Source: a bacterium (GTDB taxonomy: Bacteria; Krumholzibacteriota; Krumholzibacteriia; LZORAL124-64-63). From it: a stretch of DNA of 64,000 nucleotides. Of this stretch, positions 1 to 64,000 are shown piece by piece (position 1 is the first letter of the stretch; each line of letters opens with the position of its first letter). The notes below the pieces were generated by a model. That model ran no database searches. It saw only the letters and a list, made by a program, of their open reading frames with translations, and was not told the DNA's origin. The stretch lies in assembly GCA_031441465.1 (NCBI GenBank), contig JANOEP010000011.1:74557-138556 (forward strand). The letters are read 5' to 3'. The position numbers and the translations under genes are program-made.

Positions 1-1140
1 GCACGCCGCCGCCGGCCGCTGCAGGGGCGTCGGCGCCCCCTGGCGCGGCGGCGCGTGGCAGGCGCTGCAGGCCACGGCGAGGTGGGCGCCCTGCAGGCCG
101 AAACCGGTGGAGTCGTGGCGCGCGACCGTGAACGACGACGGTTTGAAGCCGTTCACGGTGTGGCAGCGGCTGCAGGCGTCGTAGGTGCGTCCCTCGGCGG
201 CCTCCGGGTGGCGGTCTTGGTGGCAGCCGTCGCAGCGCGCGTAGACCAGGGCGCCGCGGGGCGCGTCCGCGCGGTGGCAGGCGTCGCAGCGCAGGGCCGT
301 GTGGCGCCCCCGCAACGGGTAGCGGGTGCGATCGTGGTCGAAGTCGCCGCCGGCGACCCGCCGCCAGTCCGCGGGATCGTGGCAGCGGGCGCAATCGGCG
401 CCGAGGGAGCCGGCGTGGGGGTCCTTGTGGCAGGCCGCGCAGCTCGCGTGCTCGACGGGGCGGTAACGGTGCCAGGTGTCGGCAACGCCTTCGACGGTCT
501 CGGTCGTCGCCCGGTGGCAGCGGTCGCAGGCCAGGTCGCGGTGTTTCCCTGCGAGGACGAAGTCGGCCTTGGCGTGGTCGAACCCGGGAGCGGGCTTCCA
601 GGCGTCCGGCGTGTGGCAGGTCGTGCAGGCGCCTTCGAACTGGCCACGGTGTTCGTCGCGGTGGCAGTCCAGGCAACCGGCGCCGAGGCCCAGGTAGGTG
701 CGGCCGGGGTTCTTGCCGCGGTCGCGGACGAGGGAGACGTCCTGGAGCAGATCCGCCCGGTGGCACTTCCGGCAGTCCAGCTTCCGGTGGGCTCCCGCCA
801 GCGGCCACCCAGCCGCAGCGTGGTCGAAGGCGGCCGGGCCGGCCGGCCAGTGGATCAGGTCGAAGTCGCGACCCTGGTGCTCGACGTGGCAGGTTGTGCA
901 GCGTTCGTGGCCGGCGGTGGCGTGGAGTCCGCGTCCCGCGGCCACCCGCGTGGCGATCTCCTGGTGGCAGGCCAGGCACTTCGGGCCGACTTTCTGGTCG
1001 CCCAGCTCGTGGCAGGACGTGCACGCACGGACGCCCTCCAGGTGCTCGTGAACGCGGGAGAGCTTGCCGGGCGACAGCTGCGCCGCGGCGAGGACCGGGA
1101 ATCCCGCAATCAGGACAATATTGATCGCAAAATGAGACAC
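1..1140 (-). CDS. Multiheme c-type cytochrome (at least 13 CxxCH), 3' end runs off the window
   Basis: Not in the ORF track because it has no stop in the window. Manual translation from GTG at 1140 gives MSHFAINIVLIAGFPVLAAA-QLSPGKLSRVHEHLEGVRACTSCH..., a signal peptide followed by 13 complete CxxCH motifs in 380 codons, in repeating FDH..L.G.H..CxxCH units. Confidence 0.93.
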   Translation of the reverse strand, partial: MSHFAINIVLIAGFPVLAAAQLSPGKLSRVHEHLEGVRACTSCHELGDQKVGPKCLACHQEIATRVAAGRGLHATAGHERCTTCHVEHQGRDFDLIHWPAGPAAFDHAAAGWPLAGAHRKLDCRKCHRADLLQDVSLVRDRGKNPGRTYLGLGAGCLDCHRDEHRGQFEGACTTCHTPDAWKPAPGFDHAKADFVLAGKHRDLACDRCHRATTETVEGVADTWHRYRPVEHASCAACHKDPHAGSLGADCARCHDPADWRRVAGGDFDHDRTRYPLRGRHTALRCDACHRADAPRGALVYARCDGCHQDRHPEAAEGRTYDACSRCHTVNGFKPSSFTVARHDSTGFGLQGAHLAVACSACHAPPRQGAPTPLQRPAAAC

Positions 1141-1145
1141 ACGTC

Positions 1146-1979
1146 TCAGAACACCCATCGGTACCCCAGGGCCACGGTTACGGCCACGTGGATCACCATG
1201 ATGACCAACATGAGGTAAGCAAAGGGTTTGTGGATGACGTGCCAATAGTGGAACAACTCCCGGATGCGGTTGTGGAACAGGATTCGACGACCGAGCAAGA
1301 CCCGCGCCTTGGCGGCCGCCAGGACCGTCATGGAGGCCCCGGCCGGCAACTGCTTTCGTAACCGCATGCCCAGCAACATGTTGCTCAGAGGCAGGCGCCA
1401 CAGGCTGCCGCTCGCCGTGGTGGCGGTCGCCAGGGTGGACATCGTGCGCGCGTCCAGCCCGTGAGCCTCGCGCAGCAGACGGTCGGCCTCCTCGAGCTGG
1501 AGCTGGATCTGTTCGATGGTCATGGCTTCGCCCAGCACGTTGCGCGGCAGTTGCAGGTACAGATACCGTCCGAACACGCCGCTGAGCGCCACGGCCATCA
1601 TGGACCAGTAGCTCACTGCGACCAGGCCCTGGACCTTGAGCGAAGTGTGCAGCGTCACCAGCAGAGGTCCCGAGATTCCCAGGAAGATGTGCCCGTCGAG
1701 CCAGCGCGCGATGTGCCCTTTGCCGGCAAGCCCGTGCCAGCGCTTGCGCAGGGAGTAGAGCAGCAGCAGCAGGATCTGCAGGCTGCCGACGATGCCCAGG
1801 CCGTGGCCCACCGTGCCGGCCGGACGCAGGCTGCGGAAATCCGGGTGGTGGGGGCGCAGGTCCAACGGCAGGCTGTAGTAGTCGATTCCGACCACGAGCA
1901 GCCAGGTGATCGCGGCGGCGAGCAGGAGATAACTGAATCGCAGCACGATGCGGAACCCGCGGGTGCTCCCGGCGGCCAT
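1146..1979 (-). CDS. His-rich multi-pass membrane protein, probable partner of the multiheme cytochrome
   Basis: ATG at 1979 after an AAGGAG RBS. Several TM segments carry His (GHGLG, WLDGHIFLG, LHTS, WHVIHKPF, IHVAV). Its stop is 5 bp before the cytochrome start. Confidence 0.75.
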   Translation of the reverse strand: MAAGSTRGFRIVLRFSYLLLAAAITWLLVVGIDYYSLPLDLRPHHPDFRSLRPAGTVGHGLGIVGSLQILLLLLYSLRKRWHGLAGKGHIARWLDGHIFLGISGPLLVTLHTSLKVQGLVAVSYWSMMAVALSGVFGRYLYLQLPRNVLGEAMTIEQIQLQLEEADRLLREAHGLDARTMSTLATATTASGSLWRLPLSNMLLGMRLRKQLPAGASMTVLAAAKARVLLGRRILFHNRIRELFHYWHVIHKPFAYLMLVIMVIHVAVTVALGYRWVF

Positions 1980-2170
1980 GGCGTCTCCTTGTCGGTCAAC
2001 GGATTCGGGCGGCATCATTCTAGGCTCTCTTGCTTCCGATACAACCAGTATGTCGTGTCGCAAATGGTTGTCCTGGAGCGGCGGAGGTGATAGTTTTCCC
2101 CACATGCCCGGTGCCCCGGCGGAGCGATCCCGGGGCGCCCCTTTTTCCGCGTGTGATGACGGAGGTGTCC

Positions 2171-4180
2171 ATGGACGTCAGCGGCAAGGCCAAGAGCCTC
2201 CCCGAGAACGCCTACCGCAAGCTCAAGCCCGGCGAGGAATACATCCCCGTCGTGCCTGCCGGTCGGATCGTACCCGAGCTGACACCCTACTCCCTGATCT
2301 GGGGTCTGGTGTTCGCGGTGATCTTCTCGGCGGCGGCCGCCTACCTGGGCCTGAAGATCGGCCAGGTGTTCGAAGCGGCCATCCCCATCACGATCCTGGC
2401 GATCGGCCTGAGCGCGAAGCGCAAGGACGCCCTGCAGCAGAACGTGATGATCCAGTCCATCGGCTCCGCCTCGGGCGTGGTCGTGGCCGGCGCCATCTTC
2501 ACGCTGCCCGGCATCTACATCCTGAACCTGTCGGACAAGACCAATTTCATGCAGATGTGCCTGGCCTCCCTGCTGGGCGGCTTCCTGGGCATCCTGTTCC
2601 TGATCCCGTTCCGCCGCTTCTTCGTCAAGGAGATGCACGGCGAGTTCCCGTTCCCCGAGGCCACCGCCAGCACCGAGGTGCTGATGGCGGGCGAGGCCGG
2701 CGGCGGCCAGGCGAGCGTGCTGGTCAAGAGCGGTCTGCTGGCCGGCGGTTTCCAGCTGTTCTCGCAGACGTGCGGCCTGTGGCGCGAGACCTTCGGCACG
2801 CCCGCCTTCGCGTGGGGCGAGTCGCTTTCGAGGAAGGTGCGCCTGGAGTTCCACATGATGACCGAGGCCGCGATCATCGGCCTGGGCTACATCATCGGCC
2901 TGCGCTACGCGCTGATCATCGCCTGCGGTTCGTTCCTGTCGTGGTGGGTCATGACTCCCATGATCGGCATCCTGGGCAAGGGCGTGACGGTCGCCGGCAC
3001 GCTGTACCGCCTGGAAGCCCTCGACGGTCTGGACACGCTCATGATCTTCCGCAACTTCGTGCGGCCGGTGGGCATCGGCGCGATCGCGATGAGCGGTCTG
3101 ATCGGCGTCTGGAAGAGCCGCAGCATCATCCTGGGCGCCTTCAAGCTGGCGGCCGGCGGCGCGGCGGCCAAGTCCGCGGCCGGTGGCGTCGTCGAGCGCA
3201 CGCAGCGCGACCTGCCCATGAACATCGTGACCTCGGGCCTGATCATGACCCTGTTGGCGGTGTTCTGCTTCTTCTGGTTCATGGTGCCCGGCGTGGGCAT
3301 GGGCCAGGCCCTGGCCGGCCTGGCGGTCGTGGCCGGCATCTCGTTCCTGTTCACGACGGTCGCCGCGCGCGCCATCGCCATCGTGGGCACCAACCCGGTG
3401 TCCGGCATGACCCTGATGACCCTGATCATCAGCTCGGTGGTCCTGAAGGCCGTGGGCCTGCAGGGCCAGGAGGGCATCGTGGCGGCGCTGTTGATCGGCG
3501 GCGTGGTCTGCACCGCGCTCTCGATGAGCGGCGGCTTCGTCAGCGACCTGAAGATCGGCTACTGGCTGGGCACGACGCCCTCCACCCAGGAGAAATGGAA
3601 GTTCCTGGGCACGGTCGTGGCGGCCGTCTCGGTGACCGCGGTGATCATGATCCTGAACACCAGCTACGGCTTCTCCGGGGAGGGCGCCCTGCCCGCGCCC
3701 CAGGCCAACGCGATGGTGGCCGTGATCGAGCCCCTGATGACCGGCCAGCCGGCCCCTTGGCTGCTGTACATGGCCGGCATCTTCATGGCGCTGATCCTGC
3801 AGTGGACGGGCCTGCCGGCGCTCGCCTTCGCCCTGGGCATGTACCTGCCCCTGGAGGTCAACACGCCGGTGTTGGCCGGCGGTCTGATCGCCTACTGGGT
3901 CGGCAAGGGCGGCAGCGAAGCGGCGCAGACCGCGCGCAAGGATCGCGGCACGCTGATCGCGAGCGGCTTCGTGGCCGGCGGCGCCATCATGGGCGTCATT
4001 GCCTCGATCATCAAGTTCGCGGGGATCCAGTCGTCCGGCGACGCCAAGTGGAGCGTGGACCGTGTCCTGGGCACGGACGGGTGGCTCGAGAACCCCGCTT
4101 CGGCCGTGCTGACGCTGGTGATGTTCTGCCTCCTGGGCTACTACCTGTACCGCAGCTCGCGGTCGGCCGCCAAGGACTGA
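2171..4180 (+). CDS. OPT-family oligopeptide transporter
   Basis: YLGLKIG, AAIPITIL, PFPEATA and NPVSGMT motifs; many TM helices; GGAGGT RBS. Confidence 0.9.
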   Translation: MDVSGKAKSLPENAYRKLKPGEEYIPVVPAGRIVPELTPYSLIWGLVFAVIFSAAAAYLGLKIGQVFEAAIPITILAIGLSAKRKDALQQNVMIQSIGSASGVVVAGAIFTLPGIYILNLSDKTNFMQMCLASLLGGFLGILFLIPFRRFFVKEMHGEFPFPEATASTEVLMAGEAGGGQASVLVKSGLLAGGFQLFSQTCGLWRETFGTPAFAWGESLSRKVRLEFHMMTEAAIIGLGYIIGLRYALIIACGSFLSWWVMTPMIGILGKGVTVAGTLYRLEALDGLDTLMIFRNFVRPVGIGAIAMSGLIGVWKSRSIILGAFKLAAGGAAAKSAAGGVVERTQRDLPMNIVTSGLIMTLLAVFCFFWFMVPGVGMGQALAGLAVVAGISFLFTTVAARAIAIVGTNPVSGMTLMTLIISSVVLKAVGLQGQEGIVAALLIGGVVCTALSMSGGFVSDLKIGYWLGTTPSTQEKWKFLGTVVAAVSVTAVIMILNTSYGFSGEGALPAPQANAMVAVIEPLMTGQPAPWLLYMAGIFMALILQWTGLPALAFALGMYLPLEVNTPVLAGGLIAYWVGKGGSEAAQTARKDRGTLIASGFVAGGAIMGVIASIIKFAGIQSSGDAKWSVDRVLGTDGWLENPASAVLTLVMFCLLGYYLYRSSRSAAKD

Positions 4181-4251
4181 CCCGGGGCCGGCTCGGGCCG
4201 AACGGCGATGGGGCGGCCGCGGGGCCGCCCCCTTCCATCCGGGAGACGACG

Positions 4252-4791
4252 ATGAACGCAACGACGATGCGACGGTCCTGCCTAGCGGCGGCCCTCCTGC
4301 TGGGAGTGTGCGCCGGCTGTGGCGGCAAGGGGCCGCAGACGTTGGCCACCCATGCCTTCGACGACGGGACGGGGTTGCTCGACCTGGGATTCGACGCGGC
4401 CCTCGAGACCGGTTCCGATGGCGGCGTGCTGCGGATCGAGGCAGCGCAGGATCGCGTGCTGGTCAACATCTGCGAATTGGCGGGACCGAAGGGCGACGTC
4501 GAGGCGATCGCCGTCGGCTGCCGCATCCGCAGCGAACTGCTCAGTCACCATGTCTTCCTGGATCTCTGGATCTTCCCGCGCGACGGCGAGCCGCGCCTGA
4601 CGCGCACCGCCCTGCAGAACATCCGCCGGACCGTGCCCTGGACCGACATCGCGGTGCGGGTGCCGCTCAAGACGGGGGAGCAGCCCGAAAAGCTGCGCGT
4701 CGCCATCTATGCCGACGGCTCCGGCCGCATCTGGCTGGACGACCTCGTCGTCCGCGCCGGTCTCTCGGCGGATTTCGACGGCGGCCGGTGA
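4252..4791 (+). CDS. Hypothetical lipoprotein
   Basis: C-terminal part of ORF 1948..4791. ATG follows GGAG; lipobox-like VCAGC; beta-rich domain ending G.IWLDD. Confidence 0.65.
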   Translation: MNATTMRRSCLAAALLLGVCAGCGGKGPQTLATHAFDDGTGLLDLGFDAALETGSDGGVLRIEAAQDRVLVNICELAGPKGDVEAIAVGCRIRSELLSHHVFLDLWIFPRDGEPRLTRTALQNIRRTVPWTDIAVRVPLKTGEQPEKLRVAIYADGSGRIWLDDLVVRAGLSADFDGGR

Positions 4792-4792
4792 C

Positions 4793-5875
4793 GTGAACCG
4801 CGTCTGGATTTCCCGCCGTGGCGGTCCCGAAACGCTGGTCCTGCGCGAGGAACCCGATCCCTCGCCGCGTCCCGGCGAGGTGCGCCTGCGCGTCGACGCC
4901 GCCGGCGTCAACTTCGCGGACGTGATGATCCGCATCGGTCTGTATCCCGGCGCGCCGCGCTTGCCCATGGTCCCCGGTTACGAGGTCGCGGGCGTCGTGG
5001 ACGCGCTGGGCGAGGGGGCGCCGGCGGACCTCGCCGGGCGTCGCGCGCTGGCCTTCTGCGAATTCGGCGGCTATGCCGACGTGGTCTGCGTGCCGGCCGG
5101 CGCCGTTTTTCCCCTGCCCGATTCCGTGAGCACGGTCGAAGCCGCCGCGTTGCCGGTGAACTTCCTGACCGCCTGGCAGATGCTCGAGGTCATGGCTCCG
5201 GCCGGACCCGGCGACACGGTGCTGATCCACGGCGCCGCCGGCGGGGTGGGCACGGCGGCGACGCAGCTGGCGCGCCGCCGCGGCGCCCGCGTGCTGGGCA
5301 GCGCCTCGCCGTCGAAGCACGCCTGGCTGCGGGAGCGGGGCGTGGAGCTGTGCCTGGACTCGCGCCGGCGCAGTTTCGCCGCGGAGGTGCGGGAAGCGAC
5401 GGGCGGGCGCGGCGCGGACGTGGTGCTCGAGCCGCGCCACGGACGCTGGATCCGCGAGAGCTACGAGAGCCTCGCGCCCACGGGCCGACTGGTGCTGTTC
5501 GGCTTCGCCGACGCGGCGACGCTCAACGGCTCGCGCCTGGCGCCGTTGCGGACGCTGATCGGCGTGCCGTGGCTGCTGATGAATCCGCTCCGGCTGGTGA
5601 ACGACAACCGGGGCGTCCTGGGCGTGAACCTGGGTCGCCTGTGGGACGACCACGCCCGTGTCGCCGGCTGGATGCGGCGCATCCTCGCGCTGGCGGCGGC
5701 GGGCGAGGTGCGTCCGGTGATCGACCGCGCGTACCGTTTTCGCGACGCCGACCGCGCCCACCTCGCATTGCAGCTGCGGCACAACCGCGGCAAGATCCTG
5801 CTGGTCAGCGACGACGCCGCCGCGCGCGGCGATCTCGGCTGCCCGGTGGGCGACCAGGAGGAATCCCGATCATGA
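4793..5875 (+). CDS. Zn-independent MDR-family quinone oxidoreductase (VAT1-like)
   Basis: AAGVNFAD, PGYEVAG, LIHGAAGGVG, GKILL motifs; GTG start inferred. Confidence 0.88.
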   Translation: MNRVWISRRGGPETLVLREEPDPSPRPGEVRLRVDAAGVNFADVMIRIGLYPGAPRLPMVPGYEVAGVVDALGEGAPADLAGRRALAFCEFGGYADVVCVPAGAVFPLPDSVSTVEAAALPVNFLTAWQMLEVMAPAGPGDTVLIHGAAGGVGTAATQLARRRGARVLGSASPSKHAWLRERGVELCLDSRRRSFAAEVREATGGRGADVVLEPRHGRWIRESYESLAPTGRLVLFGFADAATLNGSRLAPLRTLIGVPWLLMNPLRLVNDNRGVLGVNLGRLWDDHARVAGWMRRILALAAAGEVRPVIDRAYRFRDADRAHLALQLRHNRGKILLVSDDAAARGDLGCPVGDQEESRS

Positions 5876-6993
5876 GACATTTGCTCCAGCCGCGCCTGCG
5901 CGCCGTCGCCCTCACCACCCTCATCTTGGCCACCCTCGTCCTGGCCGCCCTCGCGGTCGACGCCGGGGCCGCGACACCGGCGCAGCGGGTCGCCGCCGTC
6001 GCGGCGACGCTCGCCCAGGCCAGGGAACTCGGCGCCGACAAGCGCTGCCCCGACGACTACCGCACGGCCGAAGCCGCGAACGACGTGGCGGTCGGCTGCG
6101 TGAACGGGGGCGGCGATTGCAACAGCACCCTGACCGCCGCCGAACTGGCGGCCGCGCGCGCGCTCAGCCGCATCCGCTTCATCGAGGACCTGCGGTCGGC
6201 GCGCCACGACTGGCAGGAGGCGGCCGAGCGCTACGACCGCCTCGTCGAGCGCGTCGCCACCGTCGCGGGCCTGGTGGTCGACCCGGCGCTCTCGGGCGAA
6301 GCGGCCGGCCGGCGCGTGCTCGCGGACCTCGACCGGATGATGACCGCGCTGCGCGTCCGGGCGGATTCGCTCGAGGCGGTCAACCGCGGCTTCGGGGCCT
6401 GGGTCGAGGGCGGTCGCGCCGTCCAGGACTCGACCATCGCCGAATTGAGGCGCGAGCTGACCACGTCGCGGCACGCGCTCTGGGAGATGCAACTGCGGGC
6501 GGGCGTGGCCGAGGCCGACCTCTCCGCCGTCGAATCGAGGGAGACCCGCGTGCAGGACCGCGAAACGGAGGTGCGCAGCCTCGGGCAGCTCTTCACCCCG
6601 GAAGAGGGGCAGGTCTGGCTGACCCCTGAGGGTGACGTGCGGGTGCGGCTGACGGGTTTGAAGTTCGCTTCGGGCAACGCCTGGCTGAACCCGAAGTACG
6701 ACGCGCTGCTGGACAAGGCCGCCGAGGCGGTTCGCCGCTTCCCCGACCTGGTCCCTGGTGTGGAAGGCCACACCGACGACACCGGCCCCCGCGCCGCCAA
6801 CCAGAAGCTGTCGCTGGCCCGCGCGCAGGCCGTGGCGGCGGCGCTGGCCAAGCGGCTGGACGCGACGACGGCGTCCCTGGCGGCGGTGGGCATGGGGCCG
6901 GACCAGCCGGTCGCCCCGAACAAGACCGACGAGGGCAAGGCCCGCAACCGGCGTATCGAGCTGGTGCTGAAGGCGGCGCGCGACGGGAATTGA
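5872..6993 (+). CDS. OmpA-family peptidoglycan-binding protein
   Basis: Signal peptide, coiled-coil, then C-terminal EGHTD..G...NQKLSLARA..V and RNRRIE; ATGA overlap with the upstream gene. Confidence 0.88.
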   Translation: MRHLLQPRLRAVALTTLILATLVLAALAVDAGAATPAQRVAAVAATLAQARELGADKRCPDDYRTAEAANDVAVGCVNGGGDCNSTLTAAELAAARALSRIRFIEDLRSARHDWQEAAERYDRLVERVATVAGLVVDPALSGEAAGRRVLADLDRMMTALRVRADSLEAVNRGFGAWVEGGRAVQDSTIAELRRELTTSRHALWEMQLRAGVAEADLSAVESRETRVQDRETEVRSLGQLFTPEEGQVWLTPEGDVRVRLTGLKFASGNAWLNPKYDALLDKAAEAVRRFPDLVPGVEGHTDDTGPRAANQKLSLARAQAVAAALAKRLDATTASLAAVGMGPDQPVAPNKTDEGKARNRRIELVLKAARDGN

Positions 6994-6999
6994 GCGGAC

Positions 7000-7614
7000 T
7001 CAGCGCCGGTTCGCCTCCTGGGGCGCGGCGGTCGCCGGTGCGCCCGGCAGGGGATTCTCCTTGAGGATGGCGGACACGGCCTGGAAATCCTCGGTCCGCG
7101 CCACCTTGAGGATCTCGAACATCACCATCTCGGCGGTCATCACCTGGGCGCCGATGTCGCGCAGGTAGGCCAGGCCGAGGTTGCGGTTGCTGACCTGCCG
7201 CGACGAGACGGCGTCGGCCGCCACCGCCACCTGATATCCCGCCTCGAGCAGGTCGCGCGCCGTCTGGTAGACGCACACGTGCGCCTCGATCCCGCACAGC
7301 ACGATCTGGTCGCGGTTCAGGCTCTTGAGCCGGCGGTTGAAGTTGTGGTCCGCGGCGCAGGAGAAGCTGATCTTCTCGATGGGCTCGTAGCGCCGCGGCA
7401 ACGCGGCGAGTTCCTCGACGGTGCCGCCCAGACCGCGCGGGTAGTGCTCGGTGACCAGGACCGGGACGTCCAGCCGGTCGCAGAAGCGGATCAGGCGCGA
7501 GCAATTGGCCAGCACCAGGCCCATCTCGTGGATCAGCGGCCGGAACTGTTCCTGGACGTCGATGACGACCAGGGCGGTGCGGTTCTTTTCCAGGCGCGGC
7601 GGCGGCTTGGGCAT
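7000..7614 (-). CDS. Isochorismatase-family hydrolase
   Basis: VVIDVQE, KISFSC and GIEAHVCVYQT motifs. Confidence 0.9.
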   Translation of the reverse strand: MPKPPPRLEKNRTALVVIDVQEQFRPLIHEMGLVLANCSRLIRFCDRLDVPVLVTEHYPRGLGGTVEELAALPRRYEPIEKISFSCAADHNFNRRLKSLNRDQIVLCGIEAHVCVYQTARDLLEAGYQVAVAADAVSSRQVSNRNLGLAYLRDIGAQVMTAEMVMFEILKVARTEDFQAVSAILKENPLPGAPATAAPQEANRR

Positions 7615-7647
7615 CGGCGGTCCTTTCGTGGCGCGACGGCGCCGCGT

Positions 7648-8862
7648 TCATTCGCCGCGCGGCGGCGGCGCGTAGTCGGCGCAGGGATCCACGACTTCGG
7701 CGTAAGGGCTGTTCCAGCTCGTGTCGAACCAGCGCGCCAGGTCCCCGGCGACCGGCCCGCCGGCGATGAAGAAGCTCAAGTTGCGGGACTCGTGGAAGTA
7801 GTCACGTCCCCAGTTGGCGGTGCCCAGCCAGGCTTCGTCCCCGTCCTTGACCAGGTACTTCGGGTGCTCCACGCGCGCGAACGGGATGTAGCCGCCGGAC
7901 CATTCCGGGATGTTCGTGAAGCGGACCTCGACGTTGTCGAGCACGGCGAGGCTCTTGATGTGCGGCAGCGCGGCGGCGCGTTTGGCCCAGTTCGACAGGA
8001 TGACCTTCACCTGCACGCCGCGCGCCGCGGCGCGGCGCAGGGCGGCGTCCAGGGTCGCGTAGTAGGTCCCGTCGCGTTCGGTGACGCCGTAGCTCAGCAG
8101 GTGCAGGCGCACCTCATGCGCGGCGCGGTCGATCAGGTCGACCAGCAGCGGCTCGTCGTGCGGCACGCCGGGCGGCAGCGCCGGCGGCGGGCTGGCCGCG
8201 AAGCGGACCGTCGCCGGCGCGTCGCCGCCCGCTTCCAGGATCCAGGGGCCGGAGTCGGTGGCGACCGCCGGCGGCGGCTCGCCGCCGGCCAGGGCCCAAT
8301 CGTGCGCGAAGACGGCACCGACGGCCGTCGCGACCGCGACCGATTCGAACCGCGCACCTAGTTCGTGGATGTGCTCGAGGGCCCGGTAATCCCAGTTCTG
8401 GCTGCCGACGAAGCAGGCGCGGTCGTCCACAACGAAGAACTTGGCGTGCTGCACGCCGCCCCACAGGCGGCGCGCGTCGAGCAAGCGCGCCTCGGCCCCG
8501 GGCAGCGCCCCGACGGCGTCGACCCATTCGGGGTAGGTCTTGTGGAAGCCCAGGTCGGCGAGCAACCGGACGCGCACGCCGCGGGCGGCCGCCGCGGACA
8601 CCGCCGCCAGCACGACGTCCAAGGCGTCGTCCCGCGCGGGATCGGCGCTGATGTAGAAGACCTCGATGTCCAGGGAGCGGCGCGCCGACGCGATCATCGC
8701 AGGCCAGACGTCGCGGGCCTCGGGCAGGACGGGCTGATCCAGAACGGTCTCGGCGGGCACGCTTTCGACCAGCTGCATGGTGCCCTGCCGCACGGCCGCC
8801 GTCGCGACGGTGAACTGCAGGAGCGCGGCGAGCGCCAGCGTTGCGAAAAGGGGCGTCTTCAT
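7648..8862 (-). CDS. Secreted phospholipase D superfamily protein
   Basis: Signal peptide and two HKD motifs (HAKFFVVD..GSQNWD; HPKYLVKD..GTANW). Confidence 0.88.
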   Translation of the reverse strand: MKTPLFATLALAALLQFTVATAAVRQGTMQLVESVPAETVLDQPVLPEARDVWPAMIASARRSLDIEVFYISADPARDDALDVVLAAVSAAAARGVRVRLLADLGFHKTYPEWVDAVGALPGAEARLLDARRLWGGVQHAKFFVVDDRACFVGSQNWDYRALEHIHELGARFESVAVATAVGAVFAHDWALAGGEPPPAVATDSGPWILEAGGDAPATVRFAASPPPALPPGVPHDEPLLVDLIDRAAHEVRLHLLSYGVTERDGTYYATLDAALRRAAARGVQVKVILSNWAKRAAALPHIKSLAVLDNVEVRFTNIPEWSGGYIPFARVEHPKYLVKDGDEAWLGTANWGRDYFHESRNLSFFIAGGPVAGDLARWFDTSWNSPYAEVVDPCADYAPPPRGE

Positions 8863-9107
8863 GGTCGGCTCCATCCGGCTGGGATCGCCCCAAACTAGCA
8901 CGATCCGCCGTGACCCGCGAGGGGGGATCGCCCCGCGGGGTTCGACGATCCTGGCGTCGACGCTAGCAAGAACCGCACCCGTGCGCGCCGGGTTCGCCGC
9001 CCGCCGCCGGCCTTCACGGATTTCACATTTGACGCGGGGGGGAAGTTGGTATATCCATGCGGCGTCGCACCGCCGACGGCGCGACGGCTCTGCACAAGGA
9101 GGGAAAC

Positions 9108-9416
9108 ATGAGCCTCGAAATCCGTTACCTGAAGTCCCGTCCGATCTGCAAGGTGACGTTCCGTCTGCCCGCCGAGGCCGCGCCCGATGCCGAGTCCGTG
9201 CACCTGGTCGGCGAGTTCAACGACTGGAACACCACGAACTGCCCCATGACGCGCCTCAAGGACGGCGCTTTCAAGGTCGCCCTGGATCTGGAGACCGGCC
9301 GCTCGTACGGCTTCCGTTACCTCATCGACGGCAAGATCTGGGAAAACGACTGGGAAGCCCATCGCTACGAGCCGGCGCTGTCCGGCGGCGTCGAGAACTC
9401 GATCGTCGAGGTCTGA
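9108..9416 (+). CDS. Isoamylase early-set / CBM48-like glycogen-binding protein
   Basis: KVTFRLP, VGEFNDW, FRYLIDGKIWEND; AAGGAGG RBS. Confidence 0.88.
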   Translation: MSLEIRYLKSRPICKVTFRLPAEAAPDAESVHLVGEFNDWNTTNCPMTRLKDGAFKVALDLETGRSYGFRYLIDGKIWENDWEAHRYEPALSGGVENSIVEV

Positions 9417-9448
9417 TCGCGCCCGCACCCGAGGGTGCCCGACGGCAG

Positions 9449-9479
9449 GAAGCCCCCGTCCGGACAGGACGGGGGCTTC
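9449..9479. terminator. Hairpin between convergent genes, probable bidirectional terminator
   Basis: 13-bp stem GAAGCCCCCGTCC / GGACGGGGGCTTC. Confidence 0.7.
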
Positions 9480-9501
9480 TGCGTCCACCGGCGGCCGTGG
9501 G

Positions 9502-10002
9502 CTAGAGCAGGGCCTTCAGGACAGCCTCGTAGTCCGGCTCCGCCGTGGTCTCGGGGCAGAGCTGGCTGTGGGTGATCTTGCCGGCGGCGTCGATCACCAG
9601 GACCGAACGGGCCAGCAGTCCGGCCAGGGGGCCGTCGGCGATGCGCACGCCGTAGGCGCGGCCGAACCCGCCGTTGCGGAAGTCGGACACCGAGACGACG
9701 GCGTCGAGACCCTCGGCGCCGCAGAATCGCTTGTGGGCGAACGGCAGGTCCATCGAGGCGCACAGCACGACGGTGTCGGCGAGCTTGCCGGCCTCGACGT
9801 TGAAGCGGCGGACGCTCGCGGCGCACACGTCGGTGTCGATGCTCGGGAAGACGTTCAGGACGATGCGCTTGCCGCGCAGGTCGTCCAGGGTGACCTCCGA
9901 GAGATCGGTCTTGGTGAGCGTGAAGGACGGGGCGGTCGTCCCGACGGCCGGCAGCGCGCCGACGGTGTGGAAGGGGTTGCCCTTCAGCTTGAACTCGGCC
10001 AT
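9502..10002 (-). CDS. tpx: Thiol peroxidase (atypical 2-Cys peroxiredoxin)
   Basis: FPSIDTDVCA and SMDLPFAHKRFCGAEG motifs. Confidence 0.95.
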   Translation of the reverse strand: MAEFKLKGNPFHTVGALPAVGTTAPSFTLTKTDLSEVTLDDLRGKRIVLNVFPSIDTDVCAASVRRFNVEAGKLADTVVLCASMDLPFAHKRFCGAEGLDAVVSVSDFRNGGFGRAYGVRIADGPLAGLLARSVLVIDAAGKITHSQLCPETTAEPDYEAVLKALL

Positions 10003-10101
10003 GGCGGTCTCCTTCAAGTGGATGTTCGCGTTCATTCCGCCCCCAATCTAGTGCCGGGGGCGCGGTTCGCCACCCCGCGACGCCGGGGACGCCGAAACGG
10101 C

Positions 10102-10129
10102 GGGGGCGGATCCCGCGGGATCCGCCCCC
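10102..10129 (-). terminator. GC-rich palindrome downstream of the transketolase-like gene
   Basis: Perfect 28-bp palindrome GGGGGCGGATCCCGCGGGATCCGCCCCC. Confidence 0.55.
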
Positions 10130-10150
10130 CGTCCGTCGCCGGCGGTCCGG

Positions 10151-12499
10151 TCAGGAACCGGCGGCCGCGCCGAGCATGCGCTGCAGCTCCGCCATGCGCG
10201 CCTCGTGGTCCCGCGCGAAGCGGATCACGCCCGCGGCCAGGCTCGCGGTGTCGATCCTCGCGTCCTCGCAGACGTCGTCCAGGGCGCCGCCCACGCGCCA
10301 TTCGTCGTCCCAGTCGCTGCACATCGCGTAGCGGCGGGCCAGCGGGTTGAAGTCCCAGTCGTGCATGAGGCGCCGGGCCCGGTTGGTCACGAAGGTGCTG
10401 TTCATCCGGTCGGCCCCGGTGATGGTCCGCTCGCGGTAGGCCTCGTCCTGCAAGGCGAACAGTTGCGGGCACGGGACGGCCACCAGCTTGATGTTCACGC
10501 CGGCCTTGTCGATCTCGGGCAGGGCGCGGATGAGGTTGTAGGTCGACATCGTGCCCTGCACGAAGAAGCAGCCCTGCCGGGGCCGGCCCTCCCGGTAATC
10601 GCGCAGGATGTAGGCGCCGCGCGCCGCTTCGAGGTGCGAGGCGAGACCCAGCGCCCGGCGGTCCACCGTCTCGATGGAGGGGCGGGTGAGGTGCAGCGCG
10701 ACGATGGGCGCGTCGGTGAGCAAGGCCGCCGCCAGCAGCACCGGCACCTCGTTGAACTCGTAGGGGTGCAGGTCCATGACCTTGCCGTCGGGGAAGAGTT
10801 GCGTCACGCCGGGCGAGTAGACGCCGAAATGGGTCCGCGAATCCTCGGCCGTCTCGGGCCCGCTGTGGCCGGCGATCCAGATCGTCTTGCCGATCTTCAG
10901 CTCGCAGTCCGCCGCCAGCTGGCTGTACAGGCGCATGGGGCCGTACTTCAGGTAGCTGAACGCGCCGTAGGTGGAGCAGGCGGTGTAGAAACCGTTGAAC
11001 TCCTGTTCGGGCCGGTCGCTGAAGTTGACGCTGGCCGCGCCGACGCACAGGCTCGCGTTCTGGAACTCGGTGATCTCCTGGGGCAGGACCACGCCCTCGG
11101 GCGCCGAGTCCCGCTCGTACCAGCCGTAGTTCGGTTTGTCCTCGTAGCTCTCGCCGAAGCCCGCGATGTTGGTCGAGCCGGCGAGGTCCGCCGAGCAGAC
11201 CAGGAACAGGGGCCGGCCGTACTTCTCGCGGCAGGTGGCGTTGATCCAGCTGCCCCAGCGCGACAGCGCGGCGCGGTTGGGCTGGTTCTCGCCGGGCTTG
11301 GCCCACATCCCCGCCGGGTACTGGGCGACGTCGAACAGGGCCGGGTCCCGCAGCGGGTTCTGCGTTATGGGGATCCGGAAGCCCTTCAGCTCGGCGGGCA
11401 CGCTGTCGCCCAGCTCGACCAGACGGTCGGCGAGCCAGGCCACGGTGGCGTCGTTCTGGCGCAAGGCGTCGAGGGCGACGTTCAGGTTCGCCGCGAACTG
11501 CTCGCGCAGGGCGGTCTTGTCCTTGGGCGCCGGCTGGTCCTGGCCGGCCCAGGTCACGCCGTACTTCTGGGCGAAATCCGCGCGGCACTGCCAGAACAGA
11601 TCGCTGTTGAGGGCGTGGGGCGAGCCGTGGCTCTTGTTGTCGAACTTGTGATAGCCGCGCCCCTTGCGGGTCCGGCCCCACGTCATGCCCGGCCGCTGCC
11701 GCGGGTTGTCGCCTTCGACCATCTCCAGGATGGCGCGCGTGACGTCGGTCCAGTCGCTGCCGTCGGGCGCCTCGTGGGTGTGCCAGCCGTAGGGGGCGAA
11801 CCAGTCCTGCGGCGAACCGTGGACCACCGAGGAGATCTTCTGGTCGTCGATGCCGTAGTCGTTCCAGTCCACCAGCACGAACATGTTGTCCAGGCCCAGG
11901 CCGTAGCCGGTGTTCTTCATCTCGTGCCAGCAACCGGCGGTCAGGCCGCCCTCGCCCTCGATGCCGAAGACCTTGACCCCGTCGGCACCGGCGCGCTTGA
12001 GCGCCAGGGCCTCGCCGCACATCACCGGGCCGCCGTGGCCGCTCGGTCCCGTGTTGAACTTCACGAACAGGTTGTTGCCGGCCATCTCGACGTGTCCCGG
12101 CAGCCCGCCGTGATTGCGGAACTCCAGGAGGTTCTCCCAGGTCAGCTGGCGCTCCGGCGCGCCCGGCACCAGGTACTTCGGGTCGCCGGTGCGGCGGTGC
12201 ATCTCGCGCAGGGCTTCGTTCAAGACGGCCATGGTGCCGTAGACCAGCGGCGCGGTGTGGCCGGCCACCAGGATGAACCGGTCGCCGAAGCGCTTGCCGG
12301 GGTTGCGGATGTCCCAGCGCATGGCGCCGCCGAGCAGCAGGCTGACGAACATGTGGACCTTCGAGCGGCTGCCACCGGGGTGCCCGCTCTGGCGGTAGTT
12401 CAGCATGAGGTCGATCTGCTGATCGATGACGTCCTTGATCAGTTCCCAGTGCCGGAAATTCGGCTGCTGGGCCTGGAAGAGATGGTCGACCTTGGACAC
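10151..12499 (-). CDS. Transketolase-like ThDP-dependent enzyme (divergent)
   Basis: SGHPGGS, DRFILVAGH, LPGH, TGPSGHG, SADLAGS, EDSRTH; GTG start after AGGAG. Confidence 0.85.
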   Translation of the reverse strand: MSKVDHLFQAQQPNFRHWELIKDVIDQQIDLMLNYRQSGHPGGSRSKVHMFVSLLLGGAMRWDIRNPGKRFGDRFILVAGHTAPLVYGTMAVLNEALREMHRRTGDPKYLVPGAPERQLTWENLLEFRNHGGLPGHVEMAGNNLFVKFNTGPSGHGGPVMCGEALALKRAGADGVKVFGIEGEGGLTAGCWHEMKNTGYGLGLDNMFVLVDWNDYGIDDQKISSVVHGSPQDWFAPYGWHTHEAPDGSDWTDVTRAILEMVEGDNPRQRPGMTWGRTRKGRGYHKFDNKSHGSPHALNSDLFWQCRADFAQKYGVTWAGQDQPAPKDKTALREQFAANLNVALDALRQNDATVAWLADRLVELGDSVPAELKGFRIPITQNPLRDPALFDVAQYPAGMWAKPGENQPNRAALSRWGSWINATCREKYGRPLFLVCSADLAGSTNIAGFGESYEDKPNYGWYERDSAPEGVVLPQEITEFQNASLCVGAASVNFSDRPEQEFNGFYTACSTYGAFSYLKYGPMRLYSQLAADCELKIGKTIWIAGHSGPETAEDSRTHFGVYSPGVTQLFPDGKVMDLHPYEFNEVPVLLAAALLTDAPIVALHLTRPSIETVDRRALGLASHLEAARGAYILRDYREGRPRQGCFFVQGTMSTYNLIRALPEIDKAGVNIKLVAVPCPQLFALQDEAYRERTITGADRMNSTFVTNRARRLMHDWDFNPLARRYAMCSDWDDEWRVGGALDDVCEDARIDTASLAAGVIRFARDHEARMAELQRMLGAAAGS

Positions 12500-12617
12500 G
12501 CTGGTCTCCTCTCGGGACTGGTCCGGCGGGGTGCGCGGGTCGCCGCAGGGTAGGGGCGGTGTCGGAAATTTGCCAGTCGCCCGCGACCTCTGCAAGGGAA
12601 TTCGGCCGCAGCCGGGT

Positions 12618-13202
12618 TCAGGCGCAGGGGTGACCCAGGTGGTAGGTCTGCAGGATGGCGGCCGCCGCCCGCGCGTCGTCGACGGCCCGGTGCAGCTCGA
12701 AACCCCCGCAGATGCCCATCTTCTCGAGGATCGATTCGAGGTTCTGGCCGCTGGTGCGGTGGTGGTTCGCGGCCAGCCAGGCGGTCGCCACGGCCCGGAT
12801 GTCGAAGGCGCCGCCGGCGATGTGCGTGCGGTAATCCAGGCCGCAGGCCTCGCACTCCCGCCGCAGCAGCGGGATGTCGTAGTAGACGCCGAAGGCGGCG
12901 ATCATCGAGCGGTTGCGCGGTCCGTACCAGTCCAGGAAACGCCGGCCGACGACCGCGAAATCCGGGCGGTCGGCGACCATTTCCGGCGTGATCGAGGTCA
13001 GGCGCGTGATGAAGGGGGTGACCGGGTATTCCCGGGGCCGGACCAGCTCGCTGAAGACGTCGACGGTCTCGAGACTGCGGCGGTCCAGGCGGACGGCGCC
13101 GATCTCGATGATGTTGCTGCGCTCGACGGTGTTGTCGCCCTCGTCGGATTCGGGACAGGTGGCCTCGAGGTCGATCACGACGATGTCGGCGGAGTAGCGC
13201 AA
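12618..13202 (-). CDS. DEDDh 3'-5' exonuclease (ERI1/KapD-like)
   Basis: VIDLEATC, IIEIGAV, YDIPLL, HRAVDDA; TTG start after GGAGG. Confidence 0.88.
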   Translation of the reverse strand: MRYSADIVVIDLEATCPESDEGDNTVERSNIIEIGAVRLDRRSLETVDVFSELVRPREYPVTPFITRLTSITPEMVADRPDFAVVGRRFLDWYGPRNRSMIAAFGVYYDIPLLRRECEACGLDYRTHIAGGAFDIRAVATAWLAANHHRTSGQNLESILEKMGICGGFELHRAVDDARAAAAILQTYHLGHPCA

Positions 13203-13310
13203 GATTCCCTCCGGGATGCGGGCACGCGGCGGCCGCCACCGTAGCACGGCCGCGCCCGTCGCGCCAAGTCCGCGATTGACGGCGGATGGCGAGCGATTAC
13301 TGTAGACCGC

Positions 13311-15212
13311 ATGCAGACCTACCTGCGCGTCTTGCGACTCGTGCGCCCGTACCTGCCTCAGGTGCTGGTGTCGATGACCTTCATGGCCGTCTTCTCGTTG
13401 CTGAGCGGCCTGAGCATCGTCATGCTCGCCCCCTTCCTCGACGCCCTGTTCGCCCCCGAGAACGCCACCTTCGTCGCCGCGCCGCCCCCCGTGGCGACGA
13501 CCGCGCCGGCCGACACCCTCGCCGCCGCCGTCGCCGACCTCGGCGGGCGGGTGCAGCAGTTGCAGGACTCCTTCTCCATGAGCGGCCTGCGCGACCGGTT
13601 GCAGGGCGCGCTGAACGGCTGGCTGCTGCGCGGCTCGAAGGCAGAGTCCCTGTGGCGCATCGTGGTGGTGTTCTTCTGCCTGATGCTGCTGAAGAACGTC
13701 GCCGGCTACCTGCAGGCCGTGTTCACCGACTACGTCCAGCTCAGCCTGATCCGGGACCTGCGCAACCGCCTCTACGAGCGCTTCACCGAGCTGCCGCTGG
13801 CGTTCTACCACCGGCACCGCGCCGGCGAGCTGATCAGCCGCGCCACCAACGACGTCCTGGTCGTCAACCGCAGCGTCAACGTCAGCTTCACCAACACGGC
13901 GCGCGATCCGCTGCTGGTCGTGATGTACCTGGGATTGGCCGTGCTGCTGAGCTGGAAGCTGACCCTGGTGGCGCTGGTCCTGCTGCCGCTGAGCCTGGTG
14001 ATCATCGTGCGCATCGGCAAGACCCTGCGGCGGTACAGCCGGCGCCAGCAGGAGAAGATGGCCGTGCTGACCTCGCGCCTGCAGGAGACCATCGCGGGCA
14101 TCCGGGTCGTCAAGGCCTTCACCAACGAGCCGGCCGAGAACGCCCGCTTCCGCGCCGAGTCGCAGATGCTGTTCCGCGACCTGTTCAAGATCGCCCGCGC
14201 GCAGCAGATCTCGTCGCCCCTGACCGAGCAGCTCTCGGTGCTGGTCGGCCTGTTCATCCTCTGGTACGGCGGCCGGCAGGTCCTGGCCGGCGGCGAGCTG
14301 CCGCCCCAGCTGTTCATGCTGTTCCTGTTCTGCATCTTCTCCCTGGGCAAGCCCATCAAGGCGCTCAGCCAGGTCAACAACGCCGTCCAGGAGGGTATCG
14401 CCGCCGCCGAGCGCGTGTTCGCGATCCTGGACGAACCCCAGACGGTGGTCGAGAAGCCGGACGCGCTCGTGCTGGACGCGGTGCGCGGCGAGGTGGAGCT
14501 GCGCGGGGTGCGCTTCAGCTACGACACCGGCGAGGAGGTCCTGCGCGGCGTGGACCTGCACGTGCGGCCGGGGGAGGTGGTGGCCCTGGTCGGCCCCAGC
14601 GGGGCGGGCAAGTCGACGCTGATCGACCTGATCCCGCGGTTCTACGAGGCCACGGCGGGCGCCGTGCTGGTCGACGGCCACGACGTGCGCGACGTGACCC
14701 TGGCCTCGCTGCGCGGCGCCATGGGTCTGGTGACGCAGGAAGTCATCCTGTTCAACGACTCCGTGCGCAACAACATCGCCTACGGCATGGCCTCGGCGCG
14801 GCAGGAGGAGATCGAGGCGGCGGCGAGCGCGGCCAACGCCCTGGACTTCATCCAGCAGCTGCCCCGGGGTTTCGACACGGTCATCGGCGACCGGGGCCTC
14901 AAGCTCTCCGGCGGGCAGCGGCAACGGCTCTCGATCGCCCGGGCCATCCTGAAGAACCCGCCGATCCTGATTCTCGACGAGGCGACCAGCGCGCTGGACA
15001 CCGAGAGCGAGCTGCTGGTCCAGCAGGCCATCGACCGTCTGGTGCGCAACCGCACGACCATCGTCATCGCCCACCGGCTCAGCACCATCCAGAACGCCGA
15101 TCGCATCTGCGTGCTCCAGGCGGGCCGCATCGTCCAGATGGGCTCCCACGTAGAGCTCCTGGCCCGCGGCGGCCCCTACCGCCAACTGCACGACCTCCAG
15201 TTCCGGGCCTGA
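13311..15212 (+). CDS. ABC exporter, fused permease/ATPase (MsbA-like)
   Basis: TMD followed by GPSGAGKS, LSGGQRQR, ILDEATSALD, IAHRLST. Confidence 0.93.
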   Translation: MQTYLRVLRLVRPYLPQVLVSMTFMAVFSLLSGLSIVMLAPFLDALFAPENATFVAAPPPVATTAPADTLAAAVADLGGRVQQLQDSFSMSGLRDRLQGALNGWLLRGSKAESLWRIVVVFFCLMLLKNVAGYLQAVFTDYVQLSLIRDLRNRLYERFTELPLAFYHRHRAGELISRATNDVLVVNRSVNVSFTNTARDPLLVVMYLGLAVLLSWKLTLVALVLLPLSLVIIVRIGKTLRRYSRRQQEKMAVLTSRLQETIAGIRVVKAFTNEPAENARFRAESQMLFRDLFKIARAQQISSPLTEQLSVLVGLFILWYGGRQVLAGGELPPQLFMLFLFCIFSLGKPIKALSQVNNAVQEGIAAAERVFAILDEPQTVVEKPDALVLDAVRGEVELRGVRFSYDTGEEVLRGVDLHVRPGEVVALVGPSGAGKSTLIDLIPRFYEATAGAVLVDGHDVRDVTLASLRGAMGLVTQEVILFNDSVRNNIAYGMASARQEEIEAAASAANALDFIQQLPRGFDTVIGDRGLKLSGGQRQRLSIARAILKNPPILILDEATSALDTESELLVQQAIDRLVRNRTTIVIAHRLSTIQNADRICVLQAGRIVQMGSHVELLARGGPYRQLHDLQFRA

Positions 15213-15294
15213 GTTTCCGGATTCCCGTGCAACTCCGGGCCGCGCGGCTGCGTAGCTACGCCACCGATCCAACGCCGCACCCGGAGGTTGAGCC

Positions 15295-15861
15295 ATGACC
15301 AGGACCCTACGACCCACCCTGTTCCTGATCGCCCTGCTGCTCGCCGCCCTCGCCGCGCTGCCCGCGGCGGCCCGCGACCGCGAGCGCGTCGTCACCGTCA
15401 TCGACGAGGACGGCGAGACCTTCGTCTGCCGCTTCGAGGATGGCCAGGGCCTGCGCATCTTCGACAAGTCCTCGGGCGAGGAGGTCTTCGCCTTCGACGT
15501 CGCCGAGTTCGAGGCGACGCTCGGCGACGCGATGAAGGAGGTGCAGGCGGTGATGGCCGACCTGGACCTGGACATCCGGGCCACGTCCGGCGGCGACCAC
15601 GTGGTCTTCGCCTGCGACGGCGAGACGGTCGAACTGGACCTCGAGGCCGCCATGGAGGGGGTCTTCACGACCCTGGCCGCGCTCGACGACATCGACATCG
15701 ACGTCGGCGAGATCGTCCGCGAGGCCGGGGAAGAGCACGCTCACCGTCACGACGGCGCGGGCGGCGAGATGGGTTCCCTGCAGGAGGAGCTCGACCAGCT
15801 GCGCCGCGAGATCCGGGAGTTGAAGCAGGAGATGCAGCAGGAGCGGGACAGGTCCCGCTAG
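15295..15861 (+). CDS. Secreted acidic hypothetical protein with C-terminal coiled coil
   Basis: Signal peptide, GGAGG RBS, genome-typical codon usage. Confidence 0.7.
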   Translation: MTRTLRPTLFLIALLLAALAALPAAARDRERVVTVIDEDGETFVCRFEDGQGLRIFDKSSGEEVFAFDVAEFEATLGDAMKEVQAVMADLDLDIRATSGGDHVVFACDGETVELDLEAAMEGVFTTLAALDDIDIDVGEIVREAGEEHAHRHDGAGGEMGSLQEELDQLRREIRELKQEMQQERDRSR

Positions 15862-16559
15862 ACGGCGCCGTCGCGGTCGTCCAGCGGCAGCGTCAGCCAA
15901 CCCAGCGGGCCGTCGACCGTCCAGTCGGCGGCCCGCAGTTCTGCCGTCGTCCCGAAGCCGTAGAGGCAGCCGACCGTCCGCGCCCCGGCCGCCCGCCCGG
16001 CGTCGAGATCGCTGGCGCGGTCCCCGACGACCACCGTGCGCGACGGGTCGGCGGCCAGGACGCGCACCATGCCGGTCTTGTCGGTGGCCAGGCCCTGTGC
16101 CTCGGCTTCCCCGATGCAGAGCGAGCGCGCGAAGAAGCGGTCCAGGCCGTGAGCGGCGACGATCCCCCGGAAGTAGGGCGCGTCGGCGTTGGAGAACAGC
16201 AGCAATTCGTGGCCGCGGTCCCTCAGCCCGCCGAGGGCGGCTTCGACGCCGTCGTAGAGGGCGGTGCCGCCCGCCCGGATCGCGACGATTTCCTCTTCCG
16301 AAGTGAAGCGGGCGTACGCCGCCGCGAACTCGGCGCGCCGCGGGCCGGGCACCGTCCGCGGCGGGAAGGCCCGGGCAAAGTACTCCCGGCCGGGCAGGCC
16401 CATGCAGTCCTCGATCAGGCCGAGGTCCGGTGCGGCCGGCGGCAGGCCGCAGTGGGCGTAGGCGCGCCCGAGCGCCGCGGCCACGGCGCCGACGACGGCG
16501 CGCCGGCTGTCCAGCAGAGTCCCGTCCATGTCGAACAGGAAGGCGTAGGGGACCGTCAC
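15858..16559 (-). CDS. HAD-family hydrolase
   Basis: FDMDGTLLDS, FSN, VVGDRASD motifs. Confidence 0.9.
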   Translation of the reverse strand: MTVPYAFLFDMDGTLLDSRRAVVGAVAAALGRAYAHCGLPPAAPDLGLIEDCMGLPGREYFARAFPPRTVPGPRRAEFAAAYARFTSEEEIVAIRAGGTALYDGVEAALGGLRDRGHELLLFSNADAPYFRGIVAAHGLDRFFARSLCIGEAEAQGLATDKTGMVRVLAADPSRTVVVGDRASDLDAGRAAGARTVGCLYGFGTTAELRAADWTVDGPLGWLTLPLDDRDGAV

Positions 16560-16787
16560 TCAGCCACGCTCCCTCAGCAGCCGGGCCACCTCGCCCGGTT
16601 CGGCGTGACGTCCGGTCTCCCGCTTGGAATAGACGAGGTCGCCGTCGGCGACGACCTCGAAGACGCCGCCGCTGGAGGGGATCATCTCGGCCGCGATCCC
16701 GAACTCCCGCGCCAGCTCCGCCGCCAGACCGGCGGCGATGGGGTCGTAGTTTCAGGTCCGGCAGAACTCGATGCTCAGCTTCTTCAC
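16560..16787 (-). CDS. SelT/SelW/SelH (Rdx) family selenoprotein, UGA read as Sec
   Basis: GTG after GGAGG. Translation MKKLSIEFCRT-U-NYDPIAAGLAAELAREFGIAAEMIPSSGGVFEVVADGDLVYSKRETGRHAEPGEVARLLRERG. In-frame TGA at 16752-16754 forms CxxU; the Rdx GxFEV..G.L..SK motif lies downstream. Confidence 0.9.
16719..16737 (-). promoter_or_regulatory. Candidate bacterial SECIS element
   Basis: Hairpin CGCCGCC-GGUCU-GGCGGCG starting 14 nt after the in-frame UGA. Confidence 0.7.
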
Positions 16788-16801
16788 GGTTGGCCTCCGG
16801 T

Positions 16802-17974
16802 TCAGAACTCGATCAGCAGCTTCGGCCACTGGGCGAGCTTCGCTGAAAACGCGTCGGGCTTGAAGTCGTCGATGTGCACGAGGGTCTCGTGGCCGCCGGC
16901 GAGGATGTCCTCGAGGATGTGCTTCTGGATGCCGTTGCTGCGGTCCTCGAGCAGGTTGCGCGTGATGTGCCAGGTCTCGAAGATGCGCCGGCCGACGACG
17001 CTGCGCAGGGTCAGGCCGTTGACGATCATGCGGTCGAGGTCCTGGATGTGGAAGTTGCCCTGCTTCAGGCCGAACAGCACGACCTCGCCGCCGCGGCGCG
17101 TCGACTGGATCGCGTTGTTGACGCTGCTGTTGAAGCCGGCCATCTCCAGCGAGACGTCCGCGCCGATGCCGCGCGAGGCTTCGCGCACGGCCCGCACGAC
17201 GTCCTTGTCGGCGGCCCAGCCGTGGGCGGCCGCCTTCGCCGCGTCGAACCCGATCACCTCGTCGGCGCCCAGCGACAGGGCCAGCTCGCGGTTTTTGGCG
17301 ACCGGCTCGACGCCGATGACGCGCGTGGCGCCCAGGGCCTTGGCGATCATGATCACGAACAGGCCGATCGTGCCGCAGCCGAACACGGCGACCGTCTTGC
17401 CCCGCAGGTCGGCCGCGGTGCAGGCGTGCACGGCGTTGCCGAAGGGCTCCTGCACGGCGGCCACCTTCAGCTTGATCTTGCGGCGGTCGGTGGGCCACAG
17501 CACGCCGGCGGGCAGCTTGATGTACTCGGCGAAGCAGCCGTCGCGGCTGATGCCGATGATCTGGTCGCGGGCGCAGATGTGGGTCTGGCCGATCTGGCAC
17601 TGGTAGCACGTGCCGCAGATGATGTGCGACTCGGTCGAGACGAGGTCCTTGGGGCGGTAGCCGTGGCGCGCCTGCACGCGCGAGCCCGTCTCGACGATCT
17701 CGCCGATCATCTCGTGGCCGATGATGCGGGTGGTCGCGTTTTCGCGCTTGAGGCTCTCGAAGATGTGGCCCTTGAAGGCCGTGCGGTGCCAGATCCCGCG
17801 GTCGCTGCCGCAGAAGCCGGCGTAGATGACCTTGACGATCACGCGGTCGCCGTCGGACGGGTCGTGCGACTCGTCCAGCTCGGGGCGGGGCATTTCCTGC
17901 TTGATGAAGCCGCGGGTGGTGTCCCACGGCATGGTGGCCTTGTCGTAGACCAGGGCCTTCATCGTCTTCGGCAT
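16802..17974 (-). CDS. tdh: L-threonine 3-dehydrogenase-like Zn-dependent dehydrogenase
   Basis: GFCGSD, IGHE, ESHIICGTCYQC, EPFGNAVH, GCGTIG, GRRIFETW. Confidence 0.75.
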   Translation of the reverse strand: MPKTMKALVYDKATMPWDTTRGFIKQEMPRPELDESHDPSDGDRVIVKVIYAGFCGSDRGIWHRTAFKGHIFESLKRENATTRIIGHEMIGEIVETGSRVQARHGYRPKDLVSTESHIICGTCYQCQIGQTHICARDQIIGISRDGCFAEYIKLPAGVLWPTDRRKIKLKVAAVQEPFGNAVHACTAADLRGKTVAVFGCGTIGLFVIMIAKALGATRVIGVEPVAKNRELALSLGADEVIGFDAAKAAAHGWAADKDVVRAVREASRGIGADVSLEMAGFNSSVNNAIQSTRRGGEVVLFGLKQGNFHIQDLDRMIVNGLTLRSVVGRRIFETWHITRNLLEDRSNGIQKHILEDILAGGHETLVHIDDFKPDAFSAKLAQWPKLLIEF

Positions 17975-18082
17975 GGGGGGGAACCTCCTTGGCGCCCGGA
18001 AAGGCGGCGGCCGTCGCGACCGGCGCCGCCCGGACTCCAAGGTACGCTCCCTTCGCCGCGCGATCAACCGCCGCGGCGGCTT

Positions 18083-19282
18083 TCAGTTGACGGTCTCGTA
18101 ATAGTCGTCCCCGTAGCCCCAGCCGCCCTCCTCGTGGCGGCCGCGGGCGCCGTGCTCCTCCTCCTCGAGCAGGTCGTCGAGGGAGACCAGGTCCGTGGAT
18201 GCCTCGAGGACCTCGTCCTCGCGATCCAGCAACCCGGCGAAGCCCCCGGCGAGGTCGTCGCGGCGCAGATCCTCCAGCAGGCGGGCCGGGGAGCGGGGGC
18301 GCTCGTCGCTGCCGGCGGCCGACGCCAGGGCGGACAGGCGGGGCGCCTCGGCCGCGTGGGGCGTGGCGAGCGCGTGCGGGTCCGGGATCGCGGCGACGAC
18401 GCGGGCGGCGGGTCGCGGGGACGGGGCGGCCGCGTCCCGGCCGCGGCGTAGGCGGCGCACCAGGATCTCGTCCATGAGGTCGAAGTAGGCGCGACTGCCG
18501 CTGGACCGGCGGTCGAAGATCACCGTCGGCCGCCCGTCGACGGCCATCTCGGAGAGGCGCGTGTTGCGCGGGACGGTGGTCTCCAGGAGGCGGTCGCCGT
18601 ACTCCTCGCCCAGCATCGCGGCCACGCGCCGGCTCATCCGCGTGCGGTGGTCGGTCATGGTCAGGAACAGGCCCTCGAGGCCGGCTGCGTCGGGCGACGC
18701 CGCGCTGAACTCCCGGACGTGGTCGAGCAGGCGCGCCAGGGAGTCGCGGCTCAGCTCCTCGGCCTGGACCGGGACCAGGAAGCCGTCGGCCGCCAGCAGC
18801 GAGGCGCGCGTCAAGGCCCCGAAGCCGGGCGGGCAGTCGATCAGGATGGTGTCGTACGACGCGCGCGCGTCGTCCACGGCCGCGACGAACGAGCGGGCCT
18901 GGCTGGTCATCAGGTCCTTGTACTGCTCCTCCTCGGACATCGTCCAGGCATCGGGAGAGACGACCTGCAGCCCGGGCAACACGGTGGCGTGCGCGACGTC
19001 GGTCAGCGGCAGCCCCGTCAACAAGACTTCGCGCAGCCCGCCCCGCAGCTGTTTTGGTCCCAGGCCCAGGCTGCGCGAGAGGCCGCACTGGGGGTCGGTG
19101 CCGATCACCAGCACGCGGTGGCCGTTCAGCGCGAAGCAGGCGCCCAGGTTCACCGTCGAGGTCGTCTTGCCGACGCCCCCCTTCTGGCTGACCAGGGCCA
19201 GCACGCGGGAGGCGGAGTCGTCCCAGGGGCGGACGGCTGCGGTCGCCGACGCTTCGTCGTCGCGGGCGGAGGGGTTCAACAT
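18083..19282 (-). CDS. ParA/Soj-family ATPase with acidic C-terminal extension
   Basis: QKGGVGKTT, DPQ, IDCPP, VPVQAE, VPRNTRLSE; no parB nearby. Confidence 0.88.
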   Translation of the reverse strand: MLNPSARDDEASATAAVRPWDDSASRVLALVSQKGGVGKTTSTVNLGACFALNGHRVLVIGTDPQCGLSRSLGLGPKQLRGGLREVLLTGLPLTDVAHATVLPGLQVVSPDAWTMSEEEQYKDLMTSQARSFVAAVDDARASYDTILIDCPPGFGALTRASLLAADGFLVPVQAEELSRDSLARLLDHVREFSAASPDAAGLEGLFLTMTDHRTRMSRRVAAMLGEEYGDRLLETTVPRNTRLSEMAVDGRPTVIFDRRSSGSRAYFDLMDEILVRRLRRGRDAAAPSPRPAARVVAAIPDPHALATPHAAEAPRLSALASAAGSDERPRSPARLLEDLRRDDLAGGFAGLLDREDEVLEASTDLVSLDDLLEEEEHGARGRHEEGGWGYGDDYYETVN

Positions 19283-19316
19283 CGTGGTTCCTTCTGGTTG
19301 CGAGTCCAAGGATGTT

Positions 19317-19991
19317 TCAGCAGAGGGCGAGCACTTCGTCCACGAGCCTGCCGATGCCGTCGAACACTACGGAAATCCTGTCGGTGACCATGTAGGCCGG
19401 TGTGGTCACGACGCGGTTCACGCCGTCCACCACCACCTCGTCGGCCGCGGCCGGCACGTGCCGGGCGCCCATCGCCTCCAGCGCCGCCGCCTGGCCGGGG
19501 TCGTCGCCGATGGTCAGTTTCACGGGCGGCCGCTCGTCACCCGTGCGGGTCCCCAGGACGCGGGCGACCAGGACCGGGGCGATGCAGGCCGCGCCGATGA
19601 CCTTGCCCGCGCCGTGCATGGCGGCGAGGAACGCGGCCACCGACGGTTCGACCGTGCACGCTGCGCCCTCGGTGGCGAAGGTGCAGAGGTTCTTGGCGAC
19701 GCCGAAGCCGCCCGGCAGCACCACCGCATCGAAATCCTCGACGCACAGGTCCCTCACCTCGGCGACCGGTCCGCGCGCGATGCGCGCCGACTCGACGCGC
19801 ATGTCGCGGGTCTCGCCCGCAGCGGGTTCCCGGCGCAGGTGGTCGATCACGTGCAGTTGCGGTCCCGAGGGGGCGGCGACGGTCACGCGCGCACCGGCCC
19901 GGTCGAGCGCGAGCAGCACGGCCGTGGCCTCGTGGATTTCCGAACCGTCGAACACGCCGGCGCCGCTCAGGATTACCGCCACGCGTTTCAT
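19317..19991 (-). CDS. elbB: Glyoxalase ElbB (DJ-1/PfpI superfamily)
   Basis: GVFDGSEIHEA, ESARIARG, PGGFGVAKNL, CIAP, TTPAYM. Confidence 0.9.
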   Translation of the reverse strand: MKRVAVILSGAGVFDGSEIHEATAVLLALDRAGARVTVAAPSGPQLHVIDHLRREPAAGETRDMRVESARIARGPVAEVRDLCVEDFDAVVLPGGFGVAKNLCTFATEGAACTVEPSVAAFLAAMHGAGKVIGAACIAPVLVARVLGTRTGDERPPVKLTIGDDPGQAAALEAMGARHVPAAADEVVVDGVNRVVTTPAYMVTDRISVVFDGIGRLVDEVLALC

Positions 19992-20156
19992 GGCGCCACC
20001 TCCCTCCAGGAAGAGTTGGGATTTTCGGGCCATCGGCCCCGGATGTCAACCCCCCGCGGTCGGCCGGCAAGAGACTTTTTGGGGGCGTCGCCGGCGAGTA
20101 CTACCTTGGGCCGTGATGCCGCGCGCAAACGCGCGCCGGCTCGACACGGAGGGGCG

Positions 20157-20630
20157 ATGTCGAAAATCGCGATCGGCGGGATGGTCGAAACGCCCGCCCT
20201 GGTGCTCCTGAAGGTCCTGGGCGCCCGCAAGGGACCCGGCGTGGCCGGTCTGGCCCTGTCGACGCTCGGTGCGCACGGGGTCAACGTGCTGTGCGTGGTC
20301 TCGTCCTCGGACCGCTACGGCCGCGAGAACATGACCGTGGCCGTGGGCCGCGACGATCTCGACCAGGCGCTGGGCCTGCTGCAAGCCGTCCGCGAGGAAA
20401 TCGACTCGGAACGCATCGAAGTGGTGCGCAACTGCTGCCTGATCTCGGTCTACGGCCCCCACTTCAGCGAACGGCCGTCCATCGCCGGCATGATCTTCGA
20501 CGCCCTGGCCGCCGGTAAAATCGACATCCATGCCATCAGCACTTCGGTTTCGACCGTTTCCTGCCTCATCGACCAGGACGACCTGGAACCCGCCCGCCGA
20601 CAACTCCAGGCCGTCTTCTTAATGCCTTAA
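20157..20630 (+). CDS. Stand-alone tandem ACT-domain protein (aspartokinase regulatory subunit-like)
   Basis: PGVAG..LSTL....VNV and SVYGPHF...PSIAGMIFDALA...IDIHAISTS. Confidence 0.8.
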   Translation: MSKIAIGGMVETPALVLLKVLGARKGPGVAGLALSTLGAHGVNVLCVVSSSDRYGRENMTVAVGRDDLDQALGLLQAVREEIDSERIEVVRNCCLISVYGPHFSERPSIAGMIFDALAAGKIDIHAISTSVSTVSCLIDQDDLEPARRQLQAVFLMP

Positions 20631-21847
20631 GTTGTGCCGTCGAGATTGTGTCCGGCCGCGCCATCGGTTAGCGCGGCCGGCTCTCGTTTCATCCTCTCAC
20701 ATCGCGTAGCTCAACTCATGCCGCCGCTGCCGCGGCAACACCCGCGTGCTGACCGTGCGCCAGTAGTACTCGGTCCAACGCGCCGGCAACTCGATGCGGC
20801 TCACGAACAACCGACGTTCCAGCAACTCACTCACCGAGAGCCGCCTGTCGAACATCCCGCGCGCCTGCGCCGGCGTCGGGCTCCCGCGCTCCTTCTCCCG
20901 CCTGCCCTTCATGTAGTTCCGCCACACCAGGAACACCGCCAATCGCTCCGCGCTCGACTGCCGGCGCTTCGACCACGCGATCGTCTCGCGCTTGTGGTTC
21001 GCGCTGCTGTGGCGGATCAACAGGTCCAGCAAGTTGAACGGGAACAACGGGTTGCCCGCATCCCGCCGCTCCCGGCTCGACGTCACTAGGTGGGTCGATT
21101 CGCAAGGCAACCCCTTCAGGACCCGCGGGTAGATCTGGTGCTCGTCACTCAAGACGGTCACCCGCCGTTGCCCGCCGGTGACCACCTCCAGCAGATGCTT
21201 CACGTCCTTGAACACGGCCTTGGAGTCCGGCCGGCCAAGGCGGGCTTCCAGCCGCTGGCGCTTGCGCTTCTGCGCCTTGGTCATGCGGCCGCTGCGGCGG
21301 ACCTCGCTTTCGGTGAAGTAGATCATGAAGTCGGTGTCCGTCTCTACGGCCAGGTGGTGGTGGAAGGGCCAGTACTGGGAATGCTCGAAAGAGACGAAGC
21401 CGTCGATGGCGAACTGGTCGGCCGGCTTGGCGGACTGCATGCGTTGGGCGTGGTAGAGCAGGCAGTGGCGGCCGAGTCGGCCGAGTTGGCGGTCGATGGT
21501 CGAGGGCGCGACGAGCAGGTCCCTGGCGATCTGTCGGTTGGCCATGCAGCCGGTGGTCTTGGTCAGCAGTTGTGGGAGGATGTCGGGTCGTTTGAGCCAG
21601 TAGGAGGTGGCGAAGGTCTGGGAGCTGAAGGAACGGCGGCAATGGAGGCAGAGGAACCGCTGGATACGGTTTGGGCTGAGGTGTCTACGGTAGTAGCCGA
21701 TGCGTTTGAAGCGCCAGCCGGCGATCAACTGCTTGTGGTAGCAGCAGTTGGGGTTGGGGCAGTGGGGTGGAATGAATCTGGTGCCGATGGTGCGCATGTC
21801 CGGCCCGAGGCATCAAGCGGGCCGGACACATTTTCGACGGCACAACT
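20630..21847 (-). mobile_element. IS1/IS1595-related insertion sequence, copy 1 (1218 bp)
   Basis: 28-bp terminal inverted repeats AGTTGTGCCGTCGA(G/A)A(T/A)TGTGTCCGGCC (26/28 match); paralogous to 56161..57378; no flanking duplication. Confidence 0.88.
20697..21797 (-). CDS. Transposase (Zn ribbon, HTH, DD-N catalytic domain)
   Basis: [52 protein letters not shown]. Confidence 0.85.
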   Translation of the reverse strand: MRTIGTRFIPPHCPNPNCCYHKQLIAGWRFKRIGYYRRHLSPNRIQRFLCLHCRRSFSSQTFATSYWLKRPDILPQLLTKTTGCMANRQIARDLLVAPSTIDRQLGRLGRHCLLYHAQRMQSAKPADQFAIDGFVSFEHSQYWPFHHHLAVETDTDFMIYFTESEVRRSGRMTKAQKRKRQRLEARLGRPDSKAVFKDVKHLLEVVTGGQRRVTVLSDEHQIYPRVLKGLPCESTHLVTSSRERRDAGNPLFPFNLLDLLIRHSSANHKRETIAWSKRRQSSAERLAVFLVWRNYMKGRREKERGSPTPAQARGMFDRRLSVSELLERRLFVSRIELPARWTEYYWRTVSTRVLPRQRRHELSYAM

Positions 21848-23511
21848 CAATATTGGAATCCGCTCTCGCCGATGAATTCCCGCAGCAGCGAGGTCGGCGG
21901 CACCAGCCGCGCGTCGATCGGCAAGTGCAACCCCAGGAACTCCAGCAGCCCCCGCGCCCGCCCGAACGCCGCGTCCTGGGGCGGCACCGCCGCCAGGCGC
22001 GGTTCGGCCCACAGCTTCAGCACGCCCAGCTCGTACGGCAGGCCCGTGTTGAAGAACAGGTCCGCGTTCGACTGCCAGGGGAAGATGTATTTCTTCTCGC
22101 CTTCGCGCACGCTGTTCCAGCGCTGCAGGGTCGTCGCCGCCGGGTAGCCACGGTACTGGGCGTCGCGCACCAGGCGACGGAAGAGCCGCGGCAGGTGGGT
22201 GGGCATGTAGGTCAGGTCGTCGATGTTGGTGGGCGTGAGGGCCGAGACGTAGATGCGCAGCGTGTTGCGGCGCGGCACGTCGGCGGCGAGGCGCGCGTTC
22301 AGGGCGTGGATGCCCTCGACGATCAGGGGCGAGCCGGGCGGCAGGGAGGCGGGGCTCTCTCGCCAGACGCTGCGCCCGGTGTGGAAATCGTAGTGGGGCA
22401 GGCGCATGTCGCGGCCGGCCAGCAGCCCGTCGAGCGTTTCGGCCAGCAGGTCGAGGCGCAGGGCGTCGAGGGTCTCGTAATCGAAGGTGCCGGCGGCGTC
22501 GCGGGGCGTGTGCTCGCGGTCGACGAAGAAATCGTCCAGGGAGAGCGAAAGCGGGCGCAACCCGTGGTCGCGCAGCATCAGGGCGAGCTGCTTGGCGAAG
22601 GTCGTCTTGCCGCTGCTCGACGGGCCGGAGATCAGGACCAGACGGCCGTCGTCGGGCAGGGTGGCGACCCGGTCCGCGGCGCCGACCACCGCCCGCGTGT
22701 GCCGAGCCTCGCAGATCGCGATGAGTTCGCCGGCGCACCCCTCGGCGACCAGGCGGTTGATCGAGCCCAGATCGGGGATGCCCTGGCTCGTGGTCCAGGC
22801 GGTGTGATCCCGCAATGCCTGGAGCAGCTTGGGTTGCTGCGCGAAGGGTTGGACCGAATCCGGAGCGCCGGCCAGGTTGGGCATCAGCACGAAGCCGGGC
22901 GGCTCGGGCAGCAGGGCGAAGGCGCCCGCGAGGGCCGTCGAAGGCAGGTGCAGGCCCTGCAGCAGCAGCCGGCTGCCCTCGGGGCGGCAGAAGACCGCGG
23001 TGCCGACCGGGACGTAACGCGCCGCTTCGAGCGTGTGGCGGCGCGCCGAGTCGCGCAGCGCCCGCTGCAGGGCGCGGGGACCGTACAGCACGGGTTTCAG
23101 TTCCCGGTCGGCCGCGATGATCGCCCGCATGCGCGCCTCGAGCGCGGCGAGTTCGTCGGGCTGCAGGGGAGCGCCGCGGCGCAGCTCGCAGTACATCCCA
23201 TCGCCGTAGGAGAAGTCCACGACGATCGCGTGTTCGGGATGCAGCTCCTCGCAGGCCATCGCCATGACCGTCACCAGCGTCCGCTGGACCGTGGAGTGGG
23301 ATTTGGGATGGCTGCGGCGCATCAAGCCCACCGTCTCGCCGCCCCACAGCGGTTCGTTCAGGCAGGTGCGCTGGCCGTTGACCACGCCCAGGACGGCCGG
23401 GTCGGCGCCGCCGTCGAGTTCGTGGATGGCGAGCACCTCCAGCAGAGGGGTGCCGGGTACGATCTCGAACGGACGGCCTTCGATCCGGACCGTCGCGCTG
23501 CCGTTGGCCAT
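21847..23511 (-). CDS. Uridine/nucleoside kinase with N-terminal ThrRS-like domains
   Basis: GPSSSGKTT, LSLDDFF, IVEGIHALN, RRLVRD..RG, SLLREFIG. Confidence 0.87.
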   Translation of the reverse strand: MANGSATVRIEGRPFEIVPGTPLLEVLAIHELDGGADPAVLGVVNGQRTCLNEPLWGGETVGLMRRSHPKSHSTVQRTLVTVMAMACEELHPEHAIVVDFSYGDGMYCELRRGAPLQPDELAALEARMRAIIAADRELKPVLYGPRALQRALRDSARRHTLEAARYVPVGTAVFCRPEGSRLLLQGLHLPSTALAGAFALLPEPPGFVLMPNLAGAPDSVQPFAQQPKLLQALRDHTAWTTSQGIPDLGSINRLVAEGCAGELIAICEARHTRAVVGAADRVATLPDDGRLVLISGPSSSGKTTFAKQLALMLRDHGLRPLSLSLDDFFVDREHTPRDAAGTFDYETLDALRLDLLAETLDGLLAGRDMRLPHYDFHTGRSVWRESPASLPPGSPLIVEGIHALNARLAADVPRRNTLRIYVSALTPTNIDDLTYMPTHLPRLFRRLVRDAQYRGYPAATTLQRWNSVREGEKKYIFPWQSNADLFFNTGLPYELGVLKLWAEPRLAAVPPQDAAFGRARGLLEFLGLHLPIDARLVPPTSLLREFIGESGFQY

Positions 23512-23682
23512 GGTCGTCTCCTTGCCCGATGCGAGGGCGGCCTGATGGTAGGACCAGCGCGACGGCTTGTCCATCCCGGCGCCGGGCAGGGGAAAGCTCC
23601 GGTTGTACGGAGCCGGGTCGCCGTCTATACTGCTGCCCGCAAGAGGTCGCCACGAGACGATGCGAGACAAAGGGAGTGCACC

Positions 23683-24708
23683 ATGTCCGTGAAGCTGGGA
23701 ATCATGGGGTTCGGTCGGCTGGGCCGGAACATGTTCCGGATCGCCCACGACGTTCCCGACATCACCTTCGCCGCGGTCAGCGACGTGGCCGGCGTCGAGA
23801 CGCTGGCTTACCTGCTGAAGTACACCACGGTCGAAGGGCCCTTCAAGGGCGAGCTGCGCCAGAAGGGACACTACCTGGTCACCAAGCACCAGAACACCCG
23901 TGTGGTGCACGGCTCGCGTCCGGGCGACGTCCCCTGGGATGTGCTGGGCGTCGACATCGTGATCGAGGCCACCGGCATGTTCCGCACCCGCGCCGAGCTG
24001 CAGAAGCACCTCGACTCCGGGGCCAAGGGGGTCATCCTCTCGACGCCGCCGGTGGGTGCGATCGACCGCATGATCGTCAACGGGGTCAACGACGACCAGC
24101 TGCAGCCGGGCGACCGCATCGTCTCCTGCGGCAGCAGCTCGTGCCACGCCCTGGCCGTGATCATGAAGGTCCTGCACGAGAAGATCGGCGTGAAGCGCGC
24201 GACGATGACCACCGTCCACGCCTACACCAGCGACCAGCAGCTCAGCGACAACGCTCGCGGCGGCCTGCGCTGGAGCCGCTCGGCGGCCGAGAACATCATC
24301 CCGAACAGCAGCTGGGCGGCCGGCGCGGTCATGGACCTGATCCCCGAGCTGCGGGGCAAGCTGTCGGGCATGGCCCTGAACGTCCCGGTGTCCGCCGGCT
24401 CGAACCTCGACCTGGTCATCGAGCTGAACAAGCCGCTGTCGGCGGTGGAGTTCAACGCCGTGCTGGCCGAGGCGGCCGCCGGCCCCTACAAGGGCCTGAT
24501 CGGCTACACCGACGAACCCATCGTCTCCAGCGACGTGATCGGCAACTCCTGCTCGGCCGTCGTGGATTCGCAGGCCACCCTGTCGCTGGGCAACGGCCTG
24601 GTGAAGTGCATCGTCTGGTACGACAACGGCTGGGCCTACGCCTACCGCATGCTCGAGACCGCCCGCAAGCTGGCGGGCCTGATCCGGTCCCAGGAGGTCG
24701 CGTCATGA
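23683..24708 (+). CDS. GAPDH-like protein lacking the catalytic Cys (probable pseudoenzyme)
   Basis: GFGRLG, IEATG, TTVHAYT and WYDN are present, but IVSCGSSSCHALA replaces IVSNASCTTNCLA. Confidence 0.88.
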   Translation: MSVKLGIMGFGRLGRNMFRIAHDVPDITFAAVSDVAGVETLAYLLKYTTVEGPFKGELRQKGHYLVTKHQNTRVVHGSRPGDVPWDVLGVDIVIEATGMFRTRAELQKHLDSGAKGVILSTPPVGAIDRMIVNGVNDDQLQPGDRIVSCGSSSCHALAVIMKVLHEKIGVKRATMTTVHAYTSDQQLSDNARGGLRWSRSAAENIIPNSSWAAGAVMDLIPELRGKLSGMALNVPVSAGSNLDLVIELNKPLSAVEFNAVLAEAAAGPYKGLIGYTDEPIVSSDVIGNSCSAVVDSQATLSLGNGLVKCIVWYDNGWAYAYRMLETARKLAGLIRSQEVAS

Positions 24709-25706
24709 GAATCGCCATCAACGGATTCGGGCGCATCGGGCGCGCGGTCTTTCGCCTGCTCAACAGCATGCCCGAGGTCGAGGTCGTGGCCATCAACGAC
24801 CTGGCCGACCCCGCGGCGCTGGCCTACCTGCTGCGCCACGACACGGTCATGGGGCCCTTCCAGGGCGTCGCCCAAATGGACGGGGACCTGATGGTCACCA
24901 GCAGCCAGCGCGTGAAGATGACCCAGGTGCCCGACCCGAAGCAGCTGCCCTGGCGCGAACTGGGCATCGACTACGTGGTCGAGGCCACCGGCCGCTTCCG
25001 CAAGCGGGCCGAGATCGCCCAGCACATCGAGGCGGGGGCGAGGAAGGTCCTGCTGACGGTGCCCTCGAAGGACGAGATCGACGCGACCATCGTCCTGGGC
25101 GTCAACGACGAGGAGCTCAAGCCCGAACACCAGATCGTCTCGAACGCCTCCTGCACGACCAACTGCCTGGCGCCCCTGGCCTACGTGCTGGACAAGGAGT
25201 TCGGCATCGAGTACGGGCTGATGACCACCGTCCACGCCTACACCAACGACCAGCGCCTGGCCGACGTGCCGCACAGCGACTGGCGGCGGTCCCGCGCCGC
25301 GGCCGAGAACACCATCCCGACCACCACCGGCGCCGCCCGCGCCGTCGGCAAGGTCCTGCCCAAGCTCAAGGGGAAGCTCGACGGTCTGGCCATGCGCGTG
25401 CCGGTGCCCGACGGCTCGGTCGTCGACCTGGTGACGATCATGTCGCGCGACGTGACCGCGGCCCAGGTTTGCGACGCCGTGCGGTCCCACGCCGAGAGCG
25501 CCCGCTTCCGCAACATCCTGCGCTACGCCGAGGAACCCCTGGTCTCGAGCGACATCGTGGGCGACCCGCACTCGTCGATCTTCGACGCGGAGTACACCTC
25601 GGTGATCGGCGGCAACATGCTCAAGACCCTCAGCTGGTACAACAACGAGTGGGGCTACTCCAACCGCGTGTTCGACCTGCTGAAGCTGATGGAAAAGATC
25701 GGCTGA
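24705..25706 (+). CDS. gap: Glyceraldehyde-3-phosphate dehydrogenase, type I
   Basis: INGFGRIGR, SNASCTTNCLAP, TTVHAYT, IPTTTGAA, AMRVP; ATGA overlap with the upstream paralogue. Confidence 0.96.
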   Translation: MRIAINGFGRIGRAVFRLLNSMPEVEVVAINDLADPAALAYLLRHDTVMGPFQGVAQMDGDLMVTSSQRVKMTQVPDPKQLPWRELGIDYVVEATGRFRKRAEIAQHIEAGARKVLLTVPSKDEIDATIVLGVNDEELKPEHQIVSNASCTTNCLAPLAYVLDKEFGIEYGLMTTVHAYTNDQRLADVPHSDWRRSRAAAENTIPTTTGAARAVGKVLPKLKGKLDGLAMRVPVPDGSVVDLVTIMSRDVTAAQVCDAVRSHAESARFRNILRYAEEPLVSSDIVGDPHSSIFDAEYTSVIGGNMLKTLSWYNNEWGYSNRVFDLLKLMEKIG

Positions 25707-25740
25707 CCGGCGCCACCCGCGCGGCCCGACGATCCGGCAG

Positions 25741-25776
25741 ACGAAGACCCCGGCCCGCCGCGGCCGGGGTCTTCGT
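25741..25776 (+). terminator. Probable intrinsic terminator after gap
   Basis: 15-bp perfect stem ACGAAGACCCCGGCC / GGCCGGGGTCTTCGT. Confidence 0.7.
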
Positions 25777-25967
25777 GCGCGCCGGGGGGAGGACTGGCGC
25801 GGGTTCCCGGGCCTGGCGCCCCGCGACTCGGCCGGTCCCGCCGAGCGCGTCCCGGGGCGCGGCGACGCGGGTTCGCAGCCCCTCGACCTTCCGGCTGTTG
25901 TTCGCCCCTCGATCCGTGTTAGAATGGACGGGTTCCCGCCGTTCCGCACTCGAATTGGGAGACGACC

Positions 25968-26651
25968 ATGCGCCTGCTCGCGATCGCCGCCCTTGCCTTG
26001 GCTTTCTGTGGGACGGCCGCCGCCGAGCGTGCGGCTCCCCTGCCGACCCCCCTGGTCGCACCGCCGACCCTGGCCGTCACGGACTGCCTGACCGGCAACG
26101 TCACGGCGGCGGCGACCTACTCCGGTTGGTGGGGCGGCAACGAGTCCTACGCCCGCCTGTTGCCCGCCGCGGCCCCCGGCTGCAACTGCAACGTGGGCCT
26201 CTCGGTGACCACGGCCCACATGCTGCTGGTCCTGGACGCCGGCACAGACATCACCGTCCAGGCGCGCCTGCTCACGGCCGCCGGCACGCCCGCCTGCCGC
26301 ACGCCCGGCACGACGCTAGCGATGTCGTCGCCGCGCCGCATCCGCGGTATCACGAGTCCGGGCGTCTACGACGTCGCCGTGCCCTGCGATTTCGTCTGCG
26401 CCGAGTCGGGCCAGGACTACTTCCTGGTCGTCGACTTCGTCTCGGGCGTCGCGCCGGGTCTGGATCTCGTCGGCGGCGGCACGGGACACGACTGCGCGAC
26501 CTGGAACGACTGGGGCGCCGGCTGGATCGACCTGGTCGGGTCCATGGGCTTCCTCAACGACCTCACGATCTGGGCGGATCTGGACTGCTGCTACCAGGCG
26601 ATCCCCAACGCGTCCAGCACCTGGGGCGGGATCAAGGCCATCTACCGCTAG
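25968..26651 (+). CDS. Secreted Cys-rich hypothetical protein with C-terminal STWGGIKAIYR motif
   Basis: Signal peptide, GGGAG RBS, multiple Cys, terminal motif. Confidence 0.8.
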   Translation: MRLLAIAALALAFCGTAAAERAAPLPTPLVAPPTLAVTDCLTGNVTAAATYSGWWGGNESYARLLPAAAPGCNCNVGLSVTTAHMLLVLDAGTDITVQARLLTAAGTPACRTPGTTLAMSSPRRIRGITSPGVYDVAVPCDFVCAESGQDYFLVVDFVSGVAPGLDLVGGGTGHDCATWNDWGAGWIDLVGSMGFLNDLTIWADLDCCYQAIPNASSTWGGIKAIYR

Positions 26652-26748
26652 CGCGGCCGCTCGGGCCGACGCGTTGCCGTCCCCCGTGCCGCTGCCGTAT
26701 CTTGGCGGGGAGGCCCGCTGTTCCGCCCGTCGATGAGGAGTTCGCCCC

Positions 26749-28767
26749 ATGACACGCTCCACGCGATGCATCCGCCCGTTCACGGGTGTCGCCGGCTCGA
26801 TCGCCCTGCTGGCCGTCTTGCTGACCTCCCTGCCGGCGCCCGCCGTCGCCGGCACCGTCGCGCCCGATCCGACCGCCCATCGGCGCCAGGAAGCAGCGAC
26901 CAAGGCCCGTCTGGCCGCCGCCGCGACCCGCGCCGATGCGCAGAGGACCGCCGGTCAGGACCTGTACGATGTCCTGCACTACGACCTGGACCTGACGCTG
27001 GCGCCCGCGTCGCACCTGCTGACCGGGCAGGTCGCGACCACCGCCCGCATCGTGGGCTCGCCCCTTTCCACCCTGGACCTGGACCTGAAGTCGACGATGG
27101 TGGTGACCGCCGCGACGGCCGGCGGCGCGCCGACCACCTGGACCCGCATCGGCGACGTGCTGACCGTGGCGTTGGATCGTGCCTACGTCCCGGGCGAAGT
27201 CGTCACCGTGTCGGTCGCCTACCGGGGCAATCCCGCCGGCAGCTACTTCGGCTGGAGCAGCGTGGGCGGCCAGCCCATGATCTGGACGCTGAGCGAGCCC
27301 TACGGTTCCCGGGACTGGTGGCCGTGCAAGGACCTGAACACCGACAAGGCCGACTCGGTGGCCGTGCGCGTGACCGTGCCCGACGGGCTGATCGTGGCTT
27401 CCAACGGGCTGCTGGCATCGGAAGTCGACAACGGCGCGACCCGCACCTTCCAGTGGCGCACCGGTTACCCCATCGTGCCTTACCTGGTCTCGCTGGCGAT
27501 CTATCCCTACACGCGGTTCTCCCACTGGTACACGCCGCTGGCGGGCGGCGACCCCATGGAAGTGCAGTACTTCGTGTACCCGAGCCACTACGATGCGGTC
27601 CAGGCGAATTACGCCAAGACCGTGCCGATGATCACGGTCTTCGCCCAGGCGTTCGGGGAGTACCCCTTCGTGCAGGAAAAGTACGGGCACGCGGAATTCG
27701 TCTGGGGCGGCGGCATGGAGCACCAGACGCTCACCAGCCTCGGCGGCTACGGCGAGGACCTGATCTCCCACGAGCTGGCGCACCAGTGGTGGGGCGACAT
27801 GATCACCTGCGCCGACTTCCAGCACATCTGGCTCAACGAAGGGTTCGCCACCTGGTGCGAGGCCTACTGGCGGGAACAGACGGCGGGCGTCGCCACCTAC
27901 CGCGCCTACATGGACGCCGCCGCCTACATGGGCCCCGGCACCATCTTCGTCGAGGACCCGAGCGACTTCTGGGGCATCTTCGACGGCAACCTGAGCTACA
28001 ACAAGGGCTCGTGGGTCGTGCACATGCTGCGCGGGGTGCTCGGCGACGAGGACTTCTTCGCCGGCCTGGCGGCCTACCGCGACCAGTACGCCTACGGCAG
28101 CGCCACCACGGAACAATTCCGCGACGTCATGGAGCAGGTCTCGGGCCGCGACCTGGACGCGTTCTTCCAGCAGTGGATCTACGGGGAGTACTTCCCCTTC
28201 TATTACTACGACTGGGAGACGACCGCCCACGCGGACGGCCTCGTGCTGAACCTGGCCGTGACCCAGGCGCAGGCCAACACCGGTCTGTTCGCGATGCCGC
28301 TGCCGGTGCGCGTGACCACCACGGCCGGTGTCGTGGACACCGTCGTCTGGAACGACGCCGCGCTGCAGTCCTACCGGATCGCGGTGCCCGGCGCGGTGAC
28401 CGGCATCGCTCTGGACCCCGACGGCTGGATCCTGTGCGAGAAGGCGGCTGTCCCGCTCATGGGGACCGCGGCGCCGCAGGTCCCGGTCCCTGGGACGCCC
28501 CGATTGACCTGCGCCCCGAACCCGTTCAATCCCGAGACCGAGGTCGTGGTCTCCACCGCGTCCGCGGGTCGCGTGGACCTCTCCGTGCACGACGCCGCCG
28601 GCCGCCTGGTCGGAGTGCTGTGCGCCGGCGACCTGCCCGCCGGCGAGCACCGCTTTCGTTGGCGGGGTCGCGACGAGGCGGGCCGCGCCGTCGCGTCCGG
28701 CGCCTATTACCTGCGCCTGCGCACGCCGGCGGGCGACGTGTTGCGGCCCGTGGCGTTGGTGCGTTGA
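26749..28767 (+). CDS. Secreted M1 aminopeptidase with C-terminal FlgD-Ig/T9SS-like domain
   Basis: GGMEH, HELAHQWWGD..NEGFA; tail PNPFNP..DAAGRLV..W.GRD..G..VASGAY. Confidence 0.92.
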   Translation: MTRSTRCIRPFTGVAGSIALLAVLLTSLPAPAVAGTVAPDPTAHRRQEAATKARLAAAATRADAQRTAGQDLYDVLHYDLDLTLAPASHLLTGQVATTARIVGSPLSTLDLDLKSTMVVTAATAGGAPTTWTRIGDVLTVALDRAYVPGEVVTVSVAYRGNPAGSYFGWSSVGGQPMIWTLSEPYGSRDWWPCKDLNTDKADSVAVRVTVPDGLIVASNGLLASEVDNGATRTFQWRTGYPIVPYLVSLAIYPYTRFSHWYTPLAGGDPMEVQYFVYPSHYDAVQANYAKTVPMITVFAQAFGEYPFVQEKYGHAEFVWGGGMEHQTLTSLGGYGEDLISHELAHQWWGDMITCADFQHIWLNEGFATWCEAYWREQTAGVATYRAYMDAAAYMGPGTIFVEDPSDFWGIFDGNLSYNKGSWVVHMLRGVLGDEDFFAGLAAYRDQYAYGSATTEQFRDVMEQVSGRDLDAFFQQWIYGEYFPFYYYDWETTAHADGLVLNLAVTQAQANTGLFAMPLPVRVTTTAGVVDTVVWNDAALQSYRIAVPGAVTGIALDPDGWILCEKAAVPLMGTAAPQVPVPGTPRLTCAPNPFNPETEVVVSTASAGRVDLSVHDAAGRLVGVLCAGDLPAGEHRFRWRGRDEAGRAVASGAYYLRLRTPAGDVLRPVALVR

Positions 28768-29642
28768 AGAACCGGAGGCTCCTGCTCGCCGCGGTGCTCG
28801 TCAGCCTGGCCGCGACGCCCGTTGCGGCCGGCGATCCGCCGCGGCGTCTGGTCTCGCTCGCCCCGAGCGTGACCGAGTTGCTCTTCGATCTCGGCCTGGG
28901 CGACCGCGTGGTCGGCGTGACGGACTGGTGTCATCGCCCGCAGGCCGCCCTCGCCGTCGCCAAGGTGGGGGGCCACCTCGATCCCAATCTCGAAGCCGTG
29001 GTCGCCCTGCGCCCCGACCTGGTGGTGCTCGAGGTCGCCAACGCGGAAGCCGCCGACGGGCTGCGCCGCCTGGCGTTGCCGTTCCTGGTGGTGGAGCACC
29101 GCGACGTGGCCGGGATCCTCGCTTCGGTGACCCTGGCGGGCGAGGCTTGCGGCGTGCCCGTGCGCGCGGCCGCCCTGCGCGACAGTCTCGAGGCGCGTGT
29201 CGCGGCCGTGCACGACGCCCGCTCCGGCAGCCCGCGCCCGCTGGCCCTGGTCGTGGTGGGGCGCGACGCGACCGGGGGCCTGCTGCGCGACGTGTACGCG
29301 GCCGGCGGCGGCACCTTCCTGGGCGAGCTGCTCGAACTGGCCGGCGGCCGCAACGCGATCGAGAGCGAGGCGCTGAGCTACCCGCTGCTTTCGCAGGAAG
29401 GACTGGTGCGCCTGGCCCCGGAGGTGGTCGTTGACCTCGCGCCGGAATGCGCCGATGATCCGCAGCGCCAGGCTGAGCTGCGCGCCGCCTGGGACCTGCT
29501 GCGCGACGTGCCGGCGGTGCGCGACGGCCGCGTGCGCATCGTGCTGGACGACGCGGCGCTGATCCCCGGCCCGCGATTCGTCGAGACGCTGGACCTGCTG
29601 GCGGAGGCGTTGGATCCCACATGGACGCGAACCGGACCCTGA
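28764..29642 (+). CDS. BtuF-like periplasmic cobalamin/metal-chelate binding protein
   Basis: RLVSLAPSVTELLF.LG, PNLEAVVALRPDLV, PGPR; TTG start overlapping the upstream stop. Confidence 0.87.
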   Translation: MKNRRLLLAAVLVSLAATPVAAGDPPRRLVSLAPSVTELLFDLGLGDRVVGVTDWCHRPQAALAVAKVGGHLDPNLEAVVALRPDLVVLEVANAEAADGLRRLALPFLVVEHRDVAGILASVTLAGEACGVPVRAAALRDSLEARVAAVHDARSGSPRPLALVVVGRDATGGLLRDVYAAGGGTFLGELLELAGGRNAIESEALSYPLLSQEGLVRLAPEVVVDLAPECADDPQRQAELRAAWDLLRDVPAVRDGRVRIVLDDAALIPGPRFVETLDLLAEALDPTWTRTGP

Positions 29643-30427
29643 CCCCCGTCCTCGACCTGCGCCACTTGCGGCTGGAGCTCGACGGCCGCTCCATCCTGGA
29701 CGACGTGTCGCTGGCCGTGCGCGAGGGCGAGCACCTGGCGATCGTCGGACCCAACGGCGCCGGCAAGACCTGCCTGCTGAAGTGCGTCAACCGGATCCTG
29801 CACGGCTGGCGCGGCATGATCAGCGTGCACGGCGTCAGCATCGCCGCCTACTCGCAGCGCGAGCTGGGCCGCCTGGTGGCCTACGTGCCCCAGGTCGGCG
29901 GCCGGCCGGCCCCGTTCACCGCCCGCGAGACCGTCCTGATGGCCCGCTACCCCCACCTGACGCCCTTCGCATCGCCCGGCCTGCGCGACCAGCGCTACGT
30001 GGAGGACGCGCTGGCCTTGACCGGGATCGGCGCCCTGGCCGACCGGACCATGGACACCCTCAGCGGCGGCGAGCGGCAGAAGGTGTTCCTGGCGGCCGCC
30101 CTGGCCCAGGACGCGCGCCTGCTGCTGCTGGACGAACCGGCGACCTTCCTGGACCCGCGCCACCGCGACGACTTCCGGCGCGTGCTGCGCACGGTCAACC
30201 GCCGCAAGGGAGTGACGGTGGTCGAGGTGACCCACGACCTCAACTGCGCGGTGCTCGACGCCGACCGGATCTTCGCGCTGAAGGACGGCCGCGCCGCGTT
30301 CTGCGGCCCGCCGGACCAGTTCATGGTGCGCGACGTGATGCACCGCGTGTTCGACCGGACGTTCCTGACCGTGAACCATCCGACGACCGGGCAAACCGTG
30401 ATCCTGCCGGAGGTGGGCGGGCCGTGA
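29621..30427 (+). CDS. ABC ATPase (BtuD/FecE-like)
   Basis: GPNGAGKT, LSGGERQ, LLDEP, THDLN. Confidence 0.92.
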   Translation: MDANRTLTPVLDLRHLRLELDGRSILDDVSLAVREGEHLAIVGPNGAGKTCLLKCVNRILHGWRGMISVHGVSIAAYSQRELGRLVAYVPQVGGRPAPFTARETVLMARYPHLTPFASPGLRDQRYVEDALALTGIGALADRTMDTLSGGERQKVFLAAALAQDARLLLLDEPATFLDPRHRDDFRRVLRTVNRRKGVTVVEVTHDLNCAVLDADRIFALKDGRAAFCGPPDQFMVRDVMHRVFDRTFLTVNHPTTGQTVILPEVGGP

Positions 30428-31419
30428 AGCGGATCACGATCCTCGGCGTGACGGTGCTGGTGACCGCGGCGGTGCTCGTCGCGGCGCCGCTGCTGGGCCT
30501 GGAGACCATCGACCCCCGGCAGGTGATGGGCGGCGCCGAAGCGGGGCCCGAGGCCCGCATCTTCTGGTCGCTGCGCGTGCCGCGGGTGATGCTGGGTTTC
30601 CTGGCTGGCGCGGCGCTGTCGGTGGGCGGCCTGACCTTCCAGGCGCTCTTCCGCAACGCGCTGGCCACCCCCTACACGCTGGGCGTCTCCAGCGGCGCCG
30701 CGCTGGGCGCCACCCTGGCGATCCGCCTCGGGTTGGTCTTCTCGGTGCTCGGGATCCCGGCCGTCTCGCTCGCCGCGTTCACGGGCGCGCTGCTGGCGGT
30801 CGCGCTGGTCTACGGCCTGGCCCGCGCGCGGCGGGTCGGGTCGGCCAACATCATGTTGCTGGCGGGCGTGGCGGTGAACTTCAGCTTCGCGAGCCTGATC
30901 CTGCTGGTCCACTACACATCCGACGCGGCGGCGTCATTCAACATCCTGCGCTGGCTGATGGGCCGGCTGGACACCGTGGGTCCCGACGAGGCCCTGCGCC
31001 TGCTGCCGCTGGTGGTCGTCGGCGGCTTCGTCGCGCTGGCGCTGCACCGCGAGCTGAACCTGATGTCGGTGGACGAGGAGCTGGCCGTCAGCCGCGGCGT
31101 CGATGTCGACCGCTACCGCGTGATCCTGTTCGTCACCACCTCGGTGATGGTCGGGGGCGTGGTGGCCGCCTGCGGACCCATCGGTTTCGTGGGGATGATG
31201 GTGCCGCACGTCTGCCGCCTGCTGATCGGCCCGGACCACCGTTGGCTGGGGCCGATGAGCCTGCTGGCCGGCGGCGCCTTCCTGGTCGTCTGCGACGTGC
31301 TGGCCCGCATGCTGGCCGCGCCGGCGGAGCTGCCGGTCGGCGTGCTGACCTCGCTGCTGGGCGGTCCCTTCTTCCTGTGGCTGCTGGTGGGGCGTCGCGG
31401 CGCCGTCGCCGGGGCCTGA
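30424..31419 (+). CDS. FecCD/BtuC-family ABC permease
   Basis: LRVPR, QALFRNALATPYTLGVSSGA, GPIGFVG, ELPVG. Confidence 0.92.
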   Translation: MKRITILGVTVLVTAAVLVAAPLLGLETIDPRQVMGGAEAGPEARIFWSLRVPRVMLGFLAGAALSVGGLTFQALFRNALATPYTLGVSSGAALGATLAIRLGLVFSVLGIPAVSLAAFTGALLAVALVYGLARARRVGSANIMLLAGVAVNFSFASLILLVHYTSDAAASFNILRWLMGRLDTVGPDEALRLLPLVVVGGFVALALHRELNLMSVDEELAVSRGVDVDRYRVILFVTTSVMVGGVVAACGPIGFVGMMVPHVCRLLIGPDHRWLGPMSLLAGGAFLVVCDVLARMLAAPAELPVGVLTSLLGGPFFLWLLVGRRGAVAGA

Positions 31420-31443
31420 CCCCCGACGCGAGAGGGAGGCCGC

Positions 31444-32313
31444 ATGGGCGCGCTGCTGCTGGCCTCGGCGATCTGGGCCTTCTCTTTCGGACTGCTCAAG
31501 ACCGCGCTGGGCGGCTACGATCCGCTGGCCGTCGCCGCGGGCCGGCTCGTGCTCTGCCTCGCCCTGTTCCTGCCCTGGTTGCGGCGCGGCCCCGCCGCCC
31601 GCGGCGTGCGCCTGCGCCTGGCCGGACTGGGCGCCGTGCAGTTCGGGTTGATGTACGCCCTCTACATCGCGTCCTTCCGCTGGCTGCCCGCCTACGCCGT
31701 GGCCTTGTTCACGGTGTTCACGCCGTTGTACGTCGTGCTGCTGGACGATCTCGGCCGCCGCTCCCTCCACGCGCGCCACCTGGCGGCCGCCCTGCTGTCG
31801 GTCGCGGGCGCGGCGTGGGTCGCCTGGCAGGCGCTGCCGCCGACGCCGGCGTGGCCGGGGATCGCGCTGCTGCAGGGCGCGAACCTGTGCTTCGCGGCGG
31901 GTCAGCTGGGGTACCGTCGGCTGCGCCGCACCGAGCCCGCGACGCAGCGCAGCGAGGCCGGCAACCTGGCCTGGATGTACCTGGGCGCGGCCGTGTTCGC
32001 CGTCGCCGCGCTGGCCGCCGCCGGACGGCCCGCGGACCTGCTCGCCCTGTCGCCGACGGCCCGCTGGGCCCTGCTCTACCTGGGGCTGCTGCCCTCGGGC
32101 GTCGCCTTCTACCTGTGGAACCGCGGTGCGGCGCGCGTGGGGGCGGGCGCTTTGGCGGCGGCCAACAACCTCAAGGTCCCGCTGGGGGTTGTGATCGCCT
32201 GGACGGTGTTCGGGGAGCCGGCGCCCTACGCGCGCGTGCTGCTGGGGCTCGCCGTGGTCGTCGGCGCCGTGCTGTGGGCCGTGGCGCAGGAGAAGAGACC
32301 GGAACGGTTGTGA
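31444..32313 (+). CDS. EamA/DMT-family transporter
   Basis: About 10 TM segments with a duplicated EamA pattern. Confidence 0.85.
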   Translation: MGALLLASAIWAFSFGLLKTALGGYDPLAVAAGRLVLCLALFLPWLRRGPAARGVRLRLAGLGAVQFGLMYALYIASFRWLPAYAVALFTVFTPLYVVLLDDLGRRSLHARHLAAALLSVAGAAWVAWQALPPTPAWPGIALLQGANLCFAAGQLGYRRLRRTEPATQRSEAGNLAWMYLGAAVFAVAALAAAGRPADLLALSPTARWALLYLGLLPSGVAFYLWNRGAARVGAGALAAANNLKVPLGVVIAWTVFGEPAPYARVLLGLAVVVGAVLWAVAQEKRPERL

Positions 32314-32452
32314 ACAAAACCCGCTTGTCGGGGGCTGGCGGCGGGGTTAGTTTTGCGGTCCGAGCATGTCGGCTGCGCACCCGTCGCGGCCTGGGCGCGG
32401 GCCGCCCGACGTCGAGAACGGGGATGGCCCCACGGACAAGGAGACCCAGACG

Positions 32453-34096
32453 ATGAGCTTCCAGGACCGGATCGAGAAGCTGCTCGCCGGCGGCGCCGTC
32501 CGCCGCAACATCCCCCGCGCGGACATGATCCAGGCCTGCGTGGACCACGGCGAGGCCATCGTCAGCAAGTGCGGCGCCCTGGCCACCTGGACCCGCCCCG
32601 AGTCCACCGGCCGCAGCCCCGAGGACACGCTGCTGGTCAAGCGTCCCGAAAGCGCCGCGTCCATCGACTGGACGGCCGCCAACAACCGGCCGATCGACCC
32701 CGAGACCTTCGACATGCTCATGGACGACGCCCTGTCGACCCTCGGCAAGGGCCGGCTCCATGTCAGCGACCGCGTCGTCGGCGCCGATTCCGCCTACGCC
32801 CTGCCGGTGACGACGATCAGCAACCGCTCCCTGCAGGTCCTGTTCACCGACAACATGTTCCGCCCCGTGCCGAAGGACATCGGCAAGAGCATCTTCGCCC
32901 AGCGGCCGTTCACGCTGCTGGTCTGCCCGCAGGAGAAGCTCGACCCGAAGCGCTACGAGGGACGCCTGCGCATCGACCCGAAGCTGGGCCACACCTCGAC
33001 GATGGTCATCGCCATCGACTTCGACCGCCGCTTCGGCGTGGTCTACGGTTCGTCCTACTGCGGCAGCTGCAAGAAGCTGCTGTTCACGGTCATGAACTAC
33101 ATGCTGCCGCCCGAGGGCGTCCTGCCCCTGCACTGCTCCGCCAACGAGGGACAGCACGGGGACATCGCGCTGCTGCTGGGCCTGTCGGGCACCGGCAAGA
33201 CGACCCTCTCGGCCGACCCTTCGCGCGCCCTGCTCGGCGACGACGAGCACGGCTGGGGCGACCACGGCGTCGCCAACTTCGAGCACGGCTGCTACGCGAA
33301 GCTGATCGACCTGAACCCGAAGAAGGAGCCGGAGATCTTCAAGGCCTGCTTCCACGAGGCCGATTTCCGCCAGCACGGGTCGATCATCGAGAACGCGATG
33401 ATGTACCCCGGCGGCACCTTCGACCTGTTCGACGACCGGCTCACGCCCAACAGCCGCGGCTCCTACCTGCTGAGCGAGCTGACGAACATCAAGCAGAGCT
33501 CGGTGGGCGGTCATCCCAAGACGATCCTGTTCCTGACCGCCGACGCCAACGGCGTGCTGCCCCCGGTCAGCAGGTTGACCCGCGACCAGGCCATGCTGTG
33601 GTTCCTGATGGGCTACACCAGCAAGCTCGCCGGCACCGAGACGGGCGTCACCGAGCCCAAGAGCGCCTTCTCGCGCTTCTTCGGCGCGCCCTTCATGCCG
33701 CGCAACCCGGACGACTACGCCAGCATGCTCGGCAAGAAGCTCGACGAGCACGGCACCGTGGTCTACCTGGTCAACACCGGCTGGAGCGGCGGCGCCTACG
33801 GGACCGGCAAGCGCATGGACATCACCCTGACGCGGGCGATGTGCGCCGCCGCCATCGACGGCTCGCTATCGCAGGTGACCTGCGAGACCGACCCCTACTT
33901 CAAGGTGCTGGTGCCGACGAGCTGCCCCGGCGTCGACGATCCGGCGATCCTCAAGCCCGCCAACACCTGGAGCGACAAGGCGGCCTACGCGGACCGCGCG
34001 CAGAAGCTCGCCAAGGAGTTCGCCGCGCAGTGGGACAAGGCCTACGCCGACAAGGGACTGGCGCCGGCGATCGCGGCGGCCTGCCCGGGCAAGTAG
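32453..34096 (+). CDS. pckA: Phosphoenolpyruvate carboxykinase (ATP)
   Basis: TGRSP, LHCSAN, GLSGTGKTTLS, GDDEHGW, GCYAK, LVNTGWSGG. Confidence 0.95.
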   Translation: MSFQDRIEKLLAGGAVRRNIPRADMIQACVDHGEAIVSKCGALATWTRPESTGRSPEDTLLVKRPESAASIDWTAANNRPIDPETFDMLMDDALSTLGKGRLHVSDRVVGADSAYALPVTTISNRSLQVLFTDNMFRPVPKDIGKSIFAQRPFTLLVCPQEKLDPKRYEGRLRIDPKLGHTSTMVIAIDFDRRFGVVYGSSYCGSCKKLLFTVMNYMLPPEGVLPLHCSANEGQHGDIALLLGLSGTGKTTLSADPSRALLGDDEHGWGDHGVANFEHGCYAKLIDLNPKKEPEIFKACFHEADFRQHGSIIENAMMYPGGTFDLFDDRLTPNSRGSYLLSELTNIKQSSVGGHPKTILFLTADANGVLPPVSRLTRDQAMLWFLMGYTSKLAGTETGVTEPKSAFSRFFGAPFMPRNPDDYASMLGKKLDEHGTVVYLVNTGWSGGAYGTGKRMDITLTRAMCAAAIDGSLSQVTCETDPYFKVLVPTSCPGVDDPAILKPANTWSDKAAYADRAQKLAKEFAAQWDKAYADKGLAPAIAAACPGK

Positions 34097-34173
34097 TCGT
34101 ATCATGTAGCTCAGACGCTGCGACGGGCGCCCCCGCGGGGGTGCCCTTCGCATACCCCCCGGGAGGATCCGCC

Positions 34174-34785
34174 GTGCGCCGCCAGGAACTCGCTTCCGAC
34201 GACCCCGCCCTGTTCCGCGAAGCCGCCGACCTGTGCGAGGTCGGGTACCTGGGCCTCGTGACCGCCGACGGCACGCCGCGCGTGGTGCCGCTGAACTTCG
34301 CGGCTCTCGAGACCACGATCTACTTCCACGGCGCGCTGGCGGGGGAGAAGCACGAGCTGCTGAAGGGCGGCGCGCGGGTCAGCTTCCTGATGGCCCTGCC
34401 CTACAGCCTGATCCCCTCCTACTGGACCGCGCCGGACCACGCCTGCCCCGCCACCCACTACTTCAAGTCGGTGGACGCGCGCGGCGTCTGTTCGGTGGTG
34501 GAGGATCTCGGGGAGAAGGCCCGCGCCCTGCAGGCCCTGATGCAGAAGTACCAGCCTGAAGGCAGGCACCGCCCCATCGACGCCGCCGACCCTGTCTACG
34601 TCAAGCCCCTGCGCGGCGTCGGGGTGTTCCGCGTCGCGGTCGCGAGCTGGACCGGCAAGGTGAAGTTCGGCGTCAACGAGCCGGAGCGGATCCGGCGGCT
34701 GCTGATCGACGGGCTGCGGGAGCGGGGGCGGCCGCTGGACCTCGCCACGGCGCTGGAGATCGAACGCACGCTGGACGGGATCTGA
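34174..34785 (+). CDS. Pyridoxamine 5'-phosphate oxidase / NimA-like flavin-binding protein
   Basis: PRVVPLNF, IYFHGA..GEK, FKSV, TGKVKFG; GTG start after GGAGG. Confidence 0.85.
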   Translation: MRRQELASDDPALFREAADLCEVGYLGLVTADGTPRVVPLNFAALETTIYFHGALAGEKHELLKGGARVSFLMALPYSLIPSYWTAPDHACPATHYFKSVDARGVCSVVEDLGEKARALQALMQKYQPEGRHRPIDAADPVYVKPLRGVGVFRVAVASWTGKVKFGVNEPERIRRLLIDGLRERGRPLDLATALEIERTLDGI

Positions 34786-34880
34786 TCGCCGGGTATGATC
34801 TGATTCCCGCTCCCTGCCGGTTTATGGTACTGGAGAGAGTCTGCCAAGGTGGCGGCGAACATCGTAAAAGGGATGATGTG

Positions 34881-35156
34881 ATGAGCGAGCCTAGGAACTG
34901 CTGGGACGTGATGAAATGTGGCCGTTCGCCCGGCGGCGTCAACGTCGTATCCAGCGGGATCTGCCCTGCGGCGGTCGACCGGTCGAGCCACGGCATCAAC
35001 CGGGGACAGAACGCCGGCCGGTACTGCTGGCGGATCGCGGGGACTTACTGCCGCGGGCAACGTCAGGGGACCTTCGCCCAGAAGGCGGAGGACTGCGGCA
35101 AGTGTTTCTTCTTCCAGCTGGTCAGGTACGAGGAGGCCGAGGCGCTGACCCTCTAG
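34881..35156 (+). CDS. Small Cys-rich two-CW domain protein
   Basis: NCWDVMKCGR..CPA..GRYCWRIAGTYC..CGKCFFF. Confidence 0.8.
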   Translation: MSEPRNCWDVMKCGRSPGGVNVVSSGICPAAVDRSSHGINRGQNAGRYCWRIAGTYCRGQRQGTFAQKAEDCGKCFFFQLVRYEEAEALTL

Positions 35157-35165
35157 CGGCTGGCG

Positions 35166-36503
35166 CTAGTCCACGATTCCGATCTCGAAGACCCGCGGCC
35201 AATCCTTCCCCGTCACGAAGACCCGCCCGCTCGCCGGATCGACGGCGATCCCGTTGAGCACGTCCGCCGCGAGGTCCTGCTCGCGCGTCAGCAGCCCGGT
35301 CAGGTCGAGCCAGTCCACGACCGCGCCGGTGGCGGGATCGATCCTTACGATGAAGTCGGTGAGCCAGACGTTGGCCCACACCAGCCCGCCGGCGCATTCC
35401 AGCTCGTTGAGCCGCTCCAGCTCGGCGCCGCCCGTGGTGACGGTCACGCGGCCCAGCTCGGCGAAGGTGCCGGGGTCGCGGAAGAACAGCGTCGAGGTGC
35501 CGTCGCTCATGACCAGCCGCGCGCCGTCCCAGGCCAGGCCCCAGCCCTCGGTCGCGTAGTCGAAGGTGTCCAGGGGGGCGAAGGTCGTCAGGTCGCGCGC
35601 GTAGGCGCGGTGGTTCTGCCAGGTCAGCTGCAGGACGCGGTCATCGACGACCGCCACGCCCTCGCCGAATTCGTTGGCCGCCAGCGCGACCGACTGCAGC
35701 ACCGTCCCGGTCGCGAGTTCCACCCGCCGCAGCTCCGAATCGCCGTAGTGGCCCGTGCCCTCGACCAGCGCGCCGCGGTCCCAGACGAGTCCCTGGGTGA
35801 AGGCGCCCGGATCGTGGGGGAACGACGCCACGACGCGCACGCCGCGGGCCGGTTCGGCCGCGACGAAGGAGCGCAGCGTGATCGTGCGCGCGCCGCCGGT
35901 GTCCGGCGTGACGACCAGGGCGCAGTAGTGGACGCCGGGCGCGAGGCCCGCGCGGTCGGCCGTCACCCAGACCGTGTCGGCTTCGGCCGCGGCGGATCCC
36001 GCGGCGGGCGCGGCCGAAGCCCAGGTCGAGCCGACGGTCACCGCCGCCGTCCAACCCAGTGCGCCGCCGCCGCCGTTGCGGATCACGACCGCCAGCCGCG
36101 AGCCGACCAGGCCGAAGCTGACCTGCGGCGTCTCGATCGCCGGCGACGGAGCGGCCACGTTTAGTGGCAGCCTGCCCGTGACCGCGTCGCGCCCGTCGTC
36201 CACGCTCACCGAGACGGTGCACGGCCCGGCCTGCGCCGGCGCGATCCAGGCGACGGCGGCCGCGGCGGCCCCTTCGGGGAACACGCCACGGGTCGCGCTC
36301 CAGGCGTAGGACAGGGGCTGGCCCTCGGGATCCCCCGCCTGCACCGACACGGTCAGCGTGTCGCCGGGGCTGGCCGTCGTCGACGGCGCGGCAGTCAGCG
36401 CCGCGATCGCCGGCGGTCGGTTCGCGGGATCGGCATCCAGGATGCAGCCGGCGACCGCCAGAGCCGCGGCGAGCAGGCAGAAGGTCAACGGTCGGGTTCT
36501 CAT
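35166..36503 (-). CDS. Lipoprotein glutaminyl-peptide cyclotransferase (beta-propeller type) with N-terminal Ig/BACON-like domains
   Basis: Lipobox VAGC; FTQGL, FGEG, QLTWQ, EGWGL, SDG, LNELE, ANVW, VLNGIA, TGKDW. Confidence 0.9.
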   Translation of the reverse strand: MRTRPLTFCLLAAALAVAGCILDADPANRPPAIAALTAAPSTTASPGDTLTVSVQAGDPEGQPLSYAWSATRGVFPEGAAAAAVAWIAPAQAGPCTVSVSVDDGRDAVTGRLPLNVAAPSPAIETPQVSFGLVGSRLAVVIRNGGGGALGWTAAVTVGSTWASAAPAAGSAAAEADTVWVTADRAGLAPGVHYCALVVTPDTGGARTITLRSFVAAEPARGVRVVASFPHDPGAFTQGLVWDRGALVEGTGHYGDSELRRVELATGTVLQSVALAANEFGEGVAVVDDRVLQLTWQNHRAYARDLTTFAPLDTFDYATEGWGLAWDGARLVMSDGTSTLFFRDPGTFAELGRVTVTTGGAELERLNELECAGGLVWANVWLTDFIVRIDPATGAVVDWLDLTGLLTREQDLAADVLNGIAVDPASGRVFVTGKDWPRVFEIGIVD

Positions 36504-36775
36504 CACTCTCCTCGGAGTTGCCCTCATTGTAGGGGGGATCGGCGCGGCGGACAACCGTCTGGCCCGCGGCCGGTCCCGAGGTTATGATGGCTCCCGAACA
36601 GGAGCGTACATGACTTCGATCCGCCACATCCCCCTGCCCACCCTCTACCGGGAGACCGACGCCTTCGCGGGTCTCGTGATGCCGGGCCCCGCCTGAGCCA
36701 AGCCGCAGCACCGCCGCATCACGCCACGCCGCCGGCGCCCCGCCGGCGGCCGGACCCTGTGCGAAGGAGGATGTT

Positions 36776-37141
36776 GTGAACGACCGCAAGGATCTGATCC
36801 GCGCCTACAAGGAGACCGTGCAGCCCGCCGGGATCTACGTCGTGCGCAATATCATCGAGGGCAAGCTGCTGCTGGGCGCCAGCCGCAACCTGCCGGCCAG
36901 CCTCAACGGCCAGCGCGCTCAGCTGCGCTTCGGCGGCCACCGTAGCCGCGCCCTGCAGTCCGACTGGAACCGCCTCGGCGAGGACGCCTTCGTCATCGAG
37001 GTGTACGAGGAACTGAAGCCGTCCGAGGGCAACCGCGAGGTGCTCCAGGCGGACCTCGAAGCCCTGCTTGCCCTGCTGATCGCCGATCTGCGCCCCTGGG
37101 ACGAGCATGGCTACCATCCACCGCCGCGAGAGGGGAAGTGA
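36776..37141 (+). CDS. Small GIY-YIG-like protein
   Basis: AGIYVVRN..LLGAS, LQSDWN..GEDAF; AAGGAGG RBS. Confidence 0.75.
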   Translation: MNDRKDLIRAYKETVQPAGIYVVRNIIEGKLLLGASRNLPASLNGQRAQLRFGGHRSRALQSDWNRLGEDAFVIEVYEELKPSEGNREVLQADLEALLALLIADLRPWDEHGYHPPPREGK

Positions 37142-37273
37142 AGGCACCGGCCTTGCAATTGACCACGACCGTCGCAACTGCTTGATTTTTCAATAGCTTG
37201 TACAATTCGCCATGATGGGGGGATGCGCGCCGGCTTATTGCACATTTGTCAATTATCTTGATACTACAGATTC

Positions 37274-37292
37274 ATTGTGATATAGTCACAAT
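37274..37292. promoter_or_regulatory. Palindromic candidate operator upstream of the OmcS-like gene
   Basis: ATTGTGA-TATAG-TCACAAT inside an AT-rich intergenic region. Confidence 0.55.
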
Positions 37293-37386
37293 ACTGTCAA
37301 CATACCGACAGAACTGTTTGTCGCTCTGCATGTTCGGCCCAAAACGCATGATTCCCGAACACCGCATTCCAACACGGGGGATTTAG

Positions 37387-38505
37387 ATGCGGACTTTTCA
37401 ACAGGCCATGATCGTCGTCGCCTCGCTGACGTTGGGATGGGCGCCGGTCCAGGCCTTCCACGATGGCGGCGTCGCTTACTGCGCAGGCTGCCACACCATG
37501 CATGTGAGCCAGAACGGCGGCCCCGGCTACCACGGGACACCGGGCGGCAACCCTGATCTGCTGATGTACGGGAACGCCACCGACACGTGTGTGCGTTGTC
37601 ACTATTTCCGCGGTCAGATCTCGAACGGCCAAGGCCAGGGGCCGGGTGGGGATTTCTACTGGCTGACGCGCACGTTCACCTGGACCACGCCGGGGGGAAC
37701 GACGGGGAGCAGTCCCGGCCACACGCACGGACACAACGTGGCCTGCAACGTGTTCAACATTCCTGCCGATCCGGTTCTCCAGCAGGCGCCCGGCGGGGAA
37801 TTCCTCAGCAACGAACTCGGCTGCACCAGCTGCCACGATCCCCATGGCAACAGGAATTTCCGCATGCTCTACGATTCGCAGCTCGGCCCCAGGTACGTAG
37901 GTGATACGCGATTCGCGTTCACGGCCGACGCACCGCTGGCCCGCGGCAATGCCGGCACCACGCTGGTCGGCGGCGGCGCCAACGAAACCGACGCCCGGCA
38001 TACCGTCTACAAGAGCGGTTTCAGCGAGTGGTGCGCCAACTGCCATCCGTCGATGTTCGAAACAGCCGGCGGGCAGTACATGCATCCCGCCGGCGTCGGG
38101 CTCACGCCCACGATCGCTGACCGTTACAACGGATACGTGAGCACCGATGATCCGGATGGCGGCATCCAGGCCGCATCCTACATGGGCCTGGTGCCTTTCG
38201 AAGCGGTCGATGTCGATCTGTCCTCGGTCGATCCCGCGAACTCGACGTCAGGTCCCGCGGCCGGCGACCAGGTGATGTGCCTGTCCTGCCACCGCGCCCA
38301 CGCGTCGCCGTTCGCCGACGCCGGGCGCTGGGATTTCGCCGCCACGTTCCTGGTTGCGGATTCGCATCCCCGGATAGGTGACGGCGGCGCCTCTGCACAG
38401 GACATCGCCAACCGCTATTACGGGTACACCTTCACGCCCAACCAGCGCTCGTTGTGCAACAAGTGCCACGTCAAGGACTTCGGAGACGCGCCGTACACTC
38501 CCTGA
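37387..38505 (+). CDS. OmcS-like hexaheme c-type cytochrome
   Basis: Signal peptide then FHDGGVAYCAGCHTMH; six CxxCH; PGGDFYW, GHNV, APGG, CTSCHDPHG, SEWCANCH, HPAG, CLSCHRAHAS, QRSLCNKCH. Confidence 0.92.
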   Translation: MRTFQQAMIVVASLTLGWAPVQAFHDGGVAYCAGCHTMHVSQNGGPGYHGTPGGNPDLLMYGNATDTCVRCHYFRGQISNGQGQGPGGDFYWLTRTFTWTTPGGTTGSSPGHTHGHNVACNVFNIPADPVLQQAPGGEFLSNELGCTSCHDPHGNRNFRMLYDSQLGPRYVGDTRFAFTADAPLARGNAGTTLVGGGANETDARHTVYKSGFSEWCANCHPSMFETAGGQYMHPAGVGLTPTIADRYNGYVSTDDPDGGIQAASYMGLVPFEAVDVDLSSVDPANSTSGPAAGDQVMCLSCHRAHASPFADAGRWDFAATFLVADSHPRIGDGGASAQDIANRYYGYTFTPNQRSLCNKCHVKDFGDAPYTP

Positions 38506-38516
38506 GTTGTGCGGAG

Positions 38517-38548
38517 GCGGCCGGGAGCCCCATCCGGCTTCCGGCCGC
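38517..38548. terminator. Hairpin between convergent genes
   Basis: Stem GCGGCCGGGAGCC / GGCTTCCGGCCGC. Confidence 0.6.
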
Positions 38549-38579
38549 TGTCCCGATCGGCAAGTGTGGCCAAGTCCTC

Positions 38580-40712
<2,133 letters not shown>

Positions 40713-40837
40713 GGGGCGGACCTCTCGTTTCGGGTCGGGGTGTGCGGCGCGGGGTCGGGCCATGATAGGACGGCGCGGCGCCCCTGTCATCCCTCAACGG
40801 GCTTCCCAGCCGACCCGGCCGCTGCTACGATACGGGC

Positions 40838-41533
40838 ATGTCCGGCCACGAGTTGCACATCCTCCACGAGGACAACCACCTGCTGGTGGTGGTCAAACCC
40901 GCCGGGCTGCTGGCCCAGGGCGACCGCACCGGCGACGTTTCCTTGCTGGACCTCTGCAAGGCCGACCTGAAGGCCCGCTTCGGCAAGCCGGGCAACGTCT
41001 ACCTGGGCCTGGTGCACCGCCTGGACCGGCCGGTCTCCGGCGTGATGGTCCTGGCCCGCACCTCGAAGGCCGCGTCGCGGCTCAGCGCGCAGTTCCGCGA
41101 CGCGCAGGTGCGCAAGACCTACCGGGCCGTCGTCGAGGGCGCGCCGCCCGCACCCGAGGGGGACCTCGTCGGCCACCTGGCCGCCGAGGGCGACCAGGAC
41201 GGGCGGACCCGCTGGTCGGCGTCGCCCTTCCCCGGCTCGCGCGAGGCGGACCTGCGCTACCACGTGCTCGCCGCCGCGCCCGGCCGCTCGCTGCTCGAGG
41301 TCCGGCCGCAGACCGGCAGGCGTCACCAGATCCGCGTCCAGCTCGCCGCGGCCGGCTGTCCCGTGGCCGGTGACGTGAAGTATGGCGCCCCGGCTCCTTT
41401 GCCCGACCGCTCCGTGGCCCTGCACGCCTGGCGCCTGGAACTGGCGCACCCCGTCGGCGGTGGGCTCCTCGTCTTCACCGCCCCCGTCCCCGAGAGCGCG
41501 CCCTGGTCCCTGTTCGCCGAGGCCGGCTCGTGA
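40838..41533 (+). CDS. RluA-family pseudouridine synthase
   Basis: KPAGLL, HRLDRPVSG, TGRRHQIR, GDVKYG, LHA. Confidence 0.92.
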   Translation: MSGHELHILHEDNHLLVVVKPAGLLAQGDRTGDVSLLDLCKADLKARFGKPGNVYLGLVHRLDRPVSGVMVLARTSKAASRLSAQFRDAQVRKTYRAVVEGAPPAPEGDLVGHLAAEGDQDGRTRWSASPFPGSREADLRYHVLAAAPGRSLLEVRPQTGRRHQIRVQLAAAGCPVAGDVKYGAPAPLPDRSVALHAWRLELAHPVGGGLLVFTAPVPESAPWSLFAEAGS

Positions 41534-42666
41534 TCGCGGTCGATGTCACCATCGTCGGCGGCGGCATCGTCGGCTGCGCGGTGGCCGACGCCGCGGCCCG
41601 TCCCGGCCGGTCGGTCGTGCTGCTGGAAAAGGAAGCGCGCCTGGGCGCCGGCACGACCTCGCGCAACAGCGAAGTGGGCCACGGCGGCATGTACTACCCG
41701 ACGGGTTCTTTGAAGGCCCGCTGTTGCGTCCGCGGGCGACGGCTGCTGCGCGAGTTCTGCCTCGGGGCGGGTGTCGGCTGGCGCGACGCGGGCAAGCTCA
41801 TCGTGGCCTGCGACGAGGCCGAAGCGCCCGGCCTGGAGCGGCTGCACGCTCTGGGGGCCGCCAACGGCGTCGAAGACCTCGCCCTGCTGGGCCGCGATGA
41901 AGTGCGCCGCCTCGAACCGCAGATCCGCGCCGCGGCGGCCCTGCACTCGCCGCGCACCGCGATCCTCGACGCCGAGGGCGCGGCCCGAGCTCTGGGGTCG
42001 CGCGCCGCCGGCCGTGGCGCCGAGGTGATGACCGGCGCCGAGGTCACGGGCCTCGCGCGGCGCGGGGGCGTCTGGGAAGTGTCGGCCCGCCGCGGCGCCG
42101 AGACCTGGACCCACGCGAGCCGGCAGGTCGTCAACTGCGCGGGGCTGCACGCCGACGAGGTCGCCGCGCTGGCCGGGGTGGACGTCGCCGGCCTCGGCCT
42201 GCGCCAGCGCTGGGTCAAGGGCAACTACTTCGCGGTGGACCCCCGCCACGCCGGGCGCGTGTCCCGCCTGGTCTACCCGGTGCCGCCGCTGGACCGCGAC
42301 ACGCTGGGCGTGCACGTCTGCCTGGACCTGGCCGGCCAGATGCGCCTGGGTCCCGACTTCGAGACCGTGCCGCGATGCGAGGACTACGGCGTCGATCCCG
42401 CCCGCGCCGCCGCCTTCTACACGGGCGCCGCGCGCTTCCTGCCCTGGCTCGAGCCGCAGGACCTGCAGCCGGCGCTCAGCGGCCTGCGCCCCAAGCTCGA
42501 CACCGACGCCCCCTTCGCCGACTTCCAGGTGCGCCGCGAAGCTGGTGACCTCGATGGCCTGATCAACCTGATCGGGATCGATTCGCCGGGGCTGACCTCG
42601 GCGCCCGCGCTGGCGGAGATCGTCGCCGCCCTGCTGGACGGGCGCGACGCGCGGGTGGCATCGTGA
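41530..42666 (+). CDS. FAD-dependent oxidoreductase (L-2-hydroxyglutarate oxidase-like)
   Basis: GGGIVG, TTSRNSEV.HGG, NCAGLHAD, GLRPK, SPGLTSA. Confidence 0.87.
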   Translation: MIAVDVTIVGGGIVGCAVADAAARPGRSVVLLEKEARLGAGTTSRNSEVGHGGMYYPTGSLKARCCVRGRRLLREFCLGAGVGWRDAGKLIVACDEAEAPGLERLHALGAANGVEDLALLGRDEVRRLEPQIRAAAALHSPRTAILDAEGAARALGSRAAGRGAEVMTGAEVTGLARRGGVWEVSARRGAETWTHASRQVVNCAGLHADEVAALAGVDVAGLGLRQRWVKGNYFAVDPRHAGRVSRLVYPVPPLDRDTLGVHVCLDLAGQMRLGPDFETVPRCEDYGVDPARAAAFYTGAARFLPWLEPQDLQPALSGLRPKLDTDAPFADFQVRREAGDLDGLINLIGIDSPGLTSAPALAEIVAALLDGRDARVAS

Positions 42667-43454
42667 CCGCCGCGGCCGTCGCGATCGTGCTGCTGCTGCT
42701 GGCCGGCTGGGCCGCGGCCCGCGCCCTGCGCGCCGCCGGCGAATGGCGCACGGCACCGCGCGGCCGGCGTCCCTTCGCCGCGACGGGCGCGCATTACCGC
42801 CGTTGCTACGACCGGCGCGGGTTCCTGATCCTGGGCGGGGTGGCGCTGGCCGCCTTCATCATGGCGCACACGGGGATCGACGAGGCGATCGACCGGGCCC
42901 ACGCGCGCCGCGTCCGCGGCCCGCGCAGCGACGCGGCCGTCGGCATCCTGCGCGGGTTCGGCCGGCGGCCGTGGTTCCTGGTCTGGGGGGCTTTCGGGCT
43001 GCTCGACGGCTTGGTCGCGACGACACCGCTGCTGCGCTGGGGCCGGCGCAACTTCGAGGCCATGGTCGTCGGCCTGCCCGCGCTCTGGTCGCTGCAGTTC
43101 GCGGGCGGCGCCTCGCGCCCCACCGACCCGCCAGGCGATGCGCACTGGCGTCCCTTCCGCGACGACAACACCGCGTCGGGCGACACCTTCGTGGCCGCCG
43201 TGCCCTGGCTCAACGCCGGCCGCACCGTCGACGAACCCTGGTTGCGACGGCTGGCTTGGCTGCTGAGCTGGGGGCCGGGCTGGGGGCGGCTCAACGACCG
43301 CAAACATTACGCGAGCCAGGTGATGTTCGGCCACGAGATCGCCGCGCAGGCGGTCAGGTCGGTCGCCGCCACCGACACCGCCGCCGCCGATTACCGCACG
43401 AGCGTCATCCGCCCGCCGCCGCTGCCGCTGCGAGATTCCACGCGATACAGGTAA
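42663..43454 (+). CDS. PAP2-like membrane protein with degenerate motifs
   Basis: G.SRP, ASGDT, RLNDRKHYASQV; overlaps the convergent gene by 64 bp. Confidence 0.65.
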   Translation: MTAAAVAIVLLLLAGWAAARALRAAGEWRTAPRGRRPFAATGAHYRRCYDRRGFLILGGVALAAFIMAHTGIDEAIDRAHARRVRGPRSDAAVGILRGFGRRPWFLVWGAFGLLDGLVATTPLLRWGRRNFEAMVVGLPALWSLQFAGGASRPTDPPGDAHWRPFRDDNTASGDTFVAAVPWLNAGRTVDEPWLRRLAWLLSWGPGWGRLNDRKHYASQVMFGHEIAAQAVRSVAATDTAAADYRTSVIRPPPLPLRDSTRYR

Positions 43455-44617
43455 ACACCCGAGGGCAGCGCCGCACCCGCGGCGTCCCGCCCCTCCCAGA
43501 GCACGGTCTGCGCACCGGTCGGGGCATTCCAGTCGCGCGACCAGATCGCGCGGCCGGCGAGGTCGTGCACGGTCAGGCGCACCGCTCCGGGCTCTGCGAC
43601 CGCGAAGCGGATGGTGGTCGCCGGATTGAACGGGTTCGGGTAGTTGTCGACCGCCAGCAGCAGGGGCGCGTCGGGCACGGGGGTGCCCTGCTCGTCCATG
43701 TCCCAGATCGTGCCGTTGACGGTGTAGGTGACGAAGCCCGTCGTCGCGACGACGATGTGGCCGTTGGCGATCGTGCGCATGCCGGCGGGGTAGGTGGAGG
43801 TGGAGCCTTGGGCGGTCTGGTAGACGTAGGCGCCGGCGGCGGACAGGCGATTCAGCGCGTCCTGGCTCGGGTGGCCGTAGCTGCTGCTGGTCGGCACCGA
43901 GATGATCGCGACCTCGGGCGTCGTCGAATTCAGGAAAGAGGTGTTGCTGCTGGTGAACGAACCGTGGTGGTTGACGTGGAGGACCTCGATGTCGCCGGCC
44001 TCGAGGCCGACCGACGTCTCGACGTCCTGCTCGCTGCTGTAGCCGCCGGTCAGATCGCCCGCGACCAGGAAATCGAAATCCCCGCTCTGGATCAGCAGGG
44101 CCATGCAGTAGGCGTTTTCCTGGGTCGAACTGGTGAAGGGCGACGGCAGCGTGCCGTTGCCGTTCAACGCGATGACCGTGGCGGTCACGCCGTCGCCCAG
44201 GTCGATCACTTGGCCGTCGACCGCGGTGTGCCGCTTGGCGGCCACCGCGTTGGCGTACGAGGTGTAGGTGGCGGTGGTGTAGGTCCAGCCCCGGTCGTAG
44301 ACCGCCTGGGCGACGCCGACCGCGTTGTAGACCTCGTCGAGGCCGCCGATGTGGTCCTCGTGGTAGTGGCTGGCGGCCATGTAGTCGAGGGTCGTGATGC
44401 CGTGGCTCTGCAGGTAGGGGACGATCACGCTGTTGCCATCGCCGTTCTCGCCGCCGTCGAACAGCAGGGTCTTGCCGCTGGAGGAGACGATGAGCGTGGC
44501 GTCGGCCTGCCCGACGAAGAGGCAGTGGATCGTCACCCCGGCCAAGGCCGGCAAGGCGGATAGGCTCACAAGCAGGGCGGTCACCCAAACCCGCGTCCGG
44601 ATGCTCTGGGAGGTCAT
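43391..44617 (-). CDS. Secreted ComEC/Rec2-like metallo-beta-lactamase-fold hydrolase with FlgD-Ig/T9SS-like tail
   Basis: VGQADA, SHYHEDHIGG, GDL, NHHGS, YGHP; tail NYPNPFNP..DLAGR..SGVYLYR. Confidence 0.88.
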   Translation of the reverse strand: MTSQSIRTRVWVTALLVSLSALPALAGVTIHCLFVGQADATLIVSSSGKTLLFDGGENGDGNSVIVPYLQSHGITTLDYMAASHYHEDHIGGLDEVYNAVGVAQAVYDRGWTYTTATYTSYANAVAAKRHTAVDGQVIDLGDGVTATVIALNGNGTLPSPFTSSTQENAYCMALLIQSGDFDFLVAGDLTGGYSSEQDVETSVGLEAGDIEVLHVNHHGSFTSSNTSFLNSTTPEVAIISVPTSSSYGHPSQDALNRLSAAGAYVYQTAQGSTSTYPAGMRTIANGHIVVATTGFVTYTVNGTIWDMDEQGTPVPDAPLLLAVDNYPNPFNPATTIRFAVAEPGAVRLTVHDLAGRAIWSRDWNAPTGAQTVLWEGRDAAGAALPSGVYLYRVESRSGSGGGRMTLVR

Positions 44618-44723
44618 CGGGCGGCACCTTTGTTGAAAATGTCCTGCCAGTTGATCCTGGCTCCTCTTAATGATACCAGATTTCGCCGCTTTCCGAAAGC
44701 CGCCCTCTCCGAACTGTCAACAA

Positions 44724-44848
44724 GACCCATCCTTTGTGACAGGGGTGTCCTGCAGGCCCTGAAGCCAGGATGGCGAAAGGGCCGGAAGGCCAAGCGCTCA
44801 GGGCACACGAGGTGCCCTGAGCGCGTCCCCTGTCACAAAGGATGGGTC
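44724..44848. repeat. 125-bp MITE/REPIN-like element with perfect 22-bp terminal inverted repeats
   Basis: GACCCATCCTTTGTGACAGGGG at 44724-44745 and its exact reverse complement at 44827-44848; internal 13-bp stem hairpin at 44794-44824. Confidence 0.75.
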
Positions 44849-46121
44849 AACCCCCTACTTGTTTCTTGATCCAGGTCGTCGTCACCGACTTCGGCCGCTC
44901 GATGGGCGTGGCCATGGCCCGGTTGATGACCAGCTGCGAAGCCATGCCGAGCGCCCGCGAGACGGCGAAGAACACCGTGTAGAAGGAGAACTCCTTGATC
45001 CCGTAGTGGTAGAGCAGGGCGCCCGAGCCCGCGTCCACGTTCGGCCAGATGTTCTTGGCCTTGCCGTGCTGCTGCAGCACGTCGGGCACGACCTCGAACA
45101 CGATGTTGACCGTCTTCATGATCGGGTCGTCCGGGAAGTGCTTCATGCCGAAGTCGCGGAAGCAGGTGAAGCGGGGGTCGGTCACGCGCAGCACGGCGTG
45201 GCCGTAGCCCGGCACGACCTGGCCCGAGTTCAGGGTCTCCCAGGCGAACTTGCGGATGTTCTCGTGGGTCGGCTGGCCCACGGCCTTCTTCAGGTCCAGG
45301 ATCCACTTCAGGCATTCCTGGTTGGCCAGTCCGTGCAGCGGGCCGGCCAGGCCGTTCAGGGCCGCCGACACGCTGTAGTAGGCGTTGCTCAGGGCCGAAC
45401 CCACCAGATGGCAGGTGTGGGCCGAGACGTTGCCGCCCTCGTGGTCGCAATGCAGCACCAGGTACAGGCGCATGCAGTCGGCGAACTCCCCGTTCGGGTC
45501 CTTGACGCCCAGCATGTGCGCGAAGTTCTCGGACCAGGTGAGGCTCTTCTTCGGGGCGATCCGCGGGCCCTTGCGGTAGCGCATGCGGTAGATGCCGGCG
45601 GCGATGGCCGGCAGTTTCGCGATCAGGTCCAGCGAGTCTTCCAGCGTGGGCTTCCAGTAATCCAGCTTGTTCATGCCCTCGTAGTAGGCGTCGCGGAACT
45701 TCGACTCGCGTTCCATGGCCAGGATCGCGGTGTCGAACATGCACATCGGGTGGGAGTCCTTCGGCATCGCCTCCAGCACCCGCCAGACGTAGGCCGGCAC
45801 GCGGGCGCGCTCGGCCAGGTCCTGCTGCAGGGCCCGGGTGTCGCGGGACGACGGCATCTCGCCGGTGCACAGCAGGTAGAAGACGTCCTCGGGGGTGCGG
45901 TCGGCCAGCTCGGCGATCGGAGTGCCGCGGATCAACAGGCCCACGTCGGGCGGCACCTCGCTGGTGTCGCAGACCATGCCCTTCACGCCGCGCATGCCGC
46001 CGTAGGCCTGGGCGACCGTCACGTCGCTGATCTTCGTATCGCCGTGGGTCTGCACGAGGGTGCGGATTTCCTGGCGCCACTCGGGGATGAGCTGGGCCAT
46101 GCGCGTCTGGAGCTTAGCCAT
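44847..46121 (-). CDS. gltA: Citrate synthase, eukaryotic type
   Basis: YGGMRG, DHEGGNVSAH, NGLAGPLHGLANQE, VPGYGHAVLR, WPNVD, ERPKS. Confidence 0.94.
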   Translation of the reverse strand: MAKLQTRMAQLIPEWRQEIRTLVQTHGDTKISDVTVAQAYGGMRGVKGMVCDTSEVPPDVGLLIRGTPIAELADRTPEDVFYLLCTGEMPSSRDTRALQQDLAERARVPAYVWRVLEAMPKDSHPMCMFDTAILAMERESKFRDAYYEGMNKLDYWKPTLEDSLDLIAKLPAIAAGIYRMRYRKGPRIAPKKSLTWSENFAHMLGVKDPNGEFADCMRLYLVLHCDHEGGNVSAHTCHLVGSALSNAYYSVSAALNGLAGPLHGLANQECLKWILDLKKAVGQPTHENIRKFAWETLNSGQVVPGYGHAVLRVTDPRFTCFRDFGMKHFPDDPIMKTVNIVFEVVPDVLQQHGKAKNIWPNVDAGSGALLYHYGIKEFSFYTVFFAVSRALGMASQLVINRAMATPIERPKSVTTTWIKKQVGG

Positions 46122-46342
46122 GGGGGCCTCCTTGGTCGGTCGGGACTCGGCGCAAAGCGGAGTCCGCTACTCGTATAATGCATGCGGATCTGCAACGCTC
46201 TGCGACGAAACATAATCGCAACGGCGCGACAAATTCAAGGGGCATCGCGTTTGTCATTCCAGGGAGCAGCGATTACCATTGTGGGGGCGTCTGTCTGGGA
46301 CGCCGAACATCCCCCGGGAAGAGCCGATCTGGAGGCAGGTAC

Positions 46343-46876
46343 ATGAGCGACGTGACCAAGTGCATCGAGATCCTCGGCGACGCCATCGCTTTCGAGGAAG
46401 AGGGTATCCGCTTCTTCACCGAGCACGCCGAGTCGGCCGGCTCGACGATCGAGCGCAAGATCTTCCAGTCCCTCGCCAAGGATGAGCAGGGCCACCGCGC
46501 CTACCTGATCGGCCTGCGCGACGAATTGATCCGCACGCACAACCTGTCGCCGTTGAGCGCCGGGACGGACCACCACCACGACCGCTCGCCCCGCCAGATC
46601 TTCGAGACCGCCCTCGAGGGGGTCAAGGACCCCTACAAGTACGTGGAAGAGGACCTCGAGATCCTCAAGGGGGCCATGGAGGTCGAGCGCAAGGGCTACA
46701 CGATGTACGCCAAGGCCGCCGCGACGGTGGAAACCGCCGAGGCCAAGGGCCTGTTCGAGCATCTGGCCCTCGAGGAGCAGAACCACTACGACCTGCTGAA
46801 GAACACCTACGAATACATCCGCGACCCGCAGGGGTGGCACGAGTACGAAGAAGGCGGCATGCTCGACGGCGGTTAG
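46343..46876 (+). CDS. Rubrerythrin/ferritin-like diiron protein
   Basis: Duplicated E..Y/F..ExxH motifs (DEQGH, EEQNH). Confidence 0.87.
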   Translation: MSDVTKCIEILGDAIAFEEEGIRFFTEHAESAGSTIERKIFQSLAKDEQGHRAYLIGLRDELIRTHNLSPLSAGTDHHHDRSPRQIFETALEGVKDPYKYVEEDLEILKGAMEVERKGYTMYAKAAATVETAEAKGLFEHLALEEQNHYDLLKNTYEYIRDPQGWHEYEEGGMLDGG

Positions 46877-46958
46877 ACCGCCGCGCGCGCACGCCCCGCA
46901 AGGACCAGCGGCCGCTCCGCCACGCCGGCGGGGCGGCCGCGTCTCGAAGGAGACGCCG

Positions 46959-48002
46959 ATGACCGACCGTGCCGCCGCCCGCGACCTCTTCCGCGGCATC
47001 ACCGCCCTGGCGCCGATGGCCACCGGCGGCAACCTGCCCTACCGCCGCCTGTGCAAGCAGTTCGGAGCGGACACGACCTGCTGCGAGATGCTGCTCGCGC
47101 ACAAGCTGGTCAAGGCCAGCCGCCTCGAAGTCGCCCTGATGCGGCGCCACGCCGAGGAGGGGCCTTTCGGCATCCAGATCGCCGGCAGCAAGCCCGAACT
47201 CATGGCCGAGGCTGCGCGCATCGCCCAGGGAGCCGGCGCCGACTACCTGGACCTGAACTTCGGCTGCCCGATCGACCTGATGGTCCGCAAGGGGATCGGC
47301 GCGGCGGCGTTGCAGCGGCCCACCCGTCTGGCCGCCATGGTGGCGGCCGCGCGCGCGGCCGTCGAGTTGCCGCTGCTGGTCAAGCTGCGTCTCGGCTGGT
47401 CGGAGCAGAAGATCAACGCCCCGGAGCTGGCCCGGCTGGCCGAGGCCGAAGGCGCCGACGTCCTGGTCGTCCACGGGCGCACGCGCGAGCAACGGTACCG
47501 CCGCGACGCGGACTGGGACGCGATCGCCGAGACCGCCCGCGCCGTCACGATCCCGGTGCTCGGCAACGGCGACATCCTGACGGTCTGGGACCGCGACCGG
47601 CGTCTCGCGCAGGCGCCCGTGGCCGGCGTGGTCGTGGCGCGCGGCGCGTTGATCAAGCCCTGGGTCTTCCGGGAACTGAAGGAGGGGCGGGCGTGGTACC
47701 CCACCGTCGCCGAGCGCTGGGCGGTGATGGCGCGTTACGTCGCGCTCGCGAAGGAGCACTTCGGCGACGACGAGAAGGGCCTGGCCCGGGTCGAGCGCTT
47801 CACGCTCTGGCACCTGGCGTTCTGGAACCGCTACCGGCCCTTCACGCAGGCGGACTTCCTCGCCGAAGAGACATCGCTGATCCAGCGCCGCGTCGACTGG
47901 CCCGGGGACGATCCCGAGGAGTTGCTGCTCGCGAGCGAGCAGGAGCTGGACCACCGGCGGATCTGGGCGCGCCTGCTTGACAGCGACCACCCGGGCGTCT
48001 AA
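46959..48002 (+). CDS. tRNA-dihydrouridine synthase family protein
   Basis: LAPM, DLNFGCP, KLRLG, VHGRTREQRY, GNGD, ARGALIKPW. Confidence 0.92.
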   Translation: MTDRAAARDLFRGITALAPMATGGNLPYRRLCKQFGADTTCCEMLLAHKLVKASRLEVALMRRHAEEGPFGIQIAGSKPELMAEAARIAQGAGADYLDLNFGCPIDLMVRKGIGAAALQRPTRLAAMVAAARAAVELPLLVKLRLGWSEQKINAPELARLAEAEGADVLVVHGRTREQRYRRDADWDAIAETARAVTIPVLGNGDILTVWDRDRRLAQAPVAGVVVARGALIKPWVFRELKEGRAWYPTVAERWAVMARYVALAKEHFGDDEKGLARVERFTLWHLAFWNRYRPFTQADFLAEETSLIQRRVDWPGDDPEELLLASEQELDHRRIWARLLDSDHPGV

Positions 48003-48029
48003 GCTACGCGTGCGGCTGTTTCGCGGCCG

Positions 48030-48190
48030 CGGACATCGTTCATGTTCCGGTGATCACCCGGAAGCCGGTGCGAATCCGGCGCGGCCCCGCCACTGTGAGC
48101 GGCGACGAAACCCGTAAGAAGCCACTGGTCCTCGCGACCGGGAAGGCACGGGGAGTAGGACGACCCGCGAGCCAGGAGACCGATCCCCGG
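48030..48190 (+). ncRNA. Cobalamin riboswitch (approximate bounds)
   Basis: GGAAgccGGTGcgAAtCC..GCCCcGCcACTGT, AAGCCACTG, GGGAAGG, AGCCAGGAGACC; lies upstream of a TonB receptor and pduO. Confidence 0.92.
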
Positions 48191-48227
48191 ACCCTCTGCC
48201 ATCACCCTCGCGGGAGGAGTTCGTGGC

Positions 48228-50303
48228 ATGCTCCGCTGGACCTGTGCGTCCCTGCTTGTCGTTTGTCTGGTTTGCCGGCTCGCCGCCTCGGTCGCGGCGC
48301 AGCCGATGGCGGGCGAGGCCGGTTTCCCGGCTGCCGCTCTCGTCTCTTCTGTCGCCTTCGACCTGGCCGACCCCGAATTCCTGGCCCACACCGACACCAT
48401 CACGGTCTACGGGCTGGCGGTCTCCGCCTCCCCGTTTCCCGTCGGCGACGCCACGGTCACCGTCGTGGATCTGGACGCCCCGGGTGCGCCCGGCGACCTG
48501 GCCGACCTGCTGGCCGGGGTCGCGGGGCTGCAGGTGCGGCGTTACGGGGGACTGGGCGCCGAAGCCGTGCCCACGATTCGCGGCTCGACGTCGGCGCAGA
48601 TCCAGGTGCTGGTCGACGGGCTGCCCCTGGCCGACGCCCAGGACGGCGGCGTCGATCTCTCCCACCTGCCGCTCGCGCGCTACGCGACCGCCGAGATCTA
48701 CCGCGGCTACGTGCCCGCCCGTTTCGGGGGCGGGGGAGGCGCGGGCGCCGTCAACTTCGTGACCCGCCGCGGCGCCGCCGGGAGCAGCCTGCGGCTCGGC
48801 GCCGGCTCCTTCGGCGAGGCCTCGGCACGCTGGGAACATGTCTTGGGCCTGCGCGCAGGGGCCGTCGAACTGGGTCTGCTGCTGCACGCGCGCCGCACCG
48901 ACAACGGCTTCGGCTACCGCGACCACAACCAGACCTTCGCCAACCCCGACGACGACCGCGACGCGCAGCGCCGCAACGCCGGCTGGCACGAGCACGGCGG
49001 GACCTTGTCCGGCAGCTGGTACGGACCGGACCTGCTCGCCCGCTGGCGGCTCAACGCCCTGCGGCGCGAAGGCGGCCGGCCGGGTCCGGTCGGCGGGTTC
49101 GAAAGCCCGCACGCGGCGCTGCGCCGCGACGGCAGCGACCTGCGCCTGACCCTGTCCGACCTGCCGGAGCGCCTGGCGCTCGACCTCTTCGTCGGGCGCG
49201 AGGACGAGCGCCTCGATGACCGGCTGCGCGAGGTCGGCTGGGACCCCGCAGGCGTGACGACGTCCCGCAGCGAGCAGGCTTTCGGCCGACTCAGCTGGCG
49301 CGGATCACAGCAGGCGGGCACGGGCGCGGAGCTTCGCTGGCGAGTGAGCGCCGACGGCCGGCGTCAGTGGTACGACGAGGCGGTCCCCGGCCTGGACGAC
49401 CCCCTGCGCACGCGCACGACCTTGACCGGGGCGGCCATGCTGGAGGCCTACTTCCCCGCGCCGCGGTTGACCCTGCGGCCCCAGTGGCGTTGGAGCCGGC
49501 TGGAGGACGACTTCCCGGCCCTGCCGGCCCTGCCCTGGCTGCCGCCGCCCCCGCTGACCGCGCCCCACGTCCAACGGGATGCGGAGCCCATGTTCGGTGT
49601 GACCTGGGAGGCGAAGCCCGGCACGCTCTTCTTCGAGGGGCATGTCGGCTCTTCCCTGCGCGAACCGTCCTGGGTGGAACTCTTCGGGCAACGCGGCGGC
49701 GTGCAGGGCAACCGGGAACTGGTGCCCGAGCAGATCCGCAGCCGCGATCTTTCCGCGCAGTTGCGTCCGAACCCCGACCTGCACCTGCGCCTGGCCTGGT
49801 TCCACACCGAAGTGGACCGGGCCATCCTCTGGCGCACGACCTCGCAGTACACCAGCCAGGCGTTCAACGCCGGCGCCACTTCCGCCTCGGGCGTCGAACT
49901 GGAAGTCGCGCTCGGCCGTTCGCGGGGCCCGCGACTGCAGGGCAACCTGACGGCCCAGGACACCCGCGACCGCGGCGAGGATCCCGTCTACCAGGGCAAG
50001 GATCTGCCCTACCTGCCCGAGTTCGAGGCCGCGCTGGACGCTTCCTTGCCGCTGGGTGCCTGGCGGCTGGGGCTGAACTGGCAGCACCAGGCCGCGGCCT
50101 ACCGCGACCGCTACACCGCCGCCGCCGACCGCATCCCCGTGCGCACGCTCTGGAACGTGTCGGTGGCGCACGACTGGCGGCGGGCGGGACGCGCGCTGAC
50201 CGCGTCGTTGGAGATCGTCAATCTGACCGACGCCGACGTCTACGATGTCGCCGGTTTTCCCCTGCCGGGCCGCAGCTTCCGTGCGGGCCTCAACCTCGAC
50301 TGA
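48228..50303 (+). CDS. TonB-dependent receptor (BtuB-like)
   Basis: Plug motifs (GLQVRRYGG, IRGS..VLVDG, EIYRG), NLTD..PGRSF tail; follows the B12 riboswitch. Confidence 0.88.
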   Translation: MLRWTCASLLVVCLVCRLAASVAAQPMAGEAGFPAAALVSSVAFDLADPEFLAHTDTITVYGLAVSASPFPVGDATVTVVDLDAPGAPGDLADLLAGVAGLQVRRYGGLGAEAVPTIRGSTSAQIQVLVDGLPLADAQDGGVDLSHLPLARYATAEIYRGYVPARFGGGGGAGAVNFVTRRGAAGSSLRLGAGSFGEASARWEHVLGLRAGAVELGLLLHARRTDNGFGYRDHNQTFANPDDDRDAQRRNAGWHEHGGTLSGSWYGPDLLARWRLNALRREGGRPGPVGGFESPHAALRRDGSDLRLTLSDLPERLALDLFVGREDERLDDRLREVGWDPAGVTTSRSEQAFGRLSWRGSQQAGTGAELRWRVSADGRRQWYDEAVPGLDDPLRTRTTLTGAAMLEAYFPAPRLTLRPQWRWSRLEDDFPALPALPWLPPPPLTAPHVQRDAEPMFGVTWEAKPGTLFFEGHVGSSLREPSWVELFGQRGGVQGNRELVPEQIRSRDLSAQLRPNPDLHLRLAWFHTEVDRAILWRTTSQYTSQAFNAGATSASGVELEVALGRSRGPRLQGNLTAQDTRDRGEDPVYQGKDLPYLPEFEAALDASLPLGAWRLGLNWQHQAAAYRDRYTAAADRIPVRTLWNVSVAHDWRRAGRALTASLEIVNLTDADVYDVAGFPLPGRSFRAGLNLD

Positions 50304-50318
50304 CAAGGAGCCACCGCC

Positions 50319-51707
50319 ATGCGCCGCGCCCTCACCCTCGCCGTCCTGCCCCTGGTCTGCGCCCTGGCCGCGCCCGCCGCCGCCTGGGACGAGTTCATCG
50401 TGCTGACCACCGACTTCGCGACCTTCGGCGGCGTCACGCGCGTGGACCGCGACGCCCCGTGGTCGGCCGAGGTCGACGCGGCGACCATCTCGTCCGACGC
50501 CGTGGGCCGCTGGCACGACGGCCGCTACTTCGTCGTCAACCGCAGCGCGTCCAACATCCAGGTCCTCGACCCCGCGCAGGGCATGGCCACCGTCCTGCAG
50601 TTCAGTGTCGGGGTCGGCCGCAATCCCCAGGACATCGCATTTTCGCCGGACGGACGCGCCTTCGTCTCCTGCTACGACGAGGCCCTGCTGCTGGAAGTGG
50701 ACCCCGTCGTCGGCGGCGTGGTCGGGTCGTGGTCGACCGCCGGCTTCGCCGACGCCGACGGCCTGCCCGAGACCGGTTGGATGCTGGCGGTGGGCGATCG
50801 CCTGTTCATCGCCTGCCAGCGCCTGGACCGCGACCACTGGTGGGGTCCGGTGGGACCGGGGCGGCTGCTCGTCTTCGACATGGCGACCGCCTCGTGGGAC
50901 GCCCCCGTCGTGCTGACGGGAGCCAACCCGTCGCCGCCGCCGTCGCTGTCGTACGACGGCACGCACCTGCTGGTGCCGACGGTGGGTTGGTACGGCCTGC
51001 TGGACGCCGGCCTCGAGACTGTCGACCTGGCGATCCTCGGCAGCAGCGGCCTGCTGGTCACCGAGCAGAGCCTCGGCGGCGAGATCGTCGACGCCGTCTC
51101 GACCGGACCGGGGCGCGCCTGGGCGATCGTGGGCGACACGTCCTTCCACACGAAATTGAAGACCTTCGATCCCGACGGCGGCGGCACGCCCGTGACTGTT
51201 GCATCCTCGAACGGCTACGACTTCGCGGACCTCGCCTGGGACGGCGCGGACCTGATCTACCTCTGCGACCGCACGACCGGGGCCGCCGGCCTGCGCGTCT
51301 TCGACCAGTCGTCGGGCGCCGAGCTGACCACGAGCCGGATCGCCACCGGCCGGCCGCCATTCCAGGCCGTCCTGCCCCTGGAGGCCGGCTCGACCGCGGC
51401 TCCCGTCCTGCCTCTGGCCGGCGGAGCCGTGCTGGGCGCGCCCTGGCCGAACCCGGCCAACCCGCGCACCACCTTCGTCGCCGAGACCGCCCCCGGCGAT
51501 GTTGTCGCCTTCGCGGTGCTGGACCTGCGCGGCCGGCGCCTGCGCGGGGAGCGCCGTACGGCCGGCGCCAACGGCCGCGCCGTCTGGGAATTCGACGGCT
51601 GCGACCGCGACGGGCGGCCCCTGCCCTCGGGCGTCTACCAAGCATCCGCGACCGGCGCGAGCAGCCCGGGCGTCGGCGACGCGCGCCTGTTCACCCTGGC
51701 GCGCTGA
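50319..51707 (+). CDS. YncE/BtuG-like beta-propeller with FlgD-Ig/T9SS-like tail
   Basis: Signal peptide, blade-like repeats (YFVVNR, NPQDIAF, AFVSCY); tail WPNPANP..DLRGR..SGVY. Confidence 0.75.
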   Translation: MRRALTLAVLPLVCALAAPAAAWDEFIVLTTDFATFGGVTRVDRDAPWSAEVDAATISSDAVGRWHDGRYFVVNRSASNIQVLDPAQGMATVLQFSVGVGRNPQDIAFSPDGRAFVSCYDEALLLEVDPVVGGVVGSWSTAGFADADGLPETGWMLAVGDRLFIACQRLDRDHWWGPVGPGRLLVFDMATASWDAPVVLTGANPSPPPSLSYDGTHLLVPTVGWYGLLDAGLETVDLAILGSSGLLVTEQSLGGEIVDAVSTGPGRAWAIVGDTSFHTKLKTFDPDGGGTPVTVASSNGYDFADLAWDGADLIYLCDRTTGAAGLRVFDQSSGAELTTSRIATGRPPFQAVLPLEAGSTAAPVLPLAGGAVLGAPWPNPANPRTTFVAETAPGDVVAFAVLDLRGRRLRGERRTAGANGRAVWEFDGCDRDGRPLPSGVYQASATGASSPGVGDARLFTLAR

Positions 51708-51752
51708 CCGGCCGCGCACTAGGATGGAACTCCACTTCGACCAGGAGCCGAC

Positions 51753-52376
51753 ATGACCCGCATCTACACCCGAACCGGCGACGACGGCGAGACGTCCCTC
51801 ATCGGCGACGGCCGCGCGCCCAAGTCGGACGTGCGCGTCGACCTCTACGGCGAGGTGGACGAACTCAATAGCCACCTCGGACTCGCGGGCGCCCTGCTCG
51901 GCGAAGCGACGCCGCCCGCCGCAGCGCGCGACGTCGCGGCGATGCAGGTGCTGCGGCAAGAACTGGCGACGATCCAGTCGCGGTTGTTCGATCTCGGCGC
52001 CCTGCTGGCCGATCCGAAACGCAGCGAAACGCTTGCCCGGGAAGGTGCGCCGGTGCCCGGACTCGACGAGACGGATCTCGAACAGGCGATCGATCGCCTG
52101 GAAGCGGACCTCGCACCGCTGCGCCGCTTCATCCTGCCGGGCGGGACCCCGGCCGCCGCGGCCCTGCACATCGCGCGCACGGTGTGCCGGCGGGCCGAAC
52201 GCCGCACCGTCGCCGCGGCGCGCGACATCGCCGTGCCCGCGGCGGTGATCCGCTACCTGAACCGCCTGAGCGATTACCTGTTCGTCGCCGCGCGCCGTCT
52301 CGACGCGGCCCACGGCGCGCCCGAGAACCTCTGGGTCCCGTACGCGCCGGACGATGAGGGCGGGAGCCGGTCGTGA
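51753..52376 (+). CDS. pduO: PduO-type cob(I)alamin adenosyltransferase
   Basis: IYTRTGDDGET, YGEVDELNS, FILPGG, RTVCRRAER, YLNRLSD. Confidence 0.94.
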   Translation: MTRIYTRTGDDGETSLIGDGRAPKSDVRVDLYGEVDELNSHLGLAGALLGEATPPAAARDVAAMQVLRQELATIQSRLFDLGALLADPKRSETLAREGAPVPGLDETDLEQAIDRLEADLAPLRRFILPGGTPAAAALHIARTVCRRAERRTVAAARDIAVPAAVIRYLNRLSDYLFVAARRLDAAHGAPENLWVPYAPDDEGGSRS

Positions 52377-53602
52377 ACGACGCCGTGCGCGAGCGGAACA
52401 TCCTGCTCGTCACGTCGGTGGCTCACTTCCTGGCCCACTTCGGCCTGCTGATCTTCCCGTCCCTGGTCCTGTCGATCCAGCAGGACTGGAACCTGCCTTT
52501 CGACCGCGCGCTCGCCCTCGGCTTCTGGATGTACCTGCTGTTCGGTCTGGGCGCCCTGCCCACCGGCGTGCTGACCGACCTGTGGCGCCGTCCTCAGTTG
52601 ATGATCGTCGTCTGTCTGGCCGGCATGTCCGCCTGCTCGCTGTGGGCCGGGCTGACGCGCACGGCGTCGCAACTGACCTGGGCGCTGGGCGGCCTGGGCC
52701 TGTTCGCCTCGATCTACCACCCCGCGGGCATGGGGCTGATCTCCACCGGCGTGAAGCGCCGGGGCTGGGCGCTGGGCGTCAACGGGGTCGCCGGCAACCT
52801 CGGCGAAGTCTTCGCACCGGTCGCGGCGGGTCTGCTGGCGGTGGTGCTGGGCTGGCGCAGCGTCTACCTGATCCTGGCGGTGCCTTCGGCGGCGATGGCC
52901 GTGCTCGCCTTGCGCCTGCGGGCCGACGGCCTGTCGGCACCCGCTTCCCGGGAGGTCGCCGCGCCGCGCGGGCGCCGCCGGACCGTGCTCGTCTTTTCGC
53001 TGCTTTGCCTGGCGATGGTGTGTGGCGGGATCGCCTACCGCGGGCAGACCCTGGTGCTGCCGAAGTGGTTCCAGGAGCAGGGCGGCGCGCTGGTCGACCT
53101 CGTCGAGGGGTGGACGTGGCTGCCCCGCGCCGGCGGCCGCGTCGTGGCGGCCACGGCGCTGACCTCCCTGGCCTACCTCGTCGGCGCCCTGGGACAGGTG
53201 GTGGGCGGGCGGCTCTCCGATCGCCATGATCTGCGACGGGTCTACTTCGGCTTCCAGGCCTGCGCCCTGCCGCTGCTGGTGCTGATGGGACAGACCTCCG
53301 GCCCGGCGTTGCTGCTCACGGCCATGGCCTACTCCTTCTTCGCCTTCGGCATGCAGCCGGCCGAAAATTCCCTGGTGGCGGCGCTCACCCCGCCGAGGCT
53401 GCGCAGCACCGGCTACGGCCTGAAGTTCGTGCTGGTGTTCGGCGTGGGTTCGCTGGCGGTCAAGCTGGTCGGCGGCTGGGAGAGGGGCGGGGGGCTGGCG
53501 ACGGTGTTCCCGAACCTGGGCCTGTTCGTCGTCGGGCTGCTGGCCAGCGTGATCGTGCTGGGCCTGTTCACGCGCCGCGAGTCGATCCGCAACCGCGACT
53601 GA
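52373..53602 (+). CDS. MFS transporter
   Basis: About 12 TM segments; SIYHP, GNLG, GGRLSDR. Confidence 0.88.
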   Translation: MNDAVRERNILLVTSVAHFLAHFGLLIFPSLVLSIQQDWNLPFDRALALGFWMYLLFGLGALPTGVLTDLWRRPQLMIVVCLAGMSACSLWAGLTRTASQLTWALGGLGLFASIYHPAGMGLISTGVKRRGWALGVNGVAGNLGEVFAPVAAGLLAVVLGWRSVYLILAVPSAAMAVLALRLRADGLSAPASREVAAPRGRRRTVLVFSLLCLAMVCGGIAYRGQTLVLPKWFQEQGGALVDLVEGWTWLPRAGGRVVAATALTSLAYLVGALGQVVGGRLSDRHDLRRVYFGFQACALPLLVLMGQTSGPALLLTAMAYSFFAFGMQPAENSLVAALTPPRLRSTGYGLKFVLVFGVGSLAVKLVGGWERGGGLATVFPNLGLFVVGLLASVIVLGLFTRRESIRNRD

Positions 53603-53627
53603 CGTCGCGCTTCCCCGACGGACACGG

Positions 53628-53651
53628 AAAAGGCCCCGCCGGGGCGGGGCC
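53628..53651 (-). terminator. Intrinsic terminator after the ferredoxin gene
   Basis: GGCCCCGC / GCGGGGCC stem followed by a T-run on the minus strand. Confidence 0.65.
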
Positions 53652-53681
53652 GTGGAATCGGAGTCCGTCGCGGCGGAGTCC

Positions 53682-53861
53682 TCAGTCGGCCATCGAGATG
53701 GCTTCGGTCGGGCAGGCCTCCAGGCACGCTTCGCAGTCGGTGCAGGTGTCGGGGTCGACCTTGGCGACGCCGTCGCCGGTCATGGCGATGGCCTCGGTCG
53801 GGCAAGCCTCGATGCAGGACTCGCACCCGGTGCACTCGTCGGGATTCACAAAAGCAGGCAT
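53682..53861 (-). CDS. 2[4Fe-4S] ferredoxin
   Basis: CTGCESCIEACP and CTDCEACLEACP; ATG after AAGGAG. Confidence 0.93.
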   Translation of the reverse strand: MPAFVNPDECTGCESCIEACPTEAIAMTGDGVAKVDPDTCTDCEACLEACPTEAISMAD

Positions 53862-53992
53862 GGGGTGACTCCTTGGTCTGGGAAAACGCCCGGGTTCGGA
53901 AACGCCGGCAGGTGTGTTCTCAAGGGCAAAATTGTCCGGACCGCCGGGCTTGTCAATGACTGATTCCGCAGTTTCGATATTGAAAGCGCAGG

Positions 53993-54478
53993 TCAAATGG
54001 ACGGATCGGCCGACTCGTTAAAAACCCGGCGGATCCCTCCCGCCGCGGCCAGGACGGCGGCGCCGGCCAGCAGGGCCAGGTCGCGCAGCAGCAGCGAGAG
54101 CCCCACGACGTGGGCGTCCTCGGTGCCGAAGCAGCCGCAGGAGATGTCCAGCCCGCGCGCCATGGCCGAACCGATGGCGGCCATGAACATCACCAGCATC
54201 AGGATGACCAGCCAGGCGGCGCCGCGGCGGGCGCGGCCGAGGATCAGCGCCGCGCCGGCGACGAATTCCAACCAGGGCAGCAACATGGCCGCGGGGTGCA
54301 GCAACCAGGCCGGAGCCAGCCGGTAGTGGGCGATGGACAGCGCGAACCCGGCGGGGTCGAGGATCTTGTCGAACGACGCGTAGACGAACGTGCCGCCCAC
54401 CAGGAAGCGCAGCAGCAGGTCCATCCAGTCGGGGATCGTCCACGAGCGGCGGCCGGTCGCGGCGGCGGCATCAGTCAT
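53993..54478 (-). CDS. MauE/DoxX-family redox membrane protein
   Basis: KILDP..F, LPWLE, RGLDISCGCFG, LLRDL. Confidence 0.88.
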   Translation of the reverse strand: MTDAAAATGRRSWTIPDWMDLLLRFLVGGTFVYASFDKILDPAGFALSIAHYRLAPAWLLHPAAMLLPWLEFVAGAALILGRARRGAAWLVILMLVMFMAAIGSAMARGLDISCGCFGTEDAHVVGLSLLLRDLALLAGAAVLAAAGGIRRVFNESADPSI

Positions 54479-54980
54479 GCCCGACCTCCCCGTCGCCGAC
54501 GTGGACTTCGCCGCCGGCTTGTTCCCAGGCCTCGAGCGAACCCTGGAGCAGGCGGAGGTCCGTGAAGCCGCGCTCCCGCAAGCGGCCGGCCACGGCGGCG
54601 GCGACCAGCAGGTTGCCGTCGCCGTAGACCAGCAGCGGGTCGGCGGGGGACAGGAAGTCGAACACGTCCCGCAGGTCGTCGTCGAAGGTCTCCTGCCGCA
54701 GGCTGAAGGAACCAGGGATGCGGCGTGCCTGATCGCCGGGACGCGTGTCCACGGGGACGCAGGCGTTCTCGAGGAAGAGGGCCACCGCCTCGGCGGCCGG
54801 GACGACGGGGAAGCCCAGGTCGAGTTCGTAGGCGGACAGGTCGGCTCGCAGCGGCAGGCGCGGCGTGCGCACGGCCCAGCTCAGCCCCGCGGCCGCCAGC
54901 GACAAGGCCAGCAACAGCGCGGCTTCGCGCAGGGGCCGCGCGCGCGGGAACGGCTGGATCCTGGGTGTGCGCTCGGCCAC
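54471..54980 (-). CDS. Membrane-anchored rhodanese-like protein lacking the active-site Cys
   Basis: VDTR, IPGS, LVYGDG, GSLEAW..AG. Confidence 0.75.
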   Translation of the reverse strand: MAERTPRIQPFPRARPLREAALLLALSLAAAGLSWAVRTPRLPLRADLSAYELDLGFPVVPAAEAVALFLENACVPVDTRPGDQARRIPGSFSLRQETFDDDLRDVFDFLSPADPLLVYGDGNLLVAAAVAGRLRERGFTDLRLLQGSLEAWEQAGGEVHVGDGEVGHD

Positions 54981-54987
54981 GACGCTC

Positions 54988-56031
54988 CTACATCTTGAGC
55001 ATGTACTTGACCGCGGCCTTGAGCTCGGGTGCGTTCTTCGCGTCGGTGAGGACGCGCAGGGTCCCGTTGAACCGGCCCTTCGCGGCGACGGCGATCGGAT
55101 CGCCGGTCGCCAGGGGGAGGCCCTCGACTTCGATCGTCGTCTCGCCGGATTCGGCGTTGCGGGTCACGGAGACCACCTTGAAGCCGGGCAAGTCGATCGT
55201 CGCTTCCTTGACGTTCACGACCGCGCCCGTCTGCGGCCGCAGGATGAACTTGCGCGACATCTTCACACCGGAGGCGGCGTACCGGAAGTTGACTTCTTCA
55301 GGCAAGAGCACCACGGGCGCCAGGATCGTGCCGGTGACCGTGATGTCGATCTGGGATCGTTGCGGCACGTTCGTGTGGAAGGTGATGAGTTCGCGGACCT
55401 GTCCCGAGGGGACGTCCTTGCGCAGGCGGATCGTGGCGCGGCGCGAGTTGGCCGCGGCGCCCGGCGACACGTCGATCGTGAACAGGTCCGCCCGCGTCTT
55501 GATCACCTCGACGTTCAAGGTCGGCTGGTCGGGCGTGCTGAACTCGACGACCTGCTCGGCGCCCTGCCCCAGCGGCACCCGGCCGAAGGCGACCGCCTTG
55601 TCGAGGGGCTGCACGATCAGGGGCGCGTGCACGTCGGCCAGGACCGGGATCTCGATGATGGTGCGGATCGGGTCGTTGGTCTGGATCGTGATGGTCTTGT
55701 GCTGGGGACCCTGGAATTCCTTGCTGCTGAACGTCACCTCGATCGTCGTGCTCTCGCCCGGCTCCAGGGAGTTGCGGCCGGGCTTGGCCACGGTGCAGCC
55801 GCAGGTGCTCTCCACGTTGATGATGTTCAGCACCATGTCGCCCTCGTTGCGGACGACCAGGGACGCGGTCCGGGCCTCGTTCTGTTCGAGGCGGCCGAAG
55901 TCGATCTCGGGCGGCATGATCGAAACCTTGGCCGAAGCGTGGGCGACGGCGGCCGGCAGGGAGGCCGACAGGGCGGCCAGCAGGGCCAGCGCGACGAAAC
56001 GGTGCAGGGGGAGACGGCGGTATGTGGTCAT
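54988..56031 (-). CDS. DUF1573-like secreted Ig-fold protein
   Basis: DFG, RNEG..L.I..VESTCGCT, PGES, KTITIQTND. Confidence 0.82.
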   Translation of the reverse strand: MTTYRRLPLHRFVALALLAALSASLPAAVAHASAKVSIMPPEIDFGRLEQNEARTASLVVRNEGDMVLNIINVESTCGCTVAKPGRNSLEPGESTTIEVTFSSKEFQGPQHKTITIQTNDPIRTIIEIPVLADVHAPLIVQPLDKAVAFGRVPLGQGAEQVVEFSTPDQPTLNVEVIKTRADLFTIDVSPGAAANSRRATIRLRKDVPSGQVRELITFHTNVPQRSQIDITVTGTILAPVVLLPEEVNFRYAASGVKMSRKFILRPQTGAVVNVKEATIDLPGFKVVSVTRNAESGETTIEVEGLPLATGDPIAVAAKGRFNGTLRVLTDAKNAPELKAAVKYMLKM

Positions 56032-56160
56032 GATCGTGGACGATCCTTGTGTCGGGGTCGGTATTCGGTGCATTCCTGAAGTGAACCCGCCGTGGCCGCA
56101 TCGGGTTCCCGGCGGCTGGCACTCGCTGGATAATGTCTCACATTCTCCGTTCATGGCAAG

Positions 56161-57378
56161 AGTTGTGCCGTCGAAATTGTGTCCGGCCGCGCCACAGGTT
56201 GACGCGGCCGGCTTTCGTTTCATCACCTCACACCGCGTAGCTCAGGTCATGCCGCCGCTGCCGCGGCAACACCCGCGTACTGACCGTGCGCCAGTAGTAT
56301 TCAGCCCACCGCGCCGGTAACTTGCTTCGGCTCACGAACAACCGCCGCTCCAGCAGATCCCGCACCTCGAGTCGCCGGTCGAGCATCCCCCGCGCCTGCG
56401 CCGGCGTCGGACTCCCGCGCTCCTTCTCCCGCCTGCCCTTCATGTAGTTCCGCCACACCAGGAACACCGCCAATCGCTCCGCGCTCGACTGCCGTCGCTT
56501 CGACCACGCGATCGTCTGGCGCTTGTGGTTCGCACTGCTGTGACGGATCAACATGTCTACCAAGTTGATCGGGAACAACGGGTTGCCGGCGTCCCGCCGT
56601 TCCTGGCTCGAGGTCACCAGGTGGGTCGATTCGCAAGGCAACCTCTTCAACGCCCGCGGGTAGTCCTGGTGTTCGTCACTCAAAACGGTCACCCGCCGCT
56701 GCCCGCCGACAACCACCTCCAGCAGATGCTTCACGTCCTTGAACACGGCCCTCGGGTCGGGACGACCATGGCGGGCTTCCAACCGCCGGCGTTTGCGCTT
56801 CTGCGCCTTGGTCATGCGACCGCTGCGGCGCAACTCGCTGTCGGTGAAGTAGATCAGGAAGTCGGTGTCCTTCTCCACGGCCAGGTGGTGGTGGAAGGGC
56901 CAGTACTGGGATTGCTCGAAGGTGACGAAGCCGTCGATGACGAACCGGTCGGCCGGTCTGGCGAACTGCATGCGCTCGGCGTGGTAGAGCAGGCAGTGGC
57001 GGCCGAGCCGGCTGAGCTGGTGGTCGATGGTCGAAGGAGCGACGCGCAGGTCCCTAGCGATCTGTCGGTTGGCCATGCAGCCGGTGGTCTTGGTCAGCAG
57101 CTGGGCCAGGATGTCGGGTCGCTTGAGCCAGTAGGAAGTGGCGAAGGTCTGGGTGCTGAAGGATCGGCGGCAGTGGAGGCAGAGGAACCGCTGGATACGG
57201 TGCGGGCTGAGATGTCGCCGGTAGTAGCCGATGCGCTTGAAGCGCCAGCCTGGGGTCAACTGCCTGTGGTGGCAGCAGTTGGGGTTGGGGCAGTGGGGCG
57301 GGGTGAACCGGGTGTCGTCGGTGTGCATGCTTGGCCCGAGGCATCAAGTGGGCCGGACACAATCTCGATGGCACAACT
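56161..57378 (-). mobile_element. IS1/IS1595-related insertion sequence, copy 2 (1218 bp)
   Basis: 28-bp TIRs (26/28 match) flanked by the direct repeat CATGGCAAG (56152-56160 and 57379-57387). Confidence 0.92.
56228..57328 (-). CDS. Transposase, paralogue of 20697..21797
   Basis: Same 366-aa length; about 47 aa differences by manual count. Confidence 0.87.
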
Positions 57379-57513
57379 CATGGCAAGCCGGATGCTCCGG
57401 AAACGCCTCGGCGGCGCGCGGGTCCGGTGGCCGGCGCCCCGCCGTGTGGATACCATGGCGGGACGGGATGCCGCCCCGAAACGGCGGCCGGCGTCCCCGG
57501 AAGGAGAGCCGAC

Positions 57514-58452
<939 letters not shown>

Positions 58453-58482
58453 ACGCATCGACCCCGCGACTGGAGGATCGAG

Positions 58483-59427
58483 ATGACGCCCAGGGATCCG
58501 CGCTGCTCCGGCCGTCTGCAGGATCTGGCCCGCACGCTCGCCGCCGACTACCAGTCCGCCGGCGGCATCAACCGCGCGGGCGACGCCGAACTGCCCTCGT
58601 TCGCGCGGGTGGAGGCGCTCCTGCAGGACCTGCTGACGATCGTCTTTCCTGGGTACTACGGCGGCCGTCTCGGTGCGCGCGCCTGCCTCGAGACCTTCGT
58701 CGCGGCCAGGATCGACACCGTCTACGACACGCTCGCGGACATCCTCGGCGGCACGCTCGCCTTCTGTGTGCGCGAGGACGTCCACACGCCGCGGCCTCTG
58801 CCCCTGCCGCCTCCCGGACCGGATTCCGGGACGGACATCCCGGCCGCCGCCGAGGGTTTGGCCCTGTCGTACCTCGAACGGTTGCCCGAGATCCGCGGCC
58901 TGGTCCGCACCGACGTCGAAGCCGCCTTCCTGGGCGACCCCGCCGCCACGGGCCGGGACGAGGTCATCCTCTGCTACCCCGGCCTGCTGGCGATCGCCGT
59001 GCACCGGCTCGCTCACCCGCTCCACGCGGCGGGCGTGCCGATCGTTCCGCGCCTGATGAGCGAGTGGGCCCACGCCCGCACCGGCGTGGACATCCACCCC
59101 GGGGCGGAGATCGGGCCGCACTTTTTCATCGACCACGGCACCGGCGTGGTCGTGGGCGAGACCACCCGCATCGGCGCCCGCGTCAAGCTCTACCAGGGCG
59201 TCACCCTCGGCGCCCTCAGCTTCAAGCGTGCGCCCGACGGTTCGCTGGACAAGAGCGGGCAGCGCCACCCGACCATCGAGGACGAGGTCACGATCTACGC
59301 CAACGCCACGATCCTCGGCGGCGAGACCGTCGTGGGCCGGGGCGCCGTCATCGGCGGCGGCTGCTGGGTCGTGGCTTCGGTGCCGGCGGGCGGGCGCATC
59401 CTGACCCACACCCACGCCGATCGCTGA
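58483..59427 (+). CDS. cysE: Serine O-acetyltransferase (long type)
   Basis: GDPAA, CYPG, TGVDIHPGA, IDHGTG, YQGVTLG, RHPT. Confidence 0.9.
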   Translation: MTPRDPRCSGRLQDLARTLAADYQSAGGINRAGDAELPSFARVEALLQDLLTIVFPGYYGGRLGARACLETFVAARIDTVYDTLADILGGTLAFCVREDVHTPRPLPLPPPGPDSGTDIPAAAEGLALSYLERLPEIRGLVRTDVEAAFLGDPAATGRDEVILCYPGLLAIAVHRLAHPLHAAGVPIVPRLMSEWAHARTGVDIHPGAEIGPHFFIDHGTGVVVGETTRIGARVKLYQGVTLGALSFKRAPDGSLDKSGQRHPTIEDEVTIYANATILGGETVVGRGAVIGGGCWVVASVPAGGRILTHTHADR

Positions 59428-59520
59428 CCGGTTCGCACCGCCGCGACCAGGATGGGGGGTTGTTCCCTTCTTCCCGCCGGGGTATCTTCCGACATCCACC
59501 CCCCTGCCCCGGAGGACGCC

Positions 59521-61545
59521 ATGTCCCGACATCGCGGTCTGCCTGCGGCCTTCGTTTGCGCGACGGCTGTGTGGTTCCTGTTCGCCCTGCGGCCCCAGCC
59601 GGTCCCGGCCTCGCCGGCGGCGGCGATCGCCGACCCGGGCTGCCTGGCCCGGGCCAAGGCCGGCCTGACGACCGCCGGCGCCGTCGGCGACAAGTCGTCG
59701 CTCGCGGGCGTCGACTACGATGTGCGCGACTACCGCCTGCAGTTGTCGCTGGACCCGGCCGCCGCGACCTACCAGGGCGCCGTCACCGTCACCTACGTCC
59801 CGAGCCTGGCGTACGCGGGCGAACTGGTCCTGGACTGCGTCGGCCCCGTGGTCACCGGCGTGACCGACGGCACGACGGCGCTGCCCTTCGTTCAGGCGGG
59901 CGGCGCGCTGCGCGTCACGACCGCCGGCAAGCGTGAAGCGGCGGTCGACAGCGTCGTGGTGTCTTTCGGCAACGCGCTGCCGTTGCGGATGCGCGAAGGC
60001 CTGAGTCTGTGGTACTGGGACTTCCCCGAGGACACCGACCCGATCATCTCGAGCATGAGCCAGCCCGACGCGGCCCGCACCTGGTGGCCCTGCAAGGACC
60101 GCTCCGACGACAAGGCCCGCTGCCGGGTCGAGATCACGGCCCCCGACGACCTCACCGCCGTCTCCAACGGGAGTCTCGTGGACGAGGTCGACCACGGTGA
60201 CGGCACGCGGACCCGGGTCTGGCGCGAGGAATACCCGATCGCCACCTACCTGGTGTCGGTGGCCTTGAGCGCCTACGCCGAATTCGGCAGCGTGTGCACG
60301 ACCGACGCCGGGAGCGTGCCGCTGCGCCACTGGGTCCAGCCGGACGATCTCGCCGACGCCCAGGTCGACTTCGCGCACCTGTGCGACATGATCGGCGTCC
60401 TGGAGGAGATCATCGGGCCGTACCCCTTCGCCGACGAGAAGTACGGGCATGCGGAATTCTTGAACATGAGTTCGGGCGCGATGGAGCACCAGACCGTGAC
60501 CAGCTACGGGCGCAACCTGATCCGCGGCAACAACCATTACGACTGGATCATGGTCCACGAACTGGCCCACCAGTGGTTCGGCGACGCGCTCACGCCCCGC
60601 GGCTGGCAGGACGTCTGGCTCAACGAAGGTTTCTCCACCTACTTCGAAGCGCTGTGGATGGAGTACCTGCACGGCCTGGCGCCCGACGGCGCGGACGGGT
60701 ACTTCCCCTGGATGCGCTCCAAGCGCTGGGCGAGCGACTGGATCGGCGAGACGCCCGTCTACGATCCCTTCCCGATCCTCGACCAGGTCGTCTACGACAA
60801 GGGCGCCTGGATCCTGCACATGCTGCGCGGGAGGATGGGGGACACCGCCTTCTTCGCGCTGCTCGCCGACTGGACCTCGACCGCGCGCCTGCACGGGGTG
60901 GTGGACACGGAGATGTTCGTCGAACTCGCCTCGGAGCACGCGGGCGAGGATCTCGCGGACTTCTTCACCCCCTGGCTCGAGACGTCGACGGTCCCGCACC
61001 TGGAATTCACGACCGCGGTGACGGACGGGACGGCGGGTGTCGGCACGCGCCTGCAGGTCCGGCTGCGGGACCTCAGCGGGGTGGACTTCGACAACGTCTA
61101 CCCGGTGCGGGTGACGACCGAAGCGGGCGAGGAGTGGCGCGCGCTGCGCCTGGCCGGCGACGAGGCGACGCAGGACTTCGACTTCACCACCGCGGTGCAA
61201 ACGGCCGTGCTCGACCCGTTGGGCTGGGTCGCCTGGCGGGCGGCCGTCGCGACCCCGGACCCGCTGCGCCTGCTGCGGTCGTACCCGAACCCGTCGTTCA
61301 ACGGGGTGGTCGCCCTGGTCTACCTGCAGTTGGAAGAGGCGGCCCTCGACCTCGAGATCTTCGACGCGGCCGGACGACGGCTGTACCGCCGCGCCGTCGC
61401 GGCCGTCGGGGCGTCGCTGGAAGAGCGCGAGGAACTCTGGCACGGCCGGGACGACGAGGGCCGCGCCGTCCCCTCGGGCGTCTACTGGGCGCGCCTGTCG
61501 ACCGGTGGCGCGTCCTCCGTCCTGAAGTTCGCGATCGTCCGCTGA
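59521..61545 (+). CDS. Secreted M1 aminopeptidase with FlgD-Ig/T9SS-like tail
   Basis: GAMEH, HELAHQWFGD..NEGFS; tail SYPNP..DAAGR..W.GRD..G..VPSGVY. Confidence 0.92.
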   Translation: MSRHRGLPAAFVCATAVWFLFALRPQPVPASPAAAIADPGCLARAKAGLTTAGAVGDKSSLAGVDYDVRDYRLQLSLDPAAATYQGAVTVTYVPSLAYAGELVLDCVGPVVTGVTDGTTALPFVQAGGALRVTTAGKREAAVDSVVVSFGNALPLRMREGLSLWYWDFPEDTDPIISSMSQPDAARTWWPCKDRSDDKARCRVEITAPDDLTAVSNGSLVDEVDHGDGTRTRVWREEYPIATYLVSVALSAYAEFGSVCTTDAGSVPLRHWVQPDDLADAQVDFAHLCDMIGVLEEIIGPYPFADEKYGHAEFLNMSSGAMEHQTVTSYGRNLIRGNNHYDWIMVHELAHQWFGDALTPRGWQDVWLNEGFSTYFEALWMEYLHGLAPDGADGYFPWMRSKRWASDWIGETPVYDPFPILDQVVYDKGAWILHMLRGRMGDTAFFALLADWTSTARLHGVVDTEMFVELASEHAGEDLADFFTPWLETSTVPHLEFTTAVTDGTAGVGTRLQVRLRDLSGVDFDNVYPVRVTTEAGEEWRALRLAGDEATQDFDFTTAVQTAVLDPLGWVAWRAAVATPDPLRLLRSYPNPSFNGVVALVYLQLEEAALDLEIFDAAGRRLYRRAVAAVGASLEEREELWHGRDDEGRAVPSGVYWARLSTGGASSVLKFAIVR

Positions 61546-61558
61546 CGGGGAGGTCCTC

Positions 61559-62365
61559 GTGAACAAGCTGCGCGCACGCCGCCGTTACGTGACCGACGAG
61601 CCCTTCCGAGTCGAGCCGGCGCTGGTCGGCCGGCAACTGTCGTCGTTCCGGCGCCGAGCGGCGGGCTTCGCCGCCGACCTGGTCCTGATCGGCGTGTTGA
61701 TCGCCGTCACGTTCGTCGGGTTGACCGCACTGGGCTTCCACCGCCGCGACCCGCAGCTGTTCGCGGATCTGCGGGCGGCCCGGGCCGTTCCCGACAAGCT
61801 GCAACGTGAGGCGCGCTACGCGGACGTCGGCGGGCGGTTCCTCAAGATCATGGCCGAGCGGGACCCCGCCCTGCTGGACGGCGAGGCGCAGGCCCTGCTG
61901 GACGACAGCGGCGCCGCCACCCTGTGGTCGTCCCTGAACCCCGGCGACGACGACGTGGAGGTGACCATCGTGGGCGGCGCGTCGAAGATCGTGCGCACGC
62001 CCGACGGTCGGCGGCTCCAGATCGGCACCGACGCCCTGATGGGCGGCATGGCGACCTTCTACAACGTGGGCTTCCTGTTCGTCGCCTGGTTCACGGTGGC
62101 GATGCGGCTGGGCCGCGGGCGCACGGTCGGGAAAATGATCACGCGCACCCGCGTCGTGAGGTTGGACGGTCGCCCGATGTCGTGGTGGGACTGCTTCGAC
62201 CGCGCCGGCGGCTACGGCGCCAGCGCGGCGACGGCCCTGCTGGGGTTCTTCGAGGCGCTGCGCAGCGCCAACCGCCAGGCGCTCCACGACCGGATCGCGG
62301 GCACGGTCGTGGTGCGTGATCCCATCCCCGACGCCGCGGCCTCGCCGGCCGCGGCAGAAGCGTGA
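61559..62365 (+). CDS. RDD-family membrane protein
   Basis: RRAAGFAAD, GRTVGK, RQALHDRIAGTVV. Confidence 0.88.
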   Translation: MNKLRARRRYVTDEPFRVEPALVGRQLSSFRRRAAGFAADLVLIGVLIAVTFVGLTALGFHRRDPQLFADLRAARAVPDKLQREARYADVGGRFLKIMAERDPALLDGEAQALLDDSGAATLWSSLNPGDDDVEVTIVGGASKIVRTPDGRRLQIGTDALMGGMATFYNVGFLFVAWFTVAMRLGRGRTVGKMITRTRVVRLDGRPMSWWDCFDRAGGYGASAATALLGFFEALRSANRQALHDRIAGTVVVRDPIPDAAASPAAAEA

Positions 62366-62374
62366 GGACCAGGC

Positions 62375-62851
62375 ATGCGTGAGAAGTGGGCCAGAGGAGC
62401 CGCGAGGGTCCGCATCGTCACCCGCCAGCAGGTGGCGTTGCTGCCACTGCTCGGCCTGATCCCGTCGTTCCTGCTGGCGACCTACTCCCTGACCCTGCCG
62501 TGGGCCAGCGGCCGCGCGTTCGCGGTCTGGCGGATCTCGCGAAGCCCGGGCGCCGCCATGCTCCTGGCGGTCACGCTGGCCGGCATGGTGGCCGCCACGA
62601 TCTCGGTCGCCACGCGCACCAACCGCCGCGACATCGCCGCCGCCGTGCACCTGCTCACCGGCGCGGTGATGTGCGTCGTGGCCGGCGCCGCCTTCCGGAT
62701 GATCCAGCAGGCGAGCGTCAGTTTCCTGGGCCTGTTCGACGTGGCCTCGGTGAAGACCGGGCCCGGCCTGAAGATGTTCGTGCTGGCGTCGGTCCTGGTC
62801 GTCGTGCTGGGCCTGTTCGAGATGTACCTGGCCGTGCGCCGGCGACGCTGA
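62375..62851 (+). CDS. Hypothetical membrane protein
   Basis: Four hydrophobic segments; co-directional and tightly spaced. Confidence 0.7.
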   Translation: MREKWARGAARVRIVTRQQVALLPLLGLIPSFLLATYSLTLPWASGRAFAVWRISRSPGAAMLLAVTLAGMVAATISVATRTNRRDIAAAVHLLTGAVMCVVAGAAFRMIQQASVSFLGLFDVASVKTGPGLKMFVLASVLVVVLGLFEMYLAVRRRR

Positions 62852-62860
62852 CCGCGACCC

Positions 62861-64000
62861 TCAGGGATCCAGCCGGAACGTGGCGAACAGCTCGACGCCC
62901 TCGAACGCCGGCTCGTACTTGCAGACTCCCCCCGCGCAGACGTAACCGCCGAGCCGCTTGCCCGCCCACAGGGACAGCAGCGAGCCGTCCGTCAGCGTCC
63001 GGACGGCCTGCACGGCGGGGTAGGGGCCGGCCCCTTCCAGGAACTCGCGCTGCGCGACGTACTTGTTGTTCGCCTCGATCATGGCGGTCAGGGTCCAGCG
63101 CGTTGCGCGCGCGTACTCCAGCGTGAAGAATTGCCGGTCGAAGGCGCCGAGGCCGCCCGACGCCGTGCCGGTGTCCTCGACGTGCTGGTGCTCCGCCTTC
63201 AGCGACCAGGAGTCGCGGGAGGTCGCGTACCAGATCGCTTCGCCGACCAGCGTGGTGTAGGTCTCGTCGCGCAGCAGGCCCTTGCTGTAGACGTCGCGCA
63301 GGTCGAGACCGGCGCGCACCATGATCGGCCCCCAGTCCTGCCGCTGGACCTGCGCGTAATGCTCACGGAAGTGGCGCACCCCCGCCTGGCTCTCGATGCG
63401 GCTGGCGTTGACCAGCGCGTTCCAGCCGCCCGGCCCGGCCCAGGAGGCCTCGGCCTGCCAGCCGCGCTCGTCGTCGGCGTCGCGCAGGTAGGGGTTGCGG
63501 TTCAGCAGGTTGTAGAGGTGCTCGCGCGTCAGCGACGGCGGGTTGTTCAGCGCCATGCGGCCGTCCGCTCCGTCCAGGATGGTGAAACGCTCGTAGTCCA
63601 TGAACTCGCACGACAGGCTCAGCGGGCCGGTCGCCCCGGCGGCGCCCGCGTAGAGACCGTGGCCCCAGAATTCCTTCCAGTCGCCGGCGCCGTCGTCGCC
63701 CCAGGTGCGCTGCGATGCGAACTCCGCGTAGAGGCTGCCGCCGCCGCGGGTGAGCGCGGTCCGACCGGAGACGGCGTAGTCCCGCAGCAGCGCGCCGTCG
63801 CGCACGGGGGTCGCGGGCCCGGCCCAGGTCAGCGCCGACGCGCCCAGGGTCGCGCCGCTCAACGGGTCGGCTTCGACGTCGAGGCCGCGCACGTCCAGGT
63901 CGAGGGCGCGCGGGGCGCCGGTGAAGGTGGCGGCACGCCAACGGTCGCCGCGCAGGCGGACCAGCAGGCCGTCGAGCGCCGTGTCGATGCGCAGCGTGCG
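62861..64000 (-). CDS. DUF6029-like outer-membrane protein, 5' end outside the window
   Basis: Frame stays open to the window edge (RTLRIDTALDG..); NNPPSL, DERGWQ, C-terminal GGYVCAGGVCKYEPAF. Confidence 0.7.
   Translation of the reverse strand, partial: RTLRIDTALDGLLVRLRGDRWRAATFTGAPRALDLDVRGLDVEADPLSGATLGASALTWAGPATPVRDGALLRDYAVSGRTALTRGGGSLYAEFASQRTWGDDGAGDWKEFWGHGLYAGAAGATGPLSLSCEFMDYERFTILDGADGRMALNNPPSLTREHLYNLLNRNPYLRDADDERGWQAEASWAGPGGWNALVNASRIESQAGVRHFREHYAQVQRQDWGPIMVRAGLDLRDVYSKGLLRDETYTTLVGEAIWYATSRDSWSLKAEHQHVEDTGTASGGLGAFDRQFFTLEYARATRWTLTAMIEANNKYVAQREFLEGAGPYPAVQAVRTLTDGSLLSLWAGKRLGGYVCAGGVCKYEPAFEGVELFATFRLDP

Follow-up and report, generated by a model that had tools for sequence, protein, structure and literature searches.

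Two overlapping GAPDH genes

The window analysed here, a 64,000-nt stretch of DNA from a member of the Krumholzibacteriota, contains two adjacent genes of the glyceraldehyde-3-phosphate dehydrogenase (GAPDH) fold, A and B, that overlap at a shared ATGA (Table 1). A preliminary description, made from the sequence alone, had called both genes full-length, and this is correct: A matches Gp_dh_N (PF00044, 4.2e-26) and Gp_dh_C (PF02800, 3.7e-48) over its full length, as does B, and the two proteins are 41% identical to each other (132/324, E 3e-96). B keeps SNASCTTNC, IPTTTGAA and AMRVP intact and scores 423.6 bits against the type I GAPDH model TIGR01534, above the cut-off of 367.2; A scores 320.3 bits, below it. 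The genome to which the pair belongs is 96.8% complete and contains only two Gp_dh_C matches, A and B, making B its only canonical gap. The best solved match of A is Thermotoga maritima 1hdg (288 bits), and the AF2 model of A has a pLDDT of 88.4. The pair is flanked by a PRK-family gene and an M1 peptidase.

The GGAGG within the 3' end of gene A is the predicted ribosome-binding site for coupled translation of gene B. In relatives, the A/B junction is a 4-nt ATGA overlap in 21–22 of 28 cases and a 1-nt overlap (TGATG) in 4, and all f1-type junctions have GGAGG or GGGAGG at the matching site. The hairpin beyond gene B is a possible end of a two-gene transcript; a consensus scan called zero plus-strand promoters and zero terminators, leaving this hairpin uncalled too. 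RNA evidence comes from nine runs, each matching small shares of the window, four of which were aligned. An RNA-library contig of a relative (2041 nt, ~94% identical, 80 differences) spans 23545–24822, covering the whole of gene A and the junction into gene B. This is a weak hint that gene A is expressed in that relative, since such contigs may derive from DNA, and a contig that spans two genes is not proof of a single transcript. RNA peaks at 25117–25270 and 25579–25732 were set aside as conserved GAPDH motifs of other organisms.

Table 1. Features of the A-B locus, in window coordinates
Feature	Position	Strand	Description	Basis or conservation
Shine-Dalgarno-like GGGAG	23672-23676	+	6 nt 5' of gene A ATG	read from sequence
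Gene A	23683-24708	+	341-aa GAPDH-fold paralogue without catalytic Cys, P0001	translation, Pfam, TIGR01534
Ser152, codon AGC	24136-24138	+	site of catalytic Cys149 (Cys150 in B)	Ser in 27/27 f1 upstream genes
Trp197	24271-24273	+	site of substrate-phosphate Arg195	Trp in 27/27 f1 upstream genes, Arg in 27/27 partners
Trp211	24313-24315	+	site of inorganic-phosphate Gly209	Trp in 27/27 f1 upstream genes, Gly in 27/27 partners
Asn233	24379-24381	+	site of substrate-phosphate Arg231	Asn in 27/27 f1 upstream genes
GGAGG	24693-24697	+	within 3' end of gene A, 7 nt 5' of gene B ATG	
ATGA	24705-24708	+	gene B ATG (24705-24707) overlaps gene A TGA (24706-24708)	
Gene B	24705-25706	+	333-aa canonical type I GAPDH, P0002	translation, TIGR01534
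S-loop of B, partnered-type signature	25260-25292	+	Ala186 25260-25262, Val188 25266-25268, Ser196 25290-25292	
Perfect 15-bp hairpin	25741-25776	+	6-nt loop, no T-run, 35 nt 3' of gene B stop	

Loss of the active site and maintenance of gene A

Type I GAPDH works through a thioacyl intermediate on its catalytic Cys and has two phosphate sites. In GAPDH residue numbering, Arg195 and Arg231 serve the substrate-phosphate site, and Thr208 and Gly209 the inorganic-phosphate site. One published source refers to the phosphate-site residues in general terms only (PMC3728087). When A is aligned to B, SNASCTTNC becomes SCGSSSCHA, and the replacement of the catalytic Cys by Ser falls exactly at the codon given in the preliminary description. 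The other motifs listed there also read as claimed, with GFGRLGR and TTVHAYT retained, IPTTTGAA changed to IPNSSWAA, and AMRVP changed to ALNVP. Two further changes were not listed there, R195W (LRWSR) and E314G (WYDNGW), and the Thr208 site is Ser210 in A. The catalytic-base site His176 is kept as His179 of TTVHAYT (27/27 in f1), and the NAD-binding fingerprint (GFGRLGR, Asp34 at site 32 and Asn315 at site 313) is invariant in f1. The C-terminus of A, ...RKLAGLIRSQEVAS, has about ten extra residues and no Cys. Without a nucleophile at 149, and without Arg195, Arg231 and Gly209, A should form no thioacyl intermediate and should not hold the two phosphates. Judged from these residues, A is predicted to be unable to carry out GAPDH chemistry.

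Is gene A decaying? Among the matches listed, at least 120 close homologues (62–96% identity; 340–341 aa, same start) all lack a Cys at the catalytic column; the 25 most frequent motif variants account for 120 of the 122 rows. The NG86 dN/dS of A over the 17 closest pairs is 0.149, equal to that of B (0.146) and not near 1; for more distant pairs it is 0.27–0.35 for A versus 0.22–0.28 for B. The absence of the Cys from all listed close homologues, together with a dN/dS equal to that of B, indicates that gene A is not decaying. There is a negligible chance that A is a gap copy that lost its function recently, or an artefact of sequencing or assembly, since the ORF is intact with a dN/dS of 0.15, the 120 listed homologues with the same substitutions come from independent assemblies, and the RNA-library contig of a relative covers all of A and runs into B. 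The preliminary description had staked its reading partly on relatives lacking the Cys and on dN/dS being well away from 1; all three of the points on which it could be overturned in silico came out in favour of a maintained dead paralogue.

Its interpretation survives in part. Its core stands on comparative sequence evidence: A is a maintained dead paralogue coupled to a canonical gap, and probably a subunit of a mixed tetramer. Redox sensing by the two new Cys that flank the old catalytic site (Cys149 and Cys154 of A) is not supported, because neither is conserved. A Cys at −3 from the old site occurs in only 7 of the motif rows listed, at least 18 of these rows have V, S or I at +2, and neither Cys occurs in upstream paralogues of other clades.

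The pair across phyla and the S-loop of its partner

The coupling of a maintained dead paralogue to a canonical gap, as first proposed, extends well beyond this genome. A search for Cys-less homologues beside an intact gap, which the preliminary description had suggested, gave 31 loci with A: in 29 of these B lies directly 3' of A, and the remaining two end at contig edges. Similarly, among 64 loci retrieved with an upstream paralogue of the Marinisomatota type, 62 have B 3' of that gene, and the other 2 are cut. The gene order is always A then B, and no A without B was seen among the loci examined. The unit of upstream paralogue and canonical gap recurs in many phyla; its carriers include Krumholzibacteriota, Marinisomatota, Acidobacteriota, Actinomycetota, Bacteroidota, Desulfobacterales and two cultured members of the Halieaceae, Parahaliea aestuarii S2-26 and Pseudohaliea rubra DSM 19751.

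A set of 71 upstream paralogues from many phyla shares a core of conserved positions: G7, G9 and Ser148 in 71/71, Asp/Glu32 in 70/71, His176 in 69/71 and Asn231 in 68/71. Of the marks of the upstream family, Asn at 231 (Asn233 in A) is the most constant. It is kept far more strictly than a dead pocket needs, which may point to a ligand or to a particular role in the structure. Residue 149 is S in 22, A in 20, C in 12, N in 11, and P, V and I in 2 each, and position 209 is occupied by thirteen different residues. With seven identities across the upstream paralogues, residue 149 is not a nucleophile, and the earlier suggestion of a different chemistry through Ser is unlikely. Cys149 is kept in those 12 paralogues and in all family-f6 copies, so some members may remain enzymes.

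A search for longer homologues (5 matches) found no credible A-B fusion protein, a null result that is weak evidence. Two long homologues (673 and 677 aa) consist of an A-type unit followed by a B unit, but are read as frameshift read-throughs rather than natural fusions: the first unit loses homology past residues 237–252 and gives way to an Arg/Pro/Gly-rich stretch that continues up to the B Met, and each protein is a single sequence on a single contig of a high-GC assembly. The giant multi-unit GAPDH proteins P0123 and P0138, each of whose units retains both Cys and Arg231, are not related to A-type proteins.

The partner gene also has a distinguishing feature. The S-loop adjoins the cofactor, and residue 188 contacts the cofactor of the subunit across the R axis (PMC3728087). 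Ala186 and Val188 are found together in 108/108 partnered B genes; among 31 solo gap genes, Ala186 occurs in 1 and Val188 in 0. In the reverse direction, when the genome collection was scanned for DQRLADVPH, 80 loci came up and 73 of them could be assessed; an Asn231-type paralogue lies upstream in 73/73. Eight solo gap genes of the same family are particularly informative. Their flanking genes are as in partnered loci, with A missing; they nest within the partnered clade (95* in the tree); and they carry V/I186, M/T/A188 and A196. Hence, by sequence comparison, relatives that lost A at the syntenic site appear to have changed S-loop residues 186 and 188 of B. A phylogenetically independent test of this association has 2 contrasts only (sign test p 0.5) and lends it no statistical weight; with just two independent state changes on the tree the association is largely a clade signature. 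Some upstream paralogues themselves carry the ADVP S-loop, so the signature may be no more than an inheritance from the ancestor that was duplicated. In the relatives without A, the B-type enzyme works on its own, and A is therefore dispensable for GAPDH activity as such.

Proposed role, rival explanations and known systems

What might a GAPDH paralogue without an active site do? Our favoured reading, held with moderate confidence, is that A is a non-catalytic paralogue made together with B from a translationally coupled two-gene unit, and that it most probably joins B in a mixed tetramer. Under this scheme, A would still bind NAD(H) and would pair with B through the ordinary GAPDH interfaces, the residues of which are kept in A. 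The S-loops, each of which in GAPDH extends to the cofactor pocket of an adjacent subunit, would be where A and B co-adapted. More speculatively, the mixed tetramer might hold only two active sites, and A might tune the cofactor affinity, specificity or cooperativity of B, or report the NAD(H) state; for such an effect on B, the co-variation of its S-loop is the one indirect hint. A bolder form of the proposal, which we put forward tentatively and with real doubt, is that in a wide set of bacteria GAPDH is obligately a mixed tetramer, with two of its subunits live and two dead, in which the S-loop and NAD(H) pocket of the dead subunit act across the R axis to reprogramme either cofactor binding by the live subunit or its cooperativity.

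A model of the A-B complex supports binding as a prediction. It scores 0.69 versus 0.00 for the best of 3 controls, a mark reached by 116/157 solved complexes and 2/215 mismatched pairs, counts that hold only roughly here because custom alignments were used. At least 99% of contacts are shared between the runs, and the partner has a pLDDT of 92 or more. Because structures of GAPDH homotetramers have been solved, the pass may stem from likeness to them, and the model would probably pass for any two GAPDH paralogues. A count by hand of fixed differences between A and B at the modelled interface gives about 6–7 of 40 on ~43 of 341 residues, roughly the chance expectation, with no enrichment. Column entropy at the modelled interface is 0.315 in A versus 0.677 elsewhere (0.306 versus 0.467 in B), and selection on A thus appears to concentrate on the predicted subunit interface.

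Two other explanations take A to act apart from B. The first, which we consider unlikely, is that A is a stand-alone NAD(H)-dependent enzyme with another chemistry, perhaps one in which hydride is transferred directly, on a non-phosphorylated substrate and with no covalent intermediate, and is co-expressed with gap merely because their pathways are linked. Such an enzyme would account for the conserved NAD-binding motifs, His176 and Ser148, for the near invariance of Asn231, and for the retention of Cys149 in some upstream paralogues. Moreover, the replaced pocket residues in f1 (S151–S153, H155, N208, W211, N233 and W197) are invariant or nearly so, where a dead pocket might drift instead. 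However, the pocket is inconstant across clades at positions 149 and 209, and the catalytic segments of A (residues 140–219) have an entropy of 0.35–0.61 versus 0.06–0.19 in B, which makes them two to six times more variable. A stand-alone enzyme also leaves unexplained both the stop/start overlap with gap in so many phyla and an S-loop in B that tracks the presence of A.

The second, a little less probable again, is that A forms its own homotetramer, a binding protein separate from B that is co-regulated with gap and serves as an NAD(H) sensor, an oxidant decoy or a moonlighting binder of nucleic acid or protein. The conserved interface is equally compatible with a homotetramer and a mixed tetramer, relatives that lack A have a functional B, and GAPDH-fold proteins are known to moonlight. 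On the other side, coupled translation through an internal ribosome-binding site would be typical of equimolar partners, and separate assembly does not explain the S-loop change of B in lineages that lost A or the perfect association found in the reverse scan.

How does the pair compare with known systems? A has the two-domain fold and length of type I GAPDH (GapA, EC 1.2.1.12, TIGR01534), and keeps GxGxxG, Asp32, Ser148, His176, Thr179, Asn313, the S-loop and the tetramer-interface residues. It differs in having no Cys149, Arg195, Arg231 or Gly209, in the change of Glu314 to Gly, in its score under the family cut-off, and in its place outside the starred canonical clade of the tree. Other specialised bacterial GAPDH paralogues, namely Epd and the ArsJ-associated GAPDH, keep the catalytic Cys, unlike A, which scores below the cut-offs of both families (251.6 versus 530.55 for TIGR01532 and 256 versus 539 for NF010058, both Epd models; 268 versus 450 for NF033735). 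Chloroplast A2B2 GAPDH is likewise built from two paralogous subunits, GapA and GapB, although mixed assembly of A and B is modelled only. Both chloroplast subunits are catalytic, whereas A lacks the catalytic residues, and GapB has a regulatory, CP12-like C-terminal tail with a Cys pair, in place of which A has only its short Cys-free extension. In the chloroplast structure (PDB 2PKQ), S-loop residues 187 and 188 of one subunit influence the cofactor bound by the next (PMC3728087).

A is a paralogue of an active enzyme that has lost its catalytic residues under purifying selection, as is characteristic of pseudoenzyme partners. The trypanosomatid AdoMetDC "prozyme" is a dead-paralogue partner subunit (PMC6221367). 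The likeness lies in a dead paralogue under selection beside an active one, with a heteromer expected to alter activity. The fold and the kingdom are different, the A-B heteromer is predicted from sequence and model, and the B-type enzyme works alone in relatives.

Few enzymes have been studied as much as GAPDH, and textbooks present the bacterial enzyme as a homotetramer whose subunits are all identical and active. Dead-paralogue partner subunits are known mostly from eukaryotes, and a literature search turned up no account of a GAPDH paralogue that lacks the Cys and lies next to gap. If the proposal is right, central glycolysis in the carriers depends on an enzyme encoded by two genes, one of them for a built-in subunit with a regulatory or structural part to play, bacteria employ dead-paralogue partners in core metabolism, and annotating both genes as "GAPDH" overstates the catalytic copy number. 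A mixed tetramer, if it forms, would give a core enzyme of glycolysis a new, regulated form. The pair can be recognised automatically from its sequence marks, which are Asn231 plus Gly314 for the upstream gene and Ala186 plus Val188 for its partner, and its presence in the two cultured Halieaceae opens the question directly to bench work.

The gene pair and the conservation of gene A

Gene A (P0001), the upstream GAPDH paralogue without the catalytic Cys, and gene B (P0002), the canonical gap gene, match both Pfam GAPDH domains end to end and are 41% identical. Gene B scores 423.6 bits on the NCBIfam equivalog model for type I phosphorylating GAPDH (TIGR01534) and passes its cut-off of 367.2; gene A scores 320.3 bits and fails. 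Gene A is also below the cut-offs of the models for Epd (erythrose-4-phosphate dehydrogenase, TIGR01532) and ArsJ-associated GAPDH (NF033735), and so differs from all three types by cut-offs and by defining residues. Its best solved-structure matches are canonical GAPDHs, and NCBI labels a relative only [quoted passage not shown]. Because A and B are the only Gp_dh_C genes in their genome (3.49 Mb, 96.8% complete), B is its sole canonical gap.

Features of the gap locus and its flanks in the window
Feature	Position	Strand or orientation
ORF, 366 aa, Cys-rich N-terminus, no Pfam match	20697-21797	-
PRK-family gene (phosphoribulokinase/uridine-kinase domain PF00485, residues 294-488), 554 aa	21847-23511	- (divergent)
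Gene A, 341 aa	23683-24708	same as gene B
Codon of Ser152, replacing the catalytic Cys	24136-24138	
GGAGG within gene A	24693-24697	
ATGA, start ATG of gene B overlapping stop TGA of gene A	24705-24708	
Gene B, 333 aa	24705-25706	same as gene A
227-aa protein, hydrophobic N-terminus, no Pfam match	25968-26651	+
M1-family peptidase with C-terminal FlgD Ig-like domain	26749-28767	+

The preliminary description raised the question of whether Cys-less homologues sit beside an intact gap, and they do. Contig-end loci apart, A is always accompanied by a canonical partner immediately downstream: the species-level genome collection yields 31 loci with A, 29 of them with a canonical gap directly 3' and two (L009 and L021) where the contig ends. 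The junctions show A and B in an arrangement that would couple their translation, with an ATGA overlap in 21-22 loci, a TGATG overlap in four, a 22-nt spacer in one (L028), an unclear type in one (L029), and GGAGG kept at the junctions of related loci. In a phylum sample of 201 genomes, counted from a table, an A-type gene (at least 66% identity) occurs in 43 of the 87 genomes of the window's family. Families f2 and f6 have more distant upstream paralogues, each with an adjacent second gap, and f3, f4, f5, f7 and f8 have mostly one gap match per genome, with two or three in a few rows.

An alignment of A to B bears out everything the preliminary description saw in the two genes, and at the coordinates it gave, namely overlapping GAPDH-fold genes of which the first has lost several active-site residues. 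Besides the catalytic Cys, Thr150 is replaced by Ser, Asn152 by His, Arg195 by Trp197 of A, Thr206, Thr208 and Gly209 by Asn208, Ser210 and Trp211, Arg231 by Asn233, and Glu314 by Gly316. GFGRLGR, Asp34, His179, Thr182 and Asn315 are retained; Asp34 and His179 are Asp32 and His176 of the usual numbering, and the numbering and roles of these residues are those of type I GAPDH. The Ps site, Pi site and S-loop are outlined in general terms in the excerpted text of PMC3728087. The residue pattern shows that the product of A would be incapable of the GAPDH reaction.

A word-indexed search lists at least 120 homologues of A (62-96% identity, nearly all 340-341 aa), and the catalytic column is Ser in every one, within the motif S-x-G/A-S-S-S-[C/V/S/I]-H-A-L. 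LRWSR, IPN-x-S-W, ALNVP and WYDNGW are just as constant among those listed (the 25 commonest variants make up 120 of 122 rows). When 50%-identity representatives are searched exhaustively, the whole family falls into one cluster (P0065, 570 bits), and the next full-length match scores 329.5 bits. In pairwise Nei-Gojobori comparisons over 29 rows (L051 and L052 being duplicate contigs of L027 and L024), the 17 closest pairs give a dN/dS of 0.149 for A and 0.146 for B, and more distant pairs give 0.27-0.35 for A versus 0.22-0.28 for B. This DNA is GC-rich and codon-biased, which probably leads to an underestimated dS; the comparison of A with B is therefore the useful part. The proposal that A is a maintained gene agrees with both comparisons, of the catalytic residue in close relatives and of dN/dS, which show A to be conserved and under purifying selection. 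With a constant Ser and a dN/dS level with that of B, there is almost no chance that A, for all its lost residues, is a decaying gap duplicate or an error.

The wider family of upstream paralogues

The upstream family is old and is not defined by loss of the Cys. At position 149 the f2 upstream genes carry Thr, Ala or Ser. Cys149, Thr150 and Arg195 are all retained in the f6 upstream genes, where Asn231 (replaced by Ala or Gly in a few), Tyr/Phe209 and Gly314 are already present. A quick maximum likelihood tree search with SH-aLRT support places every downstream and solo gap gene in a single starred canonical clade (100*) and all the upstream genes outside it, alongside other Cys-less metagenome representatives. 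A cross-phylum query with one such representative, P0126, finds an upstream Asn231 gene followed by a canonical gap in 62 of 64 loci, the other two ending at a contig edge; these come from Marinisomatota, Fidelibacterota, Eisenbacteria, Acidobacteriota and Acidimicrobiia. Four more loci, matched through the canonical gene, also have a Cys-less gene upstream, and 12 Bacillaceae matches are ordinary solo gap genes.

Which residues matter in these proteins? Among 71 upstream paralogues gathered independently, from motif-scan loci, position 149 is S in 22, A in 20, C in 12, N in 11, and P, V and I in two each, and position 209 holds 13 different residues. Asn231 is found in 68 of the 71 and Gly314 in 49; G7, G9, Ser148, Arg194 and Arg197 are each present in all 71, Asp/Glu32 in 70 and His176 in 69. 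The cofactor fold is kept. Because residue 149 is so varied, the nucleophile has been lost many times with no replacement selected, which argues for lost catalysis and against a different chemistry based on the new Ser. The two Cys flanking the old site, proposed as redox sensors, are not conserved: the -3 Cys is found in seven rows, at least 18 rows have another residue in place of the +2 Cys, and both are absent from the upstream paralogues of other clades.

Some upstream paralogues keep Cys149 and His176 together with Asn231 and, mostly, Gly314: L043-L050 of f6, and L165, L168, L172, L175, L184, L187, L189, L193, L195, L196, L216 and L224. These may be intermediates, or may still be active on another substrate, and would be the best place to learn the role of the family before the Cys was lost.

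A possible mixed tetramer of A and B

From sequences and a structural model, A is probably a non-catalytic pseudo-subunit of a mixed GAPDH tetramer with B. The two proteins would act on each other through the cofactor region and the S-loop, the GAPDH loop that reaches the cofactor pocket of the neighbouring subunit; more speculatively, A might alter the affinity or specificity for the cofactor, cooperativity or redox reporting. Modelled as two chains, B with A scores 0.69 (best of three controls, 0.00). Of solved complexes, 116 of 157 attain this mark, against 2 of 215 mismatched pairs, counts that apply only roughly here because the alignments were our own. At least 99% of contacts are shared between runs, partner pLDDT is at least 92, and the modelled interface consists of the sheet of the catalytic domain and the ends of the S-loop. 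The model supports binding of A to B, short of showing it; because GAPDH homotetramers have been solved, the score may reflect likeness only, and by this model a mixed tetramer and a homotetramer are indistinguishable. The monomer model of A is confident (pLDDT 88.4) except at S-loop residues 182-204; in GAPDH this loop usually adopts an ordered conformation only within the tetramer.

Entropy over residues 140-219 is 0.35-0.61 in A versus 0.06-0.19 in B, so the catalytic segments are relaxed in A, and the glycine-rich N-terminus is similarly conserved in both (0.19 and 0.15). Entropy at the modelled interface is 0.315 in A and 0.306 in B, and outside it 0.677 versus 0.467. These values show that constraint in A is focused on the cofactor fold and on the contacts between subunits.

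Residues separating partnered B genes from solo gap genes of the same phylum
Position	Partnered (n=44)	Solo (n=20)
68	Gln 43/44	Gln 0/20
186 (S-loop)	Ala 44/44	V/I/L 19/20
188 (S-loop)	Val 44/44	Val 0/20
196 (S-loop)	Ser 42/44	Ala 20/20

The S-loop of partnered B genes differs from that of solo enzymes. In other phyla, partnered B genes have Ala186 and Val188 in 64/64 and Ser196 in 60/64, and in the 12 solo genes from Bacillaceae positions 186, 188 and 196 are Leu, Leu and Ala. In the pooled non-redundant set, Ala186 occurs with Val188 in 108/108 partnered genes, and among solo genes Ala186 in 1/31 and Val188 in 0/31. To a large extent the mark follows clade membership: in a tree made without the S-loop columns, the partnered state changes just twice, leaving a sign test (p 0.5) powerless. 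A reverse test and natural knock-outs give it more weight. Back-translated DQRLADVPH, scanned over the species-level collection, finds at least 123 stretches, with DNA for 80 loci: two duplicates (upstream gene also with the motif), one without GAPDH, four without upstream DNA and 73 assessable, one of them (L221) frameshifted. Among the matches listed, an Asn231-type paralogue directly precedes the canonical gene in all 73. The motif loci come from Acidobacteriota, Thermoanaerobaculia, Actinomycetota, Bacteroidota, Lentisphaeria, Desulfobacterales, Bdellovibrionales, Marinisomatota, Eisenbacteria and gammaproteobacterial Halieaceae, with Parahaliea aestuarii S2-26 and Pseudohaliea rubra DSM 19751 as cultured carriers. 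Eight gap genes of the window's family that lack A serve as knock-outs: they nest inside the partnered clade (95* and 96*) and have changed to V/I186, M/T/A188 and A196. All eight have the divergent PRK-family gene 150-200 nt upstream, and the M1 peptidase lies downstream wherever the locus extends that far; a search of these loci for a remnant of A found none.

In the excerpted text of PMC3728087, the S-loop covers the bound cofactor, residue 188 touches the cofactor bound in the R-axis-related subunit, and the space for a 2'-phosphate is influenced by residue 187. Residues 187 and 188 of that numbering are positions 188 and 189 of gene B, Val and Pro, and the equivalent places in A hold Asn and Ala.

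Several points stand against a mixed tetramer. B-type enzymes manage alone in relatives, and the S-loop mark may have been inherited from the ancestor of the duplicated lineage, as it also occurs in a few upstream genes that retain the Cys. The strictness of Asn231 suggests a specific role, and a search for natural A-B fusion proteins found none. A could instead be a separate enzyme, which the upstream paralogues that keep Cys149 would allow; with the nucleophile so often lost, we think this unlikely. It is slightly less likely still that A is a separate binding protein; the conserved interface would suit a homotetramer of A no less than a mixed tetramer. As a pseudo-subunit, A would resemble dead-paralogue partners such as the trypanosomatid AdoMetDC prozyme, as far as excerpted sources describe it, and the architecture of the proposed enzyme recalls chloroplast A2B2 GAPDH. 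A pseudoenzyme partner is a known kind and GAPDH as its enzyme a new variation; the full-text literature searched, mostly outside subscription journals, yielded no description of such a pair.

Side observations and neighbouring genes

Public assemblies or gene calls of the A-B pair are frameshifted in L172, L221, P0272, P0273 and P0274, and some ~675-aa proteins running from the upstream gene into gap are false, being read-through of such frameshifts. Two giant proteins with tandem GAPDH-like units, four in P0123 (2089 aa) and two in P0138 (1455 aa, fused to HEAT-type repeats), have Cys and Arg231 in every unit and are unrelated to A.

Public taxonomic labels of the window's lineage are inconsistent. 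MAGs with A-type loci are mostly labelled Krumholzibacteriia or Krumholzibacteriota; loci 95-96% identical to the window (L001-L005) are labelled Gemmatimonas sp., Fibrobacter sp., Latescibacterota or “bacterium”, and others, 74-81% identical, Fibrobacteraceae or Krumholzibacteriia. Genus code g8 combines G054, whose genome has the A-B pair, with solo gap genomes (G040, G070 and G104) whose gap genes fall in different tree clades from that of G054, which suggests locus replacement or loose genus limits.

The 366-aa ORF has no match among related loci at 1e-10 and may be a mobile or strain-specific gene. The PRK-family gene adjoins the gap locus with or without A (16 related loci and the window, as well as the solo loci of the family), and the 227-aa protein and M1 peptidase are both conserved 3' of the pair in relatives.

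Follow-up and report, generated by a model that had tools for sequence, protein, structure and literature searches.

An accessory gene for an OmcS-family hexaheme cytochrome, and its paralog in an osc-like cluster, in a Krumholzibacteriota genome

The window, a 64,000-nucleotide stretch of bacterial DNA, contains a gene for a hexaheme cytochrome that almost certainly belongs to the OmcS family. The explanation that best covers all of the observations, to which we give a probability of about 0.6, is that the protein is a Sec-exported cytochrome of this family, proposed to form wires by way of osc-like machinery. The parts of the gene and of its product are listed below.

37387..38505, + strand: coding sequence of the OmcS-family hexaheme cytochrome, 372 residues and a stop codon; the ORF bounds are exact
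37387..37455, + strand: signal peptide, residues 1–23, predicted cleavage after A-x-A
37456..38502, + strand: mature protein, 349 residues, starting F-H
37459..37461, + strand: His25 (mature His2), predicted distal ligand; 139/139, His in OmcS
37480..37494, + strand: CxxCH 1 (CAGCH), both Cys and the His in 139/139 aligned sequences
37501..37503, + strand: His39 (mature His16), predicted inter-subunit ligand; 135/139, pairs with OmcS His16
37588..37602, + strand: CxxCH 2 (CVRCH), conserved in 139/139
37732..37734, + strand: His116 (mature His93), predicted distal ligand in the GHN block; 138/139, His in OmcS
37822..37836, + strand: CxxCH 3 (CTSCH), conserved in 138/139
37843..37845, + strand: His153 (mature His130), predicted distal ligand in the DPH block; 138/139, His in OmcS
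38032..38046, + strand: CxxCH 4 (CANCH), conserved in 139/139
38083..38085, + strand: His233 (mature His210), predicted distal ligand in the HPAG block; 139/139, His in OmcS
38278..38292, + strand: CxxCH 5 (CLSCH), conserved in 139/139
38299..38301, + strand: His305 (mature His282), predicted distal ligand in the RAH block; 139/139, His in OmcS
38455..38469, + strand: CxxCH 6 (CNKCH), conserved in 139/139

Several features described in a sequence-only reading of this DNA, namely a signal peptide, the two mature termini and exactly six CxxCH motifs, are borne out. The 23-residue leader (MRTF...APVQA) is hydrophobic and ends in A-x-A. Its cleavage site is based on the alignment to the PDB chain, in which residue 24 pairs with residue 1 of mature OmcS, and the A-F-H junction is conserved across the homologs of alignment A1; together, the alignment to the mature OmcS chain and the conserved A|FH junction identify a Sec signal peptide followed by an F-H mature start. 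The 372-residue translation gives the mature N-terminus as FHDGGVAYCAGCHTMH and the C-terminus as ...RYYGYTFTPNQRSLCNKCHVKDFGDAPYTP. The CxxCH motifs number exactly six and lie at residues 32–36, 68–72, 146–150, 216–220, 298–302, and 357–361.

In a phmmer search of 177,635 PDB sequences, OmcS (6EF8/6NEF) was found with an E-value of 5.5e-46 and was the sole match at E≤1, the aligned stretches being residues 24–168 and 200–364 against OmcS 1–160 and 223–407. The six CxxCH motifs follow the same order as in OmcS, and their 12 Cys columns are conserved in 138–139 of 139 homologs. Exactly 12 His columns are conserved among these homologs, which come from many phyla; they are the six CxxCH histidines and His25, 39, 116, 153, 233, and 305, each present in 135–139 of the 139 sequences. 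In OmcS, the distal His of the heme at CxxCH 5 is supplied by the neighboring subunit. An OmcS subunit is described as having 12 axial His ligands, 11 of its own and one from its neighbor (10.1101/492645; PMC9473688). The same further six histidines occur in both proteins, His16 among them: all six predicted distal ligands, for which the sequence-only reading had proposed a check, are present here and are His in OmcS too, and precursor His39 pairs with OmcS His16, so that the claim of a histidine at the same mature position holds. In the HMMER alignment with 6ef8_A every shared block it had named can be seen; we find there the N-terminal 16 residues, PGGDF.W, GHN, APGG, CHDPHG, SEWCANCH, HPAG, CLSCHRAHAS, and QR.LCNKCH.KD. 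The idea that in the short branch His114 and His205 act as a further pair of ligands was rejected, the two columns showing no co-variation (69 H/H, 26 H/R, and 25 A/H of 139).

An AF2 model built on the 139-row alignment (pLDDT 91.3, pTM 0.87) replaced one built on a 26-row alignment of close relatives, which had a pLDDT of 38.9. When the model was compared with the PDB by Foldseek, 6ef8_A (E 3.8e-24, TMq 0.76) was the only match at E≤0.001 among 42 matches at E≤10. VIA-align superimposed residues 24..364 of the model on 6ef8_A 1..407 with a Z-score of 33.1 and an rmsd of 2.4 Å over 326 residues at 37% identity; the identity to OmcS is 32–37% by Foldseek and VIA-align. In this confident model the protein is predicted to carry the OmcS subunit fold, and it also has the same F-H mature N-terminus and the same C-terminal QR.LCNKCH.KD block. 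The mature proteins differ in length (349 versus 407 residues), the window's protein being about 58 residues short of OmcS. Most of the missing residues fall behind heme motif 2 and in the interval from motif 3 to motif 4, and an 8-residue C-terminal tail extends past the OmcS end. The description of the protein as a shorter OmcS homolog therefore stands, with all heme ligands and the OmcS fold in the shorter chain. OmcE and the archaeal cytochrome filaments resemble OmcS in that an adjacent subunit contributes a His and the stack of hemes is insulated (PMC9473688, PMC13712944); neither was matched by sequence (phmmer against the PDB, E≤1) or by fold (Foldseek, E≤0.001).

The host is not Geobacter. 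The best taxon-named matches of its RpoB are Krumholzibacteria (85% and 74–77% identity), and among the 120 matches listed the taxon-named ones are eight Krumholzibacteria and one Gemmatimonadales. RpoB places the genome in the Krumholzibacteriota, an FCB-group phylum, in agreement with the earlier suggestion of a probable FCB-group organism and contrary to an origin of the contig in Geobacterales or Desulfuromonadales, which that reading had named as a finding that would overturn it. The OmcS family spans many phyla in both the homolog search and the tree. Within the tree, the protein falls in a 62-row clade of Krumholzibacteria-type sequences (support 99), which branches with support of 100 part from a 50-row half of Thermodesulfobacteriota, Nitrospirota, and Myxococcota; it lies in the FCB/Acidobacteriota branch, at a clear distance from that of Geobacter, and belongs to the shorter OmcS branch of FCB-group and Acidobacteriota bacteria. 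That an unrelated genome received the gene recently from Geobacter or another member of the Desulfuromonadales is hardly credible on this evidence, and the tree rejects it for Geobacter; the identity to OmcS of 32–37%, against 64–82% to relatives in the protein's own bacterial family, speaks the same way. What such a transfer would explain is that the gene is present or absent as a single-gene unit and that its GC3 (0.81) is below that of the C19 paralog described below and of the neighboring gene (0.95–0.96). Given a GC3 below that of its neighbors, the gene may have arrived later and serve another role; in the question of gain or loss at this site, the low GC3 favors an older acquisition.

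The gene stands alone in its surroundings, in a segment whose parts are these.

37129..38580, no strand: 1.45-kb segment with only the promoter, the OmcS-like gene, and the hairpin; present in G000 and G166, replaced by 88–184 bp in G167–G170
37258..37286, + strand: sigma-70-like promoter, TTGATA, 17-nt spacer, TATAGT, with TG before the −10 element
37275..37291, no strand: 17-nt near-palindrome over the −10 element, occurring once in the 3.49-Mb genome
38517..38548, no strand: GC-rich hairpin with 13-nt arms (92% complementary) and a 6-nt loop

Homology to four other genomes ends at window positions 37128–37135 and restarts at 38581–38586. The gene is found at this site in two of the seven species of the genus and is missing there in four of the six other species. 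The promoter matches the consensus at 10 of 12 positions (two sites were found, against a shuffle mean of 0.4), and the same promoter block, TTGATC-17-TATAAT, lies upstream of the G166 ortholog, where the 17-nt palindrome is perfect. The near-palindrome is possibly an operator; as the mark of a regulon it was rejected, given its one occurrence in the genome and the looser CRP/FNR-like patterns that occur only one to two times. The hairpin, between the convergent OmcS-like and prolyl-oligopeptidase genes, is a probable terminator; lacking a T run, it went unflagged in the terminator scan. Neither terminal direct or inverted repeats nor flanking repeats were found, and the segment was rejected as a mobile element. 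Genes within 10 kb include those for PEP carboxykinase, glutamine cyclotransferase, a 121-aa ORF, prolyl oligopeptidase, RluA, and the like; none of the osc-like companion genes is found within this distance, and they are absent as well from the two closest orthologous loci (L005 and L006). The layout of the locus shows the gene as an accessory, monocistronic unit, equipped with a sigma-70-like promoter and a hairpin of its own, among unrelated housekeeping neighbors, a status that the sequence-only reading did not mention. In the flanking gene, G166 has 87% nucleotide identity to G000 and the species without the OmcS-like gene 91–92%; that G166 shares the gene despite its more distant flank favors ancestral presence and later loss.

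The same genome encodes a second OmcS-like protein, also absent from the sequence-only reading:

contig C19, 9768–10889, − strand: OmcS-like paralog (locus L003), 373 aa, 59% identical to the window's copy

This paralog is present in all seven species of the genus; in the tree, the window's copy forms a separate 18-row clade. The two proteins share the ligand set and are almost identical in the N-terminal 16 mature residues and in the heme-5 block. They differ in surroundings. The C19 paralog lies upstream of hemE/hemN and directly downstream of the other genes of a set comprising an outer-membrane beta-barrel (with an aromatic terminal residue), an LpoB-like lipoprotein, a 345-aa protein, a Rotamase_2 peptidyl-prolyl isomerase (PPIase), a 42-heme cytochrome, and an NHL propeller; Pfam finds Rotamase_2 with SurA_N_3, NHL, 21 Paired_CXXCH_1 stretches, and the LpoB-like protein. 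Among 75 loci with OmcS-like genes, including those of Geobacter and Geomonas, homologs of the C19 proteins occur within 10 kb of the OmcS-like gene as follows: the lipoprotein at 41, the PPIase at 24, the multiheme cytochrome at 32, and the NHL protein at 39. By BLAST against the genes beside the Geomonas and Geobacter OmcS-like genes, the C19 lipoprotein gives E-values of ~1e-25 to 1e-31, the PPIase ~1e-7 to 1e-9, and the multiheme cytochrome ~1e-77 to 1e-130; the barrel is a weak match (E 6e-4), and the 345-aa protein gives no match. The gene order is that of the Geomonas locus L048.

Judged from gene order and these matches, the C19 set is collinear with the osc (omcS-companion) cluster of Geomonas and Geobacter, with the same domain types in the same order. 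Here, too, as in Geobacter, there are several OmcS-like genes in one genome; the Geobacter paralogs are given as omcT, omcJ, and oscC (PMC13194489). OscH is assigned to folding, OscE, F, and G to secretion, and OscD to morphology (Shen et al. 2025, quoted in PMC13194489), and the Osc letters of the Geomonas and C19 genes are assigned by gene order and by the GSU numbers that the same source gives. An osc-like cluster is thus encoded in the genome of the window's gene but not beside that gene, which in this respect and in the phylum of its host differs from OmcS. The C19 paralog, which sits beside the osc-like assembly cluster, is the better nanowire candidate of the two.

The proposed working starts from a genome that encodes CcsA and ResB, in which CcmE was not found; these genes show a System II pathway of cytochrome c maturation. 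Heme attachment in the periplasm would come first, and the osc-like machinery, acting in trans, would then serve folding and the passage through the outer membrane. Subunits would stack head to tail, His16 of one completing a heme of the next, to give an insulated heme wire for extracellular electron transfer, either as a filament of its own or mixed with the core paralog. Electron transfer outside the cell or at its outer surface is probably the function of the window's protein, and for the predicted formation of filaments by this copy we consider the chances even. A homo-dimer prediction (residues 24–372, two copies, alignment A2, four hemes, no controls) gave an ipSAE of 0.00 in both runs, which speaks neither for nor against binding. 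His16 is present in 135 of the 139 family members, so finding it does not tell filament formers apart from other paralogs. To our knowledge, filaments have been observed for only one of the Geobacter OmcS paralogs, OmcS. What OmcS filaments do physiologically is itself a matter of dispute (PMC11077965).

The window's copy may instead, though this seems somewhat unlikely to us, be a monomeric hexaheme cytochrome of the periplasm or outer surface, with His39 closing its own heme 5. As such it would shuttle electrons, perhaps linking periplasmic carriers with filament or porin-cytochrome systems whose genes lie elsewhere. An orphan accessory gene with unrelated neighbors and a patchy distribution would suit this role, as would the divergence from the cluster copy into a separate clade. 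Orphan OmcS-like genes are common, 26 of the 75 loci (several of them short) having none of the four companion types nearby, and Geobacter keeps several OmcS paralogs (PMC13194489). Against a monomeric shuttle, the protein retains all known features of the OmcS filament, that is, the 12 axial histidines, the fold, and a nearly identical N-terminal arm; the near equality with the cluster paralog in that arm and in the heme-5 block, and the assembly-type machinery in the same genome, count against it as well.

The direction of electron flow raises another alternative, in which the protein would take up electrons for the high-affinity oxidase of a microaerophile, with Fe(II), a cathode, or a partner cell as their source. 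The genome does encode a cbb3-type oxidase, whose CcoN scores 672.8 bits and exceeds the cut-off; a match to the cytochrome bd family is weaker but, at 44.4 bits, still passes the Pfam cut-off. At L006, a 70%-identical ortholog immediately precedes genes that resemble ccoI and ccoN/ccoP (named from ORF N-termini only), and iron oxidation or reduction has been proposed for a MAG of the Krumholzibacteria that carries both OmcS and Cyc2 genes (PMC7914226). However, such a gene neighborhood in a single relative carries little weight and is absent in the window, and multiheme wires are reversible, so that sequence cannot give the direction; uptake rather than export is improbable as the specific role. 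The preferred reading, a Sec-exported and wire-forming cytochrome, can be extended to a wider picture that is speculative and that we consider unlikely in its entirety: Krumholzibacteriota would build OmcS-type filaments with an osc-like machine, and the window's gene would be an exchangeable single-gene alternative subunit that comes and goes as a 1.45-kb unit of promoter, gene, and hairpin. It would rely in trans on the resident machine for a second or mixed wire, possibly for electron uptake feeding the cbb3 oxidase instead of metal reduction.

OmcS genes were reported in a Krumholzibacteria MAG in 2021 by FeGenie markers, with iron reduction or oxidation as the proposed function (Dalcin Martins et al., PMC7914226). 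That gene is of the same kind and from the same phylum, and that paper contains no analysis of ligands, fold, paralogs, or neighborhood. In view of this report and of a family spread over many phyla, the surprise implied earlier at finding an OmcS-type subunit outside Geobacter was overstated. What is new here is the accessory single-gene unit with its own promoter, in two of seven species, and the core paralog within an osc-like set.

The known picture of the OmcS family is unchanged by the present findings. Experimental demonstrations of cytochrome nanowires come from very few organisms, and genomic surveys suggest that the OmcS family is widespread. The cytochrome filaments we know of are all from Geobacter-type bacteria and archaea; OmcS-type filaments of Krumholzibacteriota, if real, would extend them well beyond these groups. 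The locus provides a concrete candidate pair in an uncultured FCB-group phylum, a core copy with an osc-like cluster and an accessory, stand-alone copy. The pair could be used to test whether the shorter, non-Geobacter relatives of OmcS polymerize and whether a subunit must be encoded beside its assembly genes, and it bears on the role of Krumholzibacteriota in redox cycling with iron or electrodes.

The OmcS-like gene spans 372 codons without a break, with GGGGGA 7 nt upstream of its ATG.

Features at the site (window positions)
36776-37141, plus strand: 121-aa ORF just upstream
37258-37286: sigma-70-like promoter (TTGATA, 17 nt, TATAGT, with TG ahead of the -10 element)
37387-38505, plus strand: OmcS-like hexaheme cytochrome gene
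38517-38548: GC-rich hairpin, 3' of the OmcS-like stop codon

Precursor residues 1–23 form a hydrophobic leader with A-x-A at its end, and residue 24 pairs in the phmmer alignment with the first residue of mature OmcS as deposited in the PDB. The mature protein has 349 residues, with the N-terminus F-H-D-G-G-V-A. It contains exactly six CxxCH motifs (residues 32, 68, 146, 216, 298, and 357), and near its C-terminus the QRSLCNKCHVKD block is present, with eight further residues after it. The open frame and the alignment to mature OmcS thus bear out the signal peptide, the six motifs, and the OmcS-type termini claimed in the sequence-only reading, and every OmcS block named there is visible in the alignment. 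A thirteenth cysteine, Cys120 (37744–37746), lies outside the heme motifs; this position is Cys in 3 of 139 homologs and mostly Ala or Ser elsewhere.

The protein is a genuine OmcS relative. A phmmer search of 177,635 distinct PDB sequences gave OmcS (6EF8/6NEF) as the single match at E ≤ 1 (E 5.5e-46), in two stretches covering residues 24–168 and 200–364. A generic doubled-CXXCH domain was the sole match above cut-off in Pfam and NCBIfam, so that no curated family names the protein. The AF2 model computed with 26 close relatives (pLDDT 38.9) was replaced by one based on a 139-sequence alignment of the family from many phyla, with pLDDT 91.3 and pTM 0.87; confidence is lowest in the N-terminal arm (residues 21–50, block means 59–84) and the loop 221–230. 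Foldseek of this model against the PDB listed 42 matches at E ≤ 10, of which 6ef8_A alone (E 3.8e-24, TMq 0.76) passed E ≤ 0.001. VIA-align superimposed model residues 24–364 on OmcS residues 1–407 with Z 33.1, an rmsd of 2.4 Å over 326 residues, and 37% identity, the next chain among the Foldseek candidates having Z 4.9. The phmmer match and this superposition confirm the proposed shorter OmcS homologue; it is about 58 residues shorter than OmcS.

The axial ligands of OmcS are 12 histidines, of which the chain itself supplies 11 and the adjacent subunit one, according to the accessible parts of two reports (10.1101/492645; PMC9473688). Exactly 12 histidine columns are conserved in the 139-sequence alignment and the ligand set of the window's protein is therefore complete. 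The six CxxCH histidines are each conserved in 138–139 of 139 sequences; the six others are His25 (139), His39 (135), His116 (138), His153 (138), His233 (139), and His305 (139), all of which pair with histidines of OmcS in the phmmer alignment. The remaining five histidines are variable. His39 aligns with mature His16 of OmcS, at the same mature position as had been claimed; His16 reportedly ligates heme 5 of the next subunit in the 2019 structure. With 135 of 139 sequences retaining it, His16 is a family-wide feature and thus no marker of filament formers. Each of the four sequences that lack it (L053, L067, L070, and L074) is an additional copy in a Geobacterales locus, and these variants may be unable to polymerise. 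The window's protein was thus shown to possess all the features by which an OmcS subunit is known.

The window, part of contig C11, has a G+C content of 70%, and the assembly comprises 3.49 Mb in 74 contigs (estimated 96.8% complete). Among the 120 matches listed for the first 600 residues of RpoB, eight bear Krumholzibacteria or Krumholzibacteriia names and one is Gemmatimonadales, the others being without a name or labelled just 'bacterium'. RpoB identity to named Krumholzibacteria is 85% and 74–77%. The FCB-group host that had been guessed is thereby confirmed, and the contig does not belong to Geobacterales. The best named matches of the OmcS-like protein itself are from Krumholzibacteria and Eisenbacteria MAGs.

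At 90% identity the search gave 5,227 clusters with E ≤ 0.001 among the 8,000 candidates scored; clustering at 50% identity leaves 696 representatives at E ≤ 0.001, of which 336 reach 1e-10 and 113 reach 1e-30. Scanning species genomes yielded 140 confirmed stretches and a retained set of 75 loci, with record titles from Krumholzibacteriia, Eisenbacteria, Gemmatimonas, Fibrobacteria, Ignavibacteria, Calditrichaeota, Acidobacteriota, Nitrospirota, Alphaproteobacteria, many Desulfobacterota (including Geobacter and Geomonas), and Anaeromyxobacteraceae. Within the window's phylum, matches at E ≤ 1e-20 occur in 57 of 208 species genomes; the figure is 39 of 125 when high-quality genomes alone are counted and 47 of 90 for the window's family, and all 6 other species of the genus have a match. 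Tandem OmcS-like pairs are frequent in the phylum (for example G093:C3:10949-13283, G096:C7:17326-19661, and G097:C8:28801-31139) and recall two adjacent OmcS-like genes in Geomonas.

The FastTree of the 139 sequences has two halves, separated by branches with 100 support: 50 rows are from Thermodesulfobacteriota, Nitrospirota, and Myxococcota, and 89 from the FCB group and Acidobacteriota. The window's protein lies in an 18-row clade (99) and a second copy from the same genome in a 39-row clade (99), both within one 62-row clade (99), which makes the window's copy a paralog from inside its own lineage. Import from Geobacter was rejected by this position within the FCB/Acidobacteriota half.

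The second copy, on contig C19, has 373 residues and is 59% identical to the window's copy, the first 16 mature residues being identical. Copies of the C19 type are present in all seven species of the genus. Companion homologs within 10 kb of an OmcS-like gene were counted from a BLAST comparison of the C19 proteins with every ORF in the 75 loci.

Genes of the C19 cluster, read along the minus strand, with companion homologs near OmcS-like genes
1: outer-membrane-type protein, truncated where the contig ends (at least 583 residues), C-terminus ...VHWSF
2: 196-aa lipoprotein, LpoB-like domain; 41 of 75 loci
3: 345-aa protein, no family matched
4: 438-aa prolyl isomerase, Rotamase_2 and SurA-like N-terminal part; 24 of 75 loci
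5: 1,033-aa cytochrome, 42 CxxCH in 21 Paired_CXXCH_1 stretches (L003, the C19 locus, 12281-15382, minus strand); 32 of 75 loci
6: 332-aa NHL beta-propeller; 39 of 75 loci
7: OmcS-like paralog
Next: hemE, a hemN-like radical-SAM gene, and a HemY-type oxidase gene

At least one of the four companion types was found in 49 loci, all four in 15, and none in 26; loci of cultured Geomonas species and of one Geobacter strain are among those with homologs. In Geomonas silvestris the order is a propeller, two OmcS-like genes, a YNCE-like propeller, a 762-aa protein, an LpoB/GNA1162-like lipoprotein, a 388-aa protein, a Rotamase_2 isomerase, and a multiheme cytochrome, so that its last five genes are collinear with the first five on C19. 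The 762-aa protein matches the C19 barrel weakly (E 6e-4, single comparison), the 388-aa protein gave no match to the 345-aa protein in pairwise comparison, and the multiheme cytochrome has 658 residues versus 1,033 on C19. The C19-type gene set corresponds to the omcS-companion (osc) operon of the literature. OscH is said to be a prolyl isomerase, OscEFG channel-like, and OscD a beta-propeller; by gene order, Osc letters would be assigned to the C19 and Geomonas genes. Shen et al. 2025, as quoted in a 2026 paper (PMC13194489), proposed roles in folding for OscH, secretion for OscE, F, and G, and morphology for OscD; the same source equates oscC with GSU2501 and oscI with GSU2495.

No companion genes were found near the OmcS-like gene in the window or in its two closest orthologous loci (L005 and L006). 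Its neighbours encode PEP carboxykinase, glutamine cyclotransferase, the 121-aa ORF, prolyl oligopeptidase, and pseudouridine synthase, among others. The 121-aa ORF is conserved genus-wide and has no Pfam match at E ≤ 0.001; its N-terminal part (GIYVV.N...GK.LLG.S.NL), by eye, presumably resembles a GIY-YIG motif. The 70%-identical ortholog in L006 (7119-13222) is followed by genes that we read, from ORF N-termini, as putative ccoI-like (metal ATPase) and ccoN/ccoP-like (cbb3 oxidase) genes.

The 6.2 kb around the gene were compared with the genomes of the genus's six other species. The full arrangement is found in G166, which is 81% identical in the gene region and retains the promoter block with an overlapping 17-nt palindrome that occurs once in the window's genome. 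In G167, G168, G169, and G170, homology ends at 37128–37135 and returns at 38581–38586, with 88–184 bp at the site versus 1,450 bp in the window; in G171 the flanks lie on separate contigs. No repeats were found flanking the 1,450-bp segment. GC3 of the OmcS-like gene is 0.81 versus 0.95–0.96 for the paralog and the neighbouring gene. The flanking oligopeptidase gene of G166 is less similar to the window's (87%) than are those of the species lacking the OmcS-like gene (91–92%), which would favour an ancient origin at the site followed by loss. The OmcS-like gene stands alone as an accessory unit and is dispensable within the genus.

System II heme attachment is encoded in the genome (CcsA and ResB, with a second CcsA-like gene on C19); CcmE was searched for there and not found. 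At least 28 ORFs have two or more CxxCH motifs, and the genome also encodes a cbb3-type oxidase, with a weaker cytochrome bd-family match. Window 1–1995 (minus) is part of an ORF with 20 CxxCH (C11:73987-76551) in a locus that extends off the window (L004, G000:C11:71343-76551); downstream on the same strand are an ORF with 13 CxxCH and a 540-aa protein whose last residues, ...LSLRF, are those typical of outer-membrane barrels. The group resembles a porin-cytochrome-type cluster. Contig C22 has two adjacent ORFs with 12 and 28 CxxCH motifs. Elsewhere in the window, an M1 peptidase (26749–28767, plus) and a metallo-beta-lactamase-fold protein (43391–44617, minus) end in a FlgD Ig-like domain (PF13860), which may serve this lineage as a common C-terminal domain for sorting or surface display. 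Two 366-aa ORFs 35 kb apart (20697–21797 and 56228–57328, both minus) have very similar cysteine-rich N-termini, as if both were copies of one transposase-like or zinc-finger gene.

The homolog and the taxon of the sequence-only reading stand, and its nanowire is still a prediction, to which we give about even odds for this particular copy. The protein would be exported by Sec, loaded with heme, folded with the aid of the prolyl isomerase, and passed through the outer membrane by the C19 barrel/lipoprotein complex acting in trans; subunits would then stack head-to-tail, His39 completing a heme of the next one. Key coordination elements are nearly identical between the two paralogs, which makes mixed filaments conceivable. 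The chief alternative is that the protein acts as a monomeric electron shuttle. Filament formation is weakened by the lack of nearby companion genes, the dispensability of the gene, and the roughly 58 fewer residues than OmcS; it also counts against it that, to our knowledge, Geobacter OmcS paralogs have never been seen as filaments.

OmcS homologs outside Geobacter are described in the accessible parts of earlier papers for Anaeromyxobacter and Geoalkalibacter (PMC10954620) and a Coriobacteriales genome (PMC7399161), and the title of Shen et al. 2025 terms the machinery widespread and ancient; FCB-group osc clusters may already be listed in its main text or supplements. Our search for literature linking OmcS with Krumholzibacteriota found PMC7914226 alone, FCB phylum names giving nothing more specific; in its accessible part, this 2021 bioreactor study proposes that the organism behind a Krumholzibacteria MAG with OmcS and Cyc2 genes oxidises or reduces iron. 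The Krumholzibacteriota gene joins an already known family. What is new here is the ligand census over 139 sequences and the confident fold match for the short branch, together with the core-plus-accessory arrangement of paralogs and the presence or absence of a single gene at the site.
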